From Gammaproteobacteria bacterium (GTDB taxonomy: Bacteria; Pseudomonadota; Gammaproteobacteria; Steroidobacterales; Rariloculaceae): a stretch of DNA of 64,000 nt. The stretch's first letter is position 1. Every line of letters begins with the position of its first letter. The stretch covers positions 2,830-66,829 of the forward strand of contig JAYPDM010000001.1 in the NCBI GenBank assembly GCA_038125265.1. Reading direction: 5' to 3'. Both the position numbers and the translations under genes were made by a program. Of this stretch, positions 1-64,000 are shown piece by piece. The notes under the pieces were generated by a model. That model searched no databases. It saw only the letters and a list, made by a program, of their open reading frames with translations, and was not told where the DNA came from.

Positions 1-389
1 AGTGATAATGCCAATAAAAAGGCACCTAAGACCCCACCGATTGCGGATACTGAATAAGCGGCTCCGAACGCTCTGGAGGTCTGCCCTGCCTTTGCCATTG
101 GATGGCCATCGAGGATGGTTGCTTGTGAGGCAACAGTTCCTGGAATACCAAATAAGATTGCAGGTATTGCATCAGCCGTTGAAGTAATTGCATACATTCC
201 CAACAAAAAAGAGAAAGCGCTAACAGTATCCATACTAAAGGTAAAAGGAAGCATAAGTGCCAAAGCTACAGCGCCCCCTAGACCTGGCAATACCCCAACC
301 CAAATACCAATAAAAATTCCAAGCAACAAGAACCAAAGTGCTGGGAAAGAAAAAGCTAACTGAAGGCCCTCAAAAATTGCGTCAAGCAT
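1..389 (-). CDS. TctA-family large permease of a tripartite tricarboxylate transporter; N-terminal ~129 aa, continues beyond window start
   Basis: Absent from the ORF track because it runs off the edge. Hand translation of the minus strand from ATG (389-387) gives MLDAIFEGLQLAFSFPALWFLLLGIFIGIWVGVLPGLGGAVALALMLPFTFSMDTVSAFSFLLGMYAITSTADAIPAILFGIPGTVASQATILDGHPMAKAGQTSRAFGA. This is clearly paralogous to the N-terminus of the TctA at 7447-8940 (LPGLGG, FxxPG, DGHPM motifs). The plus-strand ORFs 2-187 and 115-363 are its antisense shadows. Confidence 0.8.
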   Translation of the reverse strand, partial: MLDAIFEGLQLAFSFPALWFLLLGIFIGIWVGVLPGLGGAVALALMLPFTFSMDTVSAFSFLLGMYAITSTADAIPAILFGIPGTVASQATILDGHPMAKAGQTSRAFGAAYSVSAIGGVLGAFLLALS

Positions 390-395
390 AATGAG

Positions 396-1454
396 TTATC
401 TTACTTGATCAATGTAGTTATTTAGAAAAGCATCAACCTCTGGAGGGACATCATAAAGACCACGCATGATCATTTCACCCTCGGGAACATTTATCACTGG
501 CAAATTGAATCCATACATAAGCAATTCTTCTTCTTGATAGGCTGGATCATTGATCACCCTGATAAAGCTATCTCTTAATATTGAGATTGCCTCATCATCT
601 GTTCCTGGTGGGACCATTGCCGCATATACAATATCATTGACCCTCGGTAAGACCCATTTATACATATCAAAAAATTCCCCAGAGGGCGGCTCATTATGGA
701 GGTCTTGGTAAAATTCCATAAAGCTTGGTATGTCACTCGCGACATCTAATGCATATAGCTCCCCCTGGGCGTTCGTTCCTGGATTGTGCCAGAGGGGTAT
801 CGCTAAACCTTGCTCGACAAGAGGCTGCACAGAAAATCGATACAAGCCCAACGAGGCAACTTGAAGATCAACCTCATTCCTTCGCACCGCTGCCAATACA
901 TCAGAAGCGCCCTGGAAACCGGTGACATATTCATAGTCAACACCTAGTGCGTCTAGTGCTAACCTCCCAAGCAGATCAAAGCGTGCAATTGGATTTTGCC
1001 CGCCAAAAACTAAACTGTTTGTCGAGAGTAAATCTTCAGCAGTCTCAATATTCTCTGTGGAAACGTATGCCATATTGGGACTCATTAATCCCCCAATAAA
1101 TGGCATCTCTGAAAAATTTGCTCTTAAACCAGGCTCCTGAAGAACTGCCTCAATACCAGCGGTGGGGGAAAACATAATATCTAACCCATTAGTCTCTGCG
1201 CCCTCAACACCGAAATTCCATACTCTGGTTCCTCCACCACCTGGGATATTACGGACTACAATATTTGGATTTCCGGGAATATGATCGCCCCAGTATCGAG
1301 CAAATAATCTCACCGCAAGATCTGCTCCACTGCCAGGCGTTCTCCCTATATAAATATTTATCGTTTTACCGGAATAAAACTCAGTAGGCTCATTGCTGCA
1401 TGAACCTAAGATAAGGATTATAAAGAGAGGGAGTAACTTAAAAATATTATTCAT
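396..1454 (-). CDS. TctC/Bug-family periplasmic substrate-binding lipoprotein of a TTT transporter
   Basis: The ORF track gives 396-1502. I prefer the internal ATG at 1454, because MNNIFKLLPLFIILILGSCS is a signal peptide with an LGSC lipobox and this start removes the overlap with the upstream gene. Bug-like motifs: PGSGADLAVR and VVRNIPGGGGT. Its stop lies 6 nt before the TctA start. Confidence 0.8.
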   Translation of the reverse strand: MNNIFKLLPLFIILILGSCSNEPTEFYSGKTINIYIGRTPGSGADLAVRLFARYWGDHIPGNPNIVVRNIPGGGGTRVWNFGVEGAETNGLDIMFSPTAGIEAVLQEPGLRANFSEMPFIGGLMSPNMAYVSTENIETAEDLLSTNSLVFGGQNPIARFDLLGRLALDALGVDYEYVTGFQGASDVLAAVRRNEVDLQVASLGLYRFSVQPLVEQGLAIPLWHNPGTNAQGELYALDVASDIPSFMEFYQDLHNEPPSGEFFDMYKWVLPRVNDIVYAAMVPPGTDDEAISILRDSFIRVINDPAYQEEELLMYGFNLPVINVPEGEMIMRGLYDVPPEVDAFLNNYIDQVR

Positions 1455-1467
1455 CAGAGGGCCATTA

Positions 1468-2451
1468 TTAATAAACTTTATTTTTTGGGAGTTGCTTATC
1501 AATCACAACTCTTACTACATTGTCCCACGATGATTGAAATAGTCCAGCCCATGCCTGGTAACTTATGCCTGCAATGTGCGGTGTCATGATTATCCTATCT
1601 TTAACTTCCTTGCTAATAACCAAAAAAGGATTGTCATCCTCTGGAGGCTCTTTTTCATAAACATCAATAGCTAAGCCTTGGAATTTACCTTTTGCCATCA
1701 TATCTAAAATTTCTTTTTCATCCAGGACTCCGCCGCGCGAAGCATTGAGAATAATTGCATCATCCTTCATGATGCCTAGCTTATCCCTACTAAATAAATT
1801 TTTTGTTTCATCAATTAAAGGTACGTGAATACTTAAAATATCAACTAGTGGTAATAACTCATCCAGTGATTGAGATTTTGCAGAAAAATCTTCGTCAATA
1901 TAGTCACTCTGAATCATAGGATCATGAAAATAAACATTCGCCCCAAAAAAGTTAAATGCTCTTGCCACTGACTTACCTATATTTCCAAAACCGACTATGC
2001 CGACATTCAAACCAGTTATCTCTTTTCTGCGCTCGCCCAAGATCATCTTTCGTGCCTGATCATAATTTCCATTGCTTAACTCTTCATTGCAATAGGGCAT
2101 GCCTCTTAATAATGATATGGCAGCACCTACACAGTACTGTGCAATCGATTCATTAGATCCACCTTGAACATTTGCTACCGAGATGCCCTGCTCCTCTAAC
2201 TCAGGCCTATTTAACCTATCAACTCCCGCACCGGTAACCTGTATAAACTTACAGCTTGAACCAATAAAAAGCTTCGAATCAATTGGCTTACCTACCGCGG
2301 GTATGACTAAAGCCGAAGCATCCTTAATCTCGATATTCAAAATAGGATCATCAGGGCTCAAGTAAAGCACTCTCAAAGATTCGGGAACATTCACACCAAC
2401 GTTCGTAAAATCCTCCTCAGGTCTTAAGCAAATTATTTTATTACTATCCAT
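1468..2451 (-). CDS. D-isomer-specific 2-hydroxyacid dehydrogenase family protein (NAD-binding)
   Basis: 327 aa. Rossmann motif GIVGFGNIGKSVA. Catalytic-region pattern NASRGGVLDE ... MTPHIAG is typical of the D-2-hydroxyacid dehydrogenase family (PGDH/GyaR-like). Confidence 0.85.
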   Translation of the reverse strand: MDSNKIICLRPEEDFTNVGVNVPESLRVLYLSPDDPILNIEIKDASALVIPAVGKPIDSKLFIGSSCKFIQVTGAGVDRLNRPELEEQGISVANVQGGSNESIAQYCVGAAISLLRGMPYCNEELSNGNYDQARKMILGERRKEITGLNVGIVGFGNIGKSVARAFNFFGANVYFHDPMIQSDYIDEDFSAKSQSLDELLPLVDILSIHVPLIDETKNLFSRDKLGIMKDDAIILNASRGGVLDEKEILDMMAKGKFQGLAIDVYEKEPPEDDNPFLVISKEVKDRIIMTPHIAGISYQAWAGLFQSSWDNVVRVVIDKQLPKNKVY

Positions 2452-2794
2452 GTGAGCTCAAATCTGCAGTTTCAAAAATACAAAGTAATACTAAGTCCTT
2501 TTCGCCTTCATTTGCGGTAAAGTGCTTCAAGCCTTTTGGGACGAAAATAGTATCTCCAGCTGATACGGGTTTTGAGCCTGTCTCTGTAGTAAAGGCACCT
2601 TCGCCGCTTAGGACATGAATATATTCGTTTGAGTCAGAATGAAAATGAAATTCACGCTTGTCACCGCTTGCTGGTATGGTTACATGCCTTACTGTCAGGG
2701 ATGCACCATCATTACTGGATAGAATCTGTCTTGACTCTCTTCCTGGCAAATCAAGAAGATTAGCGTCTTTGAGTACCTTTATAATTGCTTCCAT
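2444..2794 (-). CDS. Cupin-domain protein
   Basis: 116 aa. Two-His cupin motif region HFHSDSNEYIHVLSGEG ... GDTIFVPKGLKHF. Overlaps the downstream gene by 8 nt. Confidence 0.75.
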   Translation of the reverse strand: MEAIIKVLKDANLLDLPGRESRQILSSNDGASLTVRHVTIPASGDKREFHFHSDSNEYIHVLSGEGAFTTETGSKPVSAGDTIFVPKGLKHFTANEGEKDLVLLCIFETADLSSHG

Positions 2795-2796
2795 TA

Positions 2797-3606
2797 TTAC
2801 CCAGCCTTCTTGAGAGAAATAATTTCTGCAGTTCCTCCTTGTGCAGCTTGAAGCAGCTTAAAGATCTCTAATGCCTCATCTGCAATAGAATCAGCTATAT
2901 CTTCAATCATTTTTTTACCCTTTTCAGCTGTAGCATTTTCAGGATTGCCGTACCACCCAGTTGGACAAATAGACCTAATATCTGTAAGGACCGGCTGGTA
3001 GGATTTCGATCTACGCAACTTATCCATTTTTGCACCAGGCTCATGATCTGAACTATAGTCGACCCTATCCAGATGTACTAATTCTTTCTTATACTCGAGA
3101 ATTGCTAGTGTCTCGATTTCTCCTCCATGAGTTAGACCACCACAGTCATGCCCATAAAGCTCTTGAGCCACATAGCAAGCTTGTACAGTCAAAACACTCA
3201 TACCATGATCACGATGTAGCTTATCTGCAGCGATAGAAAGCGATGGAATATTTCCTTCATGCCAGTTCACTATCAATAGATGAGTGGCGCCATGAGAAGC
3301 TGTCGAAACACAAGTTTCCTCAACAACTTTCATATAAGTCTCAGGGCTTAAACTGATAGTTCCCTCGAATGGCATATGCATTGGAGTTACTCCAAGCGGA
3401 CCACCAGGGATAACCAAACCATCAAGCTTGCGGGCAATAGCATGACAGATAACATAGGCTGCAAAAATATCAGTCCCTGTTGGTAGATGGGGTCCATGCT
3501 GCTCAGTGCTTCCCGCAGGAAGAATTACCAATGGGTTTTTCTTTAGCTGAGCCGCAATCTCAGGCTGGGTTAAATCCAAAAAGTTTCTTGTTGGTAAATT
3601 ACTCAT
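2797..3606 (-). CDS. Creatininase-family amidohydrolase (substrate unknown)
   Basis: 269 aa. N-terminal LPAGSTEQHGPHLPTGTD and later HGGEIETL match the metal-binding signatures of the creatinine amidohydrolase family. Confidence 0.75.
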   Translation of the reverse strand: MSNLPTRNFLDLTQPEIAAQLKKNPLVILPAGSTEQHGPHLPTGTDIFAAYVICHAIARKLDGLVIPGGPLGVTPMHMPFEGTISLSPETYMKVVEETCVSTASHGATHLLIVNWHEGNIPSLSIAADKLHRDHGMSVLTVQACYVAQELYGHDCGGLTHGGEIETLAILEYKKELVHLDRVDYSSDHEPGAKMDKLRRSKSYQPVLTDIRSICPTGWYGNPENATAEKGKKMIEDIADSIADEALEIFKLLQAAQGGTAEIISLKKAG

Positions 3607-3618
3607 TTTTTTCCTAAG

Positions 3619-4686
3619 TTAAATATTAGCTTTTGCTTCTTCAAATACTTCACTTAATGGAACCATTGTTCCATTTTGGTCAACTGATTTAAGTGCAGCA
3701 TATACAACTGCTAATGCAACATTAGCACTGCCGGCACTTAGTTCACAAGGCTCACCTGTCTGACAAAGATCTGCAAACATATCGAGCTCATCTAAGAACA
3801 TATTTGCCTGAGGCATGACTAAGTCCTCTCTTTTTCCGTAGCCATCAACACCCCTCTGAATGTACAGTGCCGAAGATTTATGAAGATCATCGGGAGTGTC
3901 CCAGCTACTAAAGTCTAGCTCATAGTGCATTAATCCTTTTTGACCAAATACTCTTAGTGAAAAGATCCCTGGAGAAGTCCAGCAAGATCCGATGTATGCA
4001 AGTTTGCCATCCTTAAAACGCACTAAAGTCATCGATTGATCATCCACCTCTGCTCCCACAGGTGAGAGCTTTGATGCTATTGAAGAGACCTCCTCAATTT
4101 CGCCTCCGATGTAATGAATAGTATCAAACTGATGGATTGCAAGTTGTGATAAAGGTCCACCTGGTGCTCGATCCTTGTACCATCTCCAAGTATCAGGAGT
4201 TAGCTCAAGAGCTCTTTCATTAGAAAAGTTAGCCTCAATAAATGCAACTTTACCAAGATCCCCGTTATCAATTGCTTCTCTGATCATACGCGCACCCTTT
4301 AACAACCTTGCGCTATGCCCTACCATTATCTGTACACCGTATTTGTCAACCAGCTGCTCAATTAATAATCCTGACTCAAGTGTATTTGCAATAGGCTTTT
4401 CTGTGTATACATGCTTTCCTGCTTTTGCTACTGCCTCAGCAACCGGTAAATGCTGCTCATTAGGAACAGTCAAAATTACCCCTTTGATTTCAGGATCAGA
4501 CAGAAGTTCATCTAAGCTAGCAACTGTTGGAATTCCAAACTCCGCTGTAAAAGCCTGTCTTTTCTCCTCTGAGCGAGTAAAGCCTTTAGCGATTTCAAAT
4601 TTTTCTGATTTTAATGCAGCAGCGGTTAAAACCTTTGCCCATCTACCTAAACCAACAATTCCTACTTTAATTTTTTCAGACGACAC
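3619..4686 (-). CDS. Gfo/Idh/MocA-family NAD(P)-dependent oxidoreductase
   Basis: The ORF track gives 3619-4743. I prefer the GTG at 4686-4684, preceded by AAGGAG (complement of 4692-4697) at 5-nt spacing. This yields (M)SSEKIKVGIVGLGRWA, the typical N-terminal Rossmann start, and leaves a 65-bp divergent promoter region. EKP motif: YTEKPIA. Confidence 0.85.
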   Translation of the reverse strand: MSSEKIKVGIVGLGRWAKVLTAAALKSEKFEIAKGFTRSEEKRQAFTAEFGIPTVASLDELLSDPEIKGVILTVPNEQHLPVAEAVAKAGKHVYTEKPIANTLESGLLIEQLVDKYGVQIMVGHSARLLKGARMIREAIDNGDLGKVAFIEANFSNERALELTPDTWRWYKDRAPGGPLSQLAIHQFDTIHYIGGEIEEVSSIASKLSPVGAEVDDQSMTLVRFKDGKLAYIGSCWTSPGIFSLRVFGQKGLMHYELDFSSWDTPDDLHKSSALYIQRGVDGYGKREDLVMPQANMFLDELDMFADLCQTGEPCELSAGSANVALAVVYAALKSVDQNGTMVPLSEVFEEAKANI

Positions 4687-4731
4687 GATAACTCCTTTAT
4701 TTACTTGGTTTTCTAATGTTAAGATCGTAAT

Positions 4732-4744
4732 ATTGTAATACAAT
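4732..4744. promoter_or_regulatory. Perfect 13-bp inverted repeat ATTGTA-A-TACAAT; candidate GntR-family operator
   Basis: Read directly from the sequence. It lies in the 65-bp divergent intergenic region, 8 bp upstream of the GntR ATG. It contains the GT-N3-AC core (TTGTAATACAA) typical of FadR-subfamily GntR operators. Confidence 0.5.
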
Positions 4745-4751
4745 TTTTATT

Positions 4752-5447
4752 ATGGGCGAAATTAAAGTTTTAAATCCAATTCCGCGTCTTTCATCCTTAA
4801 AAGAAGCAGTAATCAAGACTATTCGTGATGCAATAATTACTGGTCATTTTAAGCCTGGTGAAAAACTTATTGAGAAAAGATTAACTGAGGATCTTGGTGT
4901 TTCAAGAACCATACTGCGGGAAGCTATAAGTCACTTGAGTGCTGAAGGTATAGTTAAAGTGGTCCCTAACAAGGGGCCAATTGTTAGAAATTTTGAGGAA
5001 ACAGATATCTATAATTTATACCAAATTCGTATGGCACTTCTCGGTCTCTCTGCAAGACAATTTACGCAAAATATGACAGAAAAAAGCCTTTTAAAATTAG
5101 AAAAAAAATTAGAAAAAATTAAATTGGCACATAAGAACTTTGATGATGAAAAATTTATTAAATCTAAAAATGACTTTTATCAATACCTTGTAGATGAATC
5201 GGGAAATGATGATCTTATACTTCTTCTTCGCTCTTTAGAGAGCCAACTCTCTATGATGCGAAGTCTGGGAATAAAGCATCCCAAGAGATCAAGCACTCGA
5301 TCAAAGATCAGTGTCGAGAACTTACAGGCAACGTATAACATGATTCAAGCTAGAAACTATGCTGAAGCTGAGAGAATGATCAGGGCAGAAACGTTACAAG
5401 CACAGAAAGAGATAATTAATTTGTTAAGAGAACAAAAGGAAAAGTAA
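4752..5447 (+). CDS. GntR-family transcriptional regulator (FadR/FCD-type C-terminal domain)
   Basis: 231 aa. The N-terminal winged HTH GEKLIEKRLTEDLGVSRTILREAISHLSAEGIV is a classic GntR signature. The C-terminus is all-helical. Confidence 0.85.
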   Translation: MGEIKVLNPIPRLSSLKEAVIKTIRDAIITGHFKPGEKLIEKRLTEDLGVSRTILREAISHLSAEGIVKVVPNKGPIVRNFEETDIYNLYQIRMALLGLSARQFTQNMTEKSLLKLEKKLEKIKLAHKNFDDEKFIKSKNDFYQYLVDESGNDDLILLLRSLESQLSMMRSLGIKHPKRSSTRSKISVENLQATYNMIQARNYAEAERMIRAETLQAQKEIINLLREQKEK

Positions 5448-5457
5448 GGAATATAGT

Positions 5458-7164
5458 ATGAGTTGGACTGAACTAGAAACAGATGTATTGGTTATTGGGG
5501 GTGGAGTTGCGGGATGTATGGCTGCTGTTCCAGCCCTAGAAAGTGGACTTCAAGTAACAATCCTGGAAAAAGGTAAAGTATTAGATCATTGTGGAAGTGT
5601 TGGTTGTGGGGTAGATCATTACCTGACCATTATGGACTCGGGTCCAGAGTGGGATACTCCAGAATTTTTAATTAAACATGTTCCTGAGCTTACAGATGGA
5701 ATAGTAGATCTTGAGGTTACAAGTAAGCTCATCCACCAAATGCCAAGAGTTTTAAAAAAAATAGAATCCTTTGGCGTTAATTTTAAAGATCCAAGATTTA
5801 ATGACTATTACCGTCTGAAATCTTTTGGCTTACCAGGCACATACCATATAAATTTTGATGGAACAGAGTTTAAAAAGCATATAGGTCAGCAAGTCAGAAA
5901 ACTTAAAGGCAAAGTCCTTACAAGGACGATGGGCGTTCACTTGCTTGAGAAGGATAATAAAGTTTATGGTGCTGTCGCCTTTAACTTCAGAACCGGAGAA
6001 TGGTATGCCATAAAAGCAAAATCAGTTGTTATGGCGGCAGGTGAAGTTAATCGTTTATCCAAAAATGCCTCCGGTATGCCCTTTGATAGCTGGCACTGCC
6101 CATTTAACACGGGTGATGCGCATAGGATGGCATTTGATGCGGGAGCAATTTTAACAAACATGGAATTTGTGGAGACCACTCTAACTCCGAAAGGATTTTC
6201 AGCGCAAGGATTAAATGCTCTTGTAAGCGAGGGCGCGCACTTTGTCAATAAGCAGGGAGAGCGCTTTATGTTCAAATATGACGAAAAAGGCGAGAATGCT
6301 AGAAGGGCTGTCATTGCAGATGCCGTGATTAATGAGTACCTGCTAGGAAACGGGCCAATTTATGCTGACTGCAGACATTTGCCTAGCGATGTTCTTGATC
6401 ACATGGAGGCGACTCTTCAAATTGATAGATATACAATGCCAGCCTTCTATGAGCAAAAGGCCTTAAAGTTCAGGGATGAACCGGTTGAGGTTTCGATCTC
6501 TGAGTTAAGTATTCGAAGAAGTGGAGTTTACTTTAGGGGTAGTGGTCTTGCAGTTGATACCGAGGGACATTCTTCAAAAGAAAACCTTTTTGCTGCTGGG
6601 GACTGCGCATCGGTCTCTGGAGGTATTGCTGGCGCGGCAGTCCTTGGGCATATATCTGGAGAGGGTGTCAGTGCTCATGTAAAAAAAATGAATGGATCAA
6701 AATTACCAGAATTTGATGCTGATGAAATCAGTAGAATAAAAAATGAAAATGAGCATCACCTCGTTGCATCTGGTTTGAACTGGAGAGCCTTTGAGGATAA
6801 AACGCGAGAAATAGTAAGCGATTACATTGGGGTAAGAAGGTCCTCAAAATCATTAGAATTAGCAATGCAAACTTTGGCCTCTTTAGCAAATGAAGAAAGC
6901 GAGATGAAAGCCGATGATCTTCATGGACTCATGAGGGTCAATGAGACGAAAAGTATAAGGTTATCTGCTGAAGTGATGGCAAATGCTGCAATGGCTCGAA
7001 CGGAATCTAGAACCGGTTCCTCTCATTTTAGAAGCGATTTCCCAGAGACTAATGAAACAGATTGGAAAAAATTTGTTTTGGTATCAAAAAATGAAGATCA
7101 AATGAATATAAATTACAGCGATGCTAGCGAATCTCTTGCGTCAGCATTTGATAGAGAGAAGTAA
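5458..7164 (+). CDS. FAD-dependent oxidoreductase of the AprA/FrdA/SdhA flavoprotein superfamily (substrate unknown)
   Basis: 568 aa. N-terminal dinucleotide fold DVLVIGGGVAGCMAA. Distal FAAGDCAS FAD motif. C-terminal RTESRTGSSHFRSDFPETNETDWKKF resembles the R-x-E-S/T-R ... R-x-D-Y/F-P capping region of AprA and succinate dehydrogenase flavoproteins. SD AAGGAA lies upstream. Confidence 0.75.
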   Translation: MSWTELETDVLVIGGGVAGCMAAVPALESGLQVTILEKGKVLDHCGSVGCGVDHYLTIMDSGPEWDTPEFLIKHVPELTDGIVDLEVTSKLIHQMPRVLKKIESFGVNFKDPRFNDYYRLKSFGLPGTYHINFDGTEFKKHIGQQVRKLKGKVLTRTMGVHLLEKDNKVYGAVAFNFRTGEWYAIKAKSVVMAAGEVNRLSKNASGMPFDSWHCPFNTGDAHRMAFDAGAILTNMEFVETTLTPKGFSAQGLNALVSEGAHFVNKQGERFMFKYDEKGENARRAVIADAVINEYLLGNGPIYADCRHLPSDVLDHMEATLQIDRYTMPAFYEQKALKFRDEPVEVSISELSIRRSGVYFRGSGLAVDTEGHSSKENLFAAGDCASVSGGIAGAAVLGHISGEGVSAHVKKMNGSKLPEFDADEISRIKNENEHHLVASGLNWRAFEDKTREIVSDYIGVRRSSKSLELAMQTLASLANEESEMKADDLHGLMRVNETKSIRLSAEVMANAAMARTESRTGSSHFRSDFPETNETDWKKFVLVSKNEDQMNINYSDASESLASAFDREK

Positions 7165-7166
7165 CT

Positions 7167-7442
7167 ATGAGTGAAGAAAAGAAAGTCCATAATCCAATAA
7201 AAATTGACCCTGAGGTTTGTGTTAAGTGCAACCTTTGTGACTGGATTTGTCCGGGAGATCTGATATATAAAAAAGAGGATGATAGAACTACTTTGCCTGA
7301 TGTGAAATATCCTGATGAATGCTGGTACTGTGGTTTGTGTCAATCTATATGTCCGGTTGATGCAATTGAAATCATCTTTCCTGAAGAAATGATAAATTGT
7401 AAGACTGATGTTAGGAGCCTATTAGGTAAAGACGTAGAATAA
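7167..7442 (+). CDS. Small 2x[4Fe-4S] ferredoxin, AprB-like partner of the flavoprotein
   Basis: 91 aa. Two cluster motifs: CVKCNLCDWICP followed by GDLI, and ECWYCGLCQSICPVDAI. The CP-x-DL ... ECW-x-C-x-x-C-x-x-x-CP pattern is what I recall from the APS reductase beta subunit. It starts 3 nt after the flavoprotein stop. Confidence 0.8.
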   Translation: MSEEKKVHNPIKIDPEVCVKCNLCDWICPGDLIYKKEDDRTTLPDVKYPDECWYCGLCQSICPVDAIEIIFPEEMINCKTDVRSLLGKDVE

Positions 7443-7446
7443 TTCT

Positions 7447-8940
7447 ATGGACATTATTGATGCTGCCTTAAGCTCTCTAAATCTTTTACTAACATATGAC
7501 GTTATGATTATGTTGTGCATAGGTGTCATTTATGGCCTATGCGTAGGTTTAATGCCTGGACTCGGTGGCATTGTTGCAATTGCTCTTTTACTTCCCTTCA
7601 CCATAGGATTTGGTGTTATACCAACCCTTGGGCTTTTACTTGGTGCTCACATTGCTACTATTTGGGGTGGCTCAGTGACGAGCATACTGTTTAATGTTCC
7701 TGGAGCTGCCAAAAGCCTTGCTCTGGTTTTTGATGGGCATCCAATGACACGAAATGGTCAAGCGAGCAGAGCTTTAGGTGCTTCTGCCATGGCTGCCTTA
7801 CTTGGAGGTATAATTGGCGCAATTTTTTTAGCATTGAGTATTCCACTTGTAAGGCCAATCATGCTCAGCATTGGGCCAAGTGAGTACCTCATTCTCGCGC
7901 TTTGGGGTCTCAGTATCATCGCAACTTTTAGTGATGGTTCAATGATAAAAGGCGGCATTGCAACTTGTCTTGGAATGATGGCTGCCTATGTTGGTATGGA
8001 TCCAATAACCGGAACACCTAGATTTTGGATGGATTCAATTTATCTTTTAGATGGCATTTATTTCCCTGTGGCGATGATAGGCCTTTTTGCAATTTCTGAA
8101 ATGCTAAAGCTTTATGTCAAACAAACTTCTTTTGTTGAAAGAGTCGAGGGTGAAGAGACAAGCACCCTGCTTTCTGGATGCATGGACGCCTTTAAACATT
8201 GGTGGTTAGTAATTAGATCAAGCTTGTTGGGGCTTTGGATTGGGGTGCTTCCAGGAATTGGAGCGAGCGTAGGAGGAATTGCTGCCTATGCGCAAGCCGT
8301 TCAAACCTCAAAAAATCCTGAAAAATTTGGCAAGGGTGCAGTAGAAGGCGTTATTGCCCCAGATGCTACATTAGGGGCTAATGAGGGTGGAGGATTACTC
8401 CCAACCCTTGCCTTTGGAATTCCTGGAGGAGAGAGTATGGCAATCCTCCTTGTAGCTTTTCTTAGTATGGGTATTGTGCCTGGACCACAAATGCTCACTA
8501 CAGATTTAGATTTAGTTTTTGCGATGGTCTGGATAATTGTTTTTGCAAATATTTTTACTGCGATTATTGGTCTCGCCATCTCGCCTAAGCTATCAAAACT
8601 TCCAGGACTCAATCCAAACATCATGATACCGATCGTATTATCTGTTTGTCTATTCGGAGCCTATGTGACTCGAGGATATTTTGCTGATGTCATATTGGCA
8701 TTCCTTTTTGGTGTTATTGGGTATTATATGGATAAGTATAAGTTCTCAAGAGCAAACTTTGTTATTGGAATGGTCCTTGCCGAGATGATAGAAAGAAATT
8801 TACATATTTCTCTCGGCTTACATGGTAATTATTTTATTTTTACCCAGCCTGTCTCAATCTTTCTATTATTCTTATTATTTCTAACAACAGGCCTCTCACT
8901 TAAAAGAAAAAACAGCAAAAAGGAACAATTAAGTGTCTAA
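7447..8940 (+). CDS. TctA-family large permease (TTT transporter)
   Basis: 497 aa polytopic membrane protein. Motifs GLMPGLGG, FNVPGAA, DGHPM and GVLPGIGASV are typical of TctA. Confidence 0.9.
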   Translation: MDIIDAALSSLNLLLTYDVMIMLCIGVIYGLCVGLMPGLGGIVAIALLLPFTIGFGVIPTLGLLLGAHIATIWGGSVTSILFNVPGAAKSLALVFDGHPMTRNGQASRALGASAMAALLGGIIGAIFLALSIPLVRPIMLSIGPSEYLILALWGLSIIATFSDGSMIKGGIATCLGMMAAYVGMDPITGTPRFWMDSIYLLDGIYFPVAMIGLFAISEMLKLYVKQTSFVERVEGEETSTLLSGCMDAFKHWWLVIRSSLLGLWIGVLPGIGASVGGIAAYAQAVQTSKNPEKFGKGAVEGVIAPDATLGANEGGGLLPTLAFGIPGGESMAILLVAFLSMGIVPGPQMLTTDLDLVFAMVWIIVFANIFTAIIGLAISPKLSKLPGLNPNIMIPIVLSVCLFGAYVTRGYFADVILAFLFGVIGYYMDKYKFSRANFVIGMVLAEMIERNLHISLGLHGNYFIFTQPVSIFLLFLLFLTTGLSLKRKNSKKEQLSV

Positions 8941-9358
8941 AATTAACGGTGAAAAGTTTTTTATCATTTGTTTGCTCGTATTATCGATATGTTATTTTTT
9001 AGGGTCGCTCGCTTTTGGTCCAAATGCCCGCCTTTTACCATTACCTGTCTCACTTGTTTCAATCGTTCTTTGCATTCTTGCGATTGCATCCAGAAGAGAG
9101 TCACAAGTTGATAAAAAAGAAAGCATTCAGAGAGAGCTAAAGGGGATATTCCTTATTCTATTTTTTGTAGCACTGATTGCATTTGTTGGTCCCGCAGTAG
9201 GCTCAGGTATATTCTGTATGATTTATATGCTTAGAAAGCAAAATTTAAATATCTTAAAATCACTTGCTACTTCGATTTGCGTTGCTTTATTTATTTATTA
9301 TATTTTTTATCACTTCCTTCAGTTAACTCCCGATTCAAATTTTCAATTATTGTACTAG
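8933..9358 (+). CDS. TctB-like small 4-TM subunit of the TTT transporter
   Basis: 141 aa with four hydrophobic helices. It lies between TctA and TctC-like genes and overlaps TctA by 8 nt. Assignment rests on size, topology and context only. Confidence 0.6.
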   Translation: MSKINGEKFFIICLLVLSICYFLGSLAFGPNARLLPLPVSLVSIVLCILAIASRRESQVDKKESIQRELKGIFLILFFVALIAFVGPAVGSGIFCMIYMLRKQNLNILKSLATSICVALFIYYIFYHFLQLTPDSNFQLLY

Positions 9359-10341
9359 TGCGAAAAATACTTCTTACCATAATTTTCTTTGCTCAGAGCT
9401 TATTCGCTCAACAGAATCCTATAGATGGTGACTCATTAACTATTGTTGTTCCTAATGCTGCAGGCGGATTAATGGCACGCTATGCAAGAATGGTTGAACC
9501 TTACTTAGAAAAATATCTTGAGATGCAGGTAAATATCAGGATTATGACAGGCGGAGGTAACATTAGAGGAACAAATTATGTATGGTTTGCTGAGCCTGAT
9601 GGAACAACCATTGGCTTTACCTCGATCCCTTCACTTGTTTTGGCACAATTCTCAAATAGTCCCGCTGTTCAATTTGATATAGAAGAATTTAATTTTCTTG
9701 GAAGAGTTTCAACAGAACCGAGAGTATTAGTTGTGGGGGTACAATCAAATATTAAAGATGCATCAAGTCTTGTAGATTTGGGTAGAGAATTTATTTACCC
9801 ATCACAGGGCACTGATGAAGATTTTTTTACTATGATAATTCTTGCAGAAGCGATAGGCCTAGAACTTAAGCCAATCATGGGTTATAACGGCAATCCAGAT
9901 ACTGCCATGGCAATCATTAGAGGAGATGGTGATGGACAAATTACGTCCTGGCGCGCCTCGCTTGCCTCAATGCAGAACGGAGATCAAATTCCCATTCTTA
10001 ATATTGGAAGAGAGCTCTATGAAGATTTTCCAAATGTACCATCGGTACTATCTTATGCCAACAATGATGCAACCGAGGCGATGACTGCTGTTGTTGATAT
10101 GCTTGATACTCATAGAGGGTTTTTTGGTCCTCCTGGCCTAAGCGATGAGATTGTCAGTTATTTGCGCGAAAAAATATTTCTAGCCCTTAGTGACCCAGAA
10201 TTGCTAGAGCTAGCAAATCAAAATGCCCTCCCACTTGTTCCCTCCCATGGAGCAGAAGAAGCCACAAAAATCAATCAATTAGTCTTATCTGAAAGCTTGA
10301 TTATGCCTATACTTGAGTCTACCCTTAATACATTAAGGTGA
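9358..10341 (+). CDS. TctC/Bug-like periplasmic substrate-binding protein
   Basis: The ORF track gives 9277-10341. I prefer the GTG at 9358, which overlaps the TctB stop (TAGTG). It yields (M)RKILLTIIFFAQSLFAQQ, a clean signal peptide. The VPNAAGGLMARYARMV motif region is Bug-like. Confidence 0.7.
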   Translation: MRKILLTIIFFAQSLFAQQNPIDGDSLTIVVPNAAGGLMARYARMVEPYLEKYLEMQVNIRIMTGGGNIRGTNYVWFAEPDGTTIGFTSIPSLVLAQFSNSPAVQFDIEEFNFLGRVSTEPRVLVVGVQSNIKDASSLVDLGREFIYPSQGTDEDFFTMIILAEAIGLELKPIMGYNGNPDTAMAIIRGDGDGQITSWRASLASMQNGDQIPILNIGRELYEDFPNVPSVLSYANNDATEAMTAVVDMLDTHRGFFGPPGLSDEIVSYLREKIFLALSDPELLELANQNALPLVPSHGAEEATKINQLVLSESLIMPILESTLNTLR

Positions 10342-10345
10342 TGCT

Positions 10346-11434
10346 ATGAAAAGAAGAGAAATTTTATCCGGTCTTGCAGCAGCCACTGCGCTGACTGCCT
10401 GCGGTAATAATCAAAATAATACAACTACACAACTATCTACAGAGCAGTTTAACTGGAGGATGGTTACGACCTGGCTACCAAACTTCCCAGGACTGGGAAC
10501 CGGTGTTAATACCCTAGTTAAATACATAAGGGAACTTAGCCAAGGAAGGCTAAATATATCTGTCTATGGCGCAGGCGAGCTTGTTCCGGCTTTTGAAGTT
10601 TTTGATACTGTAGCACAAGGCGCAGTTGAGATGGGTCATGGAGCAGCCTATTATTGGCGTGGCAAAACAGAGGCTACGCAATTTTTTGCTACGATCCCCT
10701 TTGGTATGACAGCACATGAGATGAATGCTTGGATGTATTATGGTGATGGCCTTGATTTATGGCATGAGCTTTATTCTGAATTTAATCTAATAGGATTCCC
10801 TGCAGGAAATACTGGGGTGCAAATGGGTGGTTGGTTTAATAAACAGATCAATTCAATAGATGACCTCAGGGGTCTTAAAATGCGAATTCCTGGAATTGGC
10901 GGAGAAGTTTTAAGGAGAGCCGGTGGAACACCAATCAATCTTCCTCAATCTGAAATTTATACTGCTCTACAAACTGGAAGTATCGATGCTACCGAGTGGG
11001 TCGGGCCATATAATGATTTAGCAGCAGGTCTCCATGATGCCGCACAATACTACTACTATCCCGGATGGCATGAACCCGGTACCACCTTAGAGTGTATGAT
11101 TAATCTAGATGCGTGGTTAAGTCTACCGCCTGATCTAAGATCAATTGTGATGATTGCTTGCCAAGCTGCAAATTTAGATATGATGTCCGAATTTAATGCC
11201 AGAAATGCAAACGCATTATCAACCCTGATTAATCAAGAAGGCATTGACGTTCGACCTTTCCCAGAGGAAGTAATGGCGAGGCTAAAAAGTATCACTAATG
11301 AGGTCATTAATGAGCTAGCAACCGAAGATGCAAGGGTCGAAAAAGTATGGAATTCTTACCGAGAATTCCAAAGCGAGGCAAGATCCTGGCAGGAAGTTTC
11401 TGAGCAAGCATACATGGAAAGTACTGAGGAATAA
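10346..11434 (+). CDS. TRAP-transporter DctP-family substrate-binding protein (orphan; no DctQ/M adjacent)
   Basis: 362 aa. The N-terminus MKRREILSGLAAATALTACG looks like a Tat-type RR signal with a lipobox Cys. The body (WRMVTTW ... GELVPAFEVFDTVAQGAVEMGHGAAYYW ... TEWVGPYND) matches the DctP/family-7 solute receptor pattern. Confidence 0.8.
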   Translation: MKRREILSGLAAATALTACGNNQNNTTTQLSTEQFNWRMVTTWLPNFPGLGTGVNTLVKYIRELSQGRLNISVYGAGELVPAFEVFDTVAQGAVEMGHGAAYYWRGKTEATQFFATIPFGMTAHEMNAWMYYGDGLDLWHELYSEFNLIGFPAGNTGVQMGGWFNKQINSIDDLRGLKMRIPGIGGEVLRRAGGTPINLPQSEIYTALQTGSIDATEWVGPYNDLAAGLHDAAQYYYYPGWHEPGTTLECMINLDAWLSLPPDLRSIVMIACQAANLDMMSEFNARNANALSTLINQEGIDVRPFPEEVMARLKSITNEVINELATEDARVEKVWNSYREFQSEARSWQEVSEQAYMESTEE

Positions 11435-11437
11435 ATT

Positions 11438-12061
11438 ATGAAAATTTATTTAAATATAATATTTGCATTGGCTATGTTTGGCTGTGCCTCCAGCACGATG
11501 ATCTCAGGAGATCATTCTGATCCAACAAATAATTTATTACCTTCCCATATCGACGAATCATGGACTAGCTTTTTTTCTGGAGAAGATCTTAATCAATTTA
11601 CTTTTATCGGTGATGCGGAGTGGGAGATTATTGATAATTACGTGGAAGCTGTCGATGGATTGCCAAAATTTTTAGTAACCAATTCCGCATTTAGAGATAT
11701 TGAGCTGTATGCAGAATTTTGGACCAGCCCAGATGCCAATAGTGGTATTTTTGTCAGATGCCAAGATATACATAACATCGCAGCTGGTACATGCTATGAA
11801 GTTAATATTTTTGACCAAAGACCTGACCAAAGATACAGAACAGGAGGCATTGTAAACTTCGCTGAGCCAATGGGATTTCAAAATGCTGCAAATCAATGGA
11901 ATCAATTTCTAATACGCATCGTTGGAAATCATATTGAGGTTTACCTCAATGATGAACTCATGGTTGATATGGAGGACGATACTTTCTTTGCTGGGCCCAT
12001 TGCCTATCAATGGAGCGCAGGAACTGTACGATTCAGAAACCTCTGGTTTCGAGTTTTATAA
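11438..12061 (+). CDS. DUF1080 (3-keto-disaccharide hydrolase-like, concanavalin-fold) lipoprotein
   Basis: 207 aa. Signal peptide with lipobox (AMFGCASS). The DUF1080 pattern is W-x-x-F ... F-x-D-I/F-E-L ... NSGIF-x-R ... YE-x-x-I-x-D ... TGG ... WN ... I. Confidence 0.75.
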   Translation: MKIYLNIIFALAMFGCASSTMISGDHSDPTNNLLPSHIDESWTSFFSGEDLNQFTFIGDAEWEIIDNYVEAVDGLPKFLVTNSAFRDIELYAEFWTSPDANSGIFVRCQDIHNIAAGTCYEVNIFDQRPDQRYRTGGIVNFAEPMGFQNAANQWNQFLIRIVGNHIEVYLNDELMVDMEDDTFFAGPIAYQWSAGTVRFRNLWFRVL

Positions 12062-12063
12062 GG

Positions 12064-12597
12064 TTGGTACACATACTCAAAGACCAAAAAAATCAATTTG
12101 GTATAGTCTCAATAGCCTTACACTGGATTGTAGCTATTGCATTACTCATGATACTCCTATCAGGCAGAGAATTAGCTAATGGAAACCCTAATCTATCCTA
12201 TGATGAAATCTTACTTGTACATGCTCGCGTGGCATATTTAGTATTGCCTTTTTTTCTTTTCAGGCTCTATTGGAGGCTAAGGCAGGGCTATCCAGAATTT
12301 ACTATCTCAAAGAAACTGAGTCATTTTATTCCTCCTTTTCAATACTTTATCTTGATAAGTATATTTTTTAGCTATTTATCCTGCTACTTCATCCTAAATA
12401 TGGATACAAATTTATGGTATTTAAAGCAGGAGAATATAGCGAGCATGACCACGGAAATATCGATTCATACCGTTGTTGCGAAGACTGCCTTTTTATTAAT
12501 AATCATTCACATCATAGCTGCAAGCATACAGATCCTATTTGCAAAGAATGTAAATGCACGCAGGATGATATCATTACCTGATAATGAAAAAACTTAA
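12064..12597 (+). CDS. Prokaryotic cytochrome b561 (CybB-like di-heme membrane protein)
   Basis: The ORF track gives 12010. The first 18 codons overlap the upstream gene, so a TTG at 12064 is plausible, though the start is uncertain. Four TM helices carry the four conserved His positions (IALHW, LLVHARV, SIHTVVA, IIIHIIAA), arranged as in E. coli CybB. Confidence 0.7.
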   Translation: MVHILKDQKNQFGIVSIALHWIVAIALLMILLSGRELANGNPNLSYDEILLVHARVAYLVLPFFLFRLYWRLRQGYPEFTISKKLSHFIPPFQYFILISIFFSYLSCYFILNMDTNLWYLKQENIASMTTEISIHTVVAKTAFLLIIIHIIAASIQILFAKNVNARRMISLPDNEKT

Positions 12598-13066
12598 TCA
12601 TTACATCACCTTTTTACTTTTACTATTCTCATCTTCTCTTGCGGCTGAGAAAGTAAATTACTTTATAGCCTATACCCAGCAAGAAAATGGCATTGTAATT
12701 GAAAATTGGGATGGTTATGAGCCAACGCTTGGATTAAATTTTTCTCAGATCATTGATTATTGCACCTCAACTCATTCTAATTATTCAATACCTACTTTTG
12801 AGGTCTATGATTTGACTGACCTTCAGATCAATTGTTATGACCGCGATGGGAATGAGATTAATGAAGTGCCATTAATCCTAAGTATAGAGAGCCTGGGAGA
12901 TATTTTTAACCTGAGTGGTGCAGAGATTTATTTCACGGATAGAAACTATCCCTACATCAGATTATGGGCAGAATGCATTTATGAGAGATCTGGGGGATCA
13001 AGGTTTACTTTTCCTATAATTTTTCTTAATGATAAAGCCTTTATTTCAAAAATTATTCAACCATGA
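12584..13066 (+). CDS. Hypothetical secreted protein (4 Cys), no recognisable family
   Basis: 160 aa. N-terminal signal peptide FLLLLFSSSLAAE. Overlaps the upstream gene by 14 nt and the downstream gene by 4 nt (ATGA), so it is translationally coupled. Confidence 0.6.
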   Translation: MKKLNHYITFLLLLFSSSLAAEKVNYFIAYTQQENGIVIENWDGYEPTLGLNFSQIIDYCTSTHSNYSIPTFEVYDLTDLQINCYDRDGNEINEVPLILSIESLGDIFNLSGAEIYFTDRNYPYIRLWAECIYERSGGSRFTFPIIFLNDKAFISKIIQP

Positions 13067-14058
13067 TACCTGAGGCAGTGATTGAGAGTTATGGCCTTGG
13101 CCATGGTTCAATAGAAGCTATCAATACTGGACTGATTAATGAAACTTGGAAATTATCAACCAAAAAGGATGATTTTATTTTTCAAAAAATAAATCCTATT
13201 TTCCCAGAACAAATCCACGAATCGATTCATAAAATCACAAAAATACTTTTGCAAGATGACATTGGCTCTGTTGAGATAATAAGAACTAAAAATGGAGAAC
13301 TAATCCATAAAGAAAATAATGAAATTTGGAGGGTTACGAAATATATCTCAGGTGATAATTTTGAGATTACCCCAGATGCTGAGTATGCTTTTAGTCTTGG
13401 GAAGGGATTGGCTCAAATGCAAAAATGCCTTCGTAATGTAAAGCTTGAACTTCCCATAAGAACAATCAAAGAAACCGATAAGTGCTATGAAGAGTTAATT
13501 TCTCTCATAAAATTGAATCAAGATCACTCACAGATTAAAACTATTCATTTGTATGCTGAAGAAATAAGCAAAGAGTATGATGCTCTTGATCAAAGGTTAC
13601 AAGTTGATGATAGTCAAATGATCCATGGGGATCCTAAAATATCTAATGCAATCTTTGTAAACGGGTCATCTGAAATTAGAGCTTGGATAGATTTTGATAC
13701 CATCGCCGTTCACAACCCCTATGACGAAATTGGAGATGCTATTCGGTCTTGGTGTAATCCATTTCATGAATCAGATACTGAGAGTCAGATCGATCAAACA
13801 TTACTTAAAGCAGCTCTAGAGGGCATTCTATATTTTGATATGTATAGAGAAATAAACAGTAAATCAGTCATTCAATTTTATACAAAGAAAATAACGCTTC
13901 GGTTGGCAATGCGTTTCTTGACAGATGCAATGACAGAAAATTATTTTTATTGGGACAAAAGCAAATACGATACGCTCTCGGAACAAAATATTGCGAGAAC
14001 ACGCGCGCAACTCAATTTACTGAAATCAATTGACTCTGCATTTATGACACTTCTGTGA
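13063..14058 (+). CDS. APH-fold phosphotransferase, NahK-like (candidate sugar / N-acetylhexosamine anomeric kinase)
   Basis: 331 aa. N-terminal GLINETWKL...FIFQKINPIFPE, catalytic loop IHGDPKISNAIF, metal-binding WIDFDTI and C-terminal MRFLTD...ARTRAQL align motif-for-motif with my recollection of Bifidobacterium NahK (GHINTTY...YILQQMN..IFPD; HNDTKLNN; IDLDT; MRFLADY...VRTRTQ). The function is inferred. Confidence 0.65.
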   Translation: MIPEAVIESYGLGHGSIEAINTGLINETWKLSTKKDDFIFQKINPIFPEQIHESIHKITKILLQDDIGSVEIIRTKNGELIHKENNEIWRVTKYISGDNFEITPDAEYAFSLGKGLAQMQKCLRNVKLELPIRTIKETDKCYEELISLIKLNQDHSQIKTIHLYAEEISKEYDALDQRLQVDDSQMIHGDPKISNAIFVNGSSEIRAWIDFDTIAVHNPYDEIGDAIRSWCNPFHESDTESQIDQTLLKAALEGILYFDMYREINSKSVIQFYTKKITLRLAMRFLTDAMTENYFYWDKSKYDTLSEQNIARTRAQLNLLKSIDSAFMTLL

Positions 14059-14095
14059 CAGTAAAAAACTAAAATTCTTATATATTCAGCGATCT

Positions 14096-15409
14096 ATGAT
14101 AAACAATTATCAAATTGTTGGTATAACTTGGCGCGATCATCTTCAAGAAGAGATTGAAAAAATCTCATTAAATGAAGAACAGGTCCTTAAAGCCCTGCAG
14201 TTATTAAAGAAAAAATATCAGGTTGAAGAGTGCGCCTATCTTAAAACCTGTAACAGAATTGAGCTCTTTGTCTATTCAGAAGATCTATCTATACATAAAA
14301 ACATTAGAATGATTTGGCACGAAATCATAGGTGAATTTGGAATAGCAAAATCTGAGAGCATTCAATTTAGATCATGGAGAGGAGAAGGAGCGTTTGAGCA
14401 TCTTTTTATGGTTGCCTCTGGTCTCGATTCTGCCTCTTTAGGAGAAAGTGAAATTTTATATCAGCTAAAGAATGCAAAAGAATTTGCCCAAAAAAATCAC
14501 TTGATTGCATCAGAAATTAACTTCCTCTTCGAAGAGTCATTCAAAGTTGCTGCCCAAATTAAGAGCAATACATTGCTTAACTCAGGAAAACAATCATTAT
14601 CTGAAATCGCTATAAATATTTTTACAAAATCCAATCTATCTGGCAAAGATTTGAATATAGGTCTCATTGGAACATCCCCTGTAATTATTAATGCACTTAA
14701 GTCACTTCTAGAAAGAGGATTTAAGCCTACTTTAATGAATAGAACACTCAAAAATATAAAAGATCTGCAAGATAAGTACCCTATCCAAATGATCAGCTTA
14801 AAAGATCTAAATGCTGGCAATCATCATTTCGATGTAATCTTATCTGCCACAAGTGCTACAGAAGAAATTATCAATGAAGAATCACTAAAAGCCATATTTA
14901 CGAACCAAACAAAAATATATATCGATTTAGCAAGCACTCCTGACGTCTCATCAGATGTATGTAAACGAAATCACATAAACTATTACTCCTTAGATGATGT
15001 GATTGAAAAGGCAAAATACACTCATCAAACTCGTCAAGCAGAAGTAGCAAATGCAAGAGAAATTATTGATAGCTATTTGATCAATTTAAATCAAAAAATT
15101 AATGATAAGAAATACAACTCAATTTATTCTGCAATACAAAAAAGATATCAATATACCGCCTCAGAAGGTATTAAAAGATTAATCAAAAAAAATGCATTAA
15201 AACTTGACCAAGATGCTATGAATGAAATTGATATTTGGTGTTCAGCGCTTGCAAGAAGATTTGCTCACATTCCAACCTTAGGAATAAAAGGCTTACTGAA
15301 TAATGGTCCAGACGGTTCTGTTGAAGCATTTATTGAGGGTCTTGATGAAAAGTTTAAAACTGAACTTAAGCTCGCAATACTAGAAACTAAAGGGGGCAAC
15401 CTTGATTAA
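14096..15409 (+). CDS. hemA: Glutamyl-tRNA reductase
   Basis: 437 aa. Active-site motif LKTCNRIELF. SxLGExEIL-type motif DSASLGESEILYQLK. Central NAD(P) domain IGLIGTSPV. First gene of the heme run. Confidence 0.9.
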   Translation: MINNYQIVGITWRDHLQEEIEKISLNEEQVLKALQLLKKKYQVEECAYLKTCNRIELFVYSEDLSIHKNIRMIWHEIIGEFGIAKSESIQFRSWRGEGAFEHLFMVASGLDSASLGESEILYQLKNAKEFAQKNHLIASEINFLFEESFKVAAQIKSNTLLNSGKQSLSEIAINIFTKSNLSGKDLNIGLIGTSPVIINALKSLLERGFKPTLMNRTLKNIKDLQDKYPIQMISLKDLNAGNHHFDVILSATSATEEIINEESLKAIFTNQTKIYIDLASTPDVSSDVCKRNHINYYSLDDVIEKAKYTHQTRQAEVANAREIIDSYLINLNQKINDKKYNSIYSAIQKRYQYTASEGIKRLIKKNALKLDQDAMNEIDIWCSALARRFAHIPTLGIKGLLNNGPDGSVEAFIEGLDEKFKTELKLAILETKGGNLD

Positions 15410-16298
15410 GATAGGAACCAGAGCCTCTCATTTAGCTAGAACTCAAGCACTTTTGGTTGAGAAAAAACTAAATGATATTGGGATAGAAACTAAAATAGTG
15501 ATCATCACAACTGAGGGCGATAGGAATTTAAATAAGAACTTTTCTGAAATAGGCTCTCAGGGAATATTTGTCAAGGAACTGGAACAGTCATTATTAAAAC
15601 AAGATATTGATATTGCTGTGCACTCAGCCAAAGACCTGCCGATCCAGCTAGATCAAAAATTACAAATTGGTGCCTACCTAAAAAGAGAAGATCCTGCAGA
15701 TATACTGCTTAGCTTCCATGAGATAAATGAAAATGTATTAAAGAGTAAAAACCTAACCATTGGCACTTCATCAATTCGAAGATCTAAATGGATTAGTCAT
15801 TTTTACCCTCATATCATTGTTGAAGGTCTAAGAGGCAATGTACCCACTAGAATAAAAGCTCTAGAAAATATTGATGTAATTATATTAGCTAAAGCAGGTA
15901 TGGACCGTTTAAATAAGTCACCTCTGTCTGATAAACCCAATATCGATCTTAAAAAATTACATATGCATAGGCTTGATCCTAATCAATTTGTATCTGCACC
16001 GGGTCAAGGCGCCATAGCCATTGAATGCTTAAAAGCAAGCAAAGATATACTGGATTCCCTTAATAGAATTAATCATAAAGAAACCCAAACTTGTATCGAT
16101 CATGAAAGGATAATGCTTGGTCACTTGAGTGGTGGTTGCAATGTTCCCCTTGGCGTTTATGTCAAAATGATTAATCAAAATAATTCTTTTGAGATGCATA
16201 TTGCTCATGCATTAAATAACAAATTTATTAAGAAAACATTTCAATACAATCAGATAAATCAAGTTGAAGAAAAAATATTACAAGAATTGAAATCATGA
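15402..16298 (+). CDS. hemC: Hydroxymethylbilane synthase (porphobilinogen deaminase)
   Basis: 298 aa. N-terminal IKIGTRASHLARTQA, plus GNVPTR. The cofactor cysteine motif GGCNVPLG is present. Overlaps hemA by 8 nt. Confidence 0.93.
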   Translation: MIKIGTRASHLARTQALLVEKKLNDIGIETKIVIITTEGDRNLNKNFSEIGSQGIFVKELEQSLLKQDIDIAVHSAKDLPIQLDQKLQIGAYLKREDPADILLSFHEINENVLKSKNLTIGTSSIRRSKWISHFYPHIIVEGLRGNVPTRIKALENIDVIILAKAGMDRLNKSPLSDKPNIDLKKLHMHRLDPNQFVSAPGQGAIAIECLKASKDILDSLNRINHKETQTCIDHERIMLGHLSGGCNVPLGVYVKMINQNNSFEMHIAHALNNKFIKKTFQYNQINQVEEKILQELKS

Positions 16299-17017
16299 GC
16301 ATAAGCGGAAAAAAAATACTTATCACCAGAGATAACGAGGGCAATAAAGATTGGCAAGAGAAATTACGCTCTTTGGGGGCCATAGTAAAGGCCCTAGACT
16401 GTATTAGCATTCATGAATTTAATATGGATAACGAGAAATTAATTGAGATTAGAAGAATAATTGAAGCTTCAGAATATGTGATCTGGACTTCAGCGAGGGG
16501 CGTTTTTTATTCAAGAAAATTTTTTAATGGTCATAATACTTCAAAGTTTTGTGCTGTAGGTATTCCCACCGCTAATGAGATAAAAAAATATTTTGGTGAT
16601 CCTTATTTAATTAGCCAAGAAATGAATGCAAAAGGCCTCAGTCAAATTATTATTAAAAATGAGGACCTTAAAAATAAAAAAATCTTATTACTCTTGGCCA
16701 TCAATGCCTCAGATGTTCTAGAAAAGGAACTTCAAAATGCTGGTGCCAATGTAAAACGAATTAATATCTATGAGACCAAACCAATAATGCTTAATGATCC
16801 AATTTTATTAAGCTCACTAGATGTAGATCATATTTTCGTTGCTAGCCCAAGTGCAGCGAAGGGCCTAAAAAATAATGTAATTTTCGACCGTTCGGTCAAC
16901 GTTTACCCTATTGGGGTGACAACAAAAAAAACTTTAGATAAGTATCAAATTAAAACGCAGCCAATTCCAAAATCCACAGGACTGGAAGGTCTAATAAATC
17001 AATTAAATAATAACTAA
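16295..17017 (+). CDS. hemD: Uroporphyrinogen-III synthase
   Basis: 240 aa. Size, two-lobe pattern (ILITR ... WTSARGV ... FVASPSAAKG) and position between hemC and hemB. ATGA overlap with hemC. This family is weakly conserved, so confidence is moderate. Confidence 0.75.
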   Translation: MSISGKKILITRDNEGNKDWQEKLRSLGAIVKALDCISIHEFNMDNEKLIEIRRIIEASEYVIWTSARGVFYSRKFFNGHNTSKFCAVGIPTANEIKKYFGDPYLISQEMNAKGLSQIIIKNEDLKNKKILLLLAINASDVLEKELQNAGANVKRINIYETKPIMLNDPILLSSLDVDHIFVASPSAAKGLKNNVIFDRSVNVYPIGVTTKKTLDKYQIKTQPIPKSTGLEGLINQLNNN

Positions 17018-17019
17018 CT

Positions 17020-17988
17020 ATGGGTAGAGAGTTTAGAATCAATCAAGAAATCAGGGATAGCATAGCTGAAACATCATTATCGCGCTCAGATCTAATAATG
17101 CCCTACTTTGTAAATGACTCAAGTCATTCTATAGAAATTTCTGCAATGCCTGGAATATTAAACCATTCAATAGGTTCTCTAATTTCTAATGTTCAGGAGC
17201 AGTTAAAATTTGGTATTAGTTCCATGCTTCTCTTCGGAAGTACAGAAAATCAAAAAAATAAAACTAATGATGGTAGCTATGCTTATCACGAAGAAGGCAT
17301 TACGCAGACAGCAGTGCGTGCCTTAAAAAAAGAATTTGGTAATGACCTTACTATTATCACAGATGTGTGTATTTGCTCATTCACAAATCATGGTCACTGT
17401 GGTGTCGCTCAAGGAGAGAATATTCTTAATGATGAGACCCTTCCCATCCTTGCAAAAATTGCAAAAAGTCACGCAGATGCTGGAGCAGATATCATTTCAC
17501 CGTCAGATATGATGGATAACAGAGTGCAATTTATCTCAGATTATTTAAAGGAAGAGATTAATCGAAAGATTCCATTATTTAGTTATGCCGCAAAATTTGC
17601 TTCTTCTTACTATGGGCCCTTTAGAGAAGCAGCAGATTCATCACCTAAATTTGGTGACAGGAAGAGCTATCAAATGGATTACAGAAATTCTAATGAAGCC
17701 ATGAACGAGATCCAGGAAGACCTAGATCAAGGTGCTGATGGAATTATTTTTAAACCTGCTTTAGCTTTTTTGGATATCTTAGCTAGGGCAACCAAAAAAT
17801 TTGATACTAGAAAGTTGGCTTATAATGTCTCTGGTGAGTATTCAATGGTAAAGGCAGCGGGCATGAAGGGATGGATCAATGAAAAAGAAATTATTATAGA
17901 AAATCTTTTTTGCATGAAGAGAGCAGGTGCGACTGACATTATTACTTATCATGCATTAGAAGTTGCAAAAAATAATTGGATTGAATAG
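17020..17988 (+). CDS. hemB: Porphobilinogen synthase (ALA dehydratase), Zn-type
   Basis: 322 aa. Cys-rich metal site DVCICSFTNHGHCGV (Zn-dependent class). Schiff-base lysine regions SYAAKFASSYYGPFR and KPALAFLD. Confidence 0.93.
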   Translation: MGREFRINQEIRDSIAETSLSRSDLIMPYFVNDSSHSIEISAMPGILNHSIGSLISNVQEQLKFGISSMLLFGSTENQKNKTNDGSYAYHEEGITQTAVRALKKEFGNDLTIITDVCICSFTNHGHCGVAQGENILNDETLPILAKIAKSHADAGADIISPSDMMDNRVQFISDYLKEEINRKIPLFSYAAKFASSYYGPFREAADSSPKFGDRKSYQMDYRNSNEAMNEIQEDLDQGADGIIFKPALAFLDILARATKKFDTRKLAYNVSGEYSMVKAAGMKGWINEKEIIIENLFCMKRAGATDIITYHALEVAKNNWIE

Positions 17989-17990
17989 TA

Positions 17991-19280
17991 ATGCATATAG
18001 AAAAATCTAAAAAATTATATGAGCAAGCGTGTAAAGTTATTCCTGCAGGTGTAAGCTCACCGGTAAGGGCCTTCAAGGCAGTGGGTGGTAATCCAATCTA
18101 CATGAAGTCTGGTCAGGGGCCCTTTATTCATGACGTAGATGGTAATCAATACCTTGACTTTGTTATGTCATGGGGCCCACTTATACACGGTCACGCCAAT
18201 CAAAAAATTATTCAAAAAATAATTGAAGCTGCTCATAATGGGACTTCTTTTGGCACGCCTTGTGAGGATGAATTAAACCTCGCAAGGTTTATTGTTGATT
18301 CTTATAAATCCATAGATCAAGTGCGTTTTGTCTCATCAGGGACAGAAGCAGTCATGAGCGCAATAAGACTGGCTAGAGGCTTCACAGGTCGAGATCTTAT
18401 TATCAAGTTTGATGGTTGTTATCATGGACATGTCGATCCCTTGTTGGTTTCTGCCGGTTCTGGCTTAGTTACTCTGGGAAATCCTTCATCTCTGGGAATT
18501 CCACACGAAGTTTCTAAGCAAACCATCTCTCTTCCGCTAAATGATATTGAACAAGTTAAGAGAGCATTTATTGAGTTTAAAGATCAAATTGCAGCTGTAA
18601 TCATTGAGCCAATTCCTGCTAATAACGGCTTATTGCTTCAAACAAAAGAATTTATCTTAGGGCTTAGGGAATTATGTGATGAAAATCATGCATTGTTAAT
18701 ATTTGATGAAGTTATCAGCGGCTTTAGGGTCGCTCAGGGAGGTGCCCCAGAAATATTAGACATCAATCCTGACCTTGTAACATTTGGCAAAGTAATTGGA
18801 GGAGGTCTCCCCGCCGGCGCATTTGGTGCTACTAGAGAGATAATGAATCACATTGCACCAATTGGAGGTGTTTACCAAGCAGGCACTTTATCAGGAAATC
18901 CATTAGCAATGGCTGCTGGCTTTGCAAGCCTACAACTCCTTCATGATGAAAATAGTTGGGTATATCTTGAAAGCCTAGGTTCTTATCTCGAGGAAAAAGT
19001 TAAAGTCATGGACTTTAATGAAAAATTTAATGTTAGTTTTGTCCGACAAGGTTCCATTTTTTGGTTTGCACTTGATACAAATATAGCACCTAGAAGATCA
19101 GAGGATATTAATGCTCAATCAGAGGAAAAATACGCTTCGATATTTAATGGCTTACTAAAAAATAATATTTATATCGCTCCTAGTATGTATGAGGTTGGAT
19201 TTCTATCCACATCACATAATAGAGAACATATAGATCACTTTATTCAATCTTTATATCACTTAATGGAATGTATAAATTAA
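17991..19280 (+). CDS. hemL: Glutamate-1-semialdehyde 2,1-aminomutase
   Basis: 429 aa. IPAGVSSPVRAF, SGTEAVMSAIRLARG, DEVISGFR and the PLP-lysine motif TFGKVIGGGLP. Confidence 0.93.
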   Translation: MHIEKSKKLYEQACKVIPAGVSSPVRAFKAVGGNPIYMKSGQGPFIHDVDGNQYLDFVMSWGPLIHGHANQKIIQKIIEAAHNGTSFGTPCEDELNLARFIVDSYKSIDQVRFVSSGTEAVMSAIRLARGFTGRDLIIKFDGCYHGHVDPLLVSAGSGLVTLGNPSSLGIPHEVSKQTISLPLNDIEQVKRAFIEFKDQIAAVIIEPIPANNGLLLQTKEFILGLRELCDENHALLIFDEVISGFRVAQGGAPEILDINPDLVTFGKVIGGGLPAGAFGATREIMNHIAPIGGVYQAGTLSGNPLAMAAGFASLQLLHDENSWVYLESLGSYLEEKVKVMDFNEKFNVSFVRQGSIFWFALDTNIAPRRSEDINAQSEEKYASIFNGLLKNNIYIAPSMYEVGFLSTSHNREHIDHFIQSLYHLMECIN

Positions 19281-20341
19281 ACCAAAGAAATACCCTTAGA
19301 CTGGAAATTACTTTTGTAGTTCTTCTGGTACTTACTTTTGGTCAAGTAATTTGGTGGATTTATGACCAAATACGGTACACAGAAAACGTCAATAGTAGCT
19401 TATTAAGTCAATATGAAATTGAAGCTGAACTTCTAGAGAGTCAAAATGCCTCGGAACCTTTAAGTATTCTAGACTTCCCATACCTCACCGAGGTAAATGG
19501 AGAGATTATGATTAGTGCAGATGCACTTGCTAATATCGAGGCCGAGAGAAGCTCAAGAATAAACCGTTATTTTTGGGAAGGAAGTTTCTTTATTATGGTT
19601 ATATCACTATGTATTTTAATCATATTTAAAACTATCAGTAAGGATCGGGCTTTGAATCGAAGGCAACAAAACTTTATTGCCTCTATCAGTCATGAATTAA
19701 AAACCCCCCTCACCAGCATGCGTCTTGCCGCCGAGACGATTGGAATAAATAACCATGATGAGAGATCAATCAGAATGGTAAATCGTATCCTCTCCGAGGG
19801 TGATAGATTGCTTCATTTGATCGAGAATCTACTTGATGCGAATAAGCTTGATGAAAAGAAATTCCAAGTTCAAGTCTCTCAATTTGCTATAAATAGCCTT
19901 ATTGAAAAAGTTTTAAATGGTCTTTCGCTTAGAGCTGAAGAAAGTGGAATTGAAATTCAAACAGCGATTAATGCTGATAAGGCAATTAATAATGACCCCT
20001 TAATCGTCTCCATTATCTTGAGAAACATTATTGAAAATGGTGTAAAAGCTTGCGAACAGAGCAATCAAAAGCTTATCAGGGTAGTCGCGAATAGAATTGA
20101 TGATGGAATTGAAGTAGAAGTCATAGATTCTGGCATTGGTATCCAAAAGGAAGAACAGGAAAATATCTTTGATAAGTTTTACCGAGTGGGAGATGAAAAA
20201 TTACGTACAACTTCAGGTAGCGGACTTGGTCTCTATATATGCCGAAAATTAGCAAAACTAACAAATATCTCCATAGAAGTTAGCAGTAAGGGTATTAATC
20301 AAGGATCAACCTTTAAAGTTTTAATAAGGGATATTTTCTAA
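19268..20341 (+). CDS. Sensor histidine kinase (2 TM, ~65-aa extracytoplasmic loop, no HAMP/PAS)
   Basis: 357 aa. H-box FIASISHELKTPLTSM, N-box NIIENGVKA, G1 DSGIGI, G2 GSGLGLYI. Two TM helices at about residues 12-32 and 100-120. Overlaps hemL by 13 nt. Confidence 0.9.
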   Translation: MYKLNQRNTLRLEITFVVLLVLTFGQVIWWIYDQIRYTENVNSSLLSQYEIEAELLESQNASEPLSILDFPYLTEVNGEIMISADALANIEAERSSRINRYFWEGSFFIMVISLCILIIFKTISKDRALNRRQQNFIASISHELKTPLTSMRLAAETIGINNHDERSIRMVNRILSEGDRLLHLIENLLDANKLDEKKFQVQVSQFAINSLIEKVLNGLSLRAEESGIEIQTAINADKAINNDPLIVSIILRNIIENGVKACEQSNQKLIRVVANRIDDGIEVEVIDSGIGIQKEEQENIFDKFYRVGDEKLRTTSGSGLGLYICRKLAKLTNISIEVSSKGINQGSTFKVLIRDIF

Positions 20342-21054
20342 TGTCTAATATCTTGGTAGTAGATGATGAAAAAGTCTTGGGTGAAAGCATTAAAGATGCT
20401 TTAGCCTCTGAGGGATATCAGGTCAAAATCGCATCGAATGGGCAAATTGGTTTTGACCTGATCTCTACCGAGCCTTTTGATCTGATCATATTAGATGTCA
20501 TGATGCCAGAAATAAATGGGATTGATCTTTGCAAGAAAGTCAGAGAAATGAATGTACTTACTCCAATTTTATTTTTGACGGTCAATAATGACCCTGAAGA
20601 TAGAATACTGGGGCTTGAGGCTGGGGGTGACGATTACCTCGGCAAGCCATTTCACTTAAAAGAATTATTACTTAGGACTAGAAAACTACTTCAAAGAACC
20701 CAGTGGTATGCGAGAACTAACGATAGTTTTGCATTTGCAGACATTTATATTGATTTTTCAAGTTACCAAATTGAATCTTGGGATAAGAGACTATATAACC
20801 TGACTCAGAAGGAAGCCATGATACTAAAACTTCTTATTGAGAATGAGGGAGCAACGGTATCTCGCGAAGATATCCTGGAGAAAATTTGGGGTTATGAATC
20901 TTATCCCTCTACTCGAACAATAGATAACTTTATCGTTCGCTTAAGAAAAAGAATCGAACGTAATCCAGAACAACCGACTCATCTGCATACTATAAGAGGC
21001 GTTGGTTATAAATTTACTAAAAATCCATTAGAGAATAATGATCCTGCACTATGA
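20341..21054 (+). CDS. OmpR/PhoB-family response regulator
   Basis: 237 aa. Receiver domain (ILVVDDE, LIILDVMMP, GGDDYLGKPF) plus winged-helix output (TRTIDNFIVRLRKRIE ... IRGVGYKF). TAATG overlap with the kinase and ATGA overlap with hemE. Confidence 0.92.
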   Translation: MSNILVVDDEKVLGESIKDALASEGYQVKIASNGQIGFDLISTEPFDLIILDVMMPEINGIDLCKKVREMNVLTPILFLTVNNDPEDRILGLEAGGDDYLGKPFHLKELLLRTRKLLQRTQWYARTNDSFAFADIYIDFSSYQIESWDKRLYNLTQKEAMILKLLIENEGATVSREDILEKIWGYESYPSTRTIDNFIVRLRKRIERNPEQPTHLHTIRGVGYKFTKNPLENNDPAL

Positions 21055-22064
21055 ATGATAAAAGACTTTTAAACGCCCTTAACCTTAAAGAAAATGACCA
21101 TAGACCTATTTGGATTATGCGACAAGCGGGTAGATACCTACCCGAATACAGGAAGGTCAGGGAAAAGTATAGCTTTAGAGAGGTCTCAGAAACACCCGAA
21201 CTCGCTGCGGAGGTGACACTTCAGCCACTCAAAAGATTTGAATTCGATGCTTCTATCATATTTGCAGATATCATTACTCCACTTAAGGCTATGAATATAA
21301 ATTTTGATTTTAATCCTGGCCCTATTATTGAAAACCCAATCAACAATCCAAAGCAGATTGATGCCCTGCCTGATAAGTTTTATGAGGTTGCCCCAGAGGT
21401 TCAGGCATCCTTAAAATTAGTTAAATCTGAATTAAAGTCTCAGCAAACACTTATTGGTTTTGGTGGAGCACCCTGGACCTTAGCTGCCTACCTTATCCAA
21501 GGAAAAGGACAAAAAGACTTCCCCGCAATAAGGCGCTTTGCGTCTGAACACCCTGAGTCTCTTCAGAGCCTTTTAACTAAACTCAGCGATCTTAGTATCC
21601 AGTACTTTAAAGAACAATTTGAATCAGGAGCAGAAGTTATTCAAATTTTTGACTCTTGGGCTGGTTTGCTTTCTATCAAGGATTGGCAAACATGGATACA
21701 ACCCCATTTACTTCATATTGTTAGCACTCTTAATGCATCTAACATCCCAGTAATTCTATTTCTACAAAATGCAAATCATTTGGTTGAGTATTACTGCGAA
21801 CTTCCAATCAGTGGAATCGGTGTGGATTGGAGAGTTGATTTATCAAAACTGCAATCAAATGTAAAAGATCATATAGCTGTTCAGGGCAACTTAGACCCAG
21901 CTATTCTGCTTGCAGGACCAGAAGTTACGAAAAAGTATGCTATAAATTTACTTAACAATATCGATCCTAAGGGTCATATCATGAATTTAGGTCATGGTAT
22001 TTTACCTAACACCCCCATCGAGAGTGTTCATGCACTAATTGAAGTAATAAAAAATGAGAGATAA
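21051..22064 (+). CDS. hemE: Uroporphyrinogen decarboxylase
   Basis: 337 aa. Signature PIWIMRQAGRYLPEYR. Also FDASIIFADI and the C-terminal NLGHGI. Confidence 0.93.
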   Translation: MNDKRLLNALNLKENDHRPIWIMRQAGRYLPEYRKVREKYSFREVSETPELAAEVTLQPLKRFEFDASIIFADIITPLKAMNINFDFNPGPIIENPINNPKQIDALPDKFYEVAPEVQASLKLVKSELKSQQTLIGFGGAPWTLAAYLIQGKGQKDFPAIRRFASEHPESLQSLLTKLSDLSIQYFKEQFESGAEVIQIFDSWAGLLSIKDWQTWIQPHLLHIVSTLNASNIPVILFLQNANHLVEYYCELPISGIGVDWRVDLSKLQSNVKDHIAVQGNLDPAILLAGPEVTKKYAINLLNNIDPKGHIMNLGHGILPNTPIESVHALIEVIKNER

Positions 22065-22067
22065 ATC

Positions 22068-22781
22068 ATGAAAATTTCAGAAACTACAGGACAAGTTGAT
22101 CTTAGTGAAAAAGGCCTCAATCAAGGTCAGGTGATCTCTCTTGACCGAAGATTATTTATGAAATTTAATGCCTTCTCAGGTCAAATTGACGAAAAAGAAA
22201 TTATAAAAAAATGCAGTGAAATTAATGGCGCTATTTATAGAGACATTAATGATCCAAATGGTATCGGTATTCTCATTCTTAGCGAAGATCCTGCCGAATT
22301 TATCAAGATCAATCAAGAGGTCTTATCTTTACCACCATTCTCTGATCTTGAGCATAAGCATGAATTTGATATGCTTGGTAGGACTTACTCGATCGGATAT
22401 GAAAATGATCTCGAGGAAGTTCTTATAAATAAACCCAAAAATAAAATAAAGGATCCAAATTTTAAATGGTGTGTATGGTACCCACTAAGGCGTGAAAAAA
22501 AGTTTTATGTACTTCCAGCTGACAAGCAAAAAAAGATCCTTGGTGAGCATGGAAATCTTGCTAAGCGCTATGGCTATGCTGGCCTTGCCGTGGATATCCG
22601 TCTAGCCTGTCATGGTCTTGATAAGCAAGATAATGATTTTGTAATTGGGCTACTCGGGCCTGATCTCCATCCTTTATCTGCAGTCGTTCAAGAGATGCGA
22701 CAAACGGAGCAAACAGCTCACTACCTAGAAAGTCTTGGTCCCTTTTTTATTGGCTTAAAAATTTGGGAGAATATCTCATAA
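22068..22781 (+). CDS. Chlorite dismutase-family heme protein, HemQ/ChdC-like (candidate coproheme decarboxylase)
   Basis: 237 aa. The C-terminal half (WYPLRREKKFYVLPADKQKKILGEHGNLAKRY ... HGLDKQDNDFVIGLLGPD ... FFIG) parallels Bacillus/Listeria HemQ (FYPMDKRR...W-Y-x-L ... MRAHG ... GLDD-x-x-WGVTLF ... FFVG), including the proximal His. It lies between hemE and hemH. Confidence 0.7.
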   Translation: MKISETTGQVDLSEKGLNQGQVISLDRRLFMKFNAFSGQIDEKEIIKKCSEINGAIYRDINDPNGIGILILSEDPAEFIKINQEVLSLPPFSDLEHKHEFDMLGRTYSIGYENDLEEVLINKPKNKIKDPNFKWCVWYPLRREKKFYVLPADKQKKILGEHGNLAKRYGYAGLAVDIRLACHGLDKQDNDFVIGLLGPDLHPLSAVVQEMRQTEQTAHYLESLGPFFIGLKIWENIS

Positions 22782-23815
22782 TGAATGAATATGATTCACT
22801 CTTGATTCTCTCTTTTGGTGGGCCAGAGGGTAAAGAGGATGTCTTGCCATTCCTAAGAAATGTACTTAAAGGCATTCCGGTAAAAGAGGAAACCTTTGAA
22901 GAAATTCAAGAGCGTTACGATCTATTTGATGGAGTGTCACCTATCAATGCCAATACAAGACTATTCATCGATGCCTTATCAAAAGCCCTTAAATTAAAAA
23001 GAATCATGCTTCCCATTTACTGGGGCAATCGAAATTGGCATCCGATGCTTAGCGATACGATGCAACAAATGAAGCAGGATGGAAGAAAAAAAACACTTGT
23101 ATTCGTTACAAGTATTTTTAGTTCCTATAGCGGATGCAGGAAATACCGCGAGGATCTCTATGAATCAAGCGCAACCATTGAGCATTCGATAGAGTTCGAT
23201 AAAATCAGGAATGGCTATAATCATCCTGGCTTTATTAAGGGAATTGCAAGTTGCATCAATGAGGTGATCAAAAGTAATAATCTGAGCAAAGATACCCAAG
23301 TATTTTTCACTGCACATAGTTTGCCAATCTCAATGGCAGAAAAAACAGAGTACCAAAATCAGCTCCTTGATAGCTGTCAATTGGTCGCAAATGAGATTGA
23401 ATTAAAAAACTGGAAGCTGTGCTATCAGAGCAACAATGCATCTTATGGAAATAAATGGTTAGAGCCAACGATTGAAGATGAAATAGTAGCTATGGGCCAA
23501 GTCCCTGAAAAAGAATGCATTGTGATGCCTATCGGATTTGTCTGTGATCATATGGAAGTTGTACTTGATCTTGATATTGATGCAAAAAATATCGCTTTGG
23601 AGAACGATGTAAACCTCTACAGAGCACCAACACTTGGTATTAACGAAAGCTTCATAGATATGGTGGTAGATCTTATCGACGAAAGAATACAAAAAAGAGA
23701 AGAAAAAAAGTTTCTTGGAGAAAGAGGCCCCAATCATAATCAATGCCCAATAGACTGCTGCCTCTCAGGCAGGCCTGGAAATCCAAAGCCTTCACTATGT
23801 GGTGAAGTTAGCTAA
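22781..23815 (+). CDS. hemH: Ferrochelatase with Cys-rich C-terminal extension
   Basis: The ORF track gives 22763. I prefer the ATG at 22781 (TAATG overlap with the previous stop), giving MNEYDSLLILSFGGPEG. Motifs FTAHSLP and VCDHMEVVLDLD. The C-terminal tail is QCPIDCCLSGRPGNPKPSLCGE. Confidence 0.9.
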   Translation: MNEYDSLLILSFGGPEGKEDVLPFLRNVLKGIPVKEETFEEIQERYDLFDGVSPINANTRLFIDALSKALKLKRIMLPIYWGNRNWHPMLSDTMQQMKQDGRKKTLVFVTSIFSSYSGCRKYREDLYESSATIEHSIEFDKIRNGYNHPGFIKGIASCINEVIKSNNLSKDTQVFFTAHSLPISMAEKTEYQNQLLDSCQLVANEIELKNWKLCYQSNNASYGNKWLEPTIEDEIVAMGQVPEKECIVMPIGFVCDHMEVVLDLDIDAKNIALENDVNLYRAPTLGINESFIDMVVDLIDERIQKREEKKFLGERGPNHNQCPIDCCLSGRPGNPKPSLCGEVS

Positions 23816-23819
23816 AAAA

Positions 23820-25172
23820 ATGCCTGAAGTATTTGATGCGATTATCATTGGTGCAGGTTTAAGCGGTCTCACTACAACTAAATATCTAAAAGATGCCAAT
23901 ATAAATACGCTAACACTTGAGGCATCTGACATCCCAGGCGGTCGACTAAGATCTATTGAAAATAAAGATAATTCTTTTGAATTTGGAGGTACTTATATCG
24001 GACATCATTATCATCGCTTTCAAAATTTAGCCAAAGAGCTCAATTTAACTACTATCGATGTGACTCCATTGATTAGCTTTTTTAAAAAACAAGATCTGGT
24101 CATAAATAAAAAATTAATTCATCAAGATGACTGGGAGAATCATAAGGAAAATACCTTGGATAAAGATCTAAAATCTATCTTACCCTGGAATCTGCATCGC
24201 ATCATTTTAGAAAAATATAACCCTTTTGATTCACCTGAAGCATGCCTTACTGCAGGAACCAAAGATCAATCTATGAAAGATTGGCTTCAAAGTCTGGGCT
24301 TTGATGACCAACAAATAAAATATATCTATGGAATGAATTTAAGCTATGGGACTGATGCTGATTCAATTTCCTCGCTGCAATTAATGCATCGAGCAAGTTT
24401 TTCTAAAAGACAAAGATCAGAATCTAAAGTTATTGGATTCACCTTGCTTGAAGGCATGAATGAACTAGCTAATCGGTATATCGATCATTTTAATTTAAAC
24501 ATATTATTCAAAAATCGAGTCAATAAGATCGTTAAAGAAAAAAGTCTTTTTTCAGTATCCTGTGAAAATGGAAATGAGTTTAGGGCGGAAAGAATTGTCC
24601 TCACTTGTGCCCCATCTACACTTAAAAATATAACATTTGATGATCATTCAAAAGAACAAAGGATTCAGTTTGCTGCAGAATTGCAATCCCAGCCCATGTT
24701 CCAAATTCATTTTAAGCATAAAAAGAATTTCTGGGAGCAAGATGGATATTCTCCGGCTATATTCTCTAATGAATATCTTGGGATGTGCTATCCAGTTAGG
24801 AATAAAGTTGATCCTGAGGAGATCATTGGTTTTACTGCTTGGGTTATGGGACAGAAGGCATTAGATCTTATCAAGCTTTCTGAAATGGATGCTTGCTCAG
24901 TTATTATAAATAATCTCCAGGAGATAAGACCGAGCATGAGAAATGCTATTGAATTAACTCATCTCAATGCCTGGTCGCATGAAAAAGATTTTTTAGGAGG
25001 GTGGACGTATTTCAAGCCAAACCAGTTCTTAAAATGGCATAAGCTTTTACAGTCAGAGAAAAGTAATATTTTCTTTTCTGGAGAGCATGCTTCTATTAGC
25101 TCGAGGGGAATAGAAGGCGCTATTGAGTCTGGAGAAAAGACTGCGAAAGAACTTTTAAATTCTATTCATTAA
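23820..25172 (+). CDS. Flavin amine-oxidase-superfamily oxidoreductase in the HemY/CgoX slot (function uncertain)
   Basis: The ORF track gives 23799. The ATG at 23820 gives MPEVFDAIIIGAGLSGL (GxGxxG), then EASDIPGGRLRS. C-terminal W-x-x-x-K-D-F-x-GGW-x-Y ... IFFSGEHASISSRGIEGAIESGEKTA looks more like monoamine/polyamine oxidases than like Bacillus HemY. Only its position after hemH suggests a porphyrinogen oxidase role. Confidence 0.6.
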   Translation: MPEVFDAIIIGAGLSGLTTTKYLKDANINTLTLEASDIPGGRLRSIENKDNSFEFGGTYIGHHYHRFQNLAKELNLTTIDVTPLISFFKKQDLVINKKLIHQDDWENHKENTLDKDLKSILPWNLHRIILEKYNPFDSPEACLTAGTKDQSMKDWLQSLGFDDQQIKYIYGMNLSYGTDADSISSLQLMHRASFSKRQRSESKVIGFTLLEGMNELANRYIDHFNLNILFKNRVNKIVKEKSLFSVSCENGNEFRAERIVLTCAPSTLKNITFDDHSKEQRIQFAAELQSQPMFQIHFKHKKNFWEQDGYSPAIFSNEYLGMCYPVRNKVDPEEIIGFTAWVMGQKALDLIKLSEMDACSVIINNLQEIRPSMRNAIELTHLNAWSHEKDFLGGWTYFKPNQFLKWHKLLQSEKSNIFFSGEHASISSRGIEGAIESGEKTAKELLNSIH

Positions 25173-26154
25173 AAAGATATTTCTCCGGTACCGGGATATC
25201 TTTAATCTTATTTAAATACTCGTCTCGATAGTCTAAATCGAATATTTTAGCAATATCATCCTTTTTTAAGTGCGATGATAATAAACTGATGAAATCTATA
25301 AGGTATGTTCTTGTAATCATTGACTGAGGAATACCAATCCATGTAGTGAGCTCTGGAAATAGTTTTCTAATATCTAACACATAAAGATCATTCAAATCAT
25401 TTGGCTCTATGGCCATTGAGGCAACAACACCAACGCCCATGCCCTTTCTAACATAAGTCTTTATTATGTCGGCATCTCTGGCAGTAAAGGCTATCCTTGG
25501 GGTTAACCCCTGGCTCTCAAAAGCTTGCAAAAAGGATGATTGTCCCTGAACGCTAAAAATATAAGTTACTAATGAATGCTTAGATAAAATTTCTAGGTTT
25601 ATGTTTCTTTTGTCCTTGGCTAGGGGGTGGCTTTTGGGGACAATAGCTACTCGACTCCACCTATAGATAGGAATTTGAAGGAGTTCATTGTTAAATGTAT
25701 TAAGTCCACTCGCAATAACACAATTGACTCTTTTTTCCCTGACTAACTCATCAATTTGCTCAGAGGTTCCCTGGTGAAGCTCTAGATCAATTAATGGGAA
25801 TTTATCTGCAAACTGCCTAATTATATCAGGGAGCACATATCTTGCCTGAGTGTGAGTTGTTCCAATTGATAAAACTCCCCTCTGTTCGCCTTTTGACTCT
25901 ATAGCAAAATTTTCAATTTCATCAATATCATTTAAGACCCTCTTTGCTCGCTCATATACTTCTTGCCCAGCATCAGTCAAGGAGGTCAAGCTTTTACCCT
26001 TTTTTAGAAATAACTTTATTCCAAGCTCTGATTCTAATAGTTTCAATTGCTTACTTATTCCTGGCTGACTCGTGAATAGTAATTCTGACGCTGCTGTTAT
26101 GTTTAGCCCACAGTCAACCGTTTGAATAAAGTATCGAAGTTGCTTTAAAGTCAT
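25162..26154 (-). CDS. cysB: LysR-family transcriptional regulator, CysB orthologue
   Basis: 330 aa. Near-collinear with E. coli CysB as I recall it: LRYxxxxV...LNxxxxxExLxTSQPGISKQ, TTHTQARYVLP, GLTPRIAFTARDADIIKTYVRKGMGVGVVASMA and the C-terminal IPVPEK. Confidence 0.85.
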   Translation of the reverse strand: MTLKQLRYFIQTVDCGLNITAASELLFTSQPGISKQLKLLESELGIKLFLKKGKSLTSLTDAGQEVYERAKRVLNDIDEIENFAIESKGEQRGVLSIGTTHTQARYVLPDIIRQFADKFPLIDLELHQGTSEQIDELVREKRVNCVIASGLNTFNNELLQIPIYRWSRVAIVPKSHPLAKDKRNINLEILSKHSLVTYIFSVQGQSSFLQAFESQGLTPRIAFTARDADIIKTYVRKGMGVGVVASMAIEPNDLNDLYVLDIRKLFPELTTWIGIPQSMITRTYLIDFISLLSSHLKKDDIAKIFDLDYRDEYLNKIKDIPVPEKYLFNE

Positions 26155-26158
26155 AAAA

Positions 26159-26170
26159 GTTATTAATAAC
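26159..26170. promoter_or_regulatory. Perfect 12-bp palindrome GTTATTAATAAC just upstream of cysB start
   Basis: Read directly from the sequence. It ends 5 nt 5' of the cysB ATG (complement of 26154). It could be an autoregulatory LysR-type site, a weak hairpin, or an AT-rich coincidence. Confidence 0.3.
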
Positions 26171-26223
26171 TAAATATTAGTAGGTGAAATTATATATAAC
26201 TTTTAACTATAAAGTAAAAAATA

Positions 26224-26315
26224 TGGCGGAGAGAGAGGGATTCGAACCCTCGAAGGACGTATATGCCCTTACTCCCTTAGCAGGGGAGCGCTTTCGACCA
26301 CTCAGCCATCTCTCC
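26224..26315 (-). tRNA. tRNA-Ser (anticodon GCU), type II with long variable arm, CCA encoded
   Basis: Folded by hand from the reverse complement GGAGAGATGGCTGAGTGGTCGAAAGCGCTCCCCTGCTAAGGGAGTAAGGGCATATACGTCCTTCGAGGGTTCGAATCCCTCTCTCTCCGCCA. Acceptor stem GGAGAGA/TCTCTCC. Anticodon stem CTCCC/GGGAG with loop CT-GCT-AA. Variable arm AAGGGC/GTCCTT. T arm GAGGG-TTCGAAT-CCCTC. Confidence 0.93.
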
Positions 26316-26339
26316 AAGTGGATTTAAGTGAAGATTATA

Positions 26340-26495
26340 CTATGACTTTTCTTCGGAACTGACTCTTAAAACTTCATAGGTTTTAGGAGCTTGAATGCCA
26401 ATCTTAGCTTGCTTACCTTTAACAGAAATAAGAACGACTTCTATATCTTTTCCAATTGTTATTTTTTCACCTTGCTTTCTTGAAATAACAAGCAT
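26340..26495 (-). CDS. csrA: Carbon storage regulator CsrA (short, 51 aa)
   Basis: Below the ORF-track size cutoff and found by hand. MLVISRKQGEKITIGKDIEVVLISVKGKQAKIGIQAPKTYEVLRVSSEEKS compares with E. coli [46 protein letters not shown]. It holds the canonical alaS-csrA-tRNA-Ser position. Confidence 0.85.
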   Translation of the reverse strand: MLVISRKQGEKITIGKDIEVVLISVKGKQAKIGIQAPKTYEVLRVSSEEKS

Positions 26496-26496
26496 T

Positions 26497-29112
26497 TCAA
26501 CTTAACCTCTCAATTAGATTCGCTTCTAATATTTTCAGCGATTCTCTTAACTTACTAAATTCTCTAGAACCAGATTGTGCAAACGTTGGCTTACCTCCGC
26601 CTCTTCCATTTAAAAGTTCATTTGCTTTTGTAACTAAATCTCTTGCATCAACTTGTTTTGCTAAGGATTTATGAACGGAGCAAACAAGAGTCAATTGATC
26701 TTTATCCTTTGATACAGCAATAATTGCTGTATCAACATCCAAATCATGAATATAGTCACAAAGATCTCTTAAGCTATTTACAGAAAGATTCTCAACCTCA
26801 ACCAATGCATATGAGCCTTTAGATAATTTCTTTTTATTTTTATTTATTGTTTCTGCTAGTTTTTTTAAGCGAACCTGTTCTTCTTTTTTTATTAATTGAA
26901 TATGTTCCTTATCCGATTGAACAAGCTGATCAATTTTAGGTAATAGTACATTAATACCTGCGCCTAATTTATTTGAAATTTCTCTCAAAGTAATTTTTGA
27001 AAACTTGAGATGTTCAAGCGCTAACTGTCCCGTATATGCTTCAATCCTTCTAACGCCTGATGCAATGCTTGATTCATCATAGATTTCAAACAAACCAATT
27101 TCGCTCGTATTTGCTACATGCGTACCGCCACATAATTCTTTTGACTCAGTGCCAATCTCAAGTACACGTACTTGATCTTCATATTTCTCATCAAAAAAAG
27201 CCAGAGCGCCTGAACTTATAGCATTTTTATAAGGCATTTCACTTATCTTTGTAGAAACTGCATTAGCAATTTCATCATTTACATACTGGTTGATGCTCTC
27301 AATTTGGTCTTGTGTTACTGGTTTATTATGCGAAAAATCAAATCTAAGCCTGCCCGCCTCGACTAAAGATCCCCTTTGCTGGACATGATCGCCTAGTATT
27401 TTCCTGAGACCGGCATGAAGCAGATGAGTGGCAGAATGACTACCGGCGATTGCTGCTCTACGCCGCTTATCAATTATCATTGTGGCGCCATCAGAAACCT
27501 TGATTTGCCCATTTTTTACTTTGCCAATATGAAAAATCGCCTCATTCTTTTTCTGTGTGTCTAAAACTTCAAAAGTACCATTCTCACATTCTATAATGCC
27601 CGTATCTCCAACTTGTCCCCCGCTTTCTGCATAAAATGGAGTTTCACTTAGCACAATGACAGCCTCGTCATCTTCTTTGATTGATTGCACTATCTTGCTA
27701 TCCAAGAAAATCTCTTTAATCTCGGAGTTGTGTTGTTTCTTTTCGTATCCAAAAAAAATTGAGCTTTGCTCAGAAGATAAATTATCTTTCTCTGCCATAT
27801 TAAATTTCATAGACTCTCTGGCTCGTTTTTTTTGTTCAGCCATTGATTTCTTGAAACCTTCTTCATCAATATTTAAATTAAAGCTTCTGGCTAAATCTTT
27901 AGTCAAGTCCTCAGGAAAACCATAGGTATCATAGAGTTGAAAGACTGTTTCCCCATCTAGAGTTTTGCCGTTTTGCTCTTTTAGCAAATCTACTTGGGCA
28001 TTAAATATTTTCATCCCATGGCTTAGTGTCTGCCCAAATCTCTCCTCCTCTTCCTTAATTGCCAATTTTATGTAATCGCTTTTTTCATTCAAAACCTTAT
28101 AGGCTTCTCCCATATTATTTATGAGTACATCCACTAATTTAAAGAGAAAGGGATCCTTCATCCCTAATAAATAACCATGACGAGCGGCTCTTCTTAAGAT
28201 TCTTCTCAATACGTAACCCCTACCATCGCTTCCAGGCAATACTCCATCAGCAATTAAAAATGATATTGCTCTTAAGTGATCTGCAATAACATTGAGTGAA
28301 CTTGAAAATTCCTTCTGGCGAGTAATTTTTTTTGCCTCCTCGATAAGTGGTACAAAAAGATCAGTATCGTAATTAGAAGTAACTCCACTCATAATCGCAG
28401 ATATTCGTTCGAGACCCATTCCTGTATCCACGGAGGGAGCAGGTAAATTACTTAGCTGACCCTGTGTATCTCGTTCAAATTGCATGAATACGATATTCCA
28501 AATCTCCACAAACCGGTCGCCATCTGCATCTTTTGATCCAGGAGGTCCTCCCTTGATTTTGTCACCATAATCATAAAATATTTCTGAGCATGGTCCGCAT
28601 GGACCTGTATCACCCATGGCCCAAAAATTATCTTTATCATCAAGTGCTACTAGTCGTTTAGGGTCAATACCAATTCCATTGAGCCAAATAGATTTTGATT
28701 CATTATCGGTTTGATGAGTGGTAACCCATAGACGCTCTGAAGGGAGTTGGAGCTCTTTGGTCACATACTCCCAAGCGTACCCAATAGCCTCTTCTTTAAA
28801 ATAATCTCCAAAACTAAAGTTCCCCAACATTTCAAAAAAAGTATGATGCCTTGATGTGTAGCCCACATTTTCTAGATCGTTGTGCTTACCTCCGGCTCTT
28901 AAGCACTTTTGTGATGAAGTGGCCCTACTGTAAGTTCTCTTTTCATTGCCTAGAAAAGCATCCTTGAACTGAACCATGCCAGCATTCGTAAAAAGTAAGG
29001 TAGGGTCATTACCCGGTACCAAGGAACTACTCGATACCTCGGTGTGATTATGTTTTACAAAATAATCTAAAAAAGATTTTCTAATATTTGTAGAGTTATT
29101 TTTAGCCATCAA
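26497..29112 (-). CDS. alaS: Alanine--tRNA ligase
   Basis: 871 aa. FLDYF..HNH, FTNAGMVQFKD, editing-domain HSATHLLH and CGGTHV motifs. Confidence 0.97.
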   Translation of the reverse strand: MMAKNNSTNIRKSFLDYFVKHNHTEVSSSSLVPGNDPTLLFTNAGMVQFKDAFLGNEKRTYSRATSSQKCLRAGGKHNDLENVGYTSRHHTFFEMLGNFSFGDYFKEEAIGYAWEYVTKELQLPSERLWVTTHQTDNESKSIWLNGIGIDPKRLVALDDKDNFWAMGDTGPCGPCSEIFYDYGDKIKGGPPGSKDADGDRFVEIWNIVFMQFERDTQGQLSNLPAPSVDTGMGLERISAIMSGVTSNYDTDLFVPLIEEAKKITRQKEFSSSLNVIADHLRAISFLIADGVLPGSDGRGYVLRRILRRAARHGYLLGMKDPFLFKLVDVLINNMGEAYKVLNEKSDYIKLAIKEEEERFGQTLSHGMKIFNAQVDLLKEQNGKTLDGETVFQLYDTYGFPEDLTKDLARSFNLNIDEEGFKKSMAEQKKRARESMKFNMAEKDNLSSEQSSIFFGYEKKQHNSEIKEIFLDSKIVQSIKEDDEAVIVLSETPFYAESGGQVGDTGIIECENGTFEVLDTQKKNEAIFHIGKVKNGQIKVSDGATMIIDKRRRAAIAGSHSATHLLHAGLRKILGDHVQQRGSLVEAGRLRFDFSHNKPVTQDQIESINQYVNDEIANAVSTKISEMPYKNAISSGALAFFDEKYEDQVRVLEIGTESKELCGGTHVANTSEIGLFEIYDESSIASGVRRIEAYTGQLALEHLKFSKITLREISNKLGAGINVLLPKIDQLVQSDKEHIQLIKKEEQVRLKKLAETINKNKKKLSKGSYALVEVENLSVNSLRDLCDYIHDLDVDTAIIAVSKDKDQLTLVCSVHKSLAKQVDARDLVTKANELLNGRGGGKPTFAQSGSREFSKLRESLKILEANLIERLS

Positions 29113-29558
29113 AACAATTTAATAATTTCTTTTGCATCCTGGTGGTCAAACCCGCGTTGCTGTAAAAATTTATAAGCTTTCAGAAATTGCTCTTTATCTT
29201 CAAGTTTTGTATTTTTAAGTTTTTTATTAAGTACCATAAGACCAATTTGTTCCCATGAAGATTTTTTCTTATTAATCTCGTCATCAATAATTTCGGTCTC
29301 AATCCCTTTTATCTTTAATTCATAAGCAATTCTTAATGGCCCGTAACCTCTTGCAGATCTGACATTAACAATCATCTCAGCGTATCGTTCATCAGACTGT
29401 AGATCCTCTTCCTTAAGCTTTAAAACTGTCTCATGGCTCAGCAGCTCAGAAAAACCTTTTTCTTTTAACTTTGTGACGAGCTCCAAAAATCCATGCTCTC
29501 GTCTTGCAAGATAATCCATAGCTTTTTTTCTACAATTAACCTCTGCCGATGACATCAA
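29109..29558 (-). CDS. recX: RecA regulator RecX
   Basis: 149 aa helical-repeat protein directly downstream of recA (ATGA overlaps on both sides). RecX-like motifs [11 protein letters not shown] and [12 protein letters not shown]. Confidence 0.85.
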
Positions 29559-30568
29559 CCGGATTCTTTTTCATCAACTTTGTCAAAAACTAGAGAACGT
29601 ATGGCAGTTTCAAGAGCATTTGCTATTTCGCTGTTATCTTTTAGGAAATCTCTGACATTTTCTTTACCTTGGCCGATCCTATCACCGTTATAGCTGTACC
29701 AAGATCCAGATTTTTCAATCAGGTTATGTTGTACTCCTAAATCAATGAGTTCCCCTTCTCTTGAAATACCATGCCCATATAAAATCTCAAATTCAGCTTG
29801 CTTGAAAGGGGGTGCTACCTTATTTTTAACAACCTTGACTCTCGTCTCGTTACCTAAAATCTCATCACCTTTTTTTATGGCACCGATTCTTCGTATATCT
29901 AACCTTACGGAAGAATAAAATTTTAATGCATTTCCTCCAGTTGTGGTTTCGGGGCTTCCAAACATAACGCCAATCTTCATCCTTATCTGATTAATGAAGA
30001 TGACCATAGTATTTGATTTTTTGATATTTCCCGTGAGTTTTCTCAGCGCCTGTGACATTAATCGAGCCTGAAGACCCATATGAGAATCTCCCATTTCGCC
30101 ATCAATTTCTGCCTTAGGGGTAAGTGCGGCTACCGAGTCAACAACCACAAGGTCAACTGCACCAGATCGTACAAGCATATCCGTAATTTCCAGTGCCTGT
30201 TCGCCCGTATCAGGTTGAGAAACTAGCAGATCTGATAAATTGACTCCGATTTTCTCAGCATAAGCAGGATCAAGTGCATGCTCAGCATCAACAAATGCAG
30301 CTGTTCCTCCCGATTTTTGTATTTCAGACACCACTTGTAGCGTTAAAGTGGTTTTACCAGAAGATTCCGGGCCATAGATTTCGATCACTCGGCCTTTTGG
30401 GAGGCCTCCAATTCCTAATGCAATGTCAAGTCCAAGAGATCCAGTGGAAACTGCCTCAATATCCTTCATCACTGAGGGATCGCCCAGCTTCATGACTGAA
30501 CCTTTTCCATACTGTCTTTCTATCTGCGATAGCGCCGCATCTAGGGCTTTTTTCTTGTTATCATCCAT
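29555..30568 (-). CDS. recA: Recombinase RecA
   Basis: 337 aa. Walker [11 protein letters not shown]. Also [10 protein letters not shown] and [26 protein letters not shown]. Confidence 0.98.
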
Positions 30569-30644
30569 AGCTTTTCCTAGTTCTTAACTTATCAATAAAT
30601 TATTTCATAGATGCCAAATGATAGACAGCATCTAATGCAAAAGT

Positions 30645-31115
30645 TCAATGGATTATTTGATTGTGAAGCTGGATTACGCTCTCATCTACGGCTTTTTGGC
30701 GTATTTCTGTGCGAGTTCCCAAAAATCTATATTCCTTAGTGATTATTTCACCTTTAAAATAAGTAGATATATATACAAGGCCGACCGGCTTTTCTTGAGA
30801 CCCGCCCTCAGGGCCAGCAATGCCGGTGATAGCAATACCAGCTTCTACCTGCATTAAATGAACAACACCCAAGACCAGAGCTTTGGATACTTCATGACTA
30901 ACTGCACCGAATTGATCCAATATCCCATCTTCTACTTTTAGGACTCTTTGCTTAATCTCATTTGAATAACAGACTATCCCACCCTTGAACCAGCCAGAGG
31001 CACCAGATTTTGAGATAAGCGTGCTGGCTAATAAACCCCCAGTACAAGATTCTGCTACGGCAATAAATTGTTTACCTGCAATCAAATGATTAGCTATTTT
31101 TTCTATGTCATTCAT
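30645..31115 (-). CDS. pncC: CinA C-terminal-domain protein / nicotinamide-nucleotide amidase (PncC-like)
   Basis: 156 aa. AESCTGGLLAS and ITGIAGP..GS..KPVGLVY motifs. Conserved position upstream of recA. Confidence 0.8.
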   Translation of the reverse strand: MNDIEKIANHLIAGKQFIAVAESCTGGLLASTLISKSGASGWFKGGIVCYSNEIKQRVLKVEDGILDQFGAVSHEVSKALVLGVVHLMQVEAGIAITGIAGPEGGSQEKPVGLVYISTYFKGEIITKEYRFLGTRTEIRQKAVDESVIQLHNQIIH

Positions 31116-32164
31116 GCAATTAATTTATACAGATCTAAATAGGCATTTAAGTAATTTTTAGAGTTGTAGTTTTTGATAATATGGCGGTAAGCCGATTCAA
31201 CCTTTGTCTCTCTATCTTCTTTATTATTTAAGTAAAGATGAATCTTTTCAATATCATTTTCTTTAATTTGACTCGATACAAGCAAGCCATTCGCTCCATT
31301 CATTAAGAGTTCTGATGCGCCACCCATTGCTGCTGATATTACAGGTAGACGACTTGCCATAGCCTCAATAATTGAGAGCCCAAGGCCTTCCTCATAAGCT
31401 AAATGAAGACAAAAATCATAATTTAGCAATTTCTGAGCTAAGTCCTTTTCATAGTTTTTTAAGAAGACGTGCTTATCGAGCCTCATCTTTTTTATTTCTT
31501 TTAAAAGTTTGTCTCGATTTTCCCCATCACCATAGCAATGTAACTCCACATATAACCCTCTGTCTAAAAGCCCCCTAATGAGCCTAAAGGCAGCGGAATG
31601 ATTTTTTCTGGCGATCAATTGTGCTGACATGATGCCTTTGATGATCTTGCTTTTTTGAATTGATTGGCCTGATGATGATAATTTTTCTACGTCTATCATG
31701 CTAGGAATGTAATAAAGTTTTTCAGCTTCAATCCCCACATTATTTTTTAGGTCTTCGATAATTACTTGGGAAATGCATGCAATTGCATTTAATTTTTTAA
31801 ATTGATGATTTAGGTAAAACTTCGGCTCACTCCGATGCACTCTTCGGGTGATCATTCTAGAAATACTTTGATTCAAGCGATTAAGGATACGGGTAACCCC
31901 TCTTCTGGAGTGACCATGAACAATATCTGGATCAAGATCATTAATATATTGGATTATTTTGCTTTGAGCGAGAAAATCCAATTCTCCTCGATATTTAAAC
32001 TTAATAATGGGGAGGTGAGGAAAATTTTTGGCGATGTAGCTATCTTCAGGAACAATCATCGCTGCATCGATACCGGCTTTATATTGAGATTCTAAGAGGG
32101 CAATCGATTGAATTGCACCTCCGTAATACGATCTTCCTAACTCAAGATGAATTACTTTCATCAA
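31112..32164 (-). CDS. Glycosyltransferase, GT4/group-1 family
   Basis: 350 aa. C-terminal GT-B donor-binding region EGLGLSIIEAMASRLPVISAAMGGASELL. Confidence 0.8.
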   Translation of the reverse strand: MMKVIHLELGRSYYGGAIQSIALLESQYKAGIDAAMIVPEDSYIAKNFPHLPIIKFKYRGELDFLAQSKIIQYINDLDPDIVHGHSRRGVTRILNRLNQSISRMITRRVHRSEPKFYLNHQFKKLNAIACISQVIIEDLKNNVGIEAEKLYYIPSMIDVEKLSSSGQSIQKSKIIKGIMSAQLIARKNHSAAFRLIRGLLDRGLYVELHCYGDGENRDKLLKEIKKMRLDKHVFLKNYEKDLAQKLLNYDFCLHLAYEEGLGLSIIEAMASRLPVISAAMGGASELLMNGANGLLVSSQIKENDIEKIHLYLNNKEDRETKVESAYRHIIKNYNSKNYLNAYLDLYKLIA

Positions 32165-32600
32165 TATAGATTTTACTATTAATGATAGCCCATTGATTTG
32201 TCTTTGAAGAGATCAGTTGGACTGCCCTTTCATGATCAAACCAGGACCATTCACAATGCTCCTTTGGATTAATAGATATGCTTTCTTGATTAGTAACATA
32301 ATAAAAAACATGTTCTTTGTTTATTTTTGTATCTTGATGGAATCTATTTCTCCATCTTGGGTCAATCGGATACTCATTGATGATATCAGTTTTAATCCAC
32401 TGCCCCTCATTGATTGAGGTCTCTTCCATTAATTCTCTTGCAGCAGCGCTATCTGGAGTTTCATCCCACTTCAAACTTCCAGTCACAGATTGCCAATAAT
32501 TGATTGGATCATTCCTCTTAAGCAGAAGCACTTGGCCCTTATAGTTTAGGATGATGATGAGAACGGATTCAGGCCTTTTATAGGATCTCTCGTTACTCAC
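32142..32600 (-). CDS. nudB: Dihydroneopterin triphosphate diphosphatase (NUDIX)
   Basis: 152 aa. YKRPESVLIII ... YWQSVTGSLKWDETPDSAAARELMEETSI parallels E. coli NudB (YKRPVSILVV ... FWQSVTGSVEEGETAPQAAMREVKEEV). It lies downstream of aspS as in E. coli. Confidence 0.85.
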   Translation of the reverse strand: MSNERSYKRPESVLIIILNYKGQVLLLKRNDPINYWQSVTGSLKWDETPDSAAARELMEETSINEGQWIKTDIINEYPIDPRWRNRFHQDTKINKEHVFYYVTNQESISINPKEHCEWSWFDHERAVQLISSKTNQWAIINSKIYIDESNSS

Positions 32601-34368
32601 TAGGTATCGTTTTTAATTTCAAATGTAGCTCATTGAGCTGTTCTTGACTGGCATTGCTAGGCGCGCCAGTTAAAATATCTGAGGCCGTTTGGGTCTTAGG
32701 AAACGCAATGGTTTCTCGAATCGATTCCAGTCCAAGCATAATCATCACCAATCGATCAAGACCAAATGCTATGCCACCATGCGGTGGACATCCATAATCC
32801 ATAGCCTGCAATAAGAAGCCAAACTTTTCATCTGCCTCTTTTGAATCAATCCCAAGAGCTTCAAGGACTGCTTTTTGAGTTTCTTTCTCGAATATTCGAA
32901 GCGAGCCCCCACCAATCTCTGTACCATTAAGAACCATATCATAAGCATGAGATAAAACTTTGGTTGGATCCTTCTTGAGATCTTCAATACTCTCAATATT
33001 AGGTCTTGTAAATGGGTGATGTGAGGACGTGAGATTTCCATCCGCATCTTTTTCAAACATTGGGAAATCAACCACCCATAAAGGCGCCCAATCTCTCTCA
33101 TAAAGATTAAGGTCCCTTGCAATCTTAAGCCTCAATTGGCTCATGCTATCATTCACTACCTTTTTAGTGCCAGCACCAAAAAAGATTAAATCTCCGGTCT
33201 CAGCAGACGCGCGATCAAGGATTGCCGATATCTCACTATCATCGAGAAATTTAAGAATTGGTGACTGCAAACCCTCCTTAAGATCATTGATATCATTTAC
33301 TTTAATGTAAGCAAGCCCTCTGGCACCAAACTTAGCGACAAATGCAGTATAGTCATCAATTTCTTTTCTGCTAAGTTTTGATCCTTGCTTAAGGTTCATA
33401 AGCACAATTCTGCTATCACTATTCTTTGCTGGATCTGCAAAAACCTTGAATGCACTCTCTAGAAAGAGATCCTTGATATCAATCAGCCGCATATCAAATC
33501 TTGTATTTGGTGCATCCGTGCCGTATTGATCAATAGCATCCTGATAACTAATTACAGGAAAAGGGTCTGGCAATTTAATGTTGATTACAGACTGAAACAG
33601 TTCTTTAATAAGGCGCTCCATCAAAGTTGTAATAGCCTCCTGATCCATGAAGGCAGTTTCAATATCAACCTGGGTAAACTCAGGCTGTCGATCTGCCCTT
33701 AGATCCTCATCTCTAAAACATTTCACAATCTGATAGTAGCGATCAAAGCCTGAGATCATTAAAAGCTGCTTCATAAGCTGCGGGGATTGAGGTAAAGCAA
33801 AAAAATTACCTGGCTGGGTTCTGCTTGGGACTAGATAATCTCGAGCACCTTCCGGTGTGGTTTTTGAAAGAATTGGTGTTTCAATATCGGTAAAACCCTG
33901 ATTATCAAGAAAATCTCTAATAAATTTGACGATCTCATGTCTCTTTCTAAGATTCTTTTGCATTTTTTCTCGTCTTAAATCCAGATACCTGTATTTCAAG
34001 CGTGTATCCTCACTTGAATATGCCTGATCATCTTGATCAACAGGAGGAGGGAGTGATCGACTTAATACCGTTAAATCTGAAGCAACAAGCTCAATAGTAC
34101 CCGTTGGAAGGTCTTTGTTAATCGTCCCTTCTGGCCTTCTTCTAATGGATCCATATACTTTAAGAACAAATTCATTTCTGCAGCTTTCAGCAATTTTAAA
34201 GAGTTTTTCCGTCTCTGGATTTGCAACAATTTGAATTAATCCTGTGTGATCTCTCAGATCAATGAAGATGACACCCCCATGATCTCTTCTGCGATGCACC
34301 CAGCCACAAACAGTTACCTCGCTATCAAGGGAGGTTTCAGTGACTTGTCCGCAATAATGAGTTCTCAT
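32593..34368 (-). CDS. aspS: Aspartate--tRNA ligase
   Basis: 591 aa. MRTHYCGQV, GWVHRRRDHGGVIFIDLRD, class II motifs FRDEDLRADRQPEFTQ and GGIAFGLDR. Confidence 0.97.
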   Translation of the reverse strand: MRTHYCGQVTETSLDSEVTVCGWVHRRRDHGGVIFIDLRDHTGLIQIVANPETEKLFKIAESCRNEFVLKVYGSIRRRPEGTINKDLPTGTIELVASDLTVLSRSLPPPVDQDDQAYSSEDTRLKYRYLDLRREKMQKNLRKRHEIVKFIRDFLDNQGFTDIETPILSKTTPEGARDYLVPSRTQPGNFFALPQSPQLMKQLLMISGFDRYYQIVKCFRDEDLRADRQPEFTQVDIETAFMDQEAITTLMERLIKELFQSVINIKLPDPFPVISYQDAIDQYGTDAPNTRFDMRLIDIKDLFLESAFKVFADPAKNSDSRIVLMNLKQGSKLSRKEIDDYTAFVAKFGARGLAYIKVNDINDLKEGLQSPILKFLDDSEISAILDRASAETGDLIFFGAGTKKVVNDSMSQLRLKIARDLNLYERDWAPLWVVDFPMFEKDADGNLTSSHHPFTRPNIESIEDLKKDPTKVLSHAYDMVLNGTEIGGGSLRIFEKETQKAVLEALGIDSKEADEKFGFLLQAMDYGCPPHGGIAFGLDRLVMIMLGLESIRETIAFPKTQTASDILTGAPSNASQEQLNELHLKLKTIPSE

Positions 34369-34430
34369 GATGTCATGTTCAGTTATTAGGGCTCTATTGT
34401 ATCAATGAAATGAATTTTTAAGGCAAAAGC

Positions 34431-34745
34431 TTAATTAATTTTTTTTGTATCCGAGGTGCCTTCTTTTTTTTCAGCCTTGGGAAGAGAGCTGGCTGACTTT
34501 TCATTTGTATCCGTCTTAGTCTCTTTGGGTTTTATATCCGTTAAATTTTTCTTCTTTTCCTTATCAGACTTAAAATCGGTCTCATACCATCCTGAACCCT
34601 TAAGTCTAAATCTTGGAGCTGAAACCATCTTTTTTAAATTATCTGTTTGACACGCATCACAGTAACGCAAGGGGTCTTCACTTAACTTTTGTAACACTTC
34701 CACATGGTGCCCACATTGCGAGCATCGATATTCATAAATAGGCAT
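34431..34745 (-). CDS. FmdB-family zinc-ribbon protein with Lys/Glu-rich tail
   Basis: 104 aa. MPIYEYRCSQCGHHVEVLQK...YCDACQ is the CxxC...CxxC FmdB signature. Confidence 0.8.
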   Translation of the reverse strand: MPIYEYRCSQCGHHVEVLQKLSEDPLRYCDACQTDNLKKMVSAPRFRLKGSGWYETDFKSDKEKKKNLTDIKPKETKTDTNEKSASSLPKAEKKEGTSDTKKIN

Positions 34746-34753
34746 GGATACTC

Positions 34754-37321
34754 CTAATTACAGATAAATTTTTCATCCTTAAAGGTGATGACTATATTTT
34801 TTTCATCATTATCATCAGCTAATAGCTGGTCTGCAACTAAATTTTCAATTTCATGTTCAATCACACGCTTGATCGGTCTTGCTCCAAAAATTGGGTCAAA
34901 ACCTATTTTAGATATTTGCTTAATTGCAAGATCATCAACCGATAATTTAATTCCAAGTTTATCTAACTTTGCTTTTAATTTAGATATCTGTATGACTGTT
35001 ATTTTTTCAATCATCTCCTCGGGTAAAGAATTAAAAACAACAATATCATCTAATCTATTTAAGAATTCAGGCTTAAAGTTATTTTTCAAAATCTCTTGAA
35101 TTGTATTTTCAATTTCCTCATGTTTCTGATTTTGTGCTTTATCTAAGATCTCATGGCTTCCTAGATTTGATGTCATGATGATAATTGTATTTTTAAAGTC
35201 AACCGTTCTTCCTTGCCCGTCTGTGAGCCTTCCATCATCGAGAACTTGAAGAAGAACGTTAAATATATCCTGATGAGCTTTTTCAATTTCATCCAAGAGT
35301 ATTACTGAGAAGGGCTTTCTCCTGACGGACTCTGTGAGTAGACCTCCCTCATCGTAACCGACGTATCCGGGTGGAGCTCCAATTAATCTCGCTACGCTAT
35401 GCTTCTCCATATACTCAGACATATCTATTCGAATCATTGACTGTTCTGAGTCAAAAAGAAATTCTGCAAGAGCTTTTGATAGTTCTGTTTTGCCAACGCC
35501 GGTTGGTCCTAAAAAAAGAAATGAGCCATGGGGCCTTGCCTCATCTGAGATTCCCGCCCTTGCCCTTCTAATGCAAGAAGATACTGTCGTTACCGCAAGG
35601 TCCTGACCAACTACTCTTTTCGCTAATGTCTCTTCCAGGGATAGGAGTTTTTGTTTTTCAGATTGCAACATTTTAGTTACTGGGATGCCAGTCCACTTTG
35701 ATACTATTTCAGCAATTTCGTCTTCAGTTACCTTGCTTCTCAGTAGCTGATAGGTAATATTTTCTTGGGATGCAGCTGCCTCTAATTCCTTCTCAAGCTG
35801 AGGAATCTTGCCGTACTGCAGCTCAGACATTAATGAGAGATCGCCTTGCCTTTTAGCCCTATCAAAATCTAGTCGGGCCTTTTCAAGCGCCTCACGAATA
35901 TGCGTCGCCCCCATCATTTTAGATTTTTCAGCTTTCCACAGCTCAGATAAGTCGGCAAATTCTTTTTCAAGATTGCTTATTGAGAGATCTAGCTTTGAAA
36001 GCCTATCCTTAGATGCTTTGTCTGATTCTTTAGAAAGAGCCTCTTTTTCAATTTTTAATTGAATAATTTTTCTTTCTAAGATGTCTAGCTTTTCAGGCTT
36101 TGAGTCAATCTCAATTCTAATTCTTGAAGCAGCCTCGTCGATCAAGTCAATGGCTTTATCCGGAAGTTGTCTGTCTGCGATGTATCGACTGGATAAATTG
36201 GCCGCACTGATAATGGCTTGATCTGTAATCTCAATACCATGATGCAATTCATACCTTTCCTTTAAGCCCCTCAGGATTGCCACTGTATCTTCTATATTTG
36301 GTTCATGCACCATTATCTTTTGAAACCGCCGTTCTAGGGCTGCATCCTTTTCAAGATTTTTTCGATACTCGTCTATTGTAGTAGCTCCAACACAATGTAA
36401 TTCACCTCTGGCAAGTGCTGGTTTAAGCATATTCCCAGCGTCCATCGCACCCTCTGCTTTCCCCGCGCCTACCATTGTATGAAGCTCATCAATAAAAAGA
36501 ATGACTTCGCCTTGCATAGATTTAAGCTCGCTGAGGACCGCTTTTAGTCTCTCCTCAAAGTCACCTCTAAATTTAGCTCCGGCAATTAATTGACCTAAAT
36601 CTAATGAGAGTATTTTTTTTGATCTAAGTGTTTCAGGAACTTCTCTATTAATAATTCTTAATGCTAGCCCTTCGATGATTGCTGTTTTACCAACACCCGG
36701 CTCACCAATAAGAACAGGATTATTTTTAGTTCTTCTTTGAAGGACCTGTATGGTTCTTCTTATTTCATCGTCTCGCCCAATAACAGGGTCTAATTTTCCT
36801 TCCTCAGCAAGTTTGGTAAGGTCGATGCAATACTTTTTTAAAGCTTGTCTAACGTCTTCATCGGATGCATCACTGACTGTCTTATTCATTCTTATTTTTT
36901 GTATTGATTGTTCAACTATTTTTTCATCTACAGCAAATTGATTTAGGATGGTCTTTAATTCACCCGCCTCTCTAGAAGCTGCAAGTAGGAATGATTCGGT
37001 AGAAATATATTGATCGCCAAGTTTTTGCGAAATTTTTAGAGACACATTAAGAAGGTTATTTAGCTTATTACTAAAGTGAAGTTCTCCACTACTGCCCTCA
37101 ACTCTTGGCAGCGCTTCAATTCTATTTGTTAATTCATTTTTAAGTTGAGAAATATCTAATCCACAACTTGAGAGCAGACTTCTTACGCTACCTTCGCTGT
37201 CCTCTATAAAAGCCATCAATAAATGCACGGGCTCAATAAATTGCTGATCTTTGCTTAGCGCAATCTCTTGTGCATCAGCTAATCCCTGCTTAAATTTATT
37301 TGTAAGCTTATCAATCTTCAT
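34754..37321 (-). CDS. clpB: ATP-dependent chaperone/disaggregase ClpB
   Basis: 855 aa. Two AAA+ modules ([10 protein letters not shown] and [10 protein letters not shown]) separated by a long coiled-coil middle domain. Confidence 0.97.
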
Positions 37322-37358
37322 ATCAACAATTTTAGGGTAATTATGAAAATTTCAAGTA

Positions 37359-38087
37359 TTAACTTATCCAAATAATTGAAGCATGTCTGGACCTAGTCTT
37401 ATTGCGTCTGTATGAGTGATACTTATCTTGCATACAAAATGTACAATCTTTTGAGACTGCTACCTTAGAAGCTTTTTGCTTGTTTAATAGTTCGAGACAA
37501 AGACTTCGAATATCGAAAAAATACTTATCATTACTTGCATGCACGAATTTAAGATACCCTACATTTATCAAATTTAAATGATCAATAAAATCTTTTTTGA
37601 CCTCGAAACAATCTATACAAAGTGTCGGTCCTAGCCAAAAGGATAAATTTTTAAAAGATTGCCCGACATGCTTATGTAGGGAATCGATAATGCCATTTAC
37701 AAGCCCCCTCCATCCACAATGTAATATGCCAGCTAACTTTCCATGCTGGTCACAAAACATGAGCGGAAGACAATCTGCCGTGAGCACTACGCAGGGATTA
37801 TCTTTTTGTAAAGTAAACGATCCATCTGCCTCTGGAAAAAAGTCTTTCGACGGCGACTGAATTATATTGATACCATGTACCTGCTTGATAAATGTGGAAT
37901 CATCTACCAGAGGAAGTGCTTTATATAGTCCATTGGAACTAACTGAGCAATTAGGAGTGCCCTCTGGGGCCCTCGAAAGATCAAGATCAATGTGCTGAAG
38001 ATGATTTGTTTTTCTTGATATGAATGCTTTGATATTACTTGGCCTATTCCAATCTTCGTATCCGATTTCCTCAAGTATCGTATTCAT
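37359..38087 (-). CDS. pgeF: YfiH/PgeF-family purine nucleoside phosphorylase / peptidoglycan editing factor (laccase-domain protein)
   Basis: 242 aa. TADCLPL ... HCGWRG ... CTFC ... SYRR motifs. rluD-yfiH-clpB synteny as in E. coli. Confidence 0.85.
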   Translation of the reverse strand: MNTILEEIGYEDWNRPSNIKAFISRKTNHLQHIDLDLSRAPEGTPNCSVSSNGLYKALPLVDDSTFIKQVHGINIIQSPSKDFFPEADGSFTLQKDNPCVVLTADCLPLMFCDQHGKLAGILHCGWRGLVNGIIDSLHKHVGQSFKNLSFWLGPTLCIDCFEVKKDFIDHLNLINVGYLKFVHASNDKYFFDIRSLCLELLNKQKASKVAVSKDCTFCMQDKYHSYRRNKTRSRHASIIWIS

Positions 38088-39036
38088 TCAAAGTGCTCAA
38101 TAAGTGAACCATCTCTTTAGGTACATCAGCTTGCAATTGCAAATCTTCTTCAAGTCGTGGATGAGAAAAAATTATTTGATGCGCATGTAACATTTGTGAT
38201 CTCAAGGAACTGAGAACCTCAATAAATTTAGCATCAGCATTTTTAGGCAGTCTAAGTCTTCCTCCATAAATTTTATCTCCCAATAAAGGAAAGCCTAATT
38301 GAGCCAAATGAACTCTTATCTGATGCGTTCTACCTGTAATGATATTTACATCTAATAAAGCATAGTTATTAAATTTCTCTTTAACAGTAAACTGGGTAAT
38401 AGCCTCTTTCCCATCATCTCTAACTTGCATTTTTTTTCTATCTTTATGGTGTCTACCAATTGGTAAATTAACTTGCTCACCAGCAATGGGCACCCCTTGT
38501 ACAACAGCAAGATATTTCTTTTGAATGTGTCTATTTTTCATTTGCAGGATCAAATGTTGATGTGCAATTAAAGTCTTAGCAATCATTAAAATTCCAGAGG
38601 TATCCTTATCTAGACGATGAACAATCCCAGCCCTTGGAATTTGCTCAAGACTCGAATCGTAAGCTAAGAGTGCATTTTGAAGTGTATTGTCTACGTTACC
38701 TGCACCTGGATGAACAACTAACCCTACTGGCTTGTTAATTGCTAATAAATCATCATCCTCAAAAATAATCTCTAGAGGCATAGGCATTGGCTTAATCTCA
38801 TTGCTTGGATGACTTACTTCAGCATTAATGGTGATGATGTCATTGTTCTGCAGGCTGTAGTCTGAGTCTATAGCACTATCATTAACAAGAATTTGGCCTA
38901 GCTTGATCCACTGTTGTATTCGATTCCTTGATAGCTCCTCGATAGATTTTGCAAGATACTGGTCAATTCTAGTACCCACATTTTCAGACTGAACCTTAAT
39001 GGTTGATGTAAATAAATGCTTTTTTTGATTATTCAT
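38071..39036 (-). CDS. rluD: 23S rRNA pseudouridine synthase RluD
   Basis: 321 aa. S4 domain followed by the HRLDKDTSG catalytic motif and GRTHQIRVH. Confidence 0.92.
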   Translation of the reverse strand: MNNQKKHLFTSTIKVQSENVGTRIDQYLAKSIEELSRNRIQQWIKLGQILVNDSAIDSDYSLQNNDIITINAEVSHPSNEIKPMPMPLEIIFEDDDLLAINKPVGLVVHPGAGNVDNTLQNALLAYDSSLEQIPRAGIVHRLDKDTSGILMIAKTLIAHQHLILQMKNRHIQKKYLAVVQGVPIAGEQVNLPIGRHHKDRKKMQVRDDGKEAITQFTVKEKFNNYALLDVNIITGRTHQIRVHLAQLGFPLLGDKIYGGRLRLPKNADAKFIEVLSSLRSQMLHAHQIIFSHPRLEEDLQLQADVPKEMVHLLSTLNEYDT

Positions 39037-39071
39037 AGAAATTTATGTTTTCAGTATGTAATATTACACAC

Positions 39072-39806
39072 ATGCATCGAGCCGTAAAAAATATCTGTCT
39101 CATAATCAGTATAATTCTCTTCTTAAGCGCTTGCGCAACAAGGCGAGACTTTATATTGCCGGGTGAAGGACCAGAGGTTCTCTATCAAATGGGTTATGAC
39201 GCGATGATTGAGGGCGATTTTCAAGATGCCATAGCTTATTATCGTGCACTGCAGGGAAGATTCCCATTCAGCGCTGCCGCAAGGCAGTCGCAACTAGATA
39301 CCATATATATTCATTTTCGATCAGGTGATCGCGAACTTGCAATCAGCTCGGCTGAAGGATTTGAGTCAGAAAATCCAACACATCCACGAGTTGATTATGC
39401 ACTTTATATGCGAGGTATCTCTTATTTTGATCGAGAGAGGGACTGGCTAGAGAGGCGATTCAATGTTGATTTAAATGTTCGGCCCCCTAGGGATACGATG
39501 CTTGCATTTAGTACCTTTCAAGAATTACTCAGACGATATCCAGACAGTACTTATGCATCAGATAGCAGAAATAGAATGATTTTCCTGAGGGATAGATTAG
39601 CCGCCTATGAAAAAAGTATCGCAGACTTTTATTATGATCGTGGGGCTTATGTGGGCGCTATCAATAGAGCCAATGCTTTAATAGAACGCTATCCTGGAGC
39701 ACCCGTCATAGAAGATAGTCTGATACTAATTCAAAATTCATACTTAGCGCTTGGCTTAAATGATGATGCCAATGCAGTAAACAGGATATTAAATTTAAAT
39801 TTCTAG
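39072..39806 (+). CDS. bamD: Outer-membrane protein assembly factor BamD (lipoprotein)
   Basis: The ORF track gives 39045. The ATG at 39072 gives MHRAVKNICLIISIILFLSACA (lipobox). TPR-like body YPDSTYASDSRNRMIFLRDRLA. Divergent from rluD as in E. coli. Confidence 0.85.
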   Translation: MHRAVKNICLIISIILFLSACATRRDFILPGEGPEVLYQMGYDAMIEGDFQDAIAYYRALQGRFPFSAAARQSQLDTIYIHFRSGDRELAISSAEGFESENPTHPRVDYALYMRGISYFDRERDWLERRFNVDLNVRPPRDTMLAFSTFQELLRRYPDSTYASDSRNRMIFLRDRLAAYEKSIADFYYDRGAYVGAINRANALIERYPGAPVIEDSLILIQNSYLALGLNDDANAVNRILNLNF

Positions 39807-41393
39807 TTAGTATCCTGAGGTAATAGGATATCGCCAGTCCTTCCCAAAAGCCCTTGATGTAATCTTGACTCCTGGAGGTGCCTGCCTTCTTTTATATTCG
39901 TTACGTTTGACTAAATTTAAGACCTTAATGACCGTATTTCTATCAAATCCATTGTTCTCAATTTGATCGACACTGCAATCATGCTCAATAAATAGCTCAA
40001 GTATTGGATCAAGTACATCGTAAGGAGGTAGACTGTCAGTATCCTTTTGCTCTGGAGCTAGTTCTGCCGAAGGTTCCCGCTCGATGACCCTCTTAGGAAT
40101 AATCGATGCAATTGAGTTTACGTATCTCGCAAGCTCGTATACCAATGTTTTGCTGCAGTCCTTAATAGGTGCAAAACCACCCGCCATATCTCCATAAAGC
40201 GTAGAGTATCCTACCGCCATCTCGCTTTTATTTCCCGTCGTCAGAAGCAGTGAATGAAATTTATTTGATAGTGACATTAAAATGAGTCCTCTTATTCTGC
40301 TTTGGATATTTTCCTCTGTAACATCTTTTGCGTATCCATGAAATACATCTCTTAGCGTATGATCAAAAGTATTCATAGCATCAGAGATGTCAATCACATC
40401 AAGTTTAACCTTCAATAAATCTGCTTGGCTTTTAGCATCCTCCACTGACATATTGGAGGTAAACTTCGAAGGCATCATTACTGCCCTTACTCCCTCGGCT
40501 CCAATAGCATCGCAGGCAATAGCTAAAGTTAATGCCGAATCAATACCCCCGGATAATCCCAGGAGAACCGAAGAAAAATTATTTTTTTGAATATAATCCC
40601 TTGTGCCTAAGACCAATGCATTATAAATAAGCTCAATATTATTAATATCTAAAATTTCTTCCTTCTTGCACAAATTTTGAGAGGAAAACTCAAAGCTGAC
40701 CGATCCTTCCTCAAAGGGTTTAGCTCTAATGATTTCTTCTCCGCCTGAATTTAATATAAATGAACTTCCATCAAAAATTAATTCATCTTGACCGCCTACT
40801 AGGTTTACATAAATAACTGGAAGTTCCGTCTCTTTTGATCTTTTTATGGCAAGGGCTCTCCTACTTTCTATTTTGTTACAATCAAAAGGTGAGCCGTTAA
40901 TGACGATAATACAGTCTGTTTTTTCTGAAAAAGATTTAGAAAAAATATTATCATCCCAAAAATCCTCGCAAATAAGTAATGCAAAATTTACTCCTTCATG
41001 ATTAATGAAGTTGGGTTCAATTCCCTCGCTGAAATATCTTTTTTCATCAAACACTGAATAATTGGGAAGGCTTCTTTTTTTATAGATCGATTCGATTTTT
41101 CCATTATGAATATATAGGGCAGCATTAAAAATTTTTCCCTCTTCATAGTAGGGGGTACCCAGAATAAGAGAGACTCCTTCTCTGGTTTTATTTTTTATAA
41201 TGTCTATGGCATTACTTATTCTTTTTTGAATACCCGAATGAAACAATAGATCCTCTGGAGGATATCCGGATAAAGCCAGCTCAGGGAAAATACATAATTG
41301 ACCTTTAGATGCCTCTAAATGGCTTATGATTAAATCACAATTTTTCTCAATATTGCCTACGATTGGATTCAGCTGAATTAAATTGATCCTCAA
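39807..41393 (-). CDS. nadE: Glutamine-dependent NAD+ synthetase
   Basis: 528 aa. N-terminal nitrilase/CN-hydrolase domain ([20 protein letters not shown]) plus the synthetase PP-loop GLSGGIDS. Confidence 0.92.
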
Positions 41394-42259
41394 TCCAAGG
41401 CCTTTTTAATAGCATCGCCCAACTCGGCTGGAGATCGCACAGTGATCACACCAGCATGTTCGAGGGCCTTATATTTCTCGTCTGCGGTACCCTTTCCTCC
41501 AGAAACTATGGCGCCTGCATGACCCATTCTTTTTCCAGGGGGAGCGGTTACACCAGCAATATAAGCCACTACAGGCTTACTTACGTGATGTTTAATATAG
41601 TCTGCTGCGGCTTCCTCATCCGTGCCACCAATCTCGCCAACCATAATAATTCCTCTAGTCTTTGGATCTTGCTCAAAAAGCTCAAGGCAATCAATAAAAT
41701 TCATTCCTCGCACTGGATCTCCACCAATGCCGACGCAAGTCGTCTGGCCAAGCCCTACATTGGTTGTTTGATGTACAGCTTCATAGGTTAAGGTCCCAGA
41801 ACGAGAGACAATTCCAATAGAGCCTGGCTGATGAATAAATCCTGGCATGATACCGATTTTTGCCTCCCCAGGCGTGATAATGCCTGGGCAATTAGGCCCA
41901 ATCAATCTGCAGTTATACCTTTGTAAAGCAGACTTTACTTTTACCATGTCAAGCACAGGTACACCCTCTGTGATACATACAATTAACTCTATGCCTGCAT
42001 CAGCTGCTTCCAAAATAGCATCAGCTGTAAACGGTGCTGGCACATAAATCATTGAAACATCTGCGCCGGTTGCATCAACAGCATCTTTGGTTGTATTAAA
42101 TACTGGGACCCCAAGGTGCTCTGTTCCACCTTTACCGGGCGTCACACCTCCAACAATATTTGTTCCATATTTAATACACTGTTCTGTGTGAAAGCTACCT
42201 TGCTTGCCAGTAATTCCCTGACAGATAATTTTAGAATCTTTATTTACAAGAATACTCAT
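41390..42259 (-). CDS. sucD: Succinate--CoA ligase subunit alpha
   Basis: 289 aa. [29 protein letters not shown] and the phosphohistidine motif MGHAGAI. Confidence 0.97.
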
Positions 42260-43425
42260 TTGTCCCCCTTAGCAAGCCTGATTGCATCCTCTGCAGCTTT
42301 TGTTAAATCTGTGGCAGCAACAATTGAGAGACCGCTGTTGGCAAGCAATTGCCTTCCTTGGTCAACATTGGTTCCCTCAAGCCTTACAACAACTGGAATA
42401 GAAACGCCAACTTGTTCGACCGCAGCAATGATGCCCTCTGCAATGAGATCGCATCTAACGATCCCACCAAAAATGTTAACCAGAACAGCCTCAACTTTTT
42501 CATTACTTAATATAATTTTAAAGGCCTCAGCAACTCTTTCAGCCGTAGCACCTCCGCCTACATCCAAGAAATTTGCCGGTTTACCACCTTTGAGCTGGAT
42601 AAGATCCATGGTTGCCATTGCTAGGCCAGCACCATTAACCATGCATGCAATGTTTCCATCTAAGGTTACATAGTTTAGATCATACTTGGCAGCTTCAATC
42701 TCATTAGCATCCTCTTGGGTTAAATCTCTTAATTCTGAGATAGACTTTTGTCGAAAGAGTGCATTGTCTTCAATATTTATTTTTGCATCCAAAGCAATTA
42801 AATTACCCTGCTTGGTGACAATTAATGGGTTAATTTCAATCAAGCTGGCATCTATATCAACAAATAATTTATGTAAATTTTTTAAAATATTAGCGAGCTC
42901 TTTTGACCCAGCATTATCTAACCCAAGCGTATAAGAAATGTTTCTTACTTGATAACCAGATACACCGACAGCAGGATCAATAAGAACTGTGCAAATTTTT
43001 TCTGGCTCCTTTTCTGCAACTTCCTCGATATCCATACCGCCAGCCGCAGAGGCCATAACAATAATTTTTTCTGAGGCTCTATCGACAACTAAACTTAAAT
43101 AAAATTCTTTATCGATATCAGAGCCTTTCTCAATATAAACCTGATTGATAGGCAATCCTTCTGAGGATGATTGATGGGTAACAAGCCTTTTGCCTAACAT
43201 GTCATCACTGTACTGACGGACTTCATTTAAATTTTTAGCTAGTTTTACCCCACCGGCTTTACCTCTGCCGCCAGCATGTACTTGCGCCTTTACCACGCAT
43301 ATGCCATCGCCTAATTTTTCTGCAGCACTGACTGCTTCATCTGCAGAACCTGCAACAATTCCCTTCGGGACAGGAATATCATATTTAGCAAAAATTTCTT
43401 TGGATTGGTATTCGTGAAGATTCAA
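42256..43425 (-). CDS. sucC: Succinate--CoA ligase subunit beta
   Basis: 389 aa. [13 protein letters not shown]-grasp region, [14 protein letters not shown] and [10 protein letters not shown]. Confidence 0.97.
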
Positions 43426-43534
43426 TTTGTGTGCCTATTAGTTATTTAAAGACAGTATTTTCGCTGAATCTTATCAATTAGGCAAAAATTAGTGTAATGT
43501 AATTTTATTGCCGAATGACTGATTAGTATTTTTG

Positions 43535-44119
43535 ATGCTCAAAATTGGATTAACGGGTGGTATAGCCACTGGAAAAAGCTATGTAGCTCAAGCATTTAAA
43601 GATTTAGGTGCTAATTTTATCAGTGCTGATGAAATATCTCATGAAATATCAAAATATCCCAATAAAGGCTTTGATATTTTTGTAAGCCTAATGGGAAAAG
43701 ATATTCTTCTTAATGAAAAATCAATAAATAGAACTGCTGTTAGGGAGCGCATCTTTGCAGATGAGCATTTAAGAAAAAGTCTCGAGCAGCAACTCCATCC
43801 AATTATCCTTGAGCAAATCTTCATTGAAATAAATAATTTTAAAGGGAAGTATGTTCTCATCGAGATTCCCCTTTTGTATGAATGCAAGATTGAAGATGAT
43901 ATGGACATAATTATTGTTGCCTACTGTAGCCGCAAAACTCAATTGGATCGACTCACAAAAAGGGATAACATAGGCGATAGCCTGGCAAATAAGATGATTG
44001 ATGCACAATTGGAGATTGAGTCAAAAAAAGTAAGAGCTGATTATATTATCGATACAGAGCAAGAAACTATCTTAATTAACAAGCAAATAAAAGAATTACA
44101 TAATCATTTTAGTCATTAA
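43535..44119 (+). CDS. coaE: Dephospho-CoA kinase
   Basis: The ORF track starts at TTG 43532. The adjacent ATG at 43535 gives MLKIGLTGGIATGKS (P-loop). Also IPLLYE. Confidence 0.9.
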   Translation: MLKIGLTGGIATGKSYVAQAFKDLGANFISADEISHEISKYPNKGFDIFVSLMGKDILLNEKSINRTAVRERIFADEHLRKSLEQQLHPIILEQIFIEINNFKGKYVLIEIPLLYECKIEDDMDIIIVAYCSRKTQLDRLTKRDNIGDSLANKMIDAQLEIESKKVRADYIIDTEQETILINKQIKELHNHFSH

Positions 44120-44880
44120 TGGATAATCATTTCTTCTTTGAGCACCCTCTTACCGAACGAATGAGATTACTATTGCGCTATGAGTTTCTCTGGAACCAAA
44201 TTTTATTTCATCTTGATCAAGAACATGAATTCAGCTATCGATCTGGAATATCACTACTGGTTGAAATTATAGAGCTGATTGAAAGGGGTGATATTAAAAA
44301 TGAAGTGCTTAAAGAGCTTGATACAAAATCAATCATATTAAGTCATATATTAAAATATCCAGATACTGATGTTGAGCAAACAAATGAATTACTCAATAAG
44401 ATAAGAGCGCTCAAAGATGAGCTTAATGATATAGATAATAACTTTGTTGCTACCCTTAAAAGTTCTCAGCTATTAAATAACATTCGACATAGAATTAGCG
44501 CTCCTGGAGGGCTGCTCTCTTTTGATTTGCCAGAATTTCATAATTGGTTAAGATTTCCTCAAGATAAAAAAACGAGAAGATTATCGAAATGGCTTTCAAA
44601 TCTTCAGGTGCTTGCTGATGCAGTTATTTTTATACTTTGGCTCAATAGAGAATGGATTGAACTTGAGCCAGTCTATGCTGATGATGGCGTCTATAATCAT
44701 CAATTAAATCAAAACTCCAATGTAAGCTTGGTACGAATTGGACTTGATAAAAATAATCTTTACTTTCCTGAGGTAAGCGCAGGTAGGCATAGAATTATTA
44801 TTAGATTTTGCTCTACTAATGATGAAGACAAACCAATACAGATTGATCAGGAGCTTGAATTTTTAATTGGAATGATTTGA
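44119..44880 (+). CDS. zapD: Cell division protein ZapD (YacF/DUF1342)
   Basis: 253 aa. N-terminal FEHPLTERMRLLLRYEFL matches the ZapD signature. coaE-zapD adjacency (TAATG overlap) as in enterobacteria. Confidence 0.8.
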   Translation: MDNHFFFEHPLTERMRLLLRYEFLWNQILFHLDQEHEFSYRSGISLLVEIIELIERGDIKNEVLKELDTKSIILSHILKYPDTDVEQTNELLNKIRALKDELNDIDNNFVATLKSSQLLNNIRHRISAPGGLLSFDLPEFHNWLRFPQDKKTRRLSKWLSNLQVLADAVIFILWLNREWIELEPVYADDGVYNHQLNQNSNVSLVRIGLDKNNLYFPEVSAGRHRIIIRFCSTNDEDKPIQIDQELEFLIGMI

Positions 44881-45279
44881 TAGTTTATCCAATATTTTCT
44901 TATCCCCCTCTAGATAAGGAATATCATAAATCTCCTTAACATCAACCCATCTTAATTCCTGGCCCTCATTTGCATATACATTTCCCTCAAATTCTTTTAC
45001 CAACCAAACATACAAATGGACAAATAGATCCTTATAGGAAAAAAAATATTGCATCAAAAATTCTGAGGATTTTATTTTTATAGAAAGCTCCTCTCGAGCC
45101 TCTCTTAATAAGGCCTGATAGGGTCCTTCATGCCTCTCAACCTTTCCACCAGGAAACTCCCATTGATTCGGTAGTTCCTTTTGGCTATCTCTTAAAGATA
45201 GCAAAATCTGGCCATGCTTATTTTGTAAAATGAAAATTGATACTTGAATAAAATTAGGCACTATAGCTTGCCATGGCAA
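44863..45279 (-). CDS. mutT: 8-oxo-dGTP diphosphatase MutT (NUDIX)
   Basis: 138 aa. NUDIX box [28 protein letters not shown]. Lies downstream of secA as in E. coli. The start is uncertain, since it overlaps secA by 19 nt. Confidence 0.75.
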
Positions 45280-48089
45280 TGCTTAAATTTTTTCCCAGAA
45301 CCACATGGGCATGGTTGATTTCTCCCTACCTTCTCCTCATCTCTTACAAAAGTCTCAGGCTTTGGCTGCTGAGACCTCCTTGAAATTTGTTGCTTTGGCT
45401 GATTTGCAATGCCAGAAAATTCAGGTTTTACAGAATTCAAAGTCTCAGTTTGTGAGGGCTTATTCAGGATAGATTGTTCAGCATCATTAAATCTAAATTG
45501 CACCTTAGACAGCATAGTAATCGTAGATTTTTTAAAGCTCTCTAGCATCTCAGTGAACATTTCAAAAGATTCTCTTTTATACTCTTGCTTCGGATTTTTT
45601 TGAGCATAACCCCTTAGGTGTATGCCTTGTCTTAGTGCATCAAGAGCCGCAATATGTTCTCGCCAATGAAGATCTAGCTGTTGAATCATAATGCTTCTTT
45701 CAAGTGATTCGATAAATTCTTTGCTCAACTCCGCACATTTTCGAATATAGCTAAGTTCTACCTCCTCAATGATTTCTTCTTTAATTTCAATTAACTTTTT
45801 GTTTTGAGAGGAAAAATACTCATCTAACGATAGGCTTAAATTAAATTCATTATTAATCACTTGCTCTAAAGATGGGAGATCCCAATCTGCTTCAATTTTA
45901 TCCTCAGGTATGTATTCATCGAAGATATTCGAAACTACCTCCTCTCTAATTCCAACAACAATTTCACTGATATTATCAAAAGAGAGAATATCTTCTCTTT
46001 GCTGGTAAATGACTTTTCGCTGTTCATTTGCAACGTCATCAAACTCCAAAAGCTGTTTTCTGATATCAAAGTTATGAGCTTCAACTTTTCTTTGGGCTCG
46101 CTCGATTTGCTTGGTCAAAAGCTTACTTTCAATTGCTTCATCCTCGCGCATACCGGCCCCTGATAATAGTCTCTTAGTCCGATCAGGGTCACCAAAAATT
46201 CTCATAAGGCTATCTTCTAAAGAGAGGTAAAAGCGACTTGATCCTGGGTCACCCTGCCTTCCAGATCTTCCTCTTAGTTGGTTATCAATACGTCTTGATT
46301 CGTGCCTCTCAGTCCCAATTATATGCAGTCCTCCTGCATCAATTACTTGGTTATGAATATTCTTCCAGTCCGCATCCTCTGTATCATCAACTTTACCACC
46401 AAGAACAATATCTGTACCTCGACCTGCCATGTTAGTGGCAATAGTCACGCTTGAGGGTCTGCCAGCCTCAGCAATAATGGTTGCCTCTTTCTCATGCTGT
46501 TTAGCATTTAAAACGTTATGCCTAATTCCTTCTTTGGTTAAAATTGAGGATAAAAATTCAGATGACTCAATTGAGGTGGTGCCCACAAGTACAGGCTGCT
46601 TTCTCTCTATGCAACTCTTGATATCATCAATAATCGCCTTAAATTTGCCAGATTGAGTAAGGTACATTAGATCTGGCTGATCCTTTCTTACCATGGGGTT
46701 ATGAGTAGGAATCACTATGACTTCCAGGCCATAAATTTGTTGGAATTCAAATGCCTCAGTATCAGCAGTTCCTGTCATGCCTGAAAGCTTGGAATACATT
46801 CTGAAATAATTTTGAAAAGTAATCGAAGCTACCGTTTGACTCTCTTCCTTGATACGAACCTTTTCCTTAGCCTCGATAGCTTGATGTAGGCCATCAGACC
46901 ATCTCCTTCCCGGCATCGTTCTACCTGTGAATTCATCAACAATGACTACTTCGCCCTCCGAAACAATGTAGTCAATTTCCTTCTTGAATAAATGATGAGC
47001 TCTCAAAGAGGCAGCCAAGTAATGCATGAGTCTTATATTTTGATAGTCATAAAGGGTCTCATTTTCTTTAATGAGCCCCTCGCTCTTGAAAATTTCCTCT
47101 GCTAATAGGTGTCCTTCCTCGGTCAGATAGGCTTGTTTAGTTTTTTCATCAATTGTGAAGTCTCCAGCATTGACCAAGGTACAAAGTGGGAGGCCTTTTT
47201 GTTTTCCTGTCTCAATTAAATGTTGGTTATTATTTTGAGCCAGTCCAACAGCTGATTCCAAATTCATCGATCCTTCCTGTCCAACAACATAGACCTTTCC
47301 TGCTTGAATATCCATGTCTTGTTTTCCCTCAGGAGGGCTATACATTTTAAGCTTTCCAGAGATTGAATTAATTTTTTGATATAAATCTACCTGGGTATTT
47401 GATCGACCTGAGATGATTAATGGAGTCCTTGCCTCATCAATCAGAATTGAATCTACTTCATCAATAATGGCAAAGTTTAAATTTCCTTGAACCTGGTCCT
47501 GAGACCTTTGAGCTAGATTGTCTCTAAGATAATCGAAACCGAATTCGTTATTTGTTCCATAAATAATATCTGCCTGATAGGCTATTCTTTTTTCTTCGAG
47601 GGTCATTCCTGCCTTGATCACCGAGACGGTAAGCCCAAGCGCTTGATAGACCTCGCCCATCCAGGATGCATCTCTTGAGGCAAGATAGTCATTCACAGTA
47701 ACAATATGAACAGCATTTCCAGCTAGGGCATTTAGGTATGCTGGCATGGTTGCGACTAATGTTTTACCTTCCCCCGTTCGCATTTCAGAGATATTACCTT
47801 CATGCAATGCAATAGCACCCATAATTTGGACATCAAAATGTCTTAGTCCTAGCTTTCTTTTTGAGGACTCTCTTACTAATGCAAATGCCTCAGGCAAAAG
47901 ATCATCTAAATTTTTCTCTGCTGCTTGCGATCTTAGGTGATTAGATTTATTGACTAGCTCATCGTCGGATAGGGACTCTAAAGTTGCCTCCATCTTATTG
48001 ATGATAGCTACAATTTTTTGGTATCTCTTTAAATTTCTGCTATTTCTACTTCCAAATACAGAGGAAAATAATTTGATCAAAGTTTCCAA
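45261..48089 (-). CDS. secA: Preprotein translocase ATPase SecA
   Basis: 942 aa. [43 protein letters not shown] and the C-terminal zinc motif [14 protein letters not shown]. Confidence 0.98.
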
Positions 48090-48161
48090 AGGTAATTCCT
48101 AAATTTATGTAGATATTATATATAAAAGTAATTTATATTCTTGGGTATATGAGTATTTCTT

Positions 48162-48431
48162 ATGAATGAAAAAAGAGTAAATGAATTCTTAAGTAAAGGT
48201 ATTTTAGCTGAAATACTAAACAAAGCATCCAGACAAACTGAAGTTTCTTCCGTAATCAAAAATCAATTGCCCCTTGCCTATCAAAAGTATTTTCTCTCAG
48301 CGCATTATGATAAGGATGAATGTTTATGTATTACCCTTAATTCATCAGCAGTCGCCGCAAAACTGAAATATGAAATTGAAGATTTAATTAAATCTGAAAA
48401 AGTAAAAATAATTGTGGGTTTTAACAGCTAA
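48162..48431 (+). CDS. Small hypothetical protein, possibly DUF721/DciA-like
   Basis: 89 aa. The pattern (L-x-x-I ... LPLAYQKYFLSAHYDKDECLCITLNSSAVAAKLKY) loosely fits DUF721, where a target segment is followed by L-x-V-x-V-x-S-x-x-W-A-x-x-L. It occupies the lpxC-secA gap. The family call is weak. Confidence 0.45.
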   Translation: MNEKRVNEFLSKGILAEILNKASRQTEVSSVIKNQLPLAYQKYFLSAHYDKDECLCITLNSSAVAAKLKYEIEDLIKSEKVKIIVGFNS

Positions 48432-49291
48432 CCTAATACGACCCACTCGAAATTCTTCTCATCTGCTAAGATTTTCTTTGCAAGCTCTGTATTTAAGGAG
48501 TGACCGGTTTTTTTTCCATAAAAAGAACCTAGGATTGGCGCGCCAACTAAATGTAAGTCGCCCATAACATCAAGGATCTTATGGCGAATGAATTCATCTT
48601 TATATCTTAGCCCCTCAATATTAATTACATTATTTTCATCTAGTACGATGGCGTTATCGACACTGCCCCCAAGGGTAAGTTTTTTTTCTCTTAAAGATTC
48701 AATATCCTTTAGAAATCCAAAGGTTCTGGCATAAGCAATTTTTGATAAAAAAGAGTCAGTTGAAAATTCATATTCATAATCCTTATTTTCTTCATCGACA
48801 GCCGGATGGTTAAATGAAAGCTCCAATCTAATACGGTATCCATCGTAAGGAATGATTGATGCATACTTATCTCCTTCCATAACCTCTACTTTTTGTTTAA
48901 TTTTTAAATATTTTCTTGGCTCTTTCTGTAGTTGAATGCCTGCTTCTTGTATTAAAAAAACAAAGCTTGCAGCACTCCCATCAAAAATAGGCACTTCATC
49001 ATTATTTAGCTCAATAAATAAGTTATCTATCCCCATTCCTAGAAGTGAGGCTAATAAATGCTCGACTGTCGCAACTGTAAATCCTGATTCTCCAAGAGTC
49101 GTGCCTAGCATAGTGCTCGACACTGCATCAATATTGGCTTTGGTTGTGGGTTTACTCTCAATATCGACTCGTCTGAAGCAAATGCCTGTATTTGGAGGAG
49201 CAGGCATTAGCTTCATGTCTATATAGTTTCCTGAGTGAAGTCCTACGCCTGAAGCCTTCACCTCACCATTAATAGTTTGTTGATAGATCAT
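48428..49291 (-). CDS. lpxC: UDP-3-O-acyl-N-acetylglucosamine deacetylase
   Basis: 287 aa. GVGLHSG, TVEHLLASL, and FIRHKILDVMGDL together with GHSLN. Confidence 0.93.
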   Translation of the reverse strand: MIYQQTINGEVKASGVGLHSGNYIDMKLMPAPPNTGICFRRVDIESKPTTKANIDAVSSTMLGTTLGESGFTVATVEHLLASLLGMGIDNLFIELNNDEVPIFDGSAASFVFLIQEAGIQLQKEPRKYLKIKQKVEVMEGDKYASIIPYDGYRIRLELSFNHPAVDEENKDYEYEFSTDSFLSKIAYARTFGFLKDIESLREKKLTLGGSVDNAIVLDENNVINIEGLRYKDEFIRHKILDVMGDLHLVGAPILGSFYGKKTGHSLNTELAKKILADEKNFEWVVLG

Positions 49292-49297
49292 TCTAAA

Positions 49298-50431
49298 TCA
49301 GTCGGCTTGTCTCCTTAGAAAAGCTGGCACATCAAGTGGCTCCTCAGAAGATTCAAACTCGACTGCAACATCCTCACCAGAAACTCTTTTACGATTCCTA
49401 TTTACAGTGGGCTGATCAAGATCTCTGTAATCTTTTCGATCTCTTGAGACTTCTTGTATTTTTCTGTTAGTTGACATGGATTTTAAGCCAGTGGCAACAA
49501 CCGTCACTCTTATGTCATCACCCATCTCGGTATCAATTACGGTACCGATTACATGAGTCGCATCCTCAGACGAGAATTGCTTAATGATCTCTCCTACTTC
49601 TTGGAACTCTCCAATGGATAAATTTTCGCTCGCAGAGACATTAACGAGTATTCCTTTAGCACCATTTAGATCAATATCCTCAAGTAGTGGTGAGTAGACT
49701 GCAGATTCAGTGGCTTTTCTTGCCCTATCCTCTCCATTAGCAACACCAGATCCCATCATCGCCATCCCCATCTCAGCCATAACAGTTCTCACATCAGCAA
49801 AGTCAACATTGATTAATCCAGGTCTTGTAATCAATTCTGCGATTCCTTGTACTGCGCCTTGCAACACTTTATTAGCAGCACCAAATGCATCTAATAGCGA
49901 TGTATCGGACCCAAGAACCTGTCTTAGTTTTTCGTTAGGGATAGTAATTAAAGAATCCACATGCTTCTCAAGCTCTGCAATTCCATTATCTGCTATTTGC
50001 ATCCTTCTGCTACCCTCCATAGCAAATGGTTTTGTAACGACCGCGACAGTCAGTATTCCCATTTCCTTGGCTAGTTGAGCCACGACAGGTGCGGCTCCAG
50101 TTCCCGTTCCGCCTCCTAGTCCTGCAGTGATAAATAACATATCTGACCCTGAAATCACCTCTTGTATTCTATCTCTATCCTCCAATGCAGCTTGTCTGCC
50201 TATTTCAGGATTCGCACCAGCACCTAATCCCTTTGTGATTCCGCAGCCAATTTGCAATCCTGTCTTTCCCTCTACCTGCTTTAGAGCCTGGGCATCGGTA
50301 TTGGCACAAATGAAACCAACTCCATCTATACCAGACTTTCTCATATGTGATACTGCATTACCGCCACCGCCGCCAACGCCTATCACTTTAATTACAGCAC
50401 TTTCACTGTATCTATCCATAAGTTCAAACAT
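49298..50431 (-). CDS. ftsZ: Cell division protein FtsZ
   Basis: 377 aa. IKVIGVGGGGGNAV, GLGAGANP, the tubulin signature GGGTGTGAAPV and NVDFADV. Confidence 0.98.
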   Translation of the reverse strand: MFELMDRYSESAVIKVIGVGGGGGNAVSHMRKSGIDGVGFICANTDAQALKQVEGKTGLQIGCGITKGLGAGANPEIGRQAALEDRDRIQEVISGSDMLFITAGLGGGTGTGAAPVVAQLAKEMGILTVAVVTKPFAMEGSRRMQIADNGIAELEKHVDSLITIPNEKLRQVLGSDTSLLDAFGAANKVLQGAVQGIAELITRPGLINVDFADVRTVMAEMGMAMMGSGVANGEDRARKATESAVYSPLLEDIDLNGAKGILVNVSASENLSIGEFQEVGEIIKQFSSEDATHVIGTVIDTEMGDDIRVTVVATGLKSMSTNRKIQEVSRDRKDYRDLDQPTVNRNRKRVSGEDVAVEFESSEEPLDVPAFLRRQAD

Positions 50432-50449
50432 ATACTCCTCCGTTTTATG

Positions 50450-51676
50450 TTAAAAATTACCTTTAAACCAACTCTTTATTTTAAATAAAGCAGTTGATGT
50501 TTCTTTTGCTTCTTCTCTTTTGTTCGTATCATCCAGTTCCGCTTTTCCATATAAAAGTAAACCAACTGCAGTTGCATAAGTTGGGTTACTCACGACTTCT
50601 TTTAAGCCTTGCACCTTTTGTGGCTTTCCGACCCTTACTGGTAAATGGAAGACCTCCTCCGCTAGCTCTACTGAGCCTCGAATCTTTGAGCTACCCCCAG
50701 TGAGAACTACGCCTCCTGCAATGATTTCCTCCAGCCCAGATCTATTTAATTCCTCCCTAATCAAACCAAATAATTCCTCATATCTTGGCTCTATAACCTC
50801 AGCCAAAGTCTGACTTGCCATCCGTTTAGAGGGCCTGTCTCCTACGCCTTGCACTTCAATATAATCATCTGGAGGTGCCAATTGTGCCAGAGCATAACCG
50901 TATCTAACTTTAATCTCCTCTGCGCTAGGGGTTGGGGTTCTTAAAGAGATTGCAATGTCGTTTGTAACTTGGTCTCCTGCGATGGGAATAACTGACGTGT
51001 GTTGAATAGCTCCCTCCTTAAATATAGCGATATCTGACGTACCAGCGCCAATATCAACAAGACAGACCCCAAGCTCCCTCTCGTCTTCAGTTAAAACTGC
51101 ATAGCTTGATGCCAGTTGTTCGAGTACAACCTCCTCTGCAATCAGTCCACATCGCTCAATACACTTCACAATATTTTGTGCGGCACTCACTGCGCCGGTC
51201 ACTAGATGAACTCTGGTCTCGAGCCTTACTCCTGACATACCAATTGGCTCTTTAATGCCTTCCTGACTATCAATTACAAATTCTTTTGGTAATACATGTA
51301 AAATTCTTTGGTCTGCTGGTATAGCAATTGCTCTAGCTGCATCTAGAACGCGATCTATATCCTCTATACTTACCTCATCATCCTTAATTGCAACTACACC
51401 ATGAGAATTAATACTTCTTATATGGCTACCCGCTATGCCGGCATAGACAGAGTTTATTTCACAACCAGCCATGAGTTCTGCTTCCTCAACTGATTTTTGA
51501 ATTGAATTTACGGTTGCTTCAATATTAACAACTACTCCTTTTTTGAGACCTCTTGAAGGCTGTATACCAAACCCAATAATTTCCATAGAGTTATTTGGAT
51601 TAACCTCCGCAACAAGAGTTACAACTTTAGAAGTACCAATATCTAAGCCAGCAATTATTTTCTTATCGTCTCGCAT
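50450..51676 (-). CDS. ftsA: Cell division protein FtsA
   Basis: 408 aa. Actin-fold motifs GLDIGTSKV, VDIGAGTSDIA and VLTGGSS. C-terminal amphipathic helix FKIKSWFKGNF. Confidence 0.96.
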   Translation of the reverse strand: MRDDKKIIAGLDIGTSKVVTLVAEVNPNNSMEIIGFGIQPSRGLKKGVVVNIEATVNSIQKSVEEAELMAGCEINSVYAGIAGSHIRSINSHGVVAIKDDEVSIEDIDRVLDAARAIAIPADQRILHVLPKEFVIDSQEGIKEPIGMSGVRLETRVHLVTGAVSAAQNIVKCIERCGLIAEEVVLEQLASSYAVLTEDERELGVCLVDIGAGTSDIAIFKEGAIQHTSVIPIAGDQVTNDIAISLRTPTPSAEEIKVRYGYALAQLAPPDDYIEVQGVGDRPSKRMASQTLAEVIEPRYEELFGLIREELNRSGLEEIIAGGVVLTGGSSKIRGSVELAEEVFHLPVRVGKPQKVQGLKEVVSNPTYATAVGLLLYGKAELDDTNKREEAKETSTALFKIKSWFKGNF

Positions 51677-51693
51677 TTATGTTTCCTAATCTC

Positions 51694-52455
51694 CTAAGTA
51701 TCTAAGTCCTCATGATTTAAATTATCTTTATAGCGAACTGAGAAACCATTGTTATATCTCAGATCTACTCTCTCGATGCTATTAATAGTTTCAAATATTT
51801 CTTCATATACATCTGAGAAAAAAAATTCTGTTGCATTATTAATATCAGAAATACCAAAATTTACTTGTAAGCTATCATCAATCACCATTGACCAAGCGCC
51901 CCTATCATTCTTGCTAAGCTCAGTTATAGTGAAACCCCTATCAGCTGCTTTATGATTAAGTGAGGAGTAGATATCATAAATCTGCTCTACCTCATTAGAG
52001 TCACCAAAGATCATCGGCAGTAACGAAAAATCCTCAGCATTGGTGACTGGAAAGATTTCAGAATTTTGATTAATTAATGCATTAGTTCCCCACCTTGCCT
52101 GAGGAACCTGTTCAGTAAACTCAATTTTTAATGTGGTTGGCCATTGCTTTGTGATTTGTAATTTATCGACCCAGCCTATTGCTATCACTTTTTGATGTAA
52201 TTCCTCAAGGTTTATCCCAAAAAAGCTTAAATTATTTTCTTCAGTAACTATTTGTTCTATTTCGGATGGAGTGACAAAATTAAAATCCCCTATGATCACT
52301 ACTTCTTCAATTTCCCTATCAATATAATTTAAGAAGTCTGGGCCATAGAAAAGAAATCCAGACAAGAAGATAATTGGCAGCGAGACACCAAGATAACTAA
52401 TCTCAATATCAAGAAATTGTGGCTTAATCTTTTTATTTGCTTTTCTATTTTTCAT
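51694..52455 (-). CDS. ftsQ: Cell division protein FtsQ
   Basis: 253 aa. Single N-terminal TM, POTRA-like region (VIIGDFNFVTPSEIE) and dcw position between murB and ftsA. Confidence 0.8.
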   Translation of the reverse strand: MKNRKANKKIKPQFLDIEISYLGVSLPIIFLSGFLFYGPDFLNYIDREIEEVVIIGDFNFVTPSEIEQIVTEENNLSFFGINLEELHQKVIAIGWVDKLQITKQWPTTLKIEFTEQVPQARWGTNALINQNSEIFPVTNAEDFSLLPMIFGDSNEVEQIYDIYSSLNHKAADRGFTITELSKNDRGAWSMVIDDSLQVNFGISDINNATEFFFSDVYEEIFETINSIERVDLRYNNGFSVRYKDNLNHEDLDT

Positions 52456-52469
52456 GATAATGTTCTCAA

Positions 52470-53357
52470 CTATCCTAGAATTCTTACTTCTTTTTCCAGC
52501 TGTACTTTAAATTTAGCCTCAACTTCTTTAATTACTTTGTTGATTAATTCTTCAATATCTCTCGAAGATGCGTCTTCAAGGTTATTAATAAAATTAGCAT
52601 GCTTATTTGAAATTTCAGCGCCACCAATTCTCAACCCTTTTAGTCCAGCTTTTTCAATAAGCTCACCCGCAAAATAATCCTTGGTATTTTTAAAGACAGA
52701 CCCACAGTTTTTTTCGCCAATAGGTTGCTTTTCTTTTCTTACTGAGACTATTTTTCTTAATTCGTCTTTGGAATGGGCTTGGTTTTTAAATATAAAGCAG
52801 GCCTCGAGGAAGAATTCTTGATCGCTAAAGGATACCTCCCTATAGCCTATTTCAAATTGCTCTCGTGATCTTATTTCTATTTGCCCAGATGAATTAATTA
52901 GTTTAACGCTCTCCACATAGTCCCAGGTTTCAAATCCAAAGGCACCAGCATTCATCGCTAAAGCACCACCTATTGTTCCTGGTATCCCAGAAAAAAATAC
53001 TGTTGGACTTAGTTTATGTTCAATACCAAACCTTGTAAGTTCTCCACATTTTATTGAGCATGGTACAAAGACTTTATTATTTATTAGCTTTATCTTTTCC
53101 TTCATATCCTTGGTGCAGATAACAAGACCTCTTATTCCTGAGTCTTTGACTAGAATATTTGAGCCCAAACCAATCATATAGATTGGTATTTTGTCATTTA
53201 AGTTAGATAAGACTTCTTGGATTTCATCAAAATTTTTAGGTTGAAAGAAATAGTCAGCATTCCCTCCAATTCTCCATGATGTATGTTTTGACATACTCTC
53301 ATTTTTAAGAATTTTTAAGTGCTTTTGATGCAAAATCATATCCTCTAAGCTATGCAT
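52470..53357 (-). CDS. murB: UDP-N-acetylenolpyruvoylglucosamine reductase
   Basis: 295 aa. SWRIGG, IGLGSNILV, PGTIGGALAMNAGAFG and GSVFKN motifs. Confidence 0.9.
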   Translation of the reverse strand: MHSLEDMILHQKHLKILKNESMSKHTSWRIGGNADYFFQPKNFDEIQEVLSNLNDKIPIYMIGLGSNILVKDSGIRGLVICTKDMKEKIKLINNKVFVPCSIKCGELTRFGIEHKLSPTVFFSGIPGTIGGALAMNAGAFGFETWDYVESVKLINSSGQIEIRSREQFEIGYREVSFSDQEFFLEACFIFKNQAHSKDELRKIVSVRKEKQPIGEKNCGSVFKNTKDYFAGELIEKAGLKGLRIGGAEISNKHANFINNLEDASSRDIEELINKVIKEVEAKFKVQLEKEVRILG

Positions 53358-54745
53358 TTTCTCTCAAGTTCCAATTTAAAATTTAATGCTTGCTGATGGA
53401 TATCTCCAGCTCCCATAAATACTAAAATGCTCTCCCCGGCAATTACTTCTTCTAAATCCTGATAAATATATTTATTTGTAGTTAATCTCGCCTTATTTTT
53501 TTCTGAAATACTATTTATTTGGTCTCTAAGATCTTCTGATTGAACATTAAACAAATTATTTTCACCGGCAGGGTAAATATCCACTAGACATATACTGTCA
53601 AATTTTGATAATTCTTTCGCAAACTCATCTAATAGTAAGTGCGTTCTTGAATACCTATGAGGCTGGAAAATCGAAATAATTTTTTTATCAGGGAAATTTT
53701 CTCTTAACGCTTTCAGAGTCACCTTGATTTCCGTTGGATGGTGGGCATAATCACTGTATATCATTATGTCCTTATCTTTAATTTTTGATGCAGTAATAAA
53801 TTCCAGCCTTCTATCAACTCCTTCAAATAAAGCTAGCCCTTTTGAAGCCTCGTCCAGGGGTTGATTGAGTGTCTCAGTAATAATTATTGCAGGCAGCGCA
53901 TTAAAAATATTATGTTTACCCAGTAGCTTTGTTTGCAAGGTTTTAATGAAGTCGCCCCCTTTGGATAGATCAAAGTGGGTTATGCCATTGTTAATCTTAA
54001 TATTACTTACGGTATAGTCATTAATTTTGTTCTCGCCAAAGTAGATGACTTTTCTTGAAATTTCTTTAAGGGCAATTCTTACATTATCTGAATCTCCATT
54101 TGCAAGAATTAGACCATCGAATGGGGTTAATAAAGCAAATTCTCTAAATGCTGTTCTTAAGTTATCGATAGAACCATCGAAATGATCTAGATGGTCATTA
54201 TCAATGTTTGTTATAACAATATTCTTTGGCTTCATGTGTAAGAAAGAGCCGTCACTCTCGTCTGCTTCAACGACCAGTATGTCTGACTTCCCCAAGTTCG
54301 CATTAGAGGAAAACTGACTGACCTTACCTCCAATAACAAAAGTTGGATCTAGCTTCATATGTGACAATACAAAAGCAATGATTGAGGTGGTTGTAGTTTT
54401 ACCGTGGGAGCCAGAAACTGCTATGCCATATTTATTATTAAGTAACTCGGCTAGCATCTCGGCTCTCCTCAGTAGCGGGACATTTCTCTCCTTGCATGTT
54501 AAAAGTTCAATATTATTTTCTGGTATTGCTCCAGAATAGACTGCGATGTCTACATCTTGAATATTTTTAGGGTCATGATTATCAAAGCACTTTATACCCA
54601 TTGATTCAAAAAGTGATTTTTTATTGCCAAATGCTAAATCTGAACCTTGCACAGAATAGCCCTGAGAATTAAGCACTTGAGCAATTCCGCTCATGCCCTC
54701 TCCTGCCATGCCAATCATATGAATTTTTTTGGTTATATTTATCAT
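53345..54745 (-). CDS. murC: UDP-N-acetylmuramate--L-alanine ligase
   Basis: The ORF track gives a TTG at 54763. The ATG at 54745 forms an ATGA overlap with the murG stop and gives MINITKKIHMIGMAGEGMSGIA. Mur ligase P-loop SGSHGKTTTTS. Confidence 0.93.
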   Translation of the reverse strand: MINITKKIHMIGMAGEGMSGIAQVLNSQGYSVQGSDLAFGNKKSLFESMGIKCFDNHDPKNIQDVDIAVYSGAIPENNIELLTCKERNVPLLRRAEMLAELLNNKYGIAVSGSHGKTTTTSIIAFVLSHMKLDPTFVIGGKVSQFSSNANLGKSDILVVEADESDGSFLHMKPKNIVITNIDNDHLDHFDGSIDNLRTAFREFALLTPFDGLILANGDSDNVRIALKEISRKVIYFGENKINDYTVSNIKINNGITHFDLSKGGDFIKTLQTKLLGKHNIFNALPAIIITETLNQPLDEASKGLALFEGVDRRLEFITASKIKDKDIMIYSDYAHHPTEIKVTLKALRENFPDKKIISIFQPHRYSRTHLLLDEFAKELSKFDSICLVDIYPAGENNLFNVQSEDLRDQINSISEKNKARLTTNKYIYQDLEEVIAGESILVFMGAGDIHQQALNFKLELERKCIA

Positions 54746-55818
54746 TTGACCTCTGCTAAACAAATATTCATAATTGTTTCATTCGCATCTGCATAAAACA
54801 TAGTTCGCGCCTTTCTACGCATACCTTCAATATTGATTTTATGTTTGAAAATATCACTTAGGAGTAATTGAATTTGTGATTTAAAATCATTACCTTCCTC
54901 CACTAGAAACGCTGCACCGTCATCAACTAATTTTTTTGCATTATAAAATTGATGATTTTCAATGGCATGAGGATATGGAATAAAGATTGCTAAATTTGAG
55001 GTAGCCATTATTTCTGTAATAGTCATGGCTCCTGCCCTACAGATGACGATGTCTGCCCATTCATAAAATATTGCTGGATTATGCATGTATGGATAAATTT
55101 TGGCAGAGGTTACATTTGCCAGACCCTCATATGAAACTTCATGCTGCTTATTTGCTCCTGACTGATGCACAATGTCAAATTTCATTTGATGATCTAAATC
55201 CTCAATCACTTTTGGCAAGTTTTTATTTAGATATGATGCTCCCTGGCTGCCACCAAGAACTAAAAGCTTAAATGGATTTGATAGATCAGAGTTAGGTTTT
55301 TTAAAATTTAATAATTCATTCCTAATTGGGTTTCCGGTAATTTTATAATTATTTGAATGATTTTGGTTTTTATCTAATGGAATGCCAAAACATACTTTCG
55401 AGGCTAATTTTAATAAAATTTTATTTGTGCCCCCTAAAATAGCATTCTGTTCATGAAGGACTAATGGAATTCTAAATATTCTAGATATAATTCCACCGAA
55501 TAGAGTTACATAACCGCCCATACCAATAGTAACGTCGGGCTTGACTTGCTTAACTATCAAAAGCGCTTTAATTAGCCGAACAGGGAAAGTTAGGAGAAAA
55601 ATCATTTTGCTCAGTAATCTCTTACCCCTATATCCTTTTGATGAGATGGAATAAAAATTTATATTTTTTTTATTGATCACTGATTCCTCTAAGTCATTGC
55701 CAGTCCCAATCCAGCTTACTGTGTGGTTGTGCTCTATAAAGGTATTGGCTAAAGCTATTGCAGGATATATATGCCCCCCTGTTCCTCCAGCAAGAATAAG
55801 TATATGCTTAGCACTCAT
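54742..55818 (-). CDS. murG: Lipid II N-acetylglucosaminyltransferase MurG
   Basis: 358 aa. AGGTGGHIYPA, GGSQGA and RAGAMTI-x-E motifs. Confidence 0.93.
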   Translation of the reverse strand: MSAKHILILAGGTGGHIYPAIALANTFIEHNHTVSWIGTGNDLEESVINKKNINFYSISSKGYRGKRLLSKMIFLLTFPVRLIKALLIVKQVKPDVTIGMGGYVTLFGGIISRIFRIPLVLHEQNAILGGTNKILLKLASKVCFGIPLDKNQNHSNNYKITGNPIRNELLNFKKPNSDLSNPFKLLVLGGSQGASYLNKNLPKVIEDLDHQMKFDIVHQSGANKQHEVSYEGLANVTSAKIYPYMHNPAIFYEWADIVICRAGAMTITEIMATSNLAIFIPYPHAIENHQFYNAKKLVDDGAAFLVEEGNDFKSQIQLLLSDIFKHKINIEGMRRKARTMFYADANETIMNICLAEVK

Positions 55819-56996
55819 TAAACTTTACCCATTAAAGTCTGTCTGTATTCTTTTTGTGTTCTTTGTATGAATACATGTCTCTCAACCTCATGAAAAATAC
55901 GAAATACTACAAAAATAATTAAAACTGAAACTATATAGCTTGATCTTCCATAGCTGAAAAATGGCAGTGTCAGGCCTTTAGTAGGCACAAGACCAATAGT
56001 CACAGATATGTTTAGTAAGATGCTTGATGCTAAATAAATACCCAAAAAGAAGCTTAATAATCCATGAAAATATTGTCCTTGTTTGATAGCCTTTGAAGAT
56101 AAAAATAATATTCTTGTAATCAGACTGAAAAATAATAGCAATAGCAATACTGTTCCAATAAAGCCAAACTCTTCTGCAAATACTGCAAAAACAAAATCAG
56201 TATGTGCCTCGGGTAAATAATAAAGTTTTTGCACACTATTGCCCAAACCAAGACCAAATAAGCCACCGCTTCCCACTGCCATTAAAGACTGTGTCAGCTG
56301 GAACCCAGTGTCAAAAGGATCTGACCAAGGATCCAAGAAACTCGTTATACGATCAATTCTGTAACCTTCGGAGAATGCAAGAAAATAAGATAGTGACAGT
56401 AATCCGATAAAAAGTAATGACATATGAAGATATCTAGCTCCGCCAACATATAGCACAGCCAATAAAATGCTAGATAAGACTAAAAAGGATCCGAAATCAG
56501 GTTCTTTTAATAACAAACCACCTGCGATGATTAAAATACCGAGTGGCCTCAGCAATCCTGTAAAAGTTGTCCTCAACTTTTCCTGGTGTCTGTATGCATA
56601 ACTACAAAAATAAATTCCTATGAATAGCTTAGCGACCTCTGAAGGCTGCACAGTTATGATTCCTAGATCAATCCATCTTGTGCTCCCGTTTCTTGTTTGT
56701 CCCAATCCAGGTACAAAAACTAGCACCAAAAGAATAATGCCGACGATAAGAAGAATTAAACTGGATTTTTCATAATTTTTTATAGGCGTTAATGCAACAA
56801 TTGGAAATAAAATTAAAGCTATAACTAATGCAATCATTTGGTTTTTAAGATAATAGTAAGCATCTGCAAACTCATTAACCCCAACGGCAAACGAAGCACT
56901 TGCAAGCGCAATTAGGCCCAAGCCAGTGATAGCAAGAAATATGGTCAATAAGATCCAATCAAAATTAAATGTTTTTAACTCTTCAAAAATTTTCAA
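55818..56996 (-). CDS. ftsW: Peptidoglycan glycosyltransferase FtsW (SEDS family)
   Basis: 392 aa polytopic SEDS protein. QPSE-x-x-K, PEAHTDF-x-FA and GLVPTKGLTLPFFSYG. Confidence 0.9.
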   Translation of the reverse strand: MKIFEELKTFNFDWILLTIFLAITGLGLIALASASFAVGVNEFADAYYYLKNQMIALVIALILFPIVALTPIKNYEKSSLILLIVGIILLVLVFVPGLGQTRNGSTRWIDLGIITVQPSEVAKLFIGIYFCSYAYRHQEKLRTTFTGLLRPLGILIIAGGLLLKEPDFGSFLVLSSILLAVLYVGGARYLHMSLLFIGLLSLSYFLAFSEGYRIDRITSFLDPWSDPFDTGFQLTQSLMAVGSGGLFGLGLGNSVQKLYYLPEAHTDFVFAVFAEEFGFIGTVLLLLLFFSLITRILFLSSKAIKQGQYFHGLLSFFLGIYLASSILLNISVTIGLVPTKGLTLPFFSYGRSSYIVSVLIIFVVFRIFHEVERHVFIQRTQKEYRQTLMGKV

Positions 56997-58318
56997 GCTA
57001 CTTTTTCCAAAATTAAATCTTTAAAATTCTCTCCTCGCTCTTCAAAGTCTTTGAACATATCTTGGCTGGGACATCCAGGAGAAAAAAGAATCGTGTAATG
57101 AGCCTCCAAATTAATGACAGCATTTTCGACAGCATTATTTAGCGTATTGGCAACATGTATCTCAAAATACTTGCCTAATTTTTGCTTTATCTCCTCAGAC
57201 GTACTTCCAAACGCAATTATCTTAATAATTTCCTTCTCTCTTAAGGGTATTAAGGAGTTGAAATCTTGCCCCTTGCTTTTGCCACCAATCATCAAGACAA
57301 TCGGACCGCTTGTTGCGTTTAAAGCAGCAATTGTTGCCTCAAGATTTGTAGACTTTGAATCATTAATTACTGTTAACTTTGAACTAGTGAAAATTTCCTG
57401 GTACCTGTAATTAAGCGGATGCCAATCTTGAAGACAGTTCTTAGGTAATAAAAGTTGATTTTTTTCATGGCTGACAATAAATGCAGCCAATAAATTTACC
57501 AAATCATGGTCTTTAATCTTTGAATTCCGATCAATTAATTGAACTAGATTTTTATTATAGAAAATAGATATTTGCTCATTTTGATTCTTAATAAAGTAAC
57601 CATTTTCAATATTTTCTGAGATAGAAAATGCTACAGCATTAGGATGTTCACTTCCAATATCCCTAACCGTTCTATCATCATAAAAGTAGATCCCCCTTTT
57701 TGATCTTAAGAAAATCTTTCGCTTGAGATCAATGTACTCTTGTTTAGTTTTATGACGATCAAGATGATTATCATAAATATTTAAAAGCACTGAAATTTCA
57801 GCATTAAATGTGCTTAGGAATTCTGCTTGAAAACTTGAAATCTCTATAACAGCACCACCTGAGAAGTCATATGGAAGTTCTAGCGCAGGGATTCCATAAT
57901 TTCCACCAAGAAGAGTTTTTATCCCCTTCTTTAAATCTAGAAATTGTATTAATTTTAATGTGGTGCTTTTTCCATTTGAGCCAGTAACACTTGTAATGTG
58001 TCCAATATAAATAGAGTAAAAAATATCCAGATCGGTCACAATAGGAATATGATGCTTCATTGCTAATTGGAGTATAGGTGCATCCACTTGCATGCCTGGG
58101 GATGTGACCAGCAATTCAAAAGAGCCTATCTCTAATTCAATATCTTTTTTTGATATTAATGCTTTATTTGTAAGCTCATGATCCTTCATTCCTTCGTCAT
58201 AAATTCTGTAATTAATCGAGTGTTGATTAAAAAGTTTTACAACACTAATGCCTGTCTTTCCTCTACCTATGACTAAGCATTTTTTATTTTTCAAAGAATT
58301 TATATAATCTTTTTTCAT
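56993..58318 (-). CDS. murD: UDP-N-acetylmuramoylalanine--D-glutamate ligase
   Basis: 441 aa. N-terminal Rossmann VIGRGKTG, P-loop TGSNGKSTT, and dcw position. Confidence 0.9.
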   Translation of the reverse strand: MKKDYINSLKNKKCLVIGRGKTGISVVKLFNQHSINYRIYDEGMKDHELTNKALISKKDIELEIGSFELLVTSPGMQVDAPILQLAMKHHIPIVTDLDIFYSIYIGHITSVTGSNGKSTTLKLIQFLDLKKGIKTLLGGNYGIPALELPYDFSGGAVIEISSFQAEFLSTFNAEISVLLNIYDNHLDRHKTKQEYIDLKRKIFLRSKRGIYFYDDRTVRDIGSEHPNAVAFSISENIENGYFIKNQNEQISIFYNKNLVQLIDRNSKIKDHDLVNLLAAFIVSHEKNQLLLPKNCLQDWHPLNYRYQEIFTSSKLTVINDSKSTNLEATIAALNATSGPIVLMIGGKSKGQDFNSLIPLREKEIIKIIAFGSTSEEIKQKLGKYFEIHVANTLNNAVENAVINLEAHYTILFSPGCPSQDMFKDFEERGENFKDLILEKVA

Positions 58319-59413
58319 TTATCTTATTTTTAAACTTGCTAGTCCAATCAGTACAAGGATCACAGTAATAATCCAGAATCGCACAATGATCTTGGGTTCT
58401 GGCCATCCCTTTAGCTCAAAATGATGATGAATAGGTGCCATTCTAAATACTCTCTTACCAGTTAGCTTATAGGATGAAACCTGAATAATGACTGAGAGGG
58501 CTTCTAAAACAAATATTCCAGCCATGATCATGAAGACAATTTCTTGATTAATGACCAATGCAATATAACCAAGACCCGCACCCAAACCCAATGATCCAAC
58601 ATCACCCATAAAAATTTGGGCAGGATAAGTGTTAAACCATAAAAATCCGAGGCAGGCGCCTGCGATAGCTAGACTAATAATTAATACCTCACCGGACCCA
58701 GCGACATAAGGGATCTGAAGGTATGATGAAAAAATTATATTGCCAGATACATAACAGAGAACAGATAGCCCTGTAGCTACAAGAATAACTGGCATGGTTG
58801 CGAGTCCATCGAGGCCATCAGTTAAGTTGACAGCGTTTGAACTCCCAACTAATACTAGAATGACCAAAATTAAATATAAAAAGGAATTTAAAAATATACT
58901 TGTGTCTTTTAAATAAGGAATGAGCAACGCTTGTTGGACCTCAGGCTGAGTCATCGCACTGAGTAATGCAAAACCTAGTATCAAAGATAGTGTAATTTGT
59001 AGAAGAAATTTCTGCCTTGCTTTTAGTCCTCTTGAAATCTGAGTTTTAGTCTTAATTTTTTTTATATCGTCATAAAAACCTATAAGGCTGAAACTTAAGA
59101 TAGTAAATAAACCTATCCAAATATAGAGATTCTCTAAATCTGCCCAGAGTATAGTACTTAGCACTGTGGAGAGAAGAATTAATAGGCCACCCATCGTTGG
59201 AGTTCCTGATTTCTCGAAATGCCTCTGCGGCCCATCTTCTCGAATTTTTTCACCAAAGCTCCTAAGTGTTAAATATCTTATTACCTTGGGCCCAAAAAAG
59301 AGAGCGAGCAACAGTGCAGTAAGCATTGCTAAAACACCTCTTAGGGTTAGGTAAGAAAAAACACTAAAAGCTGAATCATAATTCTCTAAAAACTCAAAAA
59401 GATTTATCAACAT
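58319..59413 (-). CDS. mraY: Phospho-N-acetylmuramoyl-pentapeptide transferase
   Basis: 364 aa. KxGTPTMGG, NAVNLTDGLDGLA, MGDVGSLGLG and APIHHHFE. Confidence 0.96.
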   Translation of the reverse strand: MLINLFEFLENYDSAFSVFSYLTLRGVLAMLTALLLALFFGPKVIRYLTLRSFGEKIREDGPQRHFEKSGTPTMGGLLILLSTVLSTILWADLENLYIWIGLFTILSFSLIGFYDDIKKIKTKTQISRGLKARQKFLLQITLSLILGFALLSAMTQPEVQQALLIPYLKDTSIFLNSFLYLILVILVLVGSSNAVNLTDGLDGLATMPVILVATGLSVLCYVSGNIIFSSYLQIPYVAGSGEVLIISLAIAGACLGFLWFNTYPAQIFMGDVGSLGLGAGLGYIALVINQEIVFMIMAGIFVLEALSVIIQVSSYKLTGKRVFRMAPIHHHFELKGWPEPKIIVRFWIITVILVLIGLASLKIR

Positions 59414-60753
59414 TTTTTTACCGCCTTAATAATTTTCTCCATGCATCTTGCTCTTGAACCTTTCAGCAAGTAAGCAGTATTTTTATTTAGGTGAGTACTT
59501 ATGTACTCTGATATTTCTTGATGACTCTCAAAGCTCAATTTTTTTCCTTTAAATTTTGATAAGGATTGCTTAGCTAAATCGCCATAGGCGATCATTAAAG
59601 TGCATTTTTCTGATGCGTACTCACCAATCTGTTCATGAAAAACTCTGCTTTGATCTCCAAGCTCCTCCATACCACCAAAAATAAATACCTTATTTAAATT
59701 TTTTTGACTATCAAGGGTATCTAGCGCATAGCGTGTTGAGGCTGGATTAGCATTATAGGTATCATCAATAAGTAAGTCTGAATTTGTAATATTGATGAAA
59801 TTTAATCTTTGATTAACTGAGGTGAGCTTCTGAGCAGCTTGGCAGATATTCATATCTGACTGGCCTAGATATTTTGCGATACCAACTGAAATAAGCAAAT
59901 TCAATAAGTTATGCTCCCCTTGAATGGGTACTCGATCTATCGAAAGTGAATCTCTTTTGATTTTTATTTTTAAGTCATAGCTCTGATTTTCATATTTTAT
60001 TTTTTCATAATACATATCAGCATCGCTGTTATTTAAGCTAAAACTTAATATTTCTCGTGGTGAGGATAATTTACTAAACTCATCAAAGTAACGATTATCT
60101 TTATTTAGGACAATGAGGCCATCCGCCATTACATTTGGGATGATTTCACCTTTAGTTTTTGCAATATTGTCCTCACTCAGAAATGTTTTTATGTGTGTTG
60201 CATTAATATTAGTAATAACTCCAACCTTTGGTTTAATTAACTTTGCAAGATAATCTATATCTCCTAGTTTCTTTGCCCCAATTTCGAAAATTGAATATTG
60301 ATATGAATTATCTAAATGAGATACAGATAAAGGGGTTCCTACTTCGTTATTGAGATTGCCGGGACTCATGTAAGTACTATAAGAATCCGATAAAATTTGA
60401 TTGAGATAATTTTTAACGGTGGTTTTCCCATTGCTTCCGGTAATTGCAATAATGGGATGTAAGATTTTATTTCTATGAAATTCGGCAATCTTATAGATGG
60501 CTTTATGGGGGTTATCCACGAGAACTTGAGATATATTTGAGCTTATTTTTTTTGAGACAATGGCTGCTGCCGCACCCATCGAGCTTGCCTCCTCTACAAA
60601 ATCATGACCATCATGCTTTTGCCCTCTAAAGGCAACAAATAGATTGCCCTTCTTAACCTTCTTGCTGTCTATCGACATTCCAAAGAAATTGCAATCATCA
60701 CCGATAAGCTTGCCTTGAATTGAATCACTTAATACTGAAACTCTCTCTAGCAC
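59407..60753 (-). CDS. murF: UDP-N-acetylmuramoyl-tripeptide--D-alanyl-D-alanine ligase
   Basis: 448 aa. FVAFRGQKHDGHDF, TGSNGKTT, DDTYNANP and LKGSR. Confidence 0.9.
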   Translation of the reverse strand: MLERVSVLSDSIQGKLIGDDCNFFGMSIDSKKVKKGNLFVAFRGQKHDGHDFVEEASSMGAAAAIVSKKISSNISQVLVDNPHKAIYKIAEFHRNKILHPIIAITGSNGKTTVKNYLNQILSDSYSTYMSPGNLNNEVGTPLSVSHLDNSYQYSIFEIGAKKLGDIDYLAKLIKPKVGVITNINATHIKTFLSEDNIAKTKGEIIPNVMADGLIVLNKDNRYFDEFSKLSSPREILSFSLNNSDADMYYEKIKYENQSYDLKIKIKRDSLSIDRVPIQGEHNLLNLLISVGIAKYLGQSDMNICQAAQKLTSVNQRLNFINITNSDLLIDDTYNANPASTRYALDTLDSQKNLNKVFIFGGMEELGDQSRVFHEQIGEYASEKCTLMIAYGDLAKQSLSKFKGKKLSFESHQEISEYISTHLNKNTAYLLKGSRARCMEKIIKAVKKC

Positions 60754-62153
60754 TGTCTACTCACTATTTCTAGATCAGAGAGGCTTATGGAGATGCCATC
60801 ACTGATTTGTTGCGCCTCATGTCCTTTGCCAAGAACTAAAATTATGGAGTCATCTTCTGCTTCAATTTCTCTTAAAATTGCCTCTTCACGGTCAAGGTGG
60901 ATTTGGTACTTACTTTGATCAATACTTGATGCTATATCTAATGCTATTTTTTCAGGATTCTCATCTCTAGGATTATCACTTGTCAGTATTATTTTTTCTG
61001 AATATTTTGATGCGATTGATCCCATCATAGGTCTTTTTGCATGATCTCTATTGCCGCCACAACCAAAGATGGTTGTTATATTTTTTTTAGTCATTTTTGC
61101 GATATCGGATAAAACTTTTTCCATAGCATCCGGAGTGTGGGCGTAATCGACAATCACTGTCTTACTATTTTTGGTCTTGAAGATAGACATTCGTCCTGGG
61201 ATGTTCGAAATTGACTCTAATGCATCAATTGCATCTTTAATATCAATTCCTAGTAGTATTATTGCTGCGAGAGCGTTTAGGAGATTCGGCACATTTAAAC
61301 TTCCAACGAGCTGGCTTGTCATAAAGTATTGAATTCCTCTAAAGGAAATTGAAAGCTGTATACCTTCAAGATTACTGCTTATGATTGTCGCGCTAAGATC
61401 AGCCTCTTTATTTACGGCTATAGAAAATACTTCTTTCTTTGATACTTGATACTCATTGAGGTCATCATATGAAATGATAACTTTTGATGCATCATCTTCT
61501 TTAATAAAACGAAGCTTTGTATTTTGATAGTTCTCAATGCTTCCATGGTAATCGATATGATCATAGGTAATATTAGTAAGTATCTTAATTGAAAAAGAGA
61601 GTCCGCCGATCCTATTTTGATCTATACCATGTGAAGAAACTTCAAGTACTCCATAAGCTACTTTTGAATCCTCTAAAAGCTTGTAGATAGTAAAAATATC
61701 TGGGGTTGTATTGCTAGTTTTAATTTTTTTATTCTCAGATAAAGCACCTAGAGTCCCTATATATAGAGTTGATTTATTTAGCTTGCTGAGAGCCTTATAA
61801 ATTAAATAAGCGACTGTTGTCTTGCCATTCGTACCGGTAATACCGATAAGCTCCTGTGATCTATTTTTATAAACCTCTTTTGCAATATTTGGTAAGTTTG
61901 TTTTTAGATCTGGATATTTATAAATATTATATTTTTTACTCAACAATGGTTGGTAGGTATCTTCTTTATCCATTAGTATGAGTGCAGCTCCATTTGCTAA
62001 AGCCTGTGGAATAAATTCAGCGCCATGAGTTTTGCTTCCCTGAAGTGCTACATATATTGAGTTTTTACAAACATCCTGAGCATTTAAATAGCACCCAGAA
62101 AAATTACTTAAGGGTAACTCTGAGATAGATTGAAATTTAGAATGCATTTTCAT
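60747..62153 (-). CDS. murE: UDP-N-acetylmuramoyl-L-alanyl-D-glutamate--2,6-diaminopimelate ligase
   Basis: 468 aa. TGTNGKTT, VDYAHTPDA, and DNPR (the DAP-type specificity motif region TSDNPRDE). Confidence 0.9.
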   Translation of the reverse strand: MKMHSKFQSISELPLSNFSGCYLNAQDVCKNSIYVALQGSKTHGAEFIPQALANGAALILMDKEDTYQPLLSKKYNIYKYPDLKTNLPNIAKEVYKNRSQELIGITGTNGKTTVAYLIYKALSKLNKSTLYIGTLGALSENKKIKTSNTTPDIFTIYKLLEDSKVAYGVLEVSSHGIDQNRIGGLSFSIKILTNITYDHIDYHGSIENYQNTKLRFIKEDDASKVIISYDDLNEYQVSKKEVFSIAVNKEADLSATIISSNLEGIQLSISFRGIQYFMTSQLVGSLNVPNLLNALAAIILLGIDIKDAIDALESISNIPGRMSIFKTKNSKTVIVDYAHTPDAMEKVLSDIAKMTKKNITTIFGCGGNRDHAKRPMMGSIASKYSEKIILTSDNPRDENPEKIALDIASSIDQSKYQIHLDREEAILREIEAEDDSIILVLGKGHEAQQISDGISISLSDLEIVSRQC

Positions 62154-63891
62154 TAATTCCTAATGGCGAAATATTTCTGTTTGCAATCAACTCATTCGTG
62201 AATACATCTTCATGGAAACTATCAGGGGGGATATCATATATCCTCAATACCTCCTCCATTACATTAGAAAAAACAGGAGCTGCGACTGCGCCGCCATAGT
62301 ATTGTCCATTATTTGGCTCATCTATGACGACTATAACCACAAACTTTGGATTAGAGATAGGGGCTATTCCTGCAAAAGATGCAACATATAAATTTTCATC
62401 GTAGCTCCCATTTGAAAACTTCCAAGCCGTACCTGTTTTACCACCAACCCTATAGTTCTCTACCTGTGCATTGCTACCGGTTCCAAAAATTACAACGTTC
62501 TCAAGCATTGTTTGAATTTTTATTGCATTTTCGGAGTGAATAACTTGATTTTGAAGTGAGGTATCCACATTCTGACTGAGAATGGTAAGAGGTACATAGA
62601 GCCCATCATTTGCAATTACTTGATAGGCTTGCCCAAGCTGAATTAGATTAGTATTTAAGCCATATCCATAGGATATAGTGGCTTGATCAATTTGTTGCCA
62701 ACTATCCGGTAGCCTCAAGGTGCCTCTTGATTCTCCTGGCAATCCCAGAGAAATACTTCTTCCAAACCCAAAGCGACTCAAAATATTATACGTAAACTCA
62801 GGATCCAATGATAAAGATAGCAAGCCAGCACCCACATTGCTTGATCTCTCGAGTATATTAGATAAGCTCATTAATCCATGATCAATAGAATCCTCGGTAA
62901 GCTTTCTTCCGCTTACGTATAAATTTCCTGGACTTGTGTCAATTAGGCTCATTTCATCATATAAACCCGACTCAAGTGCAGCAGCTACAATAAAAGGCTT
63001 AATTGCCGAACCAGGCTCGTAGACATCCGAAATAGTTCTGTTTCTATAATTTTCTGCATTAAATGTTTGTCTGTTGTTTGGATTAAAAAATGGTTGGCTC
63101 GCCATGGCCAAAATTTCTCCAGATTCAGAGTTAATTACAATTATCGATCCTGATTTTGCATTATTTAATGTGACCGCATTCTTTAGTTCTTGATAAGCTA
63201 TATACTGAATTCTCATGTCTATGGATGTTATTAAATCTCGTCCATAGGTTGGCTCTTCGACAAGCTTAATATCTTCAATGACCCTTCCTAAGCGATCTCT
63301 TAAGACTTGTTTTCTTCCAGGTGCTGAACCAAGCCAATGCTCAAATGAGAGCTCTAACCCTTCTTGACCATGCTCATCAATATCAGTAAATCCAATTAGA
63401 TGTGCAAGGTTCTCTCCAGCGGGATAATAACGTTTATATTCACGCATTGAATAAATGCCTGGTATCTGTAATTGTAAAATTTGGGCAGCATGCTCAGGCG
63501 AAAGATGTCTTTTTAAATAAATAAACTCTCTGTTTGCATTGCTTTCAATTCTTGATAAAAGAGAATCAAATTCAATGTCAATTAAGTTTGCAAGCCGAAT
63601 CATATCCTCATTCGAAGTGTCAATGATTTTAGGATTTGCCCAAATCGTATTTACAGGCAGGCTGATAGCAATGAGCTCCTGATTTCTATCTCGAATTGTC
63701 CCCCTGGTTGCTGTAATTGGTACAGTTCTTAGTTGTCTATTGTCAGCCTGATAGGATAAAAAGCTTTGATCGGTAATTTGAACGCTATAGAGTCGATTGA
63801 TACTTAAGAGGAATATACTAAACAGAATAAAATAAATTACATAAAATCTATAATTAATAGCTTTAAATAAATACCGCTTACTGGCTTTCAT
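62137..63891 (-). CDS. ftsI: Peptidoglycan D,D-transpeptidase FtsI (PBP3)
   Basis: 584 aa. N-terminal TM. RG-x-I-x-DRN. Transpeptidase motifs: YEPGSAIK (SxxK), SSN and KTGT. Confidence 0.92.
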   Translation of the reverse strand: MKASKRYLFKAINYRFYVIYFILFSIFLLSINRLYSVQITDQSFLSYQADNRQLRTVPITATRGTIRDRNQELIAISLPVNTIWANPKIIDTSNEDMIRLANLIDIEFDSLLSRIESNANREFIYLKRHLSPEHAAQILQLQIPGIYSMREYKRYYPAGENLAHLIGFTDIDEHGQEGLELSFEHWLGSAPGRKQVLRDRLGRVIEDIKLVEEPTYGRDLITSIDMRIQYIAYQELKNAVTLNNAKSGSIIVINSESGEILAMASQPFFNPNNRQTFNAENYRNRTISDVYEPGSAIKPFIVAAALESGLYDEMSLIDTSPGNLYVSGRKLTEDSIDHGLMSLSNILERSSNVGAGLLSLSLDPEFTYNILSRFGFGRSISLGLPGESRGTLRLPDSWQQIDQATISYGYGLNTNLIQLGQAYQVIANDGLYVPLTILSQNVDTSLQNQVIHSENAIKIQTMLENVVIFGTGSNAQVENYRVGGKTGTAWKFSNGSYDENLYVASFAGIAPISNPKFVVIVVIDEPNNGQYYGGAVAAPVFSNVMEEVLRIYDIPPDSFHEDVFTNELIANRNISPLGINENAF

Positions 63892-64000
63892 TCAATACCA
63901 CCAAGACTAAATCCTCACTATCTATTTCAACCAGACCAATTTGATTTTTTGCAATCTCCTCAATTCTTGGCAAAAGCATTTGCACATCTCTTTCGATTAA
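63878..64000 (-). CDS. ftsL: Cell division protein FtsL, C-terminal 40 aa (5' part beyond window end)
   Basis: Hand translation of the minus strand from 64000: LIERDVQMLLPRIEEIAKNQIGLVEIDSEDLVLVVLNESQ*. It resembles the FtsL C-terminus (R-I/V-E-x-IA-x-x-x-LGM). Overlaps the ftsI start by 14 nt. Confidence 0.7.
   Translation of the reverse strand, partial: LIERDVQMLLPRIEEIAKNQIGLVEIDSEDLVLVVLNESQ

Follow-up and report, generated by a model that had tools for sequence, protein, structure and literature searches.

What reaction is catalysed by a flavoprotein and a small ferredoxin that resemble the two subunits of APS reductase, yet are encoded between a GntR-type regulator and a TTT transporter? 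The initial annotation of the window (the whole 64-kb stretch of DNA analysed here) placed them in a unit spanning 4752-10341. ORF coordinates bear out the head-to-tail order of GntR, flavoprotein, ferredoxin, TctA, TctB and TctC, which overlap or stand at most 10 nt apart, but the unit proves to be larger: the genes at 1-4686, a divergent operon here, recur alongside the pair in two classes of Proteobacteria as well as in Chloroflexota. The features are as follows.

1..389, minus strand: second tctA (TctA2), 5' part, the rest lying beyond the window start; its translation MLDAIFEGLQLAFSFPALWFLLLGIFIGIWVGVLPGLGG... can be aligned to the N-terminus of TctA
396..1502, minus strand: second TTT solute-binding protein, TctC2-like; ORF with 61-68% identity to same-position ORFs in 14 places
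1468..2451, minus strand: D-isomer-specific 2-hydroxyacid dehydrogenase (PF02826, 156 bits)
2444..2794, minus strand: small single-domain cupin, 116 aa (PF07883, 60 bits)
2797..3606, minus strand: creatininase-fold metal hydrolase (PF02633, 204.9 bits)
3619..4686, minus strand: GFO/IDH/MocA NAD(P)-dependent dehydrogenase (PF01408 and PF22725); start refined to GTG 4686
4733..4743, no strand: operator-like palindrome TTGTAATACAA, inside the 65-bp divergent control region 4687-4751
4752..5447, plus strand: GntR/FCD (FadR-subfamily) regulator (PF00392 and PF07729, above gathering cut-offs)
5458..7164, plus strand: FAD flavoprotein, catalytic subunit, 568 aa, of an uncharacterised AprA/FrdA-superfamily family; 10 nt after GntR
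7167..7442, plus strand: 2x[4Fe-4S] ferredoxin subunit, 91 aa (Fer4 above gathering cut-off); gap 2 nt
7447..8940, plus strand: TctA large membrane subunit (PF01970, 412.9 bits); gap 4 nt
8933..9358, plus strand: TctB small membrane subunit (PF07331, 45.9 bits); overlaps TctA by 8 nt
9358..10341, plus strand: TctC periplasmic solute-binding protein (PF03401, 43.8 bits); refined start
10346..11434, plus strand: orphan TRAP solute-binding protein, TakP-like (PF03480, 190 bits); unit membership uncertain

Two of these starts were revised. The GFO gene most likely begins at GTG 4686, judging by the arrangement AAGGAG-N5-GTG, and the divergent control region is consequently 65 bp rather than 8 bp. 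Likewise, TctC most likely begins at GTG 9358 and not at the start of the mechanical ORF 9277-10341; from this GTG, the gene overlaps the TctB stop by 1 nt and the protein carries the signal peptide RKILLTIIFFAQSLFA. The TctC2-like ORF is weakly similar to TctC in the loci and gave no match in Pfam and NCBIfam scans at the thresholds used, and related loci have the second TctA after TctC2. Tight spacing continues beyond 10341, with the TRAP gene following at 4 nt and a PF06439 gene at a further 3 nt. The TRAP gene holds this position in locus L001 only, and a copy lies about 4 kb further on in L044. Its PDB matches (E 1e-102 to 4e-86) are 5cm6 and 4pet (TRAP DctP-type SBPs), 2hzl, and 7ug8, which was deposited as a ketoacid-binding protein.

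The NCBIfam best match of the 2-hydroxyacid dehydrogenase is D-2-hydroxyacid dehydrogenase, under cut-off, and the creatininase-fold hydrolase is under cut-off for creatininase, MftE and IolN. For the GFO dehydrogenase, the top matches are iolG in NCBIfam (127 bits against a 355-bit cut-off) and, in the PDB, 3db2, itself of unknown function. The cupin has weak PDB neighbours throughout, among oxalate-decarboxylase domains and cupin-type sugar-phosphate isomerases, the top PDB match of TctC is the terephthalate-binding TphC at merely 38 bits, and GntR best matches phnR_burk (91 bits against a 271-bit cut-off).

Is this gene neighbourhood conserved? Of 51 places, 47 have the ferredoxin adjoining the flavoprotein and 48 have TctA nearby, so the linkage to a TTT system that the initial annotation proposed to check persists among MAGs of Gamma-, Alpha- and Betaproteobacteria and of Acidobacteriota. 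What holds, though, is a link to importers and not to TTT systems specifically: in the Chloroflexota relatives the importer is an ABC system, and an MFS gene lies next to a relative further removed. In Gamma- and Alphaproteobacteria the pair is accompanied by the GFO/IDH/MocA dehydrogenase, the creatininase-fold hydrolase, the cupin, the D-2-hydroxyacid dehydrogenase (which joins the pair in 20 of 51 places) and a further TTT system; here these genes make up the divergent operon on the minus strand. Chloroflexota combine the 2-hydroxyacid dehydrogenase, an ABC importer, flavoprotein, ferredoxin, creatininase-fold hydrolase (50% identical to ours), GFO dehydrogenase (42%) and cupin in a single operon, and these relatives have the family motifs RRGGVYFRGSG, CGS and FGLPGxYH. 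In Burkholderiales the pair comes with a TTT system and an AraC regulator but none of the four further enzymes, and the module is therefore not obligatory. Neither a conserved electron-accepting partner beside the pair nor a quinone-reducing membrane anchor near it is encoded.

The motif TNGTAWTACNA matches once in the 64 kb (4733..4743) and once in each of seven related loci, where it invariably sits in the corresponding intergenic region, and the GntR/FCD repressor probably governs both divergent operons through this palindrome. The presumed GntR control thus gains a conserved operator-like site, but it does not extend to Burkholderiales with their AraC regulator.

We next consider what the pair itself is. 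The best PDB sequence matches of the two subunits are the alpha and beta subunits of Methanothermococcus thermolithotrophicus PAPS reductase (E 3.7e-45 and 1.4e-13), and the closest solved structures by sequence are this enzyme (8A8O) and AprA. Foldseek also places 8A8O first (E 5e-29), with SDHA and FrdA nearly equal. The nearest characterised enzymes perform sulfur rather than carbon chemistry, a counterpoint to any reading of the pair as a carbon dehydrogenase. The family is tight, with at least 64% identity inside, at most 53% to the nearest relatives, and 255 clusters at E < 1e-30; family members with a source name all come from MAGs. At 568 and 91 aa, the subunits are indeed shorter than AprA (643 aa, 1jnr_A) and AprB (150 aa, 1jnr_B), and the ferredoxin corresponds to the ferredoxin segment of AprB only. 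It contains the motif noted earlier, as C18-x2-C21-x2-C24-x3-C28-P-G-D-L and E51-C52-W53-Y-C55-x2-C58-x3-C62-P. The C-terminal flavoprotein motif is also present (R-T-E-S-R...F-R-S-D-F-P at 514-529), but it is not specific to AprA, as E. coli SdhA has RTESRGAHSRFDFP. Every NCBIfam score is under cut-off and a literature search found no paper on the pair, which falls inside no characterised family with a known substrate. We conclude that the two proteins form a predicted cytoplasmic heterodimer, lacking a signal peptide, of a previously uncharacterised, widespread flavin/iron-sulfur family, a distant cousin of APS reductase within the large radiation that also gave rise to the dissimilatory enzyme.

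The description "APS-reductase-like" fits the ancestry and subunit architecture, but not the active site. Using residue roles from the literature (PMC2211403, PMC5773532), we found that Trp-A234 is the sole active-centre residue of APS reductase retained, as W212; Asn-A74, His-A398, Arg-A317/Leu-A278 and, together with the entire RFIPFR loop, Arg-A265 are lost, as are the dicarboxylate ligands of Sdh/Frd. The catalytic Arg of FrdA (R287) and SdhA (R286), which AprA lacks, is retained as R283, and its 14-residue spacing from the next conserved Gly is unchanged. Because the AF2 model is moderate (pLDDT 72) and poor precisely in the active-site loops, these equivalences rest on alignment. Invariant basic residues (R119, K245, R282, R283, R353, R354, R360) lie in or beside segments aligned with AprA and Sdh active-site residues, which fits an anionic substrate. 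An R283-type Arg is common across the radiation, including relatives in sulfur-scavenging contexts, and so alone is no proof of C-H chemistry.

The reading we prefer, to which we give an even chance, is that the pair is no APS or PAPS reductase but an acceptor-linked dehydrogenase whose substrate, within a catabolic module, is an imported organic anion or a near derivative of it. By analogy with family chemistry, a hydride would leave a C-H next to an acidic group, in a C-C or C-N oxidation, for FAD N5, with R283 as the catalytic base, and electrons would exit singly via Trp53 and two [4Fe-4S] clusters to a partner. The adjacent high-affinity importer would deliver the substrate, and the pair would perform one step alongside the GFO/IDH/MocA dehydrogenase, creatininase-fold hydrolase, cupin and D-2-hydroxyacid dehydrogenase. 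If so, it would belong to an undescribed breakdown pathway, possibly for sulfonates.

The leading candidate class of substrate, with about one chance in three, comprises small carboxylate-bearing organosulfonates such as L-cysteate or 3-sulfopropanoate. Five loci of one lineage carry genuine suyAB (sulfolactate sulfo-lyase) inserted between GntR and the flavoprotein, and their SuyB is 75% identical to that of P. versutus and 65% to that of C. pinatubonensis, both from established suy/hps contexts. The oxidation product could then be sulfopyruvate or (R)-sulfolactate, destined for SuyAB. Further hints are a TauE gene adjoining one Chloroflexota operon, PhnS2 as the NCBIfam top match of the Chloroflexota ABC binding protein, and a DASS transporter upstream in four loci. 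No suyAB occurs in the 64-kb window, and these genes were found in that one lineage only. To our knowledge, none of the known C3-sulfonate pathways needs a creatininase-fold hydrolase or a cupin.

The same suyAB insertions could instead indicate a sulfite dehydrogenase, namely a trimmed AprAB that oxidises cytoplasmic sulfite freed by desulfonating enzymes such as SuyAB, either to APS (with AMP) or directly to sulfate with water as nucleophile; the enzyme would detoxify sulfite while passing electrons to the respiratory chain. AprAB and PAPS reductase are the closest characterised relatives, Trp-A234 and the AprB-type C-W-x-C ferredoxin are retained, and in the five suyAB loci the SuyZ exporter, which in Paracoccus goes together with suyAB, is missing. 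TauE and DASS genes are found nearby on occasion, and other branches of the radiation reside in sulfur-assimilation or sulfur-scavenging clusters (PMC8477390). We nonetheless consider this unlikely: no sat gene turned up in the scanned ORFs of the window, the window and most loci lack suyAB, and what constantly adjoins the pair is a solute importer with a dedicated regulator rather than a desulfonating enzyme, with Burkholderiales reduced to just importer, AraC and pair.

It is quite improbable that the enzyme performs sulfur-centred chemistry on an imported organosulfur compound through an AprA-like N5 adduct, converting a sulfinate (3-sulfinopropionate, cysteine sulfinate) to a sulfonate or cleaving a sulfate ester reductively, or that it is an enoate-type reductase fed by low-potential ferredoxin. 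AprA-type ancestry with W212 at the flavin, a 2x[4Fe-4S] subunit suited to low-potential electron input, and the lack of a nearby quinone-reducing anchor would all be accommodated, and TTT systems for sulfur-containing dicarboxylate analogues are reported from Advenella (PMC5373536). However, the sulfite-stabilising residues of AprA are missing, the NAD-dependent dehydrogenases conserved alongside point to an oxidative pathway, and the hosts resemble aerobic heterotrophs in that the window encodes sucCD and the full haem pathway but carries no anaerobic marker.

Finally, an ordinary APS/PAPS reductase for sulfate assimilation, or a paralogue of Sdh/Frd or L-aspartate oxidase, is highly improbable despite source annotations of 'adenylylsulfate reductase subunit A' or 'succinate dehydrogenase/fumarate reductase flavoprotein subunit' and Pfam domains common to these families (FAD_binding_2, 124.8 bits, and Succ_DH_flav_C, 54.5 bits, above gathering cut-offs), being disfavoured by 23-27% identity, by NCBIfam scores far from their cut-offs (aprA 111.9/641.75, PRK06854 216.7/557, sdhA_frdA 174.5/567.3, nadB 120.2/452.75 bits), by the failure of all but one defining residue of each family, and by a partner that is not SdhB-like in a window whose scanned ORFs include no sat, cysC or qmo. 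The earlier statement that sulfate-reduction genes are missing nearby likewise stands for the sat, apr, qmo and dsr families, none of which occurs in the ORFs scanned over the 64-kb window, a scan that left aside three dcw-cluster ORFs and the hemC/hemD ORFs.

How does the pair compare with named systems? AprBA of A. fulgidus (1JNR/2FJA) shares its superfamily branch, the FAD alpha and 2x[4Fe-4S] beta organisation, the insertion carrying Trp-A234, a ferredoxin C-W-x-C motif consistent with Trp-B48, and a C-terminal helical domain with a two-residue insertion after R-x-E-(S/T)-R. In contrast, the flavoprotein is only 25% identical and lacks the active-centre residues listed above, the ferredoxin has neither the beta-sheet nor the tail segments of AprB, and the neighbours are importer genes rather than sat, qmo or aprM. 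MtPAPSR (8A8O; PMC10322725) is similar in size (571 and 104 aa, without the AprB tail), but at 27% identity it retains the AprA catalytic residues that our family does not, its 3'-phosphate residues Lys120/Arg121/Ser122 align with Thr-Tyr-His, and its context is sulfate assimilation rather than a catabolic importer operon. The AprAB-like paralogues of Clostridia, Negativicutes, Deltaproteobacteria and Archaeoglobi (DiSCo, PMC8477390) also combine a tail-less AprB-like subunit with an AprA-like one that has gaps in its capping and helical domains. They adjoin sat, cysC/D, asrABC and TusA and have been proposed to act in sulfur assimilation in anaerobes, whereas our pair, whose hosts are presumably aerobic heterotrophs, adjoins a TTT or ABC importer as well as NAD-dependent dehydrogenases.

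Sdh/Frd and L-aspartate oxidase (NadB) share the fold (TM about 0.66-0.69) and the catalytic Arg, including the equivalent NadB residue, and the capping domain is of SdhA-like length. They differ in identity (23-25%) and in His232, Thr234, Glu245, His355 and Arg390, which are not conserved; the flavoprotein has no His in the flavinylation column, and its partner is a small 2x[4Fe-4S] ferredoxin instead of SdhB with no membrane anchor.

With the Paracoccus cysteate/sulfolactate pathway and its SuyR-SuyAB-SuyZ system, and with sulfolactate uptake by TTT systems, the module shares a D-2-hydroxyacid dehydrogenase, TTT import and, in one lineage, orthologous suyAB under a GntR regulator; in C. pinatubonensis a TctC gene directly follows suyAB. 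The differences are that suyAB is absent from the window, SuyZ is missing, our GntR and SuyR are not orthologous (27% identity across 82 residues), and the known pathway offers no counterpart of the GFO, creatininase-fold and cupin enzymes. The TcuABC system for tricarballylate utilisation differs in its membrane Fe-S protein TcuB, in TcuC, which is not a TTT system, and in TcuA, on whose NCBIfam model our flavoprotein scores only 55.6 bits against a 369-bit cut-off. Even so, as a functional analogy it resembles the minimal Burkholderiales arrangement: an importer of its own, a flavoprotein from this superfamily and an Fe-S electron-transfer partner suffice to convert an unusual polycarboxylate to a central metabolite.

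The FAD flavoprotein and its dicluster ferredoxin partner are encoded within a compact plus-strand gene run that faces a divergently transcribed operon.

Gene layout around the flavoprotein-ferredoxin pair
1-4686, minus strand: divergent operon encoding a GFO/IDH/MocA dehydrogenase (GFO), a creatininase-fold hydrolase, a cupin, a D-2-hydroxyacid dehydrogenase (2-HADH) and a second tripartite tricarboxylate transporter (TTT) system
4752-5447, plus strand: GntR regulator (ORF list); Pfam PF00392, 60.1 bits, and PF07729 (FCD), 55.6 bits
5458-7164, plus strand: flavoprotein, 568 aa, 10 nt after GntR; above the Pfam gathering score
7167-7442, plus strand: ferredoxin, 91 aa, 2 nt after the flavoprotein; above the Pfam gathering score
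7447-8940, plus strand: TctA, 4 nt after the ferredoxin; PF01970, 412.9 bits
8933-9358, plus strand: TctB, overlapping TctA by 8 nt; PF07331, 45.9 bits
9358-10341 (likely), plus strand: TctC, with a signal peptide; PF03401, 43.8 bits

The head-to-tail run of six genes with tiny gaps or overlaps described in the initial annotation is present in the ORF list, and all six products score above their Pfam gathering thresholds. The TTT assignment holds, with TctA, TctB and TctC domains encoded by contiguous genes, as does that of the GntR protein, whose N-terminal winged helix-turn-helix and C-terminal FCD domains place it in the FadR (FCD) subfamily. The extent proposed for the operon (4752-10341) stands for the run itself, but its 3′ end cannot be defined by spacing because genes stay densely packed downstream of 10341: one for a TRAP solute-binding protein begins after 4 nt, and a PF06439 gene follows after 3 nt more. 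TctC most likely starts at GTG 9358, given a 1-base overlap with the TctB stop codon and the clean signal peptide that follows. Likewise, GFO most likely starts at GTG 4686, with AAGGAG in front, and the control region separating this start from that of GntR is then 65 bp long. Bases 1-389 are the start of the second tctA.

Within the control region, at 4733-4743, lies the palindrome TTGTAATACAA, which suits the T.GT...AC.A-type operator of FadR (FCD) subfamily GntR regulators. This is the sole match to TNGTAWTACNA in 64 kb (chance expectation 0.34; at least one match in 29 of 100 shuffles), and it is convincing because its position is conserved across loci. Each of seven related loci (L001, L003, L004, L020, L044, L046 and L049) carries TNGTAWTACNA exactly once, always in the homologous intergenic region, and other loci have the variant GTAATA-N3-TATTAC there. 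This variant is sometimes doubled, as in L024 and in Alphaproteobacterial loci with two sites. We infer that the palindrome is a candidate FadR-type GntR operator, which would govern both divergent operons. In Burkholderiales, an AraC regulator takes the place of GntR.

Several other features of the region deserve mention. The TRAP gene (10346-12597 stretch) encodes an orphan TakP-like solute-binding protein whose best PDB matches are 5cm6, 4pet and 7ug8, and no dctQM genes lie beside it. Downstream, genes for a PF06439-domain (‘3-keto-disaccharide hydrolase’) lipoprotein and for cytochrome b561 follow, in an order kept only in the near-identical locus L001. At 12584-14058, a 160-aa secreted-looking ORF (no Pfam match) and an APH-family phosphotransferase gene overlap their neighbors by a few bases and extend the same-strand run, bridging the cytochrome b561 gene and hemA. 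Scanned ORFs beyond about 14 kb are all housekeeping. The haem biosynthesis cluster at 14096-25172 (hemA, hemC, hemD, hemB, hemL, hemE, HemQ-like, ferrochelatase and HemY-type amine oxidase) includes a HemQ-like gene of the chlorite-dismutase family (22068-22781) and has a histidine kinase/response regulator pair inside it (19268-21054). This cluster represents the coproporphyrin-dependent route, which has been reported mostly from Gram-positive bacteria, yet the close relative L001 carries the label Gammaproteobacteria. The window holds one tRNA and no riboswitch or other RNA clue.

The pair was originally called APS-reductase-like, a description that is fair for its ancestry and alpha/beta architecture because of the PDB ranking, the tree and the sequence identities, but that does not extend to the active site. 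A PDB sequence search ranks the PAPS reductase of M. thermolithotrophicus (MtPAPSR, 8A8O) first for both subunits (8a8o_A, E 3.7e-45; 8a8o_C, 1.4e-13), followed by AprA and then by L-aspartate oxidase and complex II flavoproteins. An AlphaFold model of the flavoprotein is of moderate quality (pLDDT 72, pTM 0.82) and poor in the active-site loops, and served for fold ranking only; Foldseek returned the same order with this model, with SDHA and FrdA nearly equal to 8A8O and AprA. In a neighbor-joining tree with relatives drawn from a 1.8-billion-protein library, the flavoprotein belongs to a tight clade, itself nested in a large uncharacterised radiation of which AprA and PAPS reductase are also part, with SdhA, FrdA and NadB as the outgroup. 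The flavoprotein shares 25-27% identity with AprA and PAPS reductase, and 23-25% with SdhA, FrdA and NadB.

Curated models give the same picture of a protein standing apart. The top NCBIfam model, PRK08275 (NF006131), is itself titled as an unnamed ‘fumarate reductase/succinate dehydrogenase flavoprotein subunit’, and the protein falls outside it with 321.9 bits versus a cut-off of 587. Scores are also below the NCBIfam cut-offs for aprA (TIGR02061, 111.9 bits versus 641.75; PRK06854, 216.7 versus 557), sdhA_frdA_Gneg (174.5 versus 567.3) and nadB (120.2 versus 452.75), and far below those of the tfrA and tcuA models. A curated family assignment was rejected, as NCBIfam and Pfam matches reach superfamily level only.

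To compare active sites, AprA of A. fulgidus and MtPAPSR were rebuilt from HMMER alignments and, together with SdhA, FrdA and NadB of E. coli K-12, aligned with family members and intermediates. The first five entries below are AprA-defining residues (PMC2211403).

AprA residues and their aligned counterparts in the flavoprotein
Trp-A234: retained as W212
Asn-A74: Leu56 in its place, within GVDHYL
Arg-A265: lost; six-residue RFIPFR loop deleted
His-A398: Tyr358, in a longer Arg-rich loop, IRRSGVYFRGSG
Adenine clamp Arg-A317/Leu-A278: Ile286/Val256 instead
AMP contacts Val-A273/Gly-A274: Gly251/Leu252 instead

The 3′-phosphate pocket of MtPAPSR (Lys120/Arg121/Ser122; PMC10322725) is absent as well, with ‘GKRS’ of that enzyme aligned with ‘GTYH’ here, and the AprA catalytic residues are gone too. 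One residue recalls the Sdh/Frd enzymes. R283, which is invariant in the family, occupies the column of SdhA R286 and of FrdA R287, for which catalytic proton transfer has been proposed (PMC5773532). It is separated from the following Gly by 14 residues, as in SdhA, and its column is Thr in AprA and PAPS reductase. Other Sdh/Frd residues (FrdA numbering) are missing: His232, Thr234, Glu245 and His355 are replaced by Thr243, Lys245, Asn253 and Leu350, the segment carrying Arg390 is deleted, and the column of the flavinylated His44 is occupied by Gly46. We also rejected covalent flavinylation at the protein's own His44, two residues upstream of Gly46, as the Chloroflexota group has Arg there. 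The R-T-E-S-R...R-S-D-F-P stretch read in the initial annotation as an AprA mark is present, but SdhA shares this region, and so it is not AprA-specific. As judged from these alignments, the active site resembles that of neither AprA nor Sdh. Every family member has Cys45 (CGS motif), which adjoins the alignment position of the flavinylated His in SdhA, and outside the family this Cys is found in the Chloroflexota group alone; Cys50 does not vary within the proteobacterial family (Cys45 and Cys50 codons at about 5590-5607).

The ferredoxin carries the expected cysteine patterns, with eight Cys in two CxxCxxCxxxCP motifs that correspond to the ferredoxin segment of AprB only. Its profile runs collinear from residue 1 with 8a8o_C and with 1jnr_B from A. 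fulgidus AprBA, and polyferredoxins outrank both. The sequence C52-W53-Y-C55 is invariant in the family ferredoxins and their relatives, and W53, placed by offset rather than by alignment, is consistent with an equivalent of the electron-relay residue Trp-B48. The three-stranded beta-sheet segment of AprB and its AprA-wrapping C-terminal tail are absent, and the protein stops about 25 residues past the last Cys (91 aa versus 150 in AprB). The beta-subunit core is 86-106 aa at every member with a clear start codon.

Within the family, flavoproteins from MAGs of Gamma-, Alpha- and Betaproteobacteria and of Acidobacteriota are no less than 64% identical to one another (64-75% across proteobacterial classes), and the nearest relatives outside are 53% identical (locus L061) and then 44-47%. 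The family is plentiful in metagenomes, as 794 of 8000 scored candidates pass E 1e-10. All members with a source name are MAGs, with no isolate, and a second homology search with a Burkholderiales member as query returned MAG-derived names only. Source annotations conflict (‘adenylylsulfate reductase’ versus ‘succinate dehydrogenase’); the MAG-only membership probably accounts for both this inconsistency and the missing function. A literature search that included TTT, AprA-like, sulfolactate and PRK08275 themes found no publication on the family or cluster, and a North Sea organosulfonate preprint makes no mention of the cluster.

A plasmid collection yielded no family members, the best matches being PRK08275-type homologues of ~30% identity on rhizobial, Paraburkholderia and cyanobacterial plasmids. 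These make up a DUF971 - flavoprotein - ferredoxin - HEAT-repeat cassette (Sinorhizobium fredii pSfreNXT3a, L066, 6676-9917), with LLM monooxygenases and an SsuA/PhnD-family binding protein encoded alongside. This uncharacterised plasmid branch is apparently linked to sulfur scavenging. Elsewhere, two tandem flavoprotein paralogues with one common ferredoxin gene (L060, 7062-11027; Chloroflexi RBG_16_48_8) are flanked by RES/Xre toxin-antitoxin and Tn7-like TnsA, Mu-type transposase and TniB genes, and these flanks suggest mobility of the pair. In the Alphaproteobacterial locus L025, a 338-aa ORF without a Pfam match (6769-7785) lies right upstream of the flavoprotein gene.

Genomic linkage was counted in 51 places, comprising the window and 50 loci of about 17 kb. 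The ferredoxin gene follows the flavoprotein gene in 47 of these and TctA is near in 48, most of the exceptions being truncated contigs. The possibility that the pair would come apart from its transporter in related genomes is not borne out, because the pair-TctA neighborhood persists. The reported lack of sat, aprM, qmo and dsr is confirmed: the ORFs covered by scans of the 64-kb window include no sat, apr, qmo or dsr family, and aprM, sat and qmoABC are absent both there and at the loci examined.

In Gamma- and Alphaproteobacterial lineages, the pair is accompanied by GFO, the creatininase-fold hydrolase, the small cupin, 2-HADH and the second TTT system, in at least three different arrangements. 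Chloroflexota relatives, which carry the private motifs of the family, have a single operon for a ThrC-like PLP enzyme, 2-HADH, ABC importer, flavoprotein, ferredoxin, creatininase, GFO and cupin (the last three 50%, 42% and 31% identical to those of the window), followed by a beta-hydroxyacid dehydrogenase and 2-oxoacid dehydrogenase E1/E2. This gene content indicates that the enzyme set is kept across phyla and that the importer type is exchanged. In L056 (1486-6639 and 13862-16564), a relative, P0121 (44% identical to the window protein), lies beside an MFS transporter, with a PrpD/MmgE protein, aconitase large and small subunits and two creatinase_N/M24 hydrolases as neighbors. M24 hydrolases again adjoin the pair in L061, L064 and L065. 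The minimal form, in Burkholderiales, consists of tctABC, the AraC regulator and the pair only, and extra neighbors in Alphaproteobacterial, Acidobacteriota and Rariloculaceae loci include nothing recurrent or informative.

Structural matches for these proteins are uninformative: the best for TctC is TphC, at only 38 bits, the best for GFO is 3db2, whose function is unknown, and those of the cupin are weak and scattered. Inositol-type (IolG/IolN), uronate/aldarate, ascorbate, ectoine/creatinine, opine and 3-keto-glycoside routes were considered for the divergent operon, and none was adopted because none fits every member.

A pointer to sulfonates comes from five loci of one lineage (L002, L003, L005, L024 and L043), in which genes for a split UxaA-family pair are inserted precisely at the junction of GntR and the flavoprotein. 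The large UxaA-family subunit shares 75% identity with a Paracoccus versutus protein with the reference context GntR-suyA-suyB-(sulfate exporter) and an adjacent hpsN-like gene, and 65% with a Cupriavidus pinatubonensis protein in an hpsN-hpsO cluster with a TctC gene right after. The inserted genes encode orthologues of SuyAB, the (2R)-sulfolactate sulfo-lyase. The window lacks suyAB, and no locus of the module has a homologue of SuyZ, the exporter accompanying suyAB in Paracoccus. Weaker pointers are a TauE gene adjoining one Chloroflexota operon, four loci with an upstream DASS transporter, PhnS2/AfuA-like ABC components, a phosphonate-associated regulator as the best, sub-threshold NCBIfam match of GntR, and the sulfur-scavenging contexts of other branches of the radiation. 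We know of no C3-sulfonate pathway that employs a creatininase-fold hydrolase or a cupin.

What reaction might this pair catalyze? Two cytoplasmic subunits, one carrying FAD and the other a dicluster ferredoxin, are encoded together and are invariably associated with a high-affinity importer. Residues for binding APS and sulfite are lost, the Frd-type catalytic Arg and Trp-A234 are retained, and four other catabolic enzymes are co-conserved. We propose that the imported anion, or a close derivative, would be oxidised at a C-H bond adjoining one of its acidic groups, with hydride transfer to FAD N5, that R283 would act as a base during this transfer, and that electrons would exit via W53 and both clusters toward an acceptor. 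This general reading, of a dehydrogenase with an organic-anion substrate, has in our judgment an even chance of being correct. Invariant Arg and Lys are numerous in segments aligned with active-site residues, which suggests a polyanionic substrate.

A scheme that would fit suyAB, 2-HADH and TTT begins with aspartate-oxidase-like oxidation of L-cysteate to sulfopyruvate, which would be reduced to (R)-sulfolactate and then cleaved by SuyAB. Alternatively, 3-sulfopropanoate or sulfosuccinate might be desaturated, and subsequent hydration would release sulfite. More tentatively than the general dehydrogenase reading, it is possible that the AprAB scaffold has been re-tooled as a dehydrogenase that works without oxygen on some abundant natural organosulfonate, or, as a variant, as an AMP-independent cytoplasmic sulfite/sulfinate dehydrogenase. 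That the pair is a trimmed sulfite dehydrogenase would suit its ancestry, but we consider it unlikely. Slightly less probable again is an enzyme that acts on an organosulfur substrate by sulfur-centred or reductive chemistry. An ordinary member of a known family is very improbable, as the curated scores lie under their cut-offs; as initially supposed, the pair cannot be assigned to a characterised enzyme.

The family is widespread and mis-annotated, and is now delimited enough for direct biochemical testing: a six-enzyme module is defined, its importer is exchanged between phyla, and two solute-binding proteins can be screened for ligands. In sulfur-cycle surveys based on counts of aprA-like genes, there is a risk of mis-scoring these proteins, which differ from true aprA products by lacking the RFIPFR loop, Asn-A74 and His-A398, and by having an RRSGVYFRGSG motif and a 90-aa beta subunit. 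If the substrate is a sulfonate, the module would contribute a new oxygen-independent flavin/Fe-S step to marine and freshwater organosulfur mineralisation, and uncultured marine and freshwater Proteobacteria and Chloroflexota would gain a new sulfonate-mineralisation entry feeding SuyAB.

Other tail-less AprAB-like paralogues have been described in the DiSCo paper (PMC8477390), but those occur in anaerobes with sulfur-assimilation neighbors, a context that differs from that of the present family. Sdh/Frd flavoproteins have an SdhB-type partner, whereas the partner here is a 91-aa dicluster ferredoxin. The fold and the two-subunit design are familiar; what is new is the active site, along with the conserved enzyme module and the link to an importer.

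Follow-up and report, generated by a model that had tools for sequence, protein, structure and literature searches.

A HemKR-type two-component system encoded between hemL and hemE probably regulates tetrapyrrole synthesis in a gammaproteobacterium

The window analyzed here, a 64-kb stretch of DNA from a gammaproteobacterial MAG, contains an 11-gene operon with the order hemA-C-D-B-L-HK-RR-hemE-hemQ-hemH-hemY, as defined by open reading frame calls together with domain and family models (Table 1). A histidine kinase of 357 amino acids (HK) and an OmpR-type response regulator of 237 amino acids (RR) are encoded between hemL and hemE. The hemA product scored 206.9 bits against model TIGR01035, slightly short of the cutoff of 209.55. 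The hemQ-like protein fell far short of the cutoffs in the NCBIfam HemQ models, and showed 57–62% identity to the proteins encoded at this position in related loci. At its 3' end, hemY faces a convergent gene of the LysR family.

Table 1. Genes and predicted promoter elements of the hem operon (positions within the window).
Feature	Position	Strand	Evidence or remark
hem-box TGACACTTCTGTGACA	14045..14060	+	Direct repeat TGACA-N6-TGACA; predicted phospho-regulator binding site
Putative -10 hexamer TATATT	14081..14086	+	Read from sequence, 20 nt after the hem-box
hemA, glutamyl-tRNA reductase (GluTR)	14096..15409	+	First gene of the operon; GlutR_N, Shikimate_DH and GlutR_dimer domains
hemC, hydroxymethylbilane synthase (HMBS)	15402..16298	+	TIGR00212, 266.9 bits (cutoff 164)
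hemD, uroporphyrinogen-III synthase (UROS)	16295..17017	+	PF02602 HEM4, 104 bits
hemB, porphobilinogen synthase (ALAD)	17020..17988	+	NF006762, 404 bits (cutoff 297)
hemL, glutamate-1-semialdehyde 2,1-aminomutase (GSA aminomutase)	17991..19280	+	TIGR00713, 542.3 bits (cutoff 527.3)
HemK-like sensor histidine kinase	19268..20341	+	HisKA and HATPase_c (Pfam)
HemR-like OmpR/PhoB-type response regulator	20341..21054	+	Response_reg and Trans_reg_C
hemE, uroporphyrinogen decarboxylase (URO-D)	21051..22064	+	TIGR01464, 378 bits (cutoff 303)
hemQ/chdC-like chlorite-dismutase-family protein	22068..22781	+	PF06778, 61.7 bits
hemH, ferrochelatase	22763..23815	+	PF00762, 244.5 bits
hemY-type (copro/proto)porphyrinogen oxidase	23799..25172	+	PF01593 Amino_oxidase, 148 bits; last gene of the operon

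An earlier note on this DNA had described the kinase and regulator genes as lying between hemL and hemE with coupled junctions, and the open reading frames confirmed this arrangement. The kinase start codon lies inside the 3' end of hemL (13-nt overlap), the kinase stop and the regulator start share TAATG at 20339–20343, and the regulator stop and the hemE start share ATGA at 21051–21054. No terminator-like sites were found on the + strand within the operon, and promoter-like sites were fewer there than in shuffled sequences (26 versus 45.7). No convincing internal promoter or terminator that could uncouple the pair from the operon was identified.

The kinase is minimal, in agreement with the same note, which had suggested two transmembrane (TM) helices around a loop of about 65 residues and neither a HAMP nor a PAS domain. 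The hydropathy analysis placed TM1 at residues ~12–34 and TM2 at ~102–124, which leaves a periplasmic loop of ~67 residues (~35–101), and no HAMP or PAS domain was detected by Pfam. The predicted phosphorylation site H142 lies 18 residues past TM2, with T146 at position H+4, followed by the N, G1, F and G2 boxes. The AlphaFold model (mean pLDDT 81) predicts an unbroken helix from residue 84 to 161, which would extend from the periplasmic side across TM2 and continue as the DHp helix, and a small beta-hairpin in the loop. In the kinase family alignment (A1), residues H142, N253, N257, D287, G289, G291, F301, F304, G317, G319 and G321 are invariant. The mean frequency of the top residue was lowest in the central loop (0.45), as compared to 0.66–0.75 in TM1, the juxtamembrane stretch and TM2, and variants with a short loop are present inside the family.

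The note had also stated that no two-component system was described between the early and late heme genes. This was mistaken, since LB014/LB015 of L. interrogans are located between hemL and hemE (PMC2266917; PMC7567364). The L. interrogans locus has the order hemA-hemCD-hemB-hemL-HK-RR-hemE and, like the window, overlapping or coupled start and stop codons (TAATG, ATGA and 11-nt overlaps). The system was first named Hklep/Rrlep and later HemKR, and has been studied since 2008 (PMC2266917; PMC11426443); the same hem linkage was remarked upon in Bdellovibrio by Louvel et al. 2008. In L. biflexa, HemK transfers phosphate to HemR, phospho-HemR binds the hem-box and activates hemA, and 5-aminolevulinate (ALA) turns HemK to the phosphatase mode (PMC2266917; PMC11426443). 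Leptospira HemK shares with the window kinase the two TM helices, the absence of HAMP and PAS domains and the H-E-x-K-T phosphatase motif (PMC2266917; PMC11426443), and HemR is likewise OmpR/PhoB-type, with the recognition-helix signature RTIDNxIVRLR. The two systems differ in host, in hemC and hemD (separate genes in the window, a fusion in Leptospira) and in the end of the operon, which is hemQ-hemH-hemY with coproporphyrin-type late steps in the window, but hemN with a separate hemH in Leptospira. The L. biflexa pair (LEPBIa1423/1422) is located away from the hem genes, unlike the pair in the window.

The note had proposed a search for direct repeats upstream of hemA, and this search, using the motif as defined in PMC11426443, revealed an exact copy of the Leptospira HemR hem-box. 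It is the sole exact match in the window, where 0.09 matches are expected, and the hemA start codon is located 36 nt past it. In L. interrogans the hem-box (TGACACTTCTTTGACA) lies 53 nt before hemA, and the spacers of the two boxes are one base apart (CTTCTG in the window, CTTCTT in L. interrogans). Of 36 related loci, 19 have an exact hem-box upstream of hemA, and 29 have one with at most one mismatch. Across 80 related loci from five phyla (1.27 Mb), all but one of the 20 exact hem-boxes occupy the coding strand 45–77 nt ahead of hemA. The hem-box of the window overlaps the stop codon of an upstream APH-like open reading frame. A second hem-box-like site with one mismatch (49502–49517) lies inside ftsZ and was rejected, as 3.8 such sites are expected by chance.

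The position of the putative -10 hexamer places the center of the hem-box near -40, over the -35 region, and suggests that transcription starts within a few nucleotides of the hemA start codon. In L. interrogans as in the related loci, a TAnnnT element follows the hem-box after 19–20 nt, so that the distance to the -10 is the same in Leptospira as in the window, and TGn often precedes this element. Because the predicted promoter has a -10 but no good -35, the bound regulator would most likely recruit RNA polymerase as a class II activator in the manner of PhoB. Binding over the -35 region would be equally compatible with repression. If so, the phosphorylated regulator would silence the hemA promoter, and an excess of tetrapyrrole would stimulate the kinase rather than its phosphatase activity. 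The half-site GTGACA (14055–14060) matches the -35 consensus TTGACA in five of six positions and lies 18–20 nt from TATATA/TATATT, so that occupancy by the regulator could occlude RNA polymerase; in Leptospira, moreover, HemR also represses hmuO (PMC11426443). We nevertheless consider this opposite sign quite unlikely. Phospho-HemR activates hemA in L. biflexa, where mutants grow only with hemin or ALA (PMC2266917; PMC11426443). The spacing of 19–20 nt between box and -10 is constant across phyla, and the combination of TGn-extended -10 elements with GC-rich, non-consensus -35 regions in many related hemA promoters is typical of dependence on an activator.

The regulator, with D52 as the predicted phospho-acceptor and TRTIDNFIVRLRKRI as the recognition helix, showed a score of 155.6 bits and 36% identity to L. 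interrogans HemR (33–36% for Leptospira regulators overall). The best solved paralogue scored 143.6 bits against the window regulator and 116.6 bits against HemR. Thus, the window regulator is nearer to HemR than to the solved paralogues, by a modest margin and within a comparison set drawn from the PDB only. The recognition-helix pattern RT[IV]DNx[IV][VM]RLR is common to the window family, Leptospira and two further hem-box-associated pairs, whereas the paralogues carry RTVDVTVRRLR, RVVDTVIKRIR or RLVNVHVQRLR. The receiver domain of L. biflexa HemR (PDB 4q7e, assigned through its ~90% identity to the regulator of locus L106) was placed only around rank 50 by the family receiver profile. The matches listed in the regulator homologue search were all family members, at 54–60% identity, with none from Leptospira.

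For the kinase, Leptospira HemK sequences were obtained by back-translating the L. biflexa H-box peptide, taken from published mutagenesis primers, scanning metagenome contigs and then searching for HemK homologues; a search of PLSDB plasmids with HemL for the Leptospira hem replicon returned no Leptospira record. The window kinase scored 44–58 bits against Leptospira HemK (phmmer) and 102 bits against Thermotoga HK853, and it is thus not nearer to HemK than to other histidine kinases. The kinase cores are 23–25% identical and not mutual best matches. Against the kinase family profile, Leptospira HemK reached 97–119 bits, as compared to ~290 bits for unrelated multi-domain kinases. When the profile was searched against a library of 1.84 billion representatives, the best 150 matches comprised members of the family and long multi-domain kinases but no Leptospira protein. 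The reverse search from HemK returned Leptospiraceae first, then a mixture that included Bacteroidota-type members of the window kinase family. The sole specific alignment with HemK covers the juxtamembrane stretch and TM2 (11–13 bits), where the motif R[IV]NR-x3-EG-x-FF is in register between the two proteins. The score of the whole-sequence alignment with HemK was reached by 0 of 500 shuffles for locus L103 and 5 of 500 for L106. Judged by these sequence comparisons, the catalytic core of the kinase has no special closeness to Leptospira HemK.

The survey of related genomes that the note had called for revealed the arrangement hemL (or hemA)-HK-RR-hemE in most related loci, from five phyla, and this recurrence indicates that the placement of the pair in the hem operon is not due to chance. 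Pairs with hemL or hemA on one side and hemE or hemC on the other were found in MAGs of Gammaproteobacteria, Rhodospirillales, Acidobacteriota, Planctomycetota and Gemmatimonadota, and in Pedobacter. These data bear on the idea that an ordinary phosphate- or envelope-stress-type pair with an unrelated regulon was inserted here by chance, which we regard as highly improbable. Among the NCBIfam models, the kinase does match PnpS and PhoR best and the regulator RpaB, MtrA and PhoB; IMG names the two proteins CiaH and PhoP, respectively. However, the NCBIfam matches are far below the cutoffs (PnpS, 172.9 versus 400 bits) and confined to the catalytic core, the kinase lacks a PAS domain, and both the hem synteny across five phyla and the hem-box at hemA are conserved.

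The PhoR/PhoB system and other class II activators of the OmpR family resemble the window pair in combining a HisKA kinase with a winged-helix regulator. The likeness extends to a direct-repeat site with 11-bp periodicity in place of the -35, and the geometry of activation is likely alike. In contrast to the window pair, this system has a PAS domain in the kinase, another recognition helix, another DNA motif and linkage to pst/pho genes. The window kinase scored 152 bits against the PhoR model TIGR02966 (cutoff 334) and the regulator 162.5 bits against the PhoB model TIGR02154 (cutoff 296), which places both outside these families. Readings of the pair as PhoR/PhoB, CiaRH or an envelope-stress system such as CpxAR or BaeSR were rejected in view of model scores, domain content, synteny and DNA motif.

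HssRS of Staphylococcus and Bacillus and ChrSA/HrrSA of Corynebacterium are also two-component systems for heme homeostasis, and HssR is OmpR-type, like the window regulator. In HssS, the extracytoplasmic domain is larger and a HAMP domain is present; the Corynebacterium systems pair multi-pass kinases (ChrS, HrrS) with regulators of the NarL type (ChrA, HrrA). These systems are located at hrtAB efflux or hmuO utilization loci and respond to exogenous heme. The window pair, on the other hand, lies inside a biosynthetic operon with hem biosynthesis genes as its only neighbors and no efflux genes nearby. With these neighbors and a kinase whose two TM helices enclose a ~67-residue loop and which lacks a HAMP domain, it belongs to neither type. 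It agrees with the Leptospira-type HemKR in the position between hemL and hemE, the hem-box at hemA, the kinase architecture with Thr at H+4 and the sequence affinity of the regulator.

Taken together, we consider it likely that the pair is of the HemKR type and controls tetrapyrrole synthesis from within its own operon. In the proposed circuit, the kinase would autophosphorylate on H142 and pass the phosphate to D52 of the regulator. The phosphorylated regulator is predicted to bind the direct repeat of the hem-box as a head-to-tail dimer, centered ~40 nt before the predicted start of transcription, and, by analogy with Leptospira, would drive the operon from hemA to hemY. The circuit would then be positively autoregulated, because kinase and regulator are translationally coupled within the transcript that they would drive. 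Build-up of ALA or a downstream tetrapyrrole would shift the kinase to the phosphatase mode through T146, and dephosphorylation of the regulator would turn the operon down, giving negative feedback on the ALA-forming step. The gene content, the overlaps, the kinase architecture, the hem-box with its position across phyla and the affinity of the regulator to HemR were computed here; the activating role of the regulator, ALA or a porphyrin as the signal and the switch to phosphatase are inferred from the Leptospira experiments. The note had proposed a feedback sensor of heme, porphyrin or iron status, or of envelope stress. The hem-box, the conserved position and the recognition-helix signature support a tetrapyrrole-status regulator of its own operon, whereas nothing was found in support of envelope stress.

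The signal sensed could differ from that in Leptospira, since the loop of the window kinase is twice as long as in L. biflexa (~67 versus 32 residues; 32–40 in Leptospira) and is modeled with a beta-hairpin. A HemKR-like regulator of the operon may instead respond to iron, to oxygen or peroxide, or to a periplasmic ligand bound by the longer loop. In L. interrogans, H2O2 induces the hem operon, including the kinase gene (PMC7567364), and HemKR influences tolerance to iron deficit (PMC11426443). Such a signal in place of ALA or porphyrin seems unlikely to us, as conservation within the protein is lowest in the central loop, short-loop variants occur in the same kinase family, and replacement of the loop of L. 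biflexa HemK did not abolish function (PMC2266917).

HemKR together with the hem-box was seen in Gammaproteobacteria, Rhodospirillales, Acidobacteriota, Planctomycetota, Gemmatimonadota, Bacteroidota and Leptospiraceae, which points to conservation of the module, its DNA motif and the promoter geometry over at least five or six phyla. In one locus (L112), which also encodes a HemK-like kinase and regulator pair, a gene for 5-aminolevulinate synthase (625 bits with TIGR01821) is preceded at 75 nt by an exact hem-box, indicating that the system tracks the ALA-forming step, whichever enzyme makes ALA. Tentatively, HemKR with the hem-box may be an ancient, widespread regulator of this step rather than a peculiarity of Leptospira. 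Its target would be GluTR in most lineages, and at least one lineage would have 5-aminolevulinate synthase in this role. The signal, for example a tetrapyrrole partitioned into the membrane, would perhaps be read by the strongly conserved surfaces of TM1, TM2 and the juxtamembrane stretch and not by the variable periplasmic loop.

The wide spread across phyla is the sole new element, and the biology of the locus is otherwise as the work on Leptospira predicts. The window reveals the Leptospira solution, a minimal membrane kinase and an OmpR-type regulator in the hem operon with TGACA-N6-TGACA at the hemA promoter, also in an abundant uncultured gammaproteobacterium. Proteins that are now labeled PhoP, CiaH or generic kinases in databases could be annotated correctly, and the hem-box motif is a ready predictor of the regulon. 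Cultivable hosts such as Pedobacter could settle the signal of HemK, a question that is hard to address in Leptospira.

The heme genes of the window form a densely packed plus-strand cluster of 11 genes (14096-25172) in the order hemA-hemC-hemD-hemB-hemL-HK-RR-hemE-HemQ-like-hemH-HemY-type, where HK and RR are the histidine kinase and the OmpR-type regulator. The earlier note had described this pair as translationally coupled to its neighbors, and the junctions and the kinase architecture confirmed that observation in every detail. The 3' end of hemL and the kinase ORF, which starts with ATG, overlap by 13 nt, the kinase stop and regulator start share TAATG, and regulator and hemE share ATGA. 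The kinase is minimal, as claimed, with two hydrophobic helices (residues ~12-34 and ~102-124) around a loop of ~67 residues (~65 in the claim), and neither a HAMP nor a PAS domain was found in it. No terminator-like sites were found on the plus strand inside the cluster, and promoter-like matches were rarer there than in shuffled sequence.

Features of the window that bear on the heme cluster and its surroundings
Feature	Position	Strand	Remark
AprA-like FAD oxidoreductase	5458-7164		IMG: adenylylsulfate reductase subunit A
APH-family phosphotransferase ORF	13063-14058		aminoglycoside/homoserine-kinase-like
hem-box, exact	14045-14060	+	36 nt 5' of hemA ATG
Putative -10 element TATATT	14081-14086	+	aligned with related promoters
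hemA, glutamyl-tRNA reductase	from 14096	+	cluster start
HK, histidine kinase	19268-20341	+	357 aa
RR, OmpR/PhoB-type response regulator	20341-21054	+	237 aa
hemE, chlorite-dismutase-family HemQ-like, hemH, HemY-type oxidase	3' of RR	+	late genes
HemQ-like, ferrochelatase, HemY-type oxidase	22068-25172	+	coproporphyrin-dependent-style branch
LysR-family gene	25162-26154	-	convergent with hemY 3' end, 11-nt overlap
tRNA gene	26227-26315	-	beyond LysR-family gene
Right-hand third	48428-63891		division/cell-wall (dcw) cluster-like
ftsZ	49298-50431		only gene identified in right-hand third

The coproporphyrin-dependent-style branch occurs in a host labelled Gammaproteobacteria. Its HemQ-like protein scores 42 bits, far below the NCBIfam HemQ cutoff of 235. 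In related loci of Gammaproteobacteria and Rhodospirillales, the equivalent position holds a gene whose product shares 57-62% identity with it. Elsewhere, the AprA-like gene suggests that this MAG may have sulfur metabolism, and the right-hand third of the window resembles a dcw cluster.

A scan of GTDB species representatives with the kinase family gave more than 590 matches, of which the best 80 loci were retained and analyzed for synteny by tblastn of the window hem proteins. The co-occurrence survey suggested earlier thus showed that the linkage recurs, with the orders hemL-HK-RR-hemE, hemA-HK-RR-hemE or hemL-HK-RR-hemC-hemB-hemE among these best 80 of >590 loci. The hosts are MAGs of Gammaproteobacteria, Rhodospirillales, Acidobacteriota, Planctomycetota and Gemmatimonadota, as well as Pedobacter genomes. 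The pair lies apart from hem genes in a minority of the best 80, as it does in L. biflexa; the alternative that it is an unrelated passenger two-component system is effectively excluded.

The proposed search for an OmpR-type direct repeat upstream of hemA (~14030-14095) identified an exact hem-box, the TGACA-N6-TGACA motif of Leptospira HemR (TGACACTTCTGTGACA). It is the only exact match on both strands of the 64 kb, as compared to 0.09 expected. The sole further match with one mismatch is inside ftsZ and was rejected as within chance. Among the hemA upstream regions of 36 loci from the best 80 of >590 matches, the hem-box is exact in 19 and present with at most one mismatch in 29, always on the coding strand and 45-90 nt before the start codon. 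Only 20 exact hem-boxes occur in the 1.27 Mb of the best 80 loci; all are upstream of hemA except the twentieth, which is upstream of a kinase gene. Pedobacter loci L054, L057, L059, L075 and L076 carry the variant TTACA-N6-TGACA ~71 nt before hemA, and the other Pedobacter loci have no box at one mismatch or fewer, suggesting that the motif may have drifted in Bacteroidota.

In the aligned promoters, the box is followed after 19-20 nt by TAnnnT, which is often extended to TGnTAnnnT. This spacing places the box center near -40 and the predicted start within a few nucleotides of the hemA ATG, which we interpret as class II, PhoB-like activator geometry. The rival reading of the site is that the regulator represses, and does not activate, the hemA promoter. 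No Shine-Dalgarno sequence was found before hemA (14061-14098), and 9 nt separate the end of the TATATT element from the ATG, which predicts a leaderless or near-leaderless hemA mRNA. This prediction extends to related loci with a box beginning 45-50 nt ahead of the start codon, such as L006, L026 and L028. The hem-box overlaps the 3' end of the APH-family ORF, whose TGA stop codon falls within the second TGACA. Several gammaproteobacterial loci (L009, L011, L015, L051) also have a homologue of this ORF (~30% identity) upstream of hemA.

The statement in the earlier note that no two-component system had been described between early and late heme genes was wrong, as the Leptospira kinase HemK and regulator HemR (HemKR, formerly Hklep/Rrlep) are such a case. 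Louvel et al. 2008 (PMC2266917) reported phosphotransfer from His98 to Asp53, L. biflexa mutants that grew only with hemin or ALA, L. interrogans orthologues (LB014/LB015) between hemL and hemE, and the same linkage in Bdellovibrio. In L. interrogans, hemA, hemC/D, hemB, hemL, kinase, regulator and hemE are listed as one H2O2-induced operon (Zavala-Alvarado et al. 2020, PMC7567364). HemR activates hemA and represses hmuO, and HemK phosphatase activity is triggered by ALA and depends on T102 at H+4 (Imelio et al., PMC11426443).

Fragments of L. biflexa HemK (VWWWILG, loop F31-S62, FFLSMLT and H98-EMKTPIASL) and HemR (MKPRILLVE) were read from published primers, and a metagenome search with a degenerate back-translation of the HemK H-box yielded two Leptospira-type contigs, L106 and L103. 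All primer-derived fragments are present in L106, whose regulator is ~90% identical to PDB 4q7e (receiver domain). A homologue search from L106 HemK recovered ~100 clusters from Leptospira and Leptospiraceae, L. interrogans among them. The L. interrogans locus has the order hemA-hemCD-hemB-hemL-HK-RR-hemE-hemN, with TAATG, ATGA and 11-nt overlaps at its junctions. An exact hem-box (TGACACTTCTTTGACA) lies upstream of hemA, at a distance of 53 nt, and is followed after 19 nt by TATAGT. Thus, the window reproduces this locus in gene order, coupling, motif and promoter spacing, and the two hem-box spacers differ by one base.

The window regulator scores 155.6 bits (36% identity) against L. interrogans HemR and 125.5 bits against biflexa-clade HemR. 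For the best solved paralogue, the scores are 143.6 bits against the window regulator and 116.6 bits against L. interrogans HemR; against biflexa-clade HemR, family members score 91-134 bits and the best solved paralogue 98.8 bits. The DNA-recognition helix of the window regulator is TRTIDNFIVRLR; Leptospira has RTIDN[AS]IVRLR and two other pairs associated with hem-boxes have RTVDNAV[VM]RLR, whereas the nearest solved paralogues differ (RTVDVTVRRLR, RVVDTVIKRIR or RLVNVHVQRLR). However, when its receiver is taken alone, L. biflexa HemR comes only ~50th in a ranking against the family receiver profile. In the uncultured Gammaproteobacteria MAGs that match exactly by sequence, the proteins of the window pair carry no labels other than "response regulator transcription factor", "PhoP" or "CiaH".

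The catalytic boxes of the kinase are complete in the family alignment (H142, N253/N257, D287-G-x-G, F301/F304, G317-x-G-L-G), and an AlphaFold model (pLDDT 81) predicts one helix spanning residues 84-161, which includes TM2 and ends with DHp helix 1. Family members are ~330-390 aa long and can be aligned end to end (30-49% identity); short-loop variants are among them. Mean top-residue frequency is highest in TM1, juxtamembrane and TM2 (0.66-0.75), followed by the ATP-binding domain (0.58) and the central loop (0.45). Identity to Leptospira HemK is 23-25% (44-58 bits), as compared to a higher score of 102 bits for Thermotoga HK853. The window kinase and HemK specifically share the framework of the sensor, with WW at the outer end of TM1 and R-[IV]-N-R-x3-E-G-x-F-F-L entering TM2, which aligns in register. 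Whole-sequence scores were 13.2 bits against L103 (matched by 0/500 shuffles) and 5.4 bits against L106 (5/500). Given the low similarity and the common framework, we assign the pair to the HemKR type on function and regulator lineage, with the kinase as a putative orthologue at most. In the family alignment, H+4 (window residue 146), the position required for phosphatase activity in HisKA kinases, is Ser in most members and Thr in the window kinase and Leptospira.

By analogy with the Leptospira experiments, the kinase would phosphorylate the regulator, and the motif, its position and its conservation suggest that a phospho-regulator dimer on the hem-box at ~-40 would activate the hemA promoter. 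Expression of the whole operon, the pair included, would then rise until a build-up of ALA or tetrapyrrole shifted the kinase to phosphatase mode (T146) and the promoter was switched off, again as in Leptospira; a signal other than ALA or tetrapyrrole is the rival to this last step.

Outside Leptospiraceae, the first matches to HemK (P0630, P0631) are kinases with short loops and are paired with regulators. L112 (62% GC; 10001-13070) has a short-loop HemK-like kinase with its regulator, then an exact hem-box (11715-11730) and, 75 nt downstream, the gene for 5-aminolevulinate synthase (TIGR01821, 625 bits; cutoff, 339). This C4-pathway enzyme appears to be controlled by the same regulator and motif. 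In L114 (2472-7711), a HemK-like/RR pair adjoins MtrB/PioB-like porin and multiheme cytochrome genes, and one of the cytochrome genes has a one-mismatch hem-box (TGACACTCTTGTGACG) 87 nt upstream of it.

In the searchable literature, we found no description of the breadth of HemKR distribution across phyla or of the invariance of hem-box and promoter geometry across them. The kind of system is already known and experimentally characterized in Leptospira, and the window pair is a further member. The arrangement in L112 suggests that the module follows the ALA-forming step, whichever pathway is used, and that in L114 suggests that the regulon may extend to heme-consuming proteins.

Follow-up and report, generated by a model that had tools for sequence, protein, structure and literature searches.

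In a stretch of DNA of 64,000 nucleotides from a gammaproteobacterium of the Rariloculaceae, in the following called the window, we identified a heme biosynthesis cluster whose last gene, judged by its sequence and its surroundings, probably encodes a replacement of the HemY-type coproporphyrinogen III oxidase CgoX that originates from the monoamine oxidase (MAO) clade and serves the coproporphyrin-dependent (CPD) heme pathway of diderm Gammaproteobacteria. With a little more reserve, we consider it likely that this enzyme represents an oxidase class of its own for coproporphyrinogen III, recruited independently and the third after HemY-type CgoX and CgoN, completing the CPD pathway in a large uncultured clade of diderm Gammaproteobacteria. 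The gene and two motifs found in its translation are located as follows:

23820..25172, + strand: target oxidase gene; predicted coproporphyrinogen III oxidase, a cytoplasmic MAO-clade FAD protein of 450 aa
23850..23867, + strand: GAGLSG dinucleotide-binding motif (G11-G16), invariant in 84 family members
23937-23945, + strand: GGR motif, 3' of GAGLSG

The open reading frame extends from an ATG at 23820 to the stop codon at 25170-25172 and encodes 450 amino acids. An earlier note on this DNA had placed the gene 4 nt behind hemH, and both the spacing and the identity of the upstream gene were confirmed: the hemH stop codon TAA (23813-23815) is followed by AAAA and then directly by the ATG, and the upstream product matches Pfam Ferrochelatase with 244 bits. 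An alternative in-frame GTG at 23799, 5' of the ATG, would result in an overlap with hemH; since the homologues start at the position of the ATG in the alignment, 23820 is the likely start. The gene is the last one of the heme cluster and is followed by a convergent gene, and scans for promoters and terminators yielded fewer matches than in shuffled sequence. In IMG and public annotation the product is labelled solely as 'monoamine oxidase'.

Sequence and fold comparisons place the protein on the MAO side and not on the HemY side of the superfamily. The Pfam profile Amino_oxidase (PF01593) covers it over its full length (residues 14-446, profile positions 1-443) with 148.4 bits against a cut-off of 19.8, the only further Pfam domains being Rossmann-type FAD domains. 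The resemblance to amine oxidases, seen in this match, in the phmmer comparison with MAO-B (E 1.3e-23) and in the match of the family profile to human MAO-B (E 2.5e-57; 187-198 bits), is far above chance. On the solved CgoX and PgoX structures the family HMM reaches 40.5 bits (B. subtilis CgoX), 31.8 bits (M. xanthus PgoX) and 29.4 bits (E. sibiricum CgoX) versus 187.5 bits for MAO-B, and the target itself shares 20% identity with B. subtilis CgoX at 37.7 bits. The top 50 Foldseek matches are all MAO, PuO, CHAO or LAAO, with TM values of 0.72-0.79 between the target and flavin amine oxidases; no PPO is present among these 50 or among the 60 listed PDB sequence matches. The NCBIfam models give the same picture, as TIGR00562 matches with 32.2 bits against a cut-off of 97.85, covering the N-terminal FAD motif only, and the PRK11883 and PRK12416 models stay at 42.8 versus 560 (NF008845) and 26.3 versus 702 (NF009081); a further family representative (P0210) likewise remains below the NCBIfam protoporphyrinogen-oxidase cut-offs.

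The C-terminus points in the same direction. The MAO-like signature quoted by the earlier note, AWSHEKDFLGGWTYF ... IFFSGEHASISSRGIEGAIESGEKTAKELL, is found verbatim in the translation, and the C-terminal sequence GASFEGVGIPDCI of B. subtilis HemY, which we checked in PDB entry 3I6D, is missing from it as had been claimed. The C-terminal FAD motif of the type GxSxxGVG(I/L)xDCI is not present in the target, which shows FFSGEHASISSRGIEGAIESGE where 3I6D has MTGASFEGVGIPDCIDQG. We rejected an identity as HemY-type CgoX or PgoX based on the failed NCBIfam models, the 20% identity, the HMM scores and this motif. Placing the family by profile HMM and phylogeny, as had been proposed, shows it being nearer to MAO than to CgoX/PgoX and forming a clade of its own in the NJ tree, so that the initial impression of a MAO/PuO/LAAO-like rather than HemY-like protein is borne out by profile scores, NCBIfam failures, Foldseek and the tree alike. 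The idea that MAO and HemY enzymes belong to one FAD amine-oxidase superfamily also stands, given the PF01593 match and an hhalign probability of 97.5 between the target family and CgoX, and this common superfamily makes the oxidation of coproporphyrinogen chemically plausible for the target.

The best matches of the target, i.e. flavin amine oxidases such as MAO-A/B, a bacterial MAO (8P84), putrescine oxidase (2YG3), cyclohexylamine oxidase (4I59) and snake-venom LAAO, resemble it in their two-domain architecture and in the C-terminal motif GEH...EGA. In contrast to MAO, the target lacks the covalent-FAD Cys and the C-terminal membrane helix and its gene is locked in a heme operon. With CgoX (B. 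subtilis 3I6D; E. sibiricum 3LOV) and PgoX (M. xanthus 2IVD) it has in common the FAD dependence, the superfamily, a length of about 450-470 aa and a soluble nature without membrane anchor, and the reaction and pathway position of CgoX are those predicted for the target; the two sides differ in the C-terminal FAD motif and fall into separate clades of the NJ tree. For BsCgoX a cavity volume of 1173 cubic angstroms has been reported (PMC10740692). In the B. subtilis hemEHY operon, too, the oxidase gene comes after hemH.

The genes upstream of the target form a cluster spanning 14096-25172:

14096..15409, + strand: hemA, glutamyl-tRNA reductase, first gene of the cluster; Pfam GlutR_N 108 bits and Shikimate_DH
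15402..16298, + strand: hemC, porphobilinogen deaminase; Pfam Porphobil_deam 216 bits
16295..17017, + strand: hemD, uroporphyrinogen-III synthase; Pfam HEM4 104 bits
17020..17988, + strand: hemB, ALA dehydratase; Pfam ALAD 403 bits
17991..19280, + strand: hemL, aminotransferase of the glutamate-1-semialdehyde aminomutase type; Pfam Aminotran_3 223 bits
19268-20341, + strand: histidine kinase inside the heme operon; Pfam HisKA/HATPase_c
20341-21054, + strand: OmpR/PhoB-type response regulator inside the heme operon; Pfam Response_reg/Trans_reg_C
21051..22064, + strand: hemE, uroporphyrinogen decarboxylase; Pfam URO-D 373 bits, TIGR01464 378 versus a cut-off of 303
22068..22781, + strand: hemQ, ChdC-like coproheme decarboxylase; Pfam Chlor_dismutase 62 bits, PDB matches being coproheme decarboxylases
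22763..23815, + strand: hemH, CpfC-like ferrochelatase with a Cys-rich C-terminal tail; Pfam Ferrochelatase as given above

With genes for HemA, C, D, B, L, E, Q and H in the cluster, the sole step of the CPD pathway without a gene is the oxidation of coproporphyrinogen, and the sole unassigned enzyme gene is that of the FAD oxidase. HemA occupies the same position at a syntenic locus (L001), hemL keeps its position in most syntenic loci, and in most of them the two-component pair, for which no NCBIfam equivalog was found at cut-off, is likewise located between hemL and hemE. HemQ scores below the cut-offs of the NCBIfam HemQ models (42 versus 235); its Y138 (catalytic Tyr) and H161 (proximal His) align with those of C. 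diphtheriae and L. monocytogenes ChdC and are invariant in 77/77 syntenic homologues. The best PDB matches of HemH are all annotated as 'Coproporphyrin III ferrochelatase' (28wn_A with 216 bits, others with 87-114 bits), with the human protoporphyrin ferrochelatase at about 71 bits. The partnership with a CpfC-like ferrochelatase and ChdC narrows the substrate from the initially considered copro- or protoporphyrinogen to coproporphyrinogen.

These data suggest a model according to which the target acts as a soluble flavoprotein with non-covalently bound FAD, recruited from the MAO clade, that would take over the substrate from HemE, the product of which is coproporphyrinogen III. At the meso-methylene bridges the oxidase would withdraw six electrons, two in each of three FAD-mediated steps, generating coproporphyrin III, into which the CpfC-like HemH would insert iron, before HemQ/ChdC would decarboxylate the resulting coproheme to heme b. 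The electron acceptor would most simply be O2, and the H2O2 formed could be used by ChdC.

Among 80 genomes representing one species each, 75 or more show the order hemE-hemQ-hemH followed directly by the oxidase gene, the orthologues in this context being only 31-37% identical, and this order is unchanged on contigs carrying 33-43% identical homologues. It holds in two operon architectures with differing flanking genes and is not confined to one narrow lineage; carriers include Ca. Rariloculaceae, Ca. Azotimanducaceae, Immundisolibacterales and numerous MAGs without classification, and the gene is present on complete chromosomes such as OZ244896.1, OZ242031.1, OZ253541.1, OY761822.1 and OZ220680.1. 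A search with HemQ returned 7816 matches, the best 120 of which are all close relatives with 58-70% identity. Relatives are encoded by over 500 genomes at species level. For one member of the family, L052, no heme gene lies within a distance of 10 kb. No HemY-type gene is present within about 10 kb of the oxidase in 86 loci or in the 64-kb window, and no HemG, HemJ, HemN or HemF was found in the Pfam-scanned ORFs of the window, i.e. those outside 53345-63891. The latter segment is presumably a cell-division cluster.

The active site was examined by mapping target residues onto the substrate cavity of MAO-B by HMMER profile alignment to the MAO-B sequence, and residue counts refer to the 84 sequences of the heme-linked clade:

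24198..24200, + strand: R127, 84/84; absent from nearly all Tat-signal relatives
24390..24392, + strand: R191, at MAO-B cavity Tyr188; R in 82/84, K in 2/84; rare in Tat-signal relatives
24702..24704, + strand: Q295, replacing MAO-B Lys296; Q in 84/84 and in most Tat-signal relatives too
24798..24800, + strand: R327, at MAO-B cavity Leu328; R in 83/84 and in about half of the Tat-signal relatives too
24996..25004, + strand: G393-G394-W395, with W395 at MAO-B Tyr398 in the alignment; W in 84/84
25104..25109, + strand: R429-G430, part of the C-terminal FAD motif; both residues in 84/84

A Lys residue next to flavin N5 is a hallmark of flavin amine oxidases and has been linked to oxygen reactivity. 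In the target this Lys is replaced by Q295, which falls on the Lys296 position whether MAO-B is aligned pairwise or by profile. The aromatic cage, formed in MAO-B by the two residues Tyr398 and Tyr435, is incomplete, with a Trp for Tyr398 and with Tyr435 having no counterpart, as it aligns to a gap or to G430 directly after the invariant R429. Position 394, aligned to MAO-B Cys397 as the site of covalent FAD attachment, is Ala in 44 and Gly in 40 of the 84 sequences. In place of the MAO-B residues Tyr188 and Leu328 the target has arginines; R191, R327 and R429 are, by alignment, at or next to substrate-cavity positions, and together with R127 we propose them as candidate binders of the four propionates of the substrate.

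The heme-linked oxidases form a monophyletic clade with a bootstrap value of 86/100 in a rough NJ tree of 71 sequences, which is not a maximum-likelihood tree, and they retain 72 positions conserved to at least 97% over 84 sequences being as low as 31% identical. Their nearest relatives, and sisters in the NJ tree, are a large family of uncharacterised MAO-like proteins with Tat signals (P0211-P0357, P0070), matching the family profile with 295-540 bits. These carry N-terminal twin-arginine signals, are apparently periplasmic and share with the heme-linked clade Q295, R370, R429-G430 and numerous positions occupied by Trp, Asn or Asp; R127 is nearly always absent and R191 rare in them, and in the one case looked at (P0070) no heme genes are nearby. 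We considered Q295 and R429-G430 as a signature of porphyrinogen use and rejected this, because the Tat-signal sister family has both, so these residues are typical of a broader, uncharacterised group rather than of porphyrinogen use in itself. Compared with the Tat-signal relatives, the combination specific for the heme-linked clade comprises R127 and R191 only.

The earlier note had left two alternatives, an unrecognised lineage of coproporphyrinogen oxidase or an unrelated amine oxidase. We infer the former and disfavour the latter, because the synteny is fixed in at least 75 of 80 genomes despite 31-37% identity, because genes for all remaining steps of the CPD pathway are present in the cluster, and because two hallmark residues of amine oxidases are lost and clade-specific arginines are gained.

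A variant of this reading concerns the way in which the electrons leave the flavin. The enzyme could be a dehydrogenase rather than an oxidase, passing the electrons of coproporphyrinogen III to a quinone, a cytochrome or another acceptor instead of O2, which we regard as possible, if clearly the less likely course. The replacement of the N5-proximal Lys by Gln in 84/84 members allows for an oxygen-independent enzyme, which the target may be, and the closest relatives of the clade bear Tat signals. NicA2 is a Tat-exported enzyme of the MAO family that uses a cytochrome c, and the PDB matches of the family profile include two of its structures, 5ttj and 7kho. However, HemY-type CgoX reacts with O2 and apparently has an Asn at the equivalent strand position (a low-confidence hhalign result), no gene for a cytochrome or quinone-binding partner is conserved beside the oxidase, and ChdC depends on H2O2 or a similar oxidant, for which an oxidase would be a source.

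It is improbable that the target is an accessory amine or amino-acid oxidase, supplying H2O2 for ChdC or serving another side reaction of heme synthesis, with coproporphyrinogen being oxidised either without an enzyme or by a canonical one whose gene lies at another place in the genome. In sequence and fold, the target is indeed matched best by true amine and amino-acid oxidases, ChdC uses H2O2 (PMC13564367), and the absence of CgoX applies to the window and to the loci with about 10 kb on either side of the oxidase gene, so a canonical CgoX or CgoN may be present farther away in these genomes. Against this, the target has lost the hallmark Lys along with one wall of the aromatic cage, the arginines at cavity positions fit poorly with cationic amines, neither an amine transporter nor an aldehyde dehydrogenase is conserved alongside, and it would be strange to find, across at least 75 of 80 genomes, an operon that covers all steps but one and in addition carries an enzyme with only an accessory role. 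Still less probable is a PgoX-like or dual-specificity enzyme acting on protoporphyrinogen IX in a protoporphyrin-dependent route: the chemistry is identical and some HemY enzymes accept both substrates (PMC13564367), but the operon contains neither hemF nor hemN, the catalytic residues of ChdC are intact and the ferrochelatase is nearest to coproporphyrin ferrochelatases. An unrelated amine oxidase brought to the end of the operon by chance, as the terminal position, the convergent next gene and the IMG label might suggest, can scarcely be reconciled with an adjacency that is kept despite differing flanking genes and orthologues of only 31-37% identity, and heme genes do not surround P0070, P0073 and P0075, which are relatives from outside the clade.

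The assignment as a MAO-derived coproporphyrinogen III oxidase has precedents in other replacements of this type. CgoN (YtpQ) of Priestia megaterium, first found by comparative genomics, catalyses the same step as proposed for the target and is unrelated, having no homology to the amine-oxidase superfamily or other protein classes (PMC10965808). HemG (PgdH1) and HemJ (PgdH2) illustrate that non-orthologous enzymes fill the porphyrinogen oxidation step depending on the lineage (PMC10965808, PMC13564367); they differ from the target in having other folds, protoporphyrinogen as substrate and a role in the PPD pathway. We found no description of a MAO-like CgoX in the open-access literature. A review of August 2026 lists only CgoX and CgoN for coproporphyrinogen oxidation and states that, with the enzymes reported, apparently all organisms synthesising heme are covered (PMC13564367), and the CPD pathway has been described as being 'almost exclusively' Gram-positive (PMC10427985).

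If our reading is true, the list of CgoX and CgoN for the oxidation of coproporphyrinogen would be incomplete. The earlier fillings of the porphyrinogen oxidation step by HemG, HemJ and CgoN were each regarded as a discovery in heme biosynthesis. If the reading holds, automated labels such as 'monoamine oxidase' and 'chlorite dismutase family protein' would leave heme synthesis unnoticed across hundreds of genomes. The scaffold of MAO would be retunable from cationic amines to a tetra-anionic tetrapyrrole, which would bear on enzyme evolution and on the selectivity of inhibitors directed against CgoX/PgoX, and abundant environmental Gram-negative bacteria would possess a complete CPD pathway.

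The oxidase gene closes a heme cluster in which all genes share one strand and neighbouring genes overlap or lie a few bases apart. The relevant features of the window are:

14096-25172, heme cluster in the order hemA (GlutR_N), hemC, hemD, hemB, hemL, histidine kinase, OmpR-type response regulator, hemE, HemQ/ChdC-like gene, hemH, oxidase gene
22068-22781 (+), HemQ/ChdC-like protein, divergent, matched by Pfam Chlor_dismutase (62 bits) in the C-terminal half only
22763-23815 (+), HemH, its C-terminal ~25 residues forming a Cys-rich tail (QCPIDCC...C) that aligns with the C-terminus of 28wn_A (...CEVNCC)
23820-25172 (+), oxidase, intact open reading frame of 450 codons
39045-39806, BamD/YfiO, diderm marker
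48428-49291, LpxC, diderm marker

Among solved structures, the closest relatives of HemH all bear the name coproporphyrin III ferrochelatase (CpfC), the match to 28wn_A reaching 216 bits with the C-terminal Cys motif included, compared to 87-114 bits for other CpfC structures and ~71 bits for human protoporphyrin ferrochelatase. The aligned Cys-rich tail suggests that HemH is a CpfC of the [2Fe-2S] type found in Actinobacteria; in a gammaproteobacterium this would be unusual. The HemQ-like protein stays below the NCBIfam HemQ cut-offs; its PDB matches are coproheme decarboxylases, and Y138 and H161, aligned with the catalytic Tyr and the proximal His, are invariant in all 77 syntenic homologues. 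Its group, very large and well conserved (7816 matches at E <= 1e-10, the best 120 of these being 58-70% identical), is named by the sources solely 'chlorite dismutase (family protein)'. Judged from sequence, the cluster would cover the coproporphyrin-dependent (CPD) route from glutamyl-tRNA to heme b in all steps except coproporphyrinogen III oxidation, the oxidase gene being its sole enzyme gene left without assignment. Among the other ORFs of the window, those scanned with Pfam include no HemG, HemJ, HemN or HemF, and tblastn with B. subtilis CgoX, the HemY-type coproporphyrinogen oxidase, detected no HemY-type gene either across the window or within ~10 kb of the oxidase gene in any of 86 loci. 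The source organism is diderm, since the window encodes BamD/YfiO and LpxC, and its nearest genome, a MAG, carries the label Gammaproteobacteria (locus L007, 94% identity).

The 4-nt gap behind hemH described in the earlier note is exact, the hemH stop codon TAA (23813-23815) being followed by four A and the ATG of the oxidase. An in-frame GTG at 23799 offers an alternative start overlapping hemH; the likely start is 23820, because the homologues' N-termini coincide with this ATG in the alignment. At its 3' end the oxidase gene shares 11 nt with a convergent CysB-like LysR gene (25162-26154, -). The quoted C-terminal motif occurs verbatim in the translation and the Bacillus HemY C-terminus (GASFEGVGIPDCI, verified in PDB 3I6D) is missing, both as the earlier note had stated.

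Around the cluster we observed a tRNA-Ser (GCT) at 26224-26315 (-), within the region 26154-26500 (-), and a small csrA-like ORF (MLVISRKQGEKITIG..., read from the raw translation) between it and alaS, together giving the gammaproteobacterial recA-recX-alaS-csrA-tRNA-Ser arrangement. Directly 5' of hemA, the segment 12010-14058 (+) holds a cytochrome b561-family gene, an ORF of 160 aa matching nothing in Pfam or NCBIfam, and a gene for an APH-family kinase-like protein; the APH gene precedes hemA also in locus L001. The genes at 7447-11434 (+) encode a TctA-TctB-TctC tripartite tricarboxylate transporter and, after it, a solute-binding protein of the DctP family; with a GntR regulator and a succinate-dehydrogenase/fumarate-reductase-like flavoprotein on their 5' side, they look like ordinary carbon-uptake content.

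Sequence, profile and fold comparisons place the oxidase on the MAO/PuO/LAAO side of the superfamily rather than the HemY side, confirming the earlier reading. Pfam Amino_oxidase matches it over the full length (148 bits), and no NCBIfam model reaches its curated cut-off; the protoporphyrinogen-oxidase models score 32 bits (cut-off 98), 43 (560) and 26 (702), mostly on the N-terminal FAD motif. The top PDB sequence matches are human MAO-B (86 bits) and MAO-A, followed by bacterial amine oxidases, L-amino-acid oxidases and putrescine oxidase, with no protoporphyrinogen oxidase among the 60 matches listed. A 17-sequence family profile finds MAO-B with 198 bits (E 2.5e-57), and an HMM of 84 family members scores a MAO-B fragment at 187.5 bits versus 40.5, 31.8 and 29.4 for three solved CgoX/PgoX. 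For the AlphaFold2 model (mean pLDDT 88.4, pTM 0.88), the best 50 Foldseek hits in the PDB are exclusively MAO-A/B, one bacterial MAO, cyclohexylamine oxidase, putrescine oxidase and LAAO (TM 0.72-0.79). B. subtilis CgoX is only 20% identical (37.7 bits; hhalign probability 97.5), which indicates homology at superfamily level only. We thus reject a HemY-type CgoX/PgoX identity, given the missed cut-offs and the low CgoX/PgoX scores.

Searching 1.84 billion representative proteins exhaustively with a profile gave 2219 hits at E <= 1e-30, headed by two members of the heme-linked family (P0210, P0004). The next ~150 (295-540 bits, 470-500 aa) match from about residue 25-55 and belong to a large family (P0211-P0357, P0070; also locus L087, 1546-3015), the closest to the heme-linked clade, in which most members carry twin-arginine (Tat) signal peptides; no relative tested against NCBIfam reached a cut-off. 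A rough NJ tree recovers the heme-linked sequences as monophyletic (bootstrap 86/100), sister to the Tat-signal relatives and far from CgoX/PgoX. Because of this sister position, the heme-linked enzyme seems to have branched off as a cytoplasmic form from a large, uncharacterised group of MAO-like flavoproteins that appear to be periplasmic.

In amine oxidases with this fold, flavin N5 is adjoined by a Lys (Lys296 in MAO-B). Pairwise and profile alignment to MAO-B places Gln295 at this position in all 84 distinct family proteins (pairwise identity 31%-95%; 72 positions conserved in >= 97%). Cys397, the covalent-FAD site, is replaced by Ala or Gly and Tyr398 by Trp395, and Tyr435 has no counterpart, invariant R429-G430 standing at that spot. 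R191 aligns with the cavity residue Tyr188, R327 with Leu328 and W341 with Phe343. The Tat relatives also lack the Lys (mostly Gln) and the Tyr435 equivalent and have R-G in the C-terminal FAD motif; Q295, R370 and R429-G430 are common to both groups, R327 occurs in about half of the Tat relatives, whereas R127, R191, W123, Q198, T208 and Q291 are confined to the heme-linked clade. Several invariant arginines that align with cavity positions would suit a substrate of anionic character, for example coproporphyrinogen with its four propionates, and would suit cationic amines poorly.

One genome for each GTDB species was scanned, which yielded 525 stretches encoding a relative, and the best 80 loci, all from MAGs, were searched by tblastn with the heme proteins of the window. 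They are mostly labelled Gammaproteobacteria, Ca. Rariloculaceae, Ca. Azotimanducaceae or Immundisolibacterales, a few carrying other labels. The oxidase lies directly behind hemE-hemQ-hemH in at least 75 of the 80, in two operon architectures, with and without hemL and the two-component system. Long metagenomic contigs with homologues of 33-43% identity keep the order, among them L003 and L004, whose flanking genes are unrelated. Exceptions are L052 (no heme genes within 10 kb), L032 (2.6-kb gap), L011 (hemH alone detected), and L020 and a few short contigs, where the contig end removes the upstream genes wholly or in part. Proteins outside the clade (P0070, 29%; P0073 and P0075, 26%) are without heme context.

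The L052 gene (10001-11365) lies on a Ca. Azotimanducaceae chromosome of high GC; its arginine signature is intact, with D108 replacing H108, and it may have been relocated or be a paralogue. Other Azotimanducaceae (L081, L086) show the usual hemQ-hemH-oxidase order. Several loci with the same operon (L015, L028, L037, L040, L055, L057, L063) bear NCBI titles of Alphaproteobacteria, Acidobacteria or Vicinamibacteria; either these MAGs carry wrong labels, or the operon has a broader taxonomic range or has been transferred. The histidine kinase and OmpR/PhoB-type response regulator (19268-21054, +) lie between hemL and hemE also in L001, L005, L009 and most syntenic loci and reach no NCBIfam equivalog cut-off; the pair may therefore form an undescribed system dedicated to regulating heme synthesis.

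Of the two alternatives raised earlier, the conserved context and the otherwise complete CPD cluster favour an unrecognised lineage of coproporphyrinogen oxidase, a predicted function. The protein is probably the coproporphyrinogen oxidase of the CPD pathway, which would oxidize coproporphyrinogen III to coproporphyrin III in an FAD-dependent stepwise six-electron reaction, the product being passed to the CpfC-type ferrochelatase and then on to ChdC. O2 would be the default electron acceptor, with H2O2 as a product that ChdC could use; given the Lys-to-Gln change and the Tat-exported relatives, the enzyme may instead act in a dehydrogenase mode. A purely accessory oxidase generating H2O2 is unlikely, and protoporphyrinogen oxidase activity, in a cluster with a CpfC-like HemH, very doubtful. 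An unrelated amine oxidase hitch-hiking at the operon end is highly improbable, the gene order being kept in nearly all loci and despite unrelated flanks.

Reviews give only CgoX (HemY) and CgoN (YtpQ) for coproporphyrinogen oxidation, and the known enzymes are said to appear to cover all heme-synthesising organisms (PMC13564367; PMC10965808). The CPD pathway is described as almost exclusive to Gram-positive bacteria (PMC10427985), Proteobacteria using mainly the protoporphyrin route (PMC10740692). Public sources name the family only 'monoamine oxidase' (IMG), and full-text searches of the open-access literature turned up no description of a coproporphyrinogen oxidase resembling MAO. Most likely the oxidase is a non-orthologous enzyme that has taken the place of CgoX and stems from within that superfamily; its gene is widespread in uncultured diderm Gammaproteobacteria.
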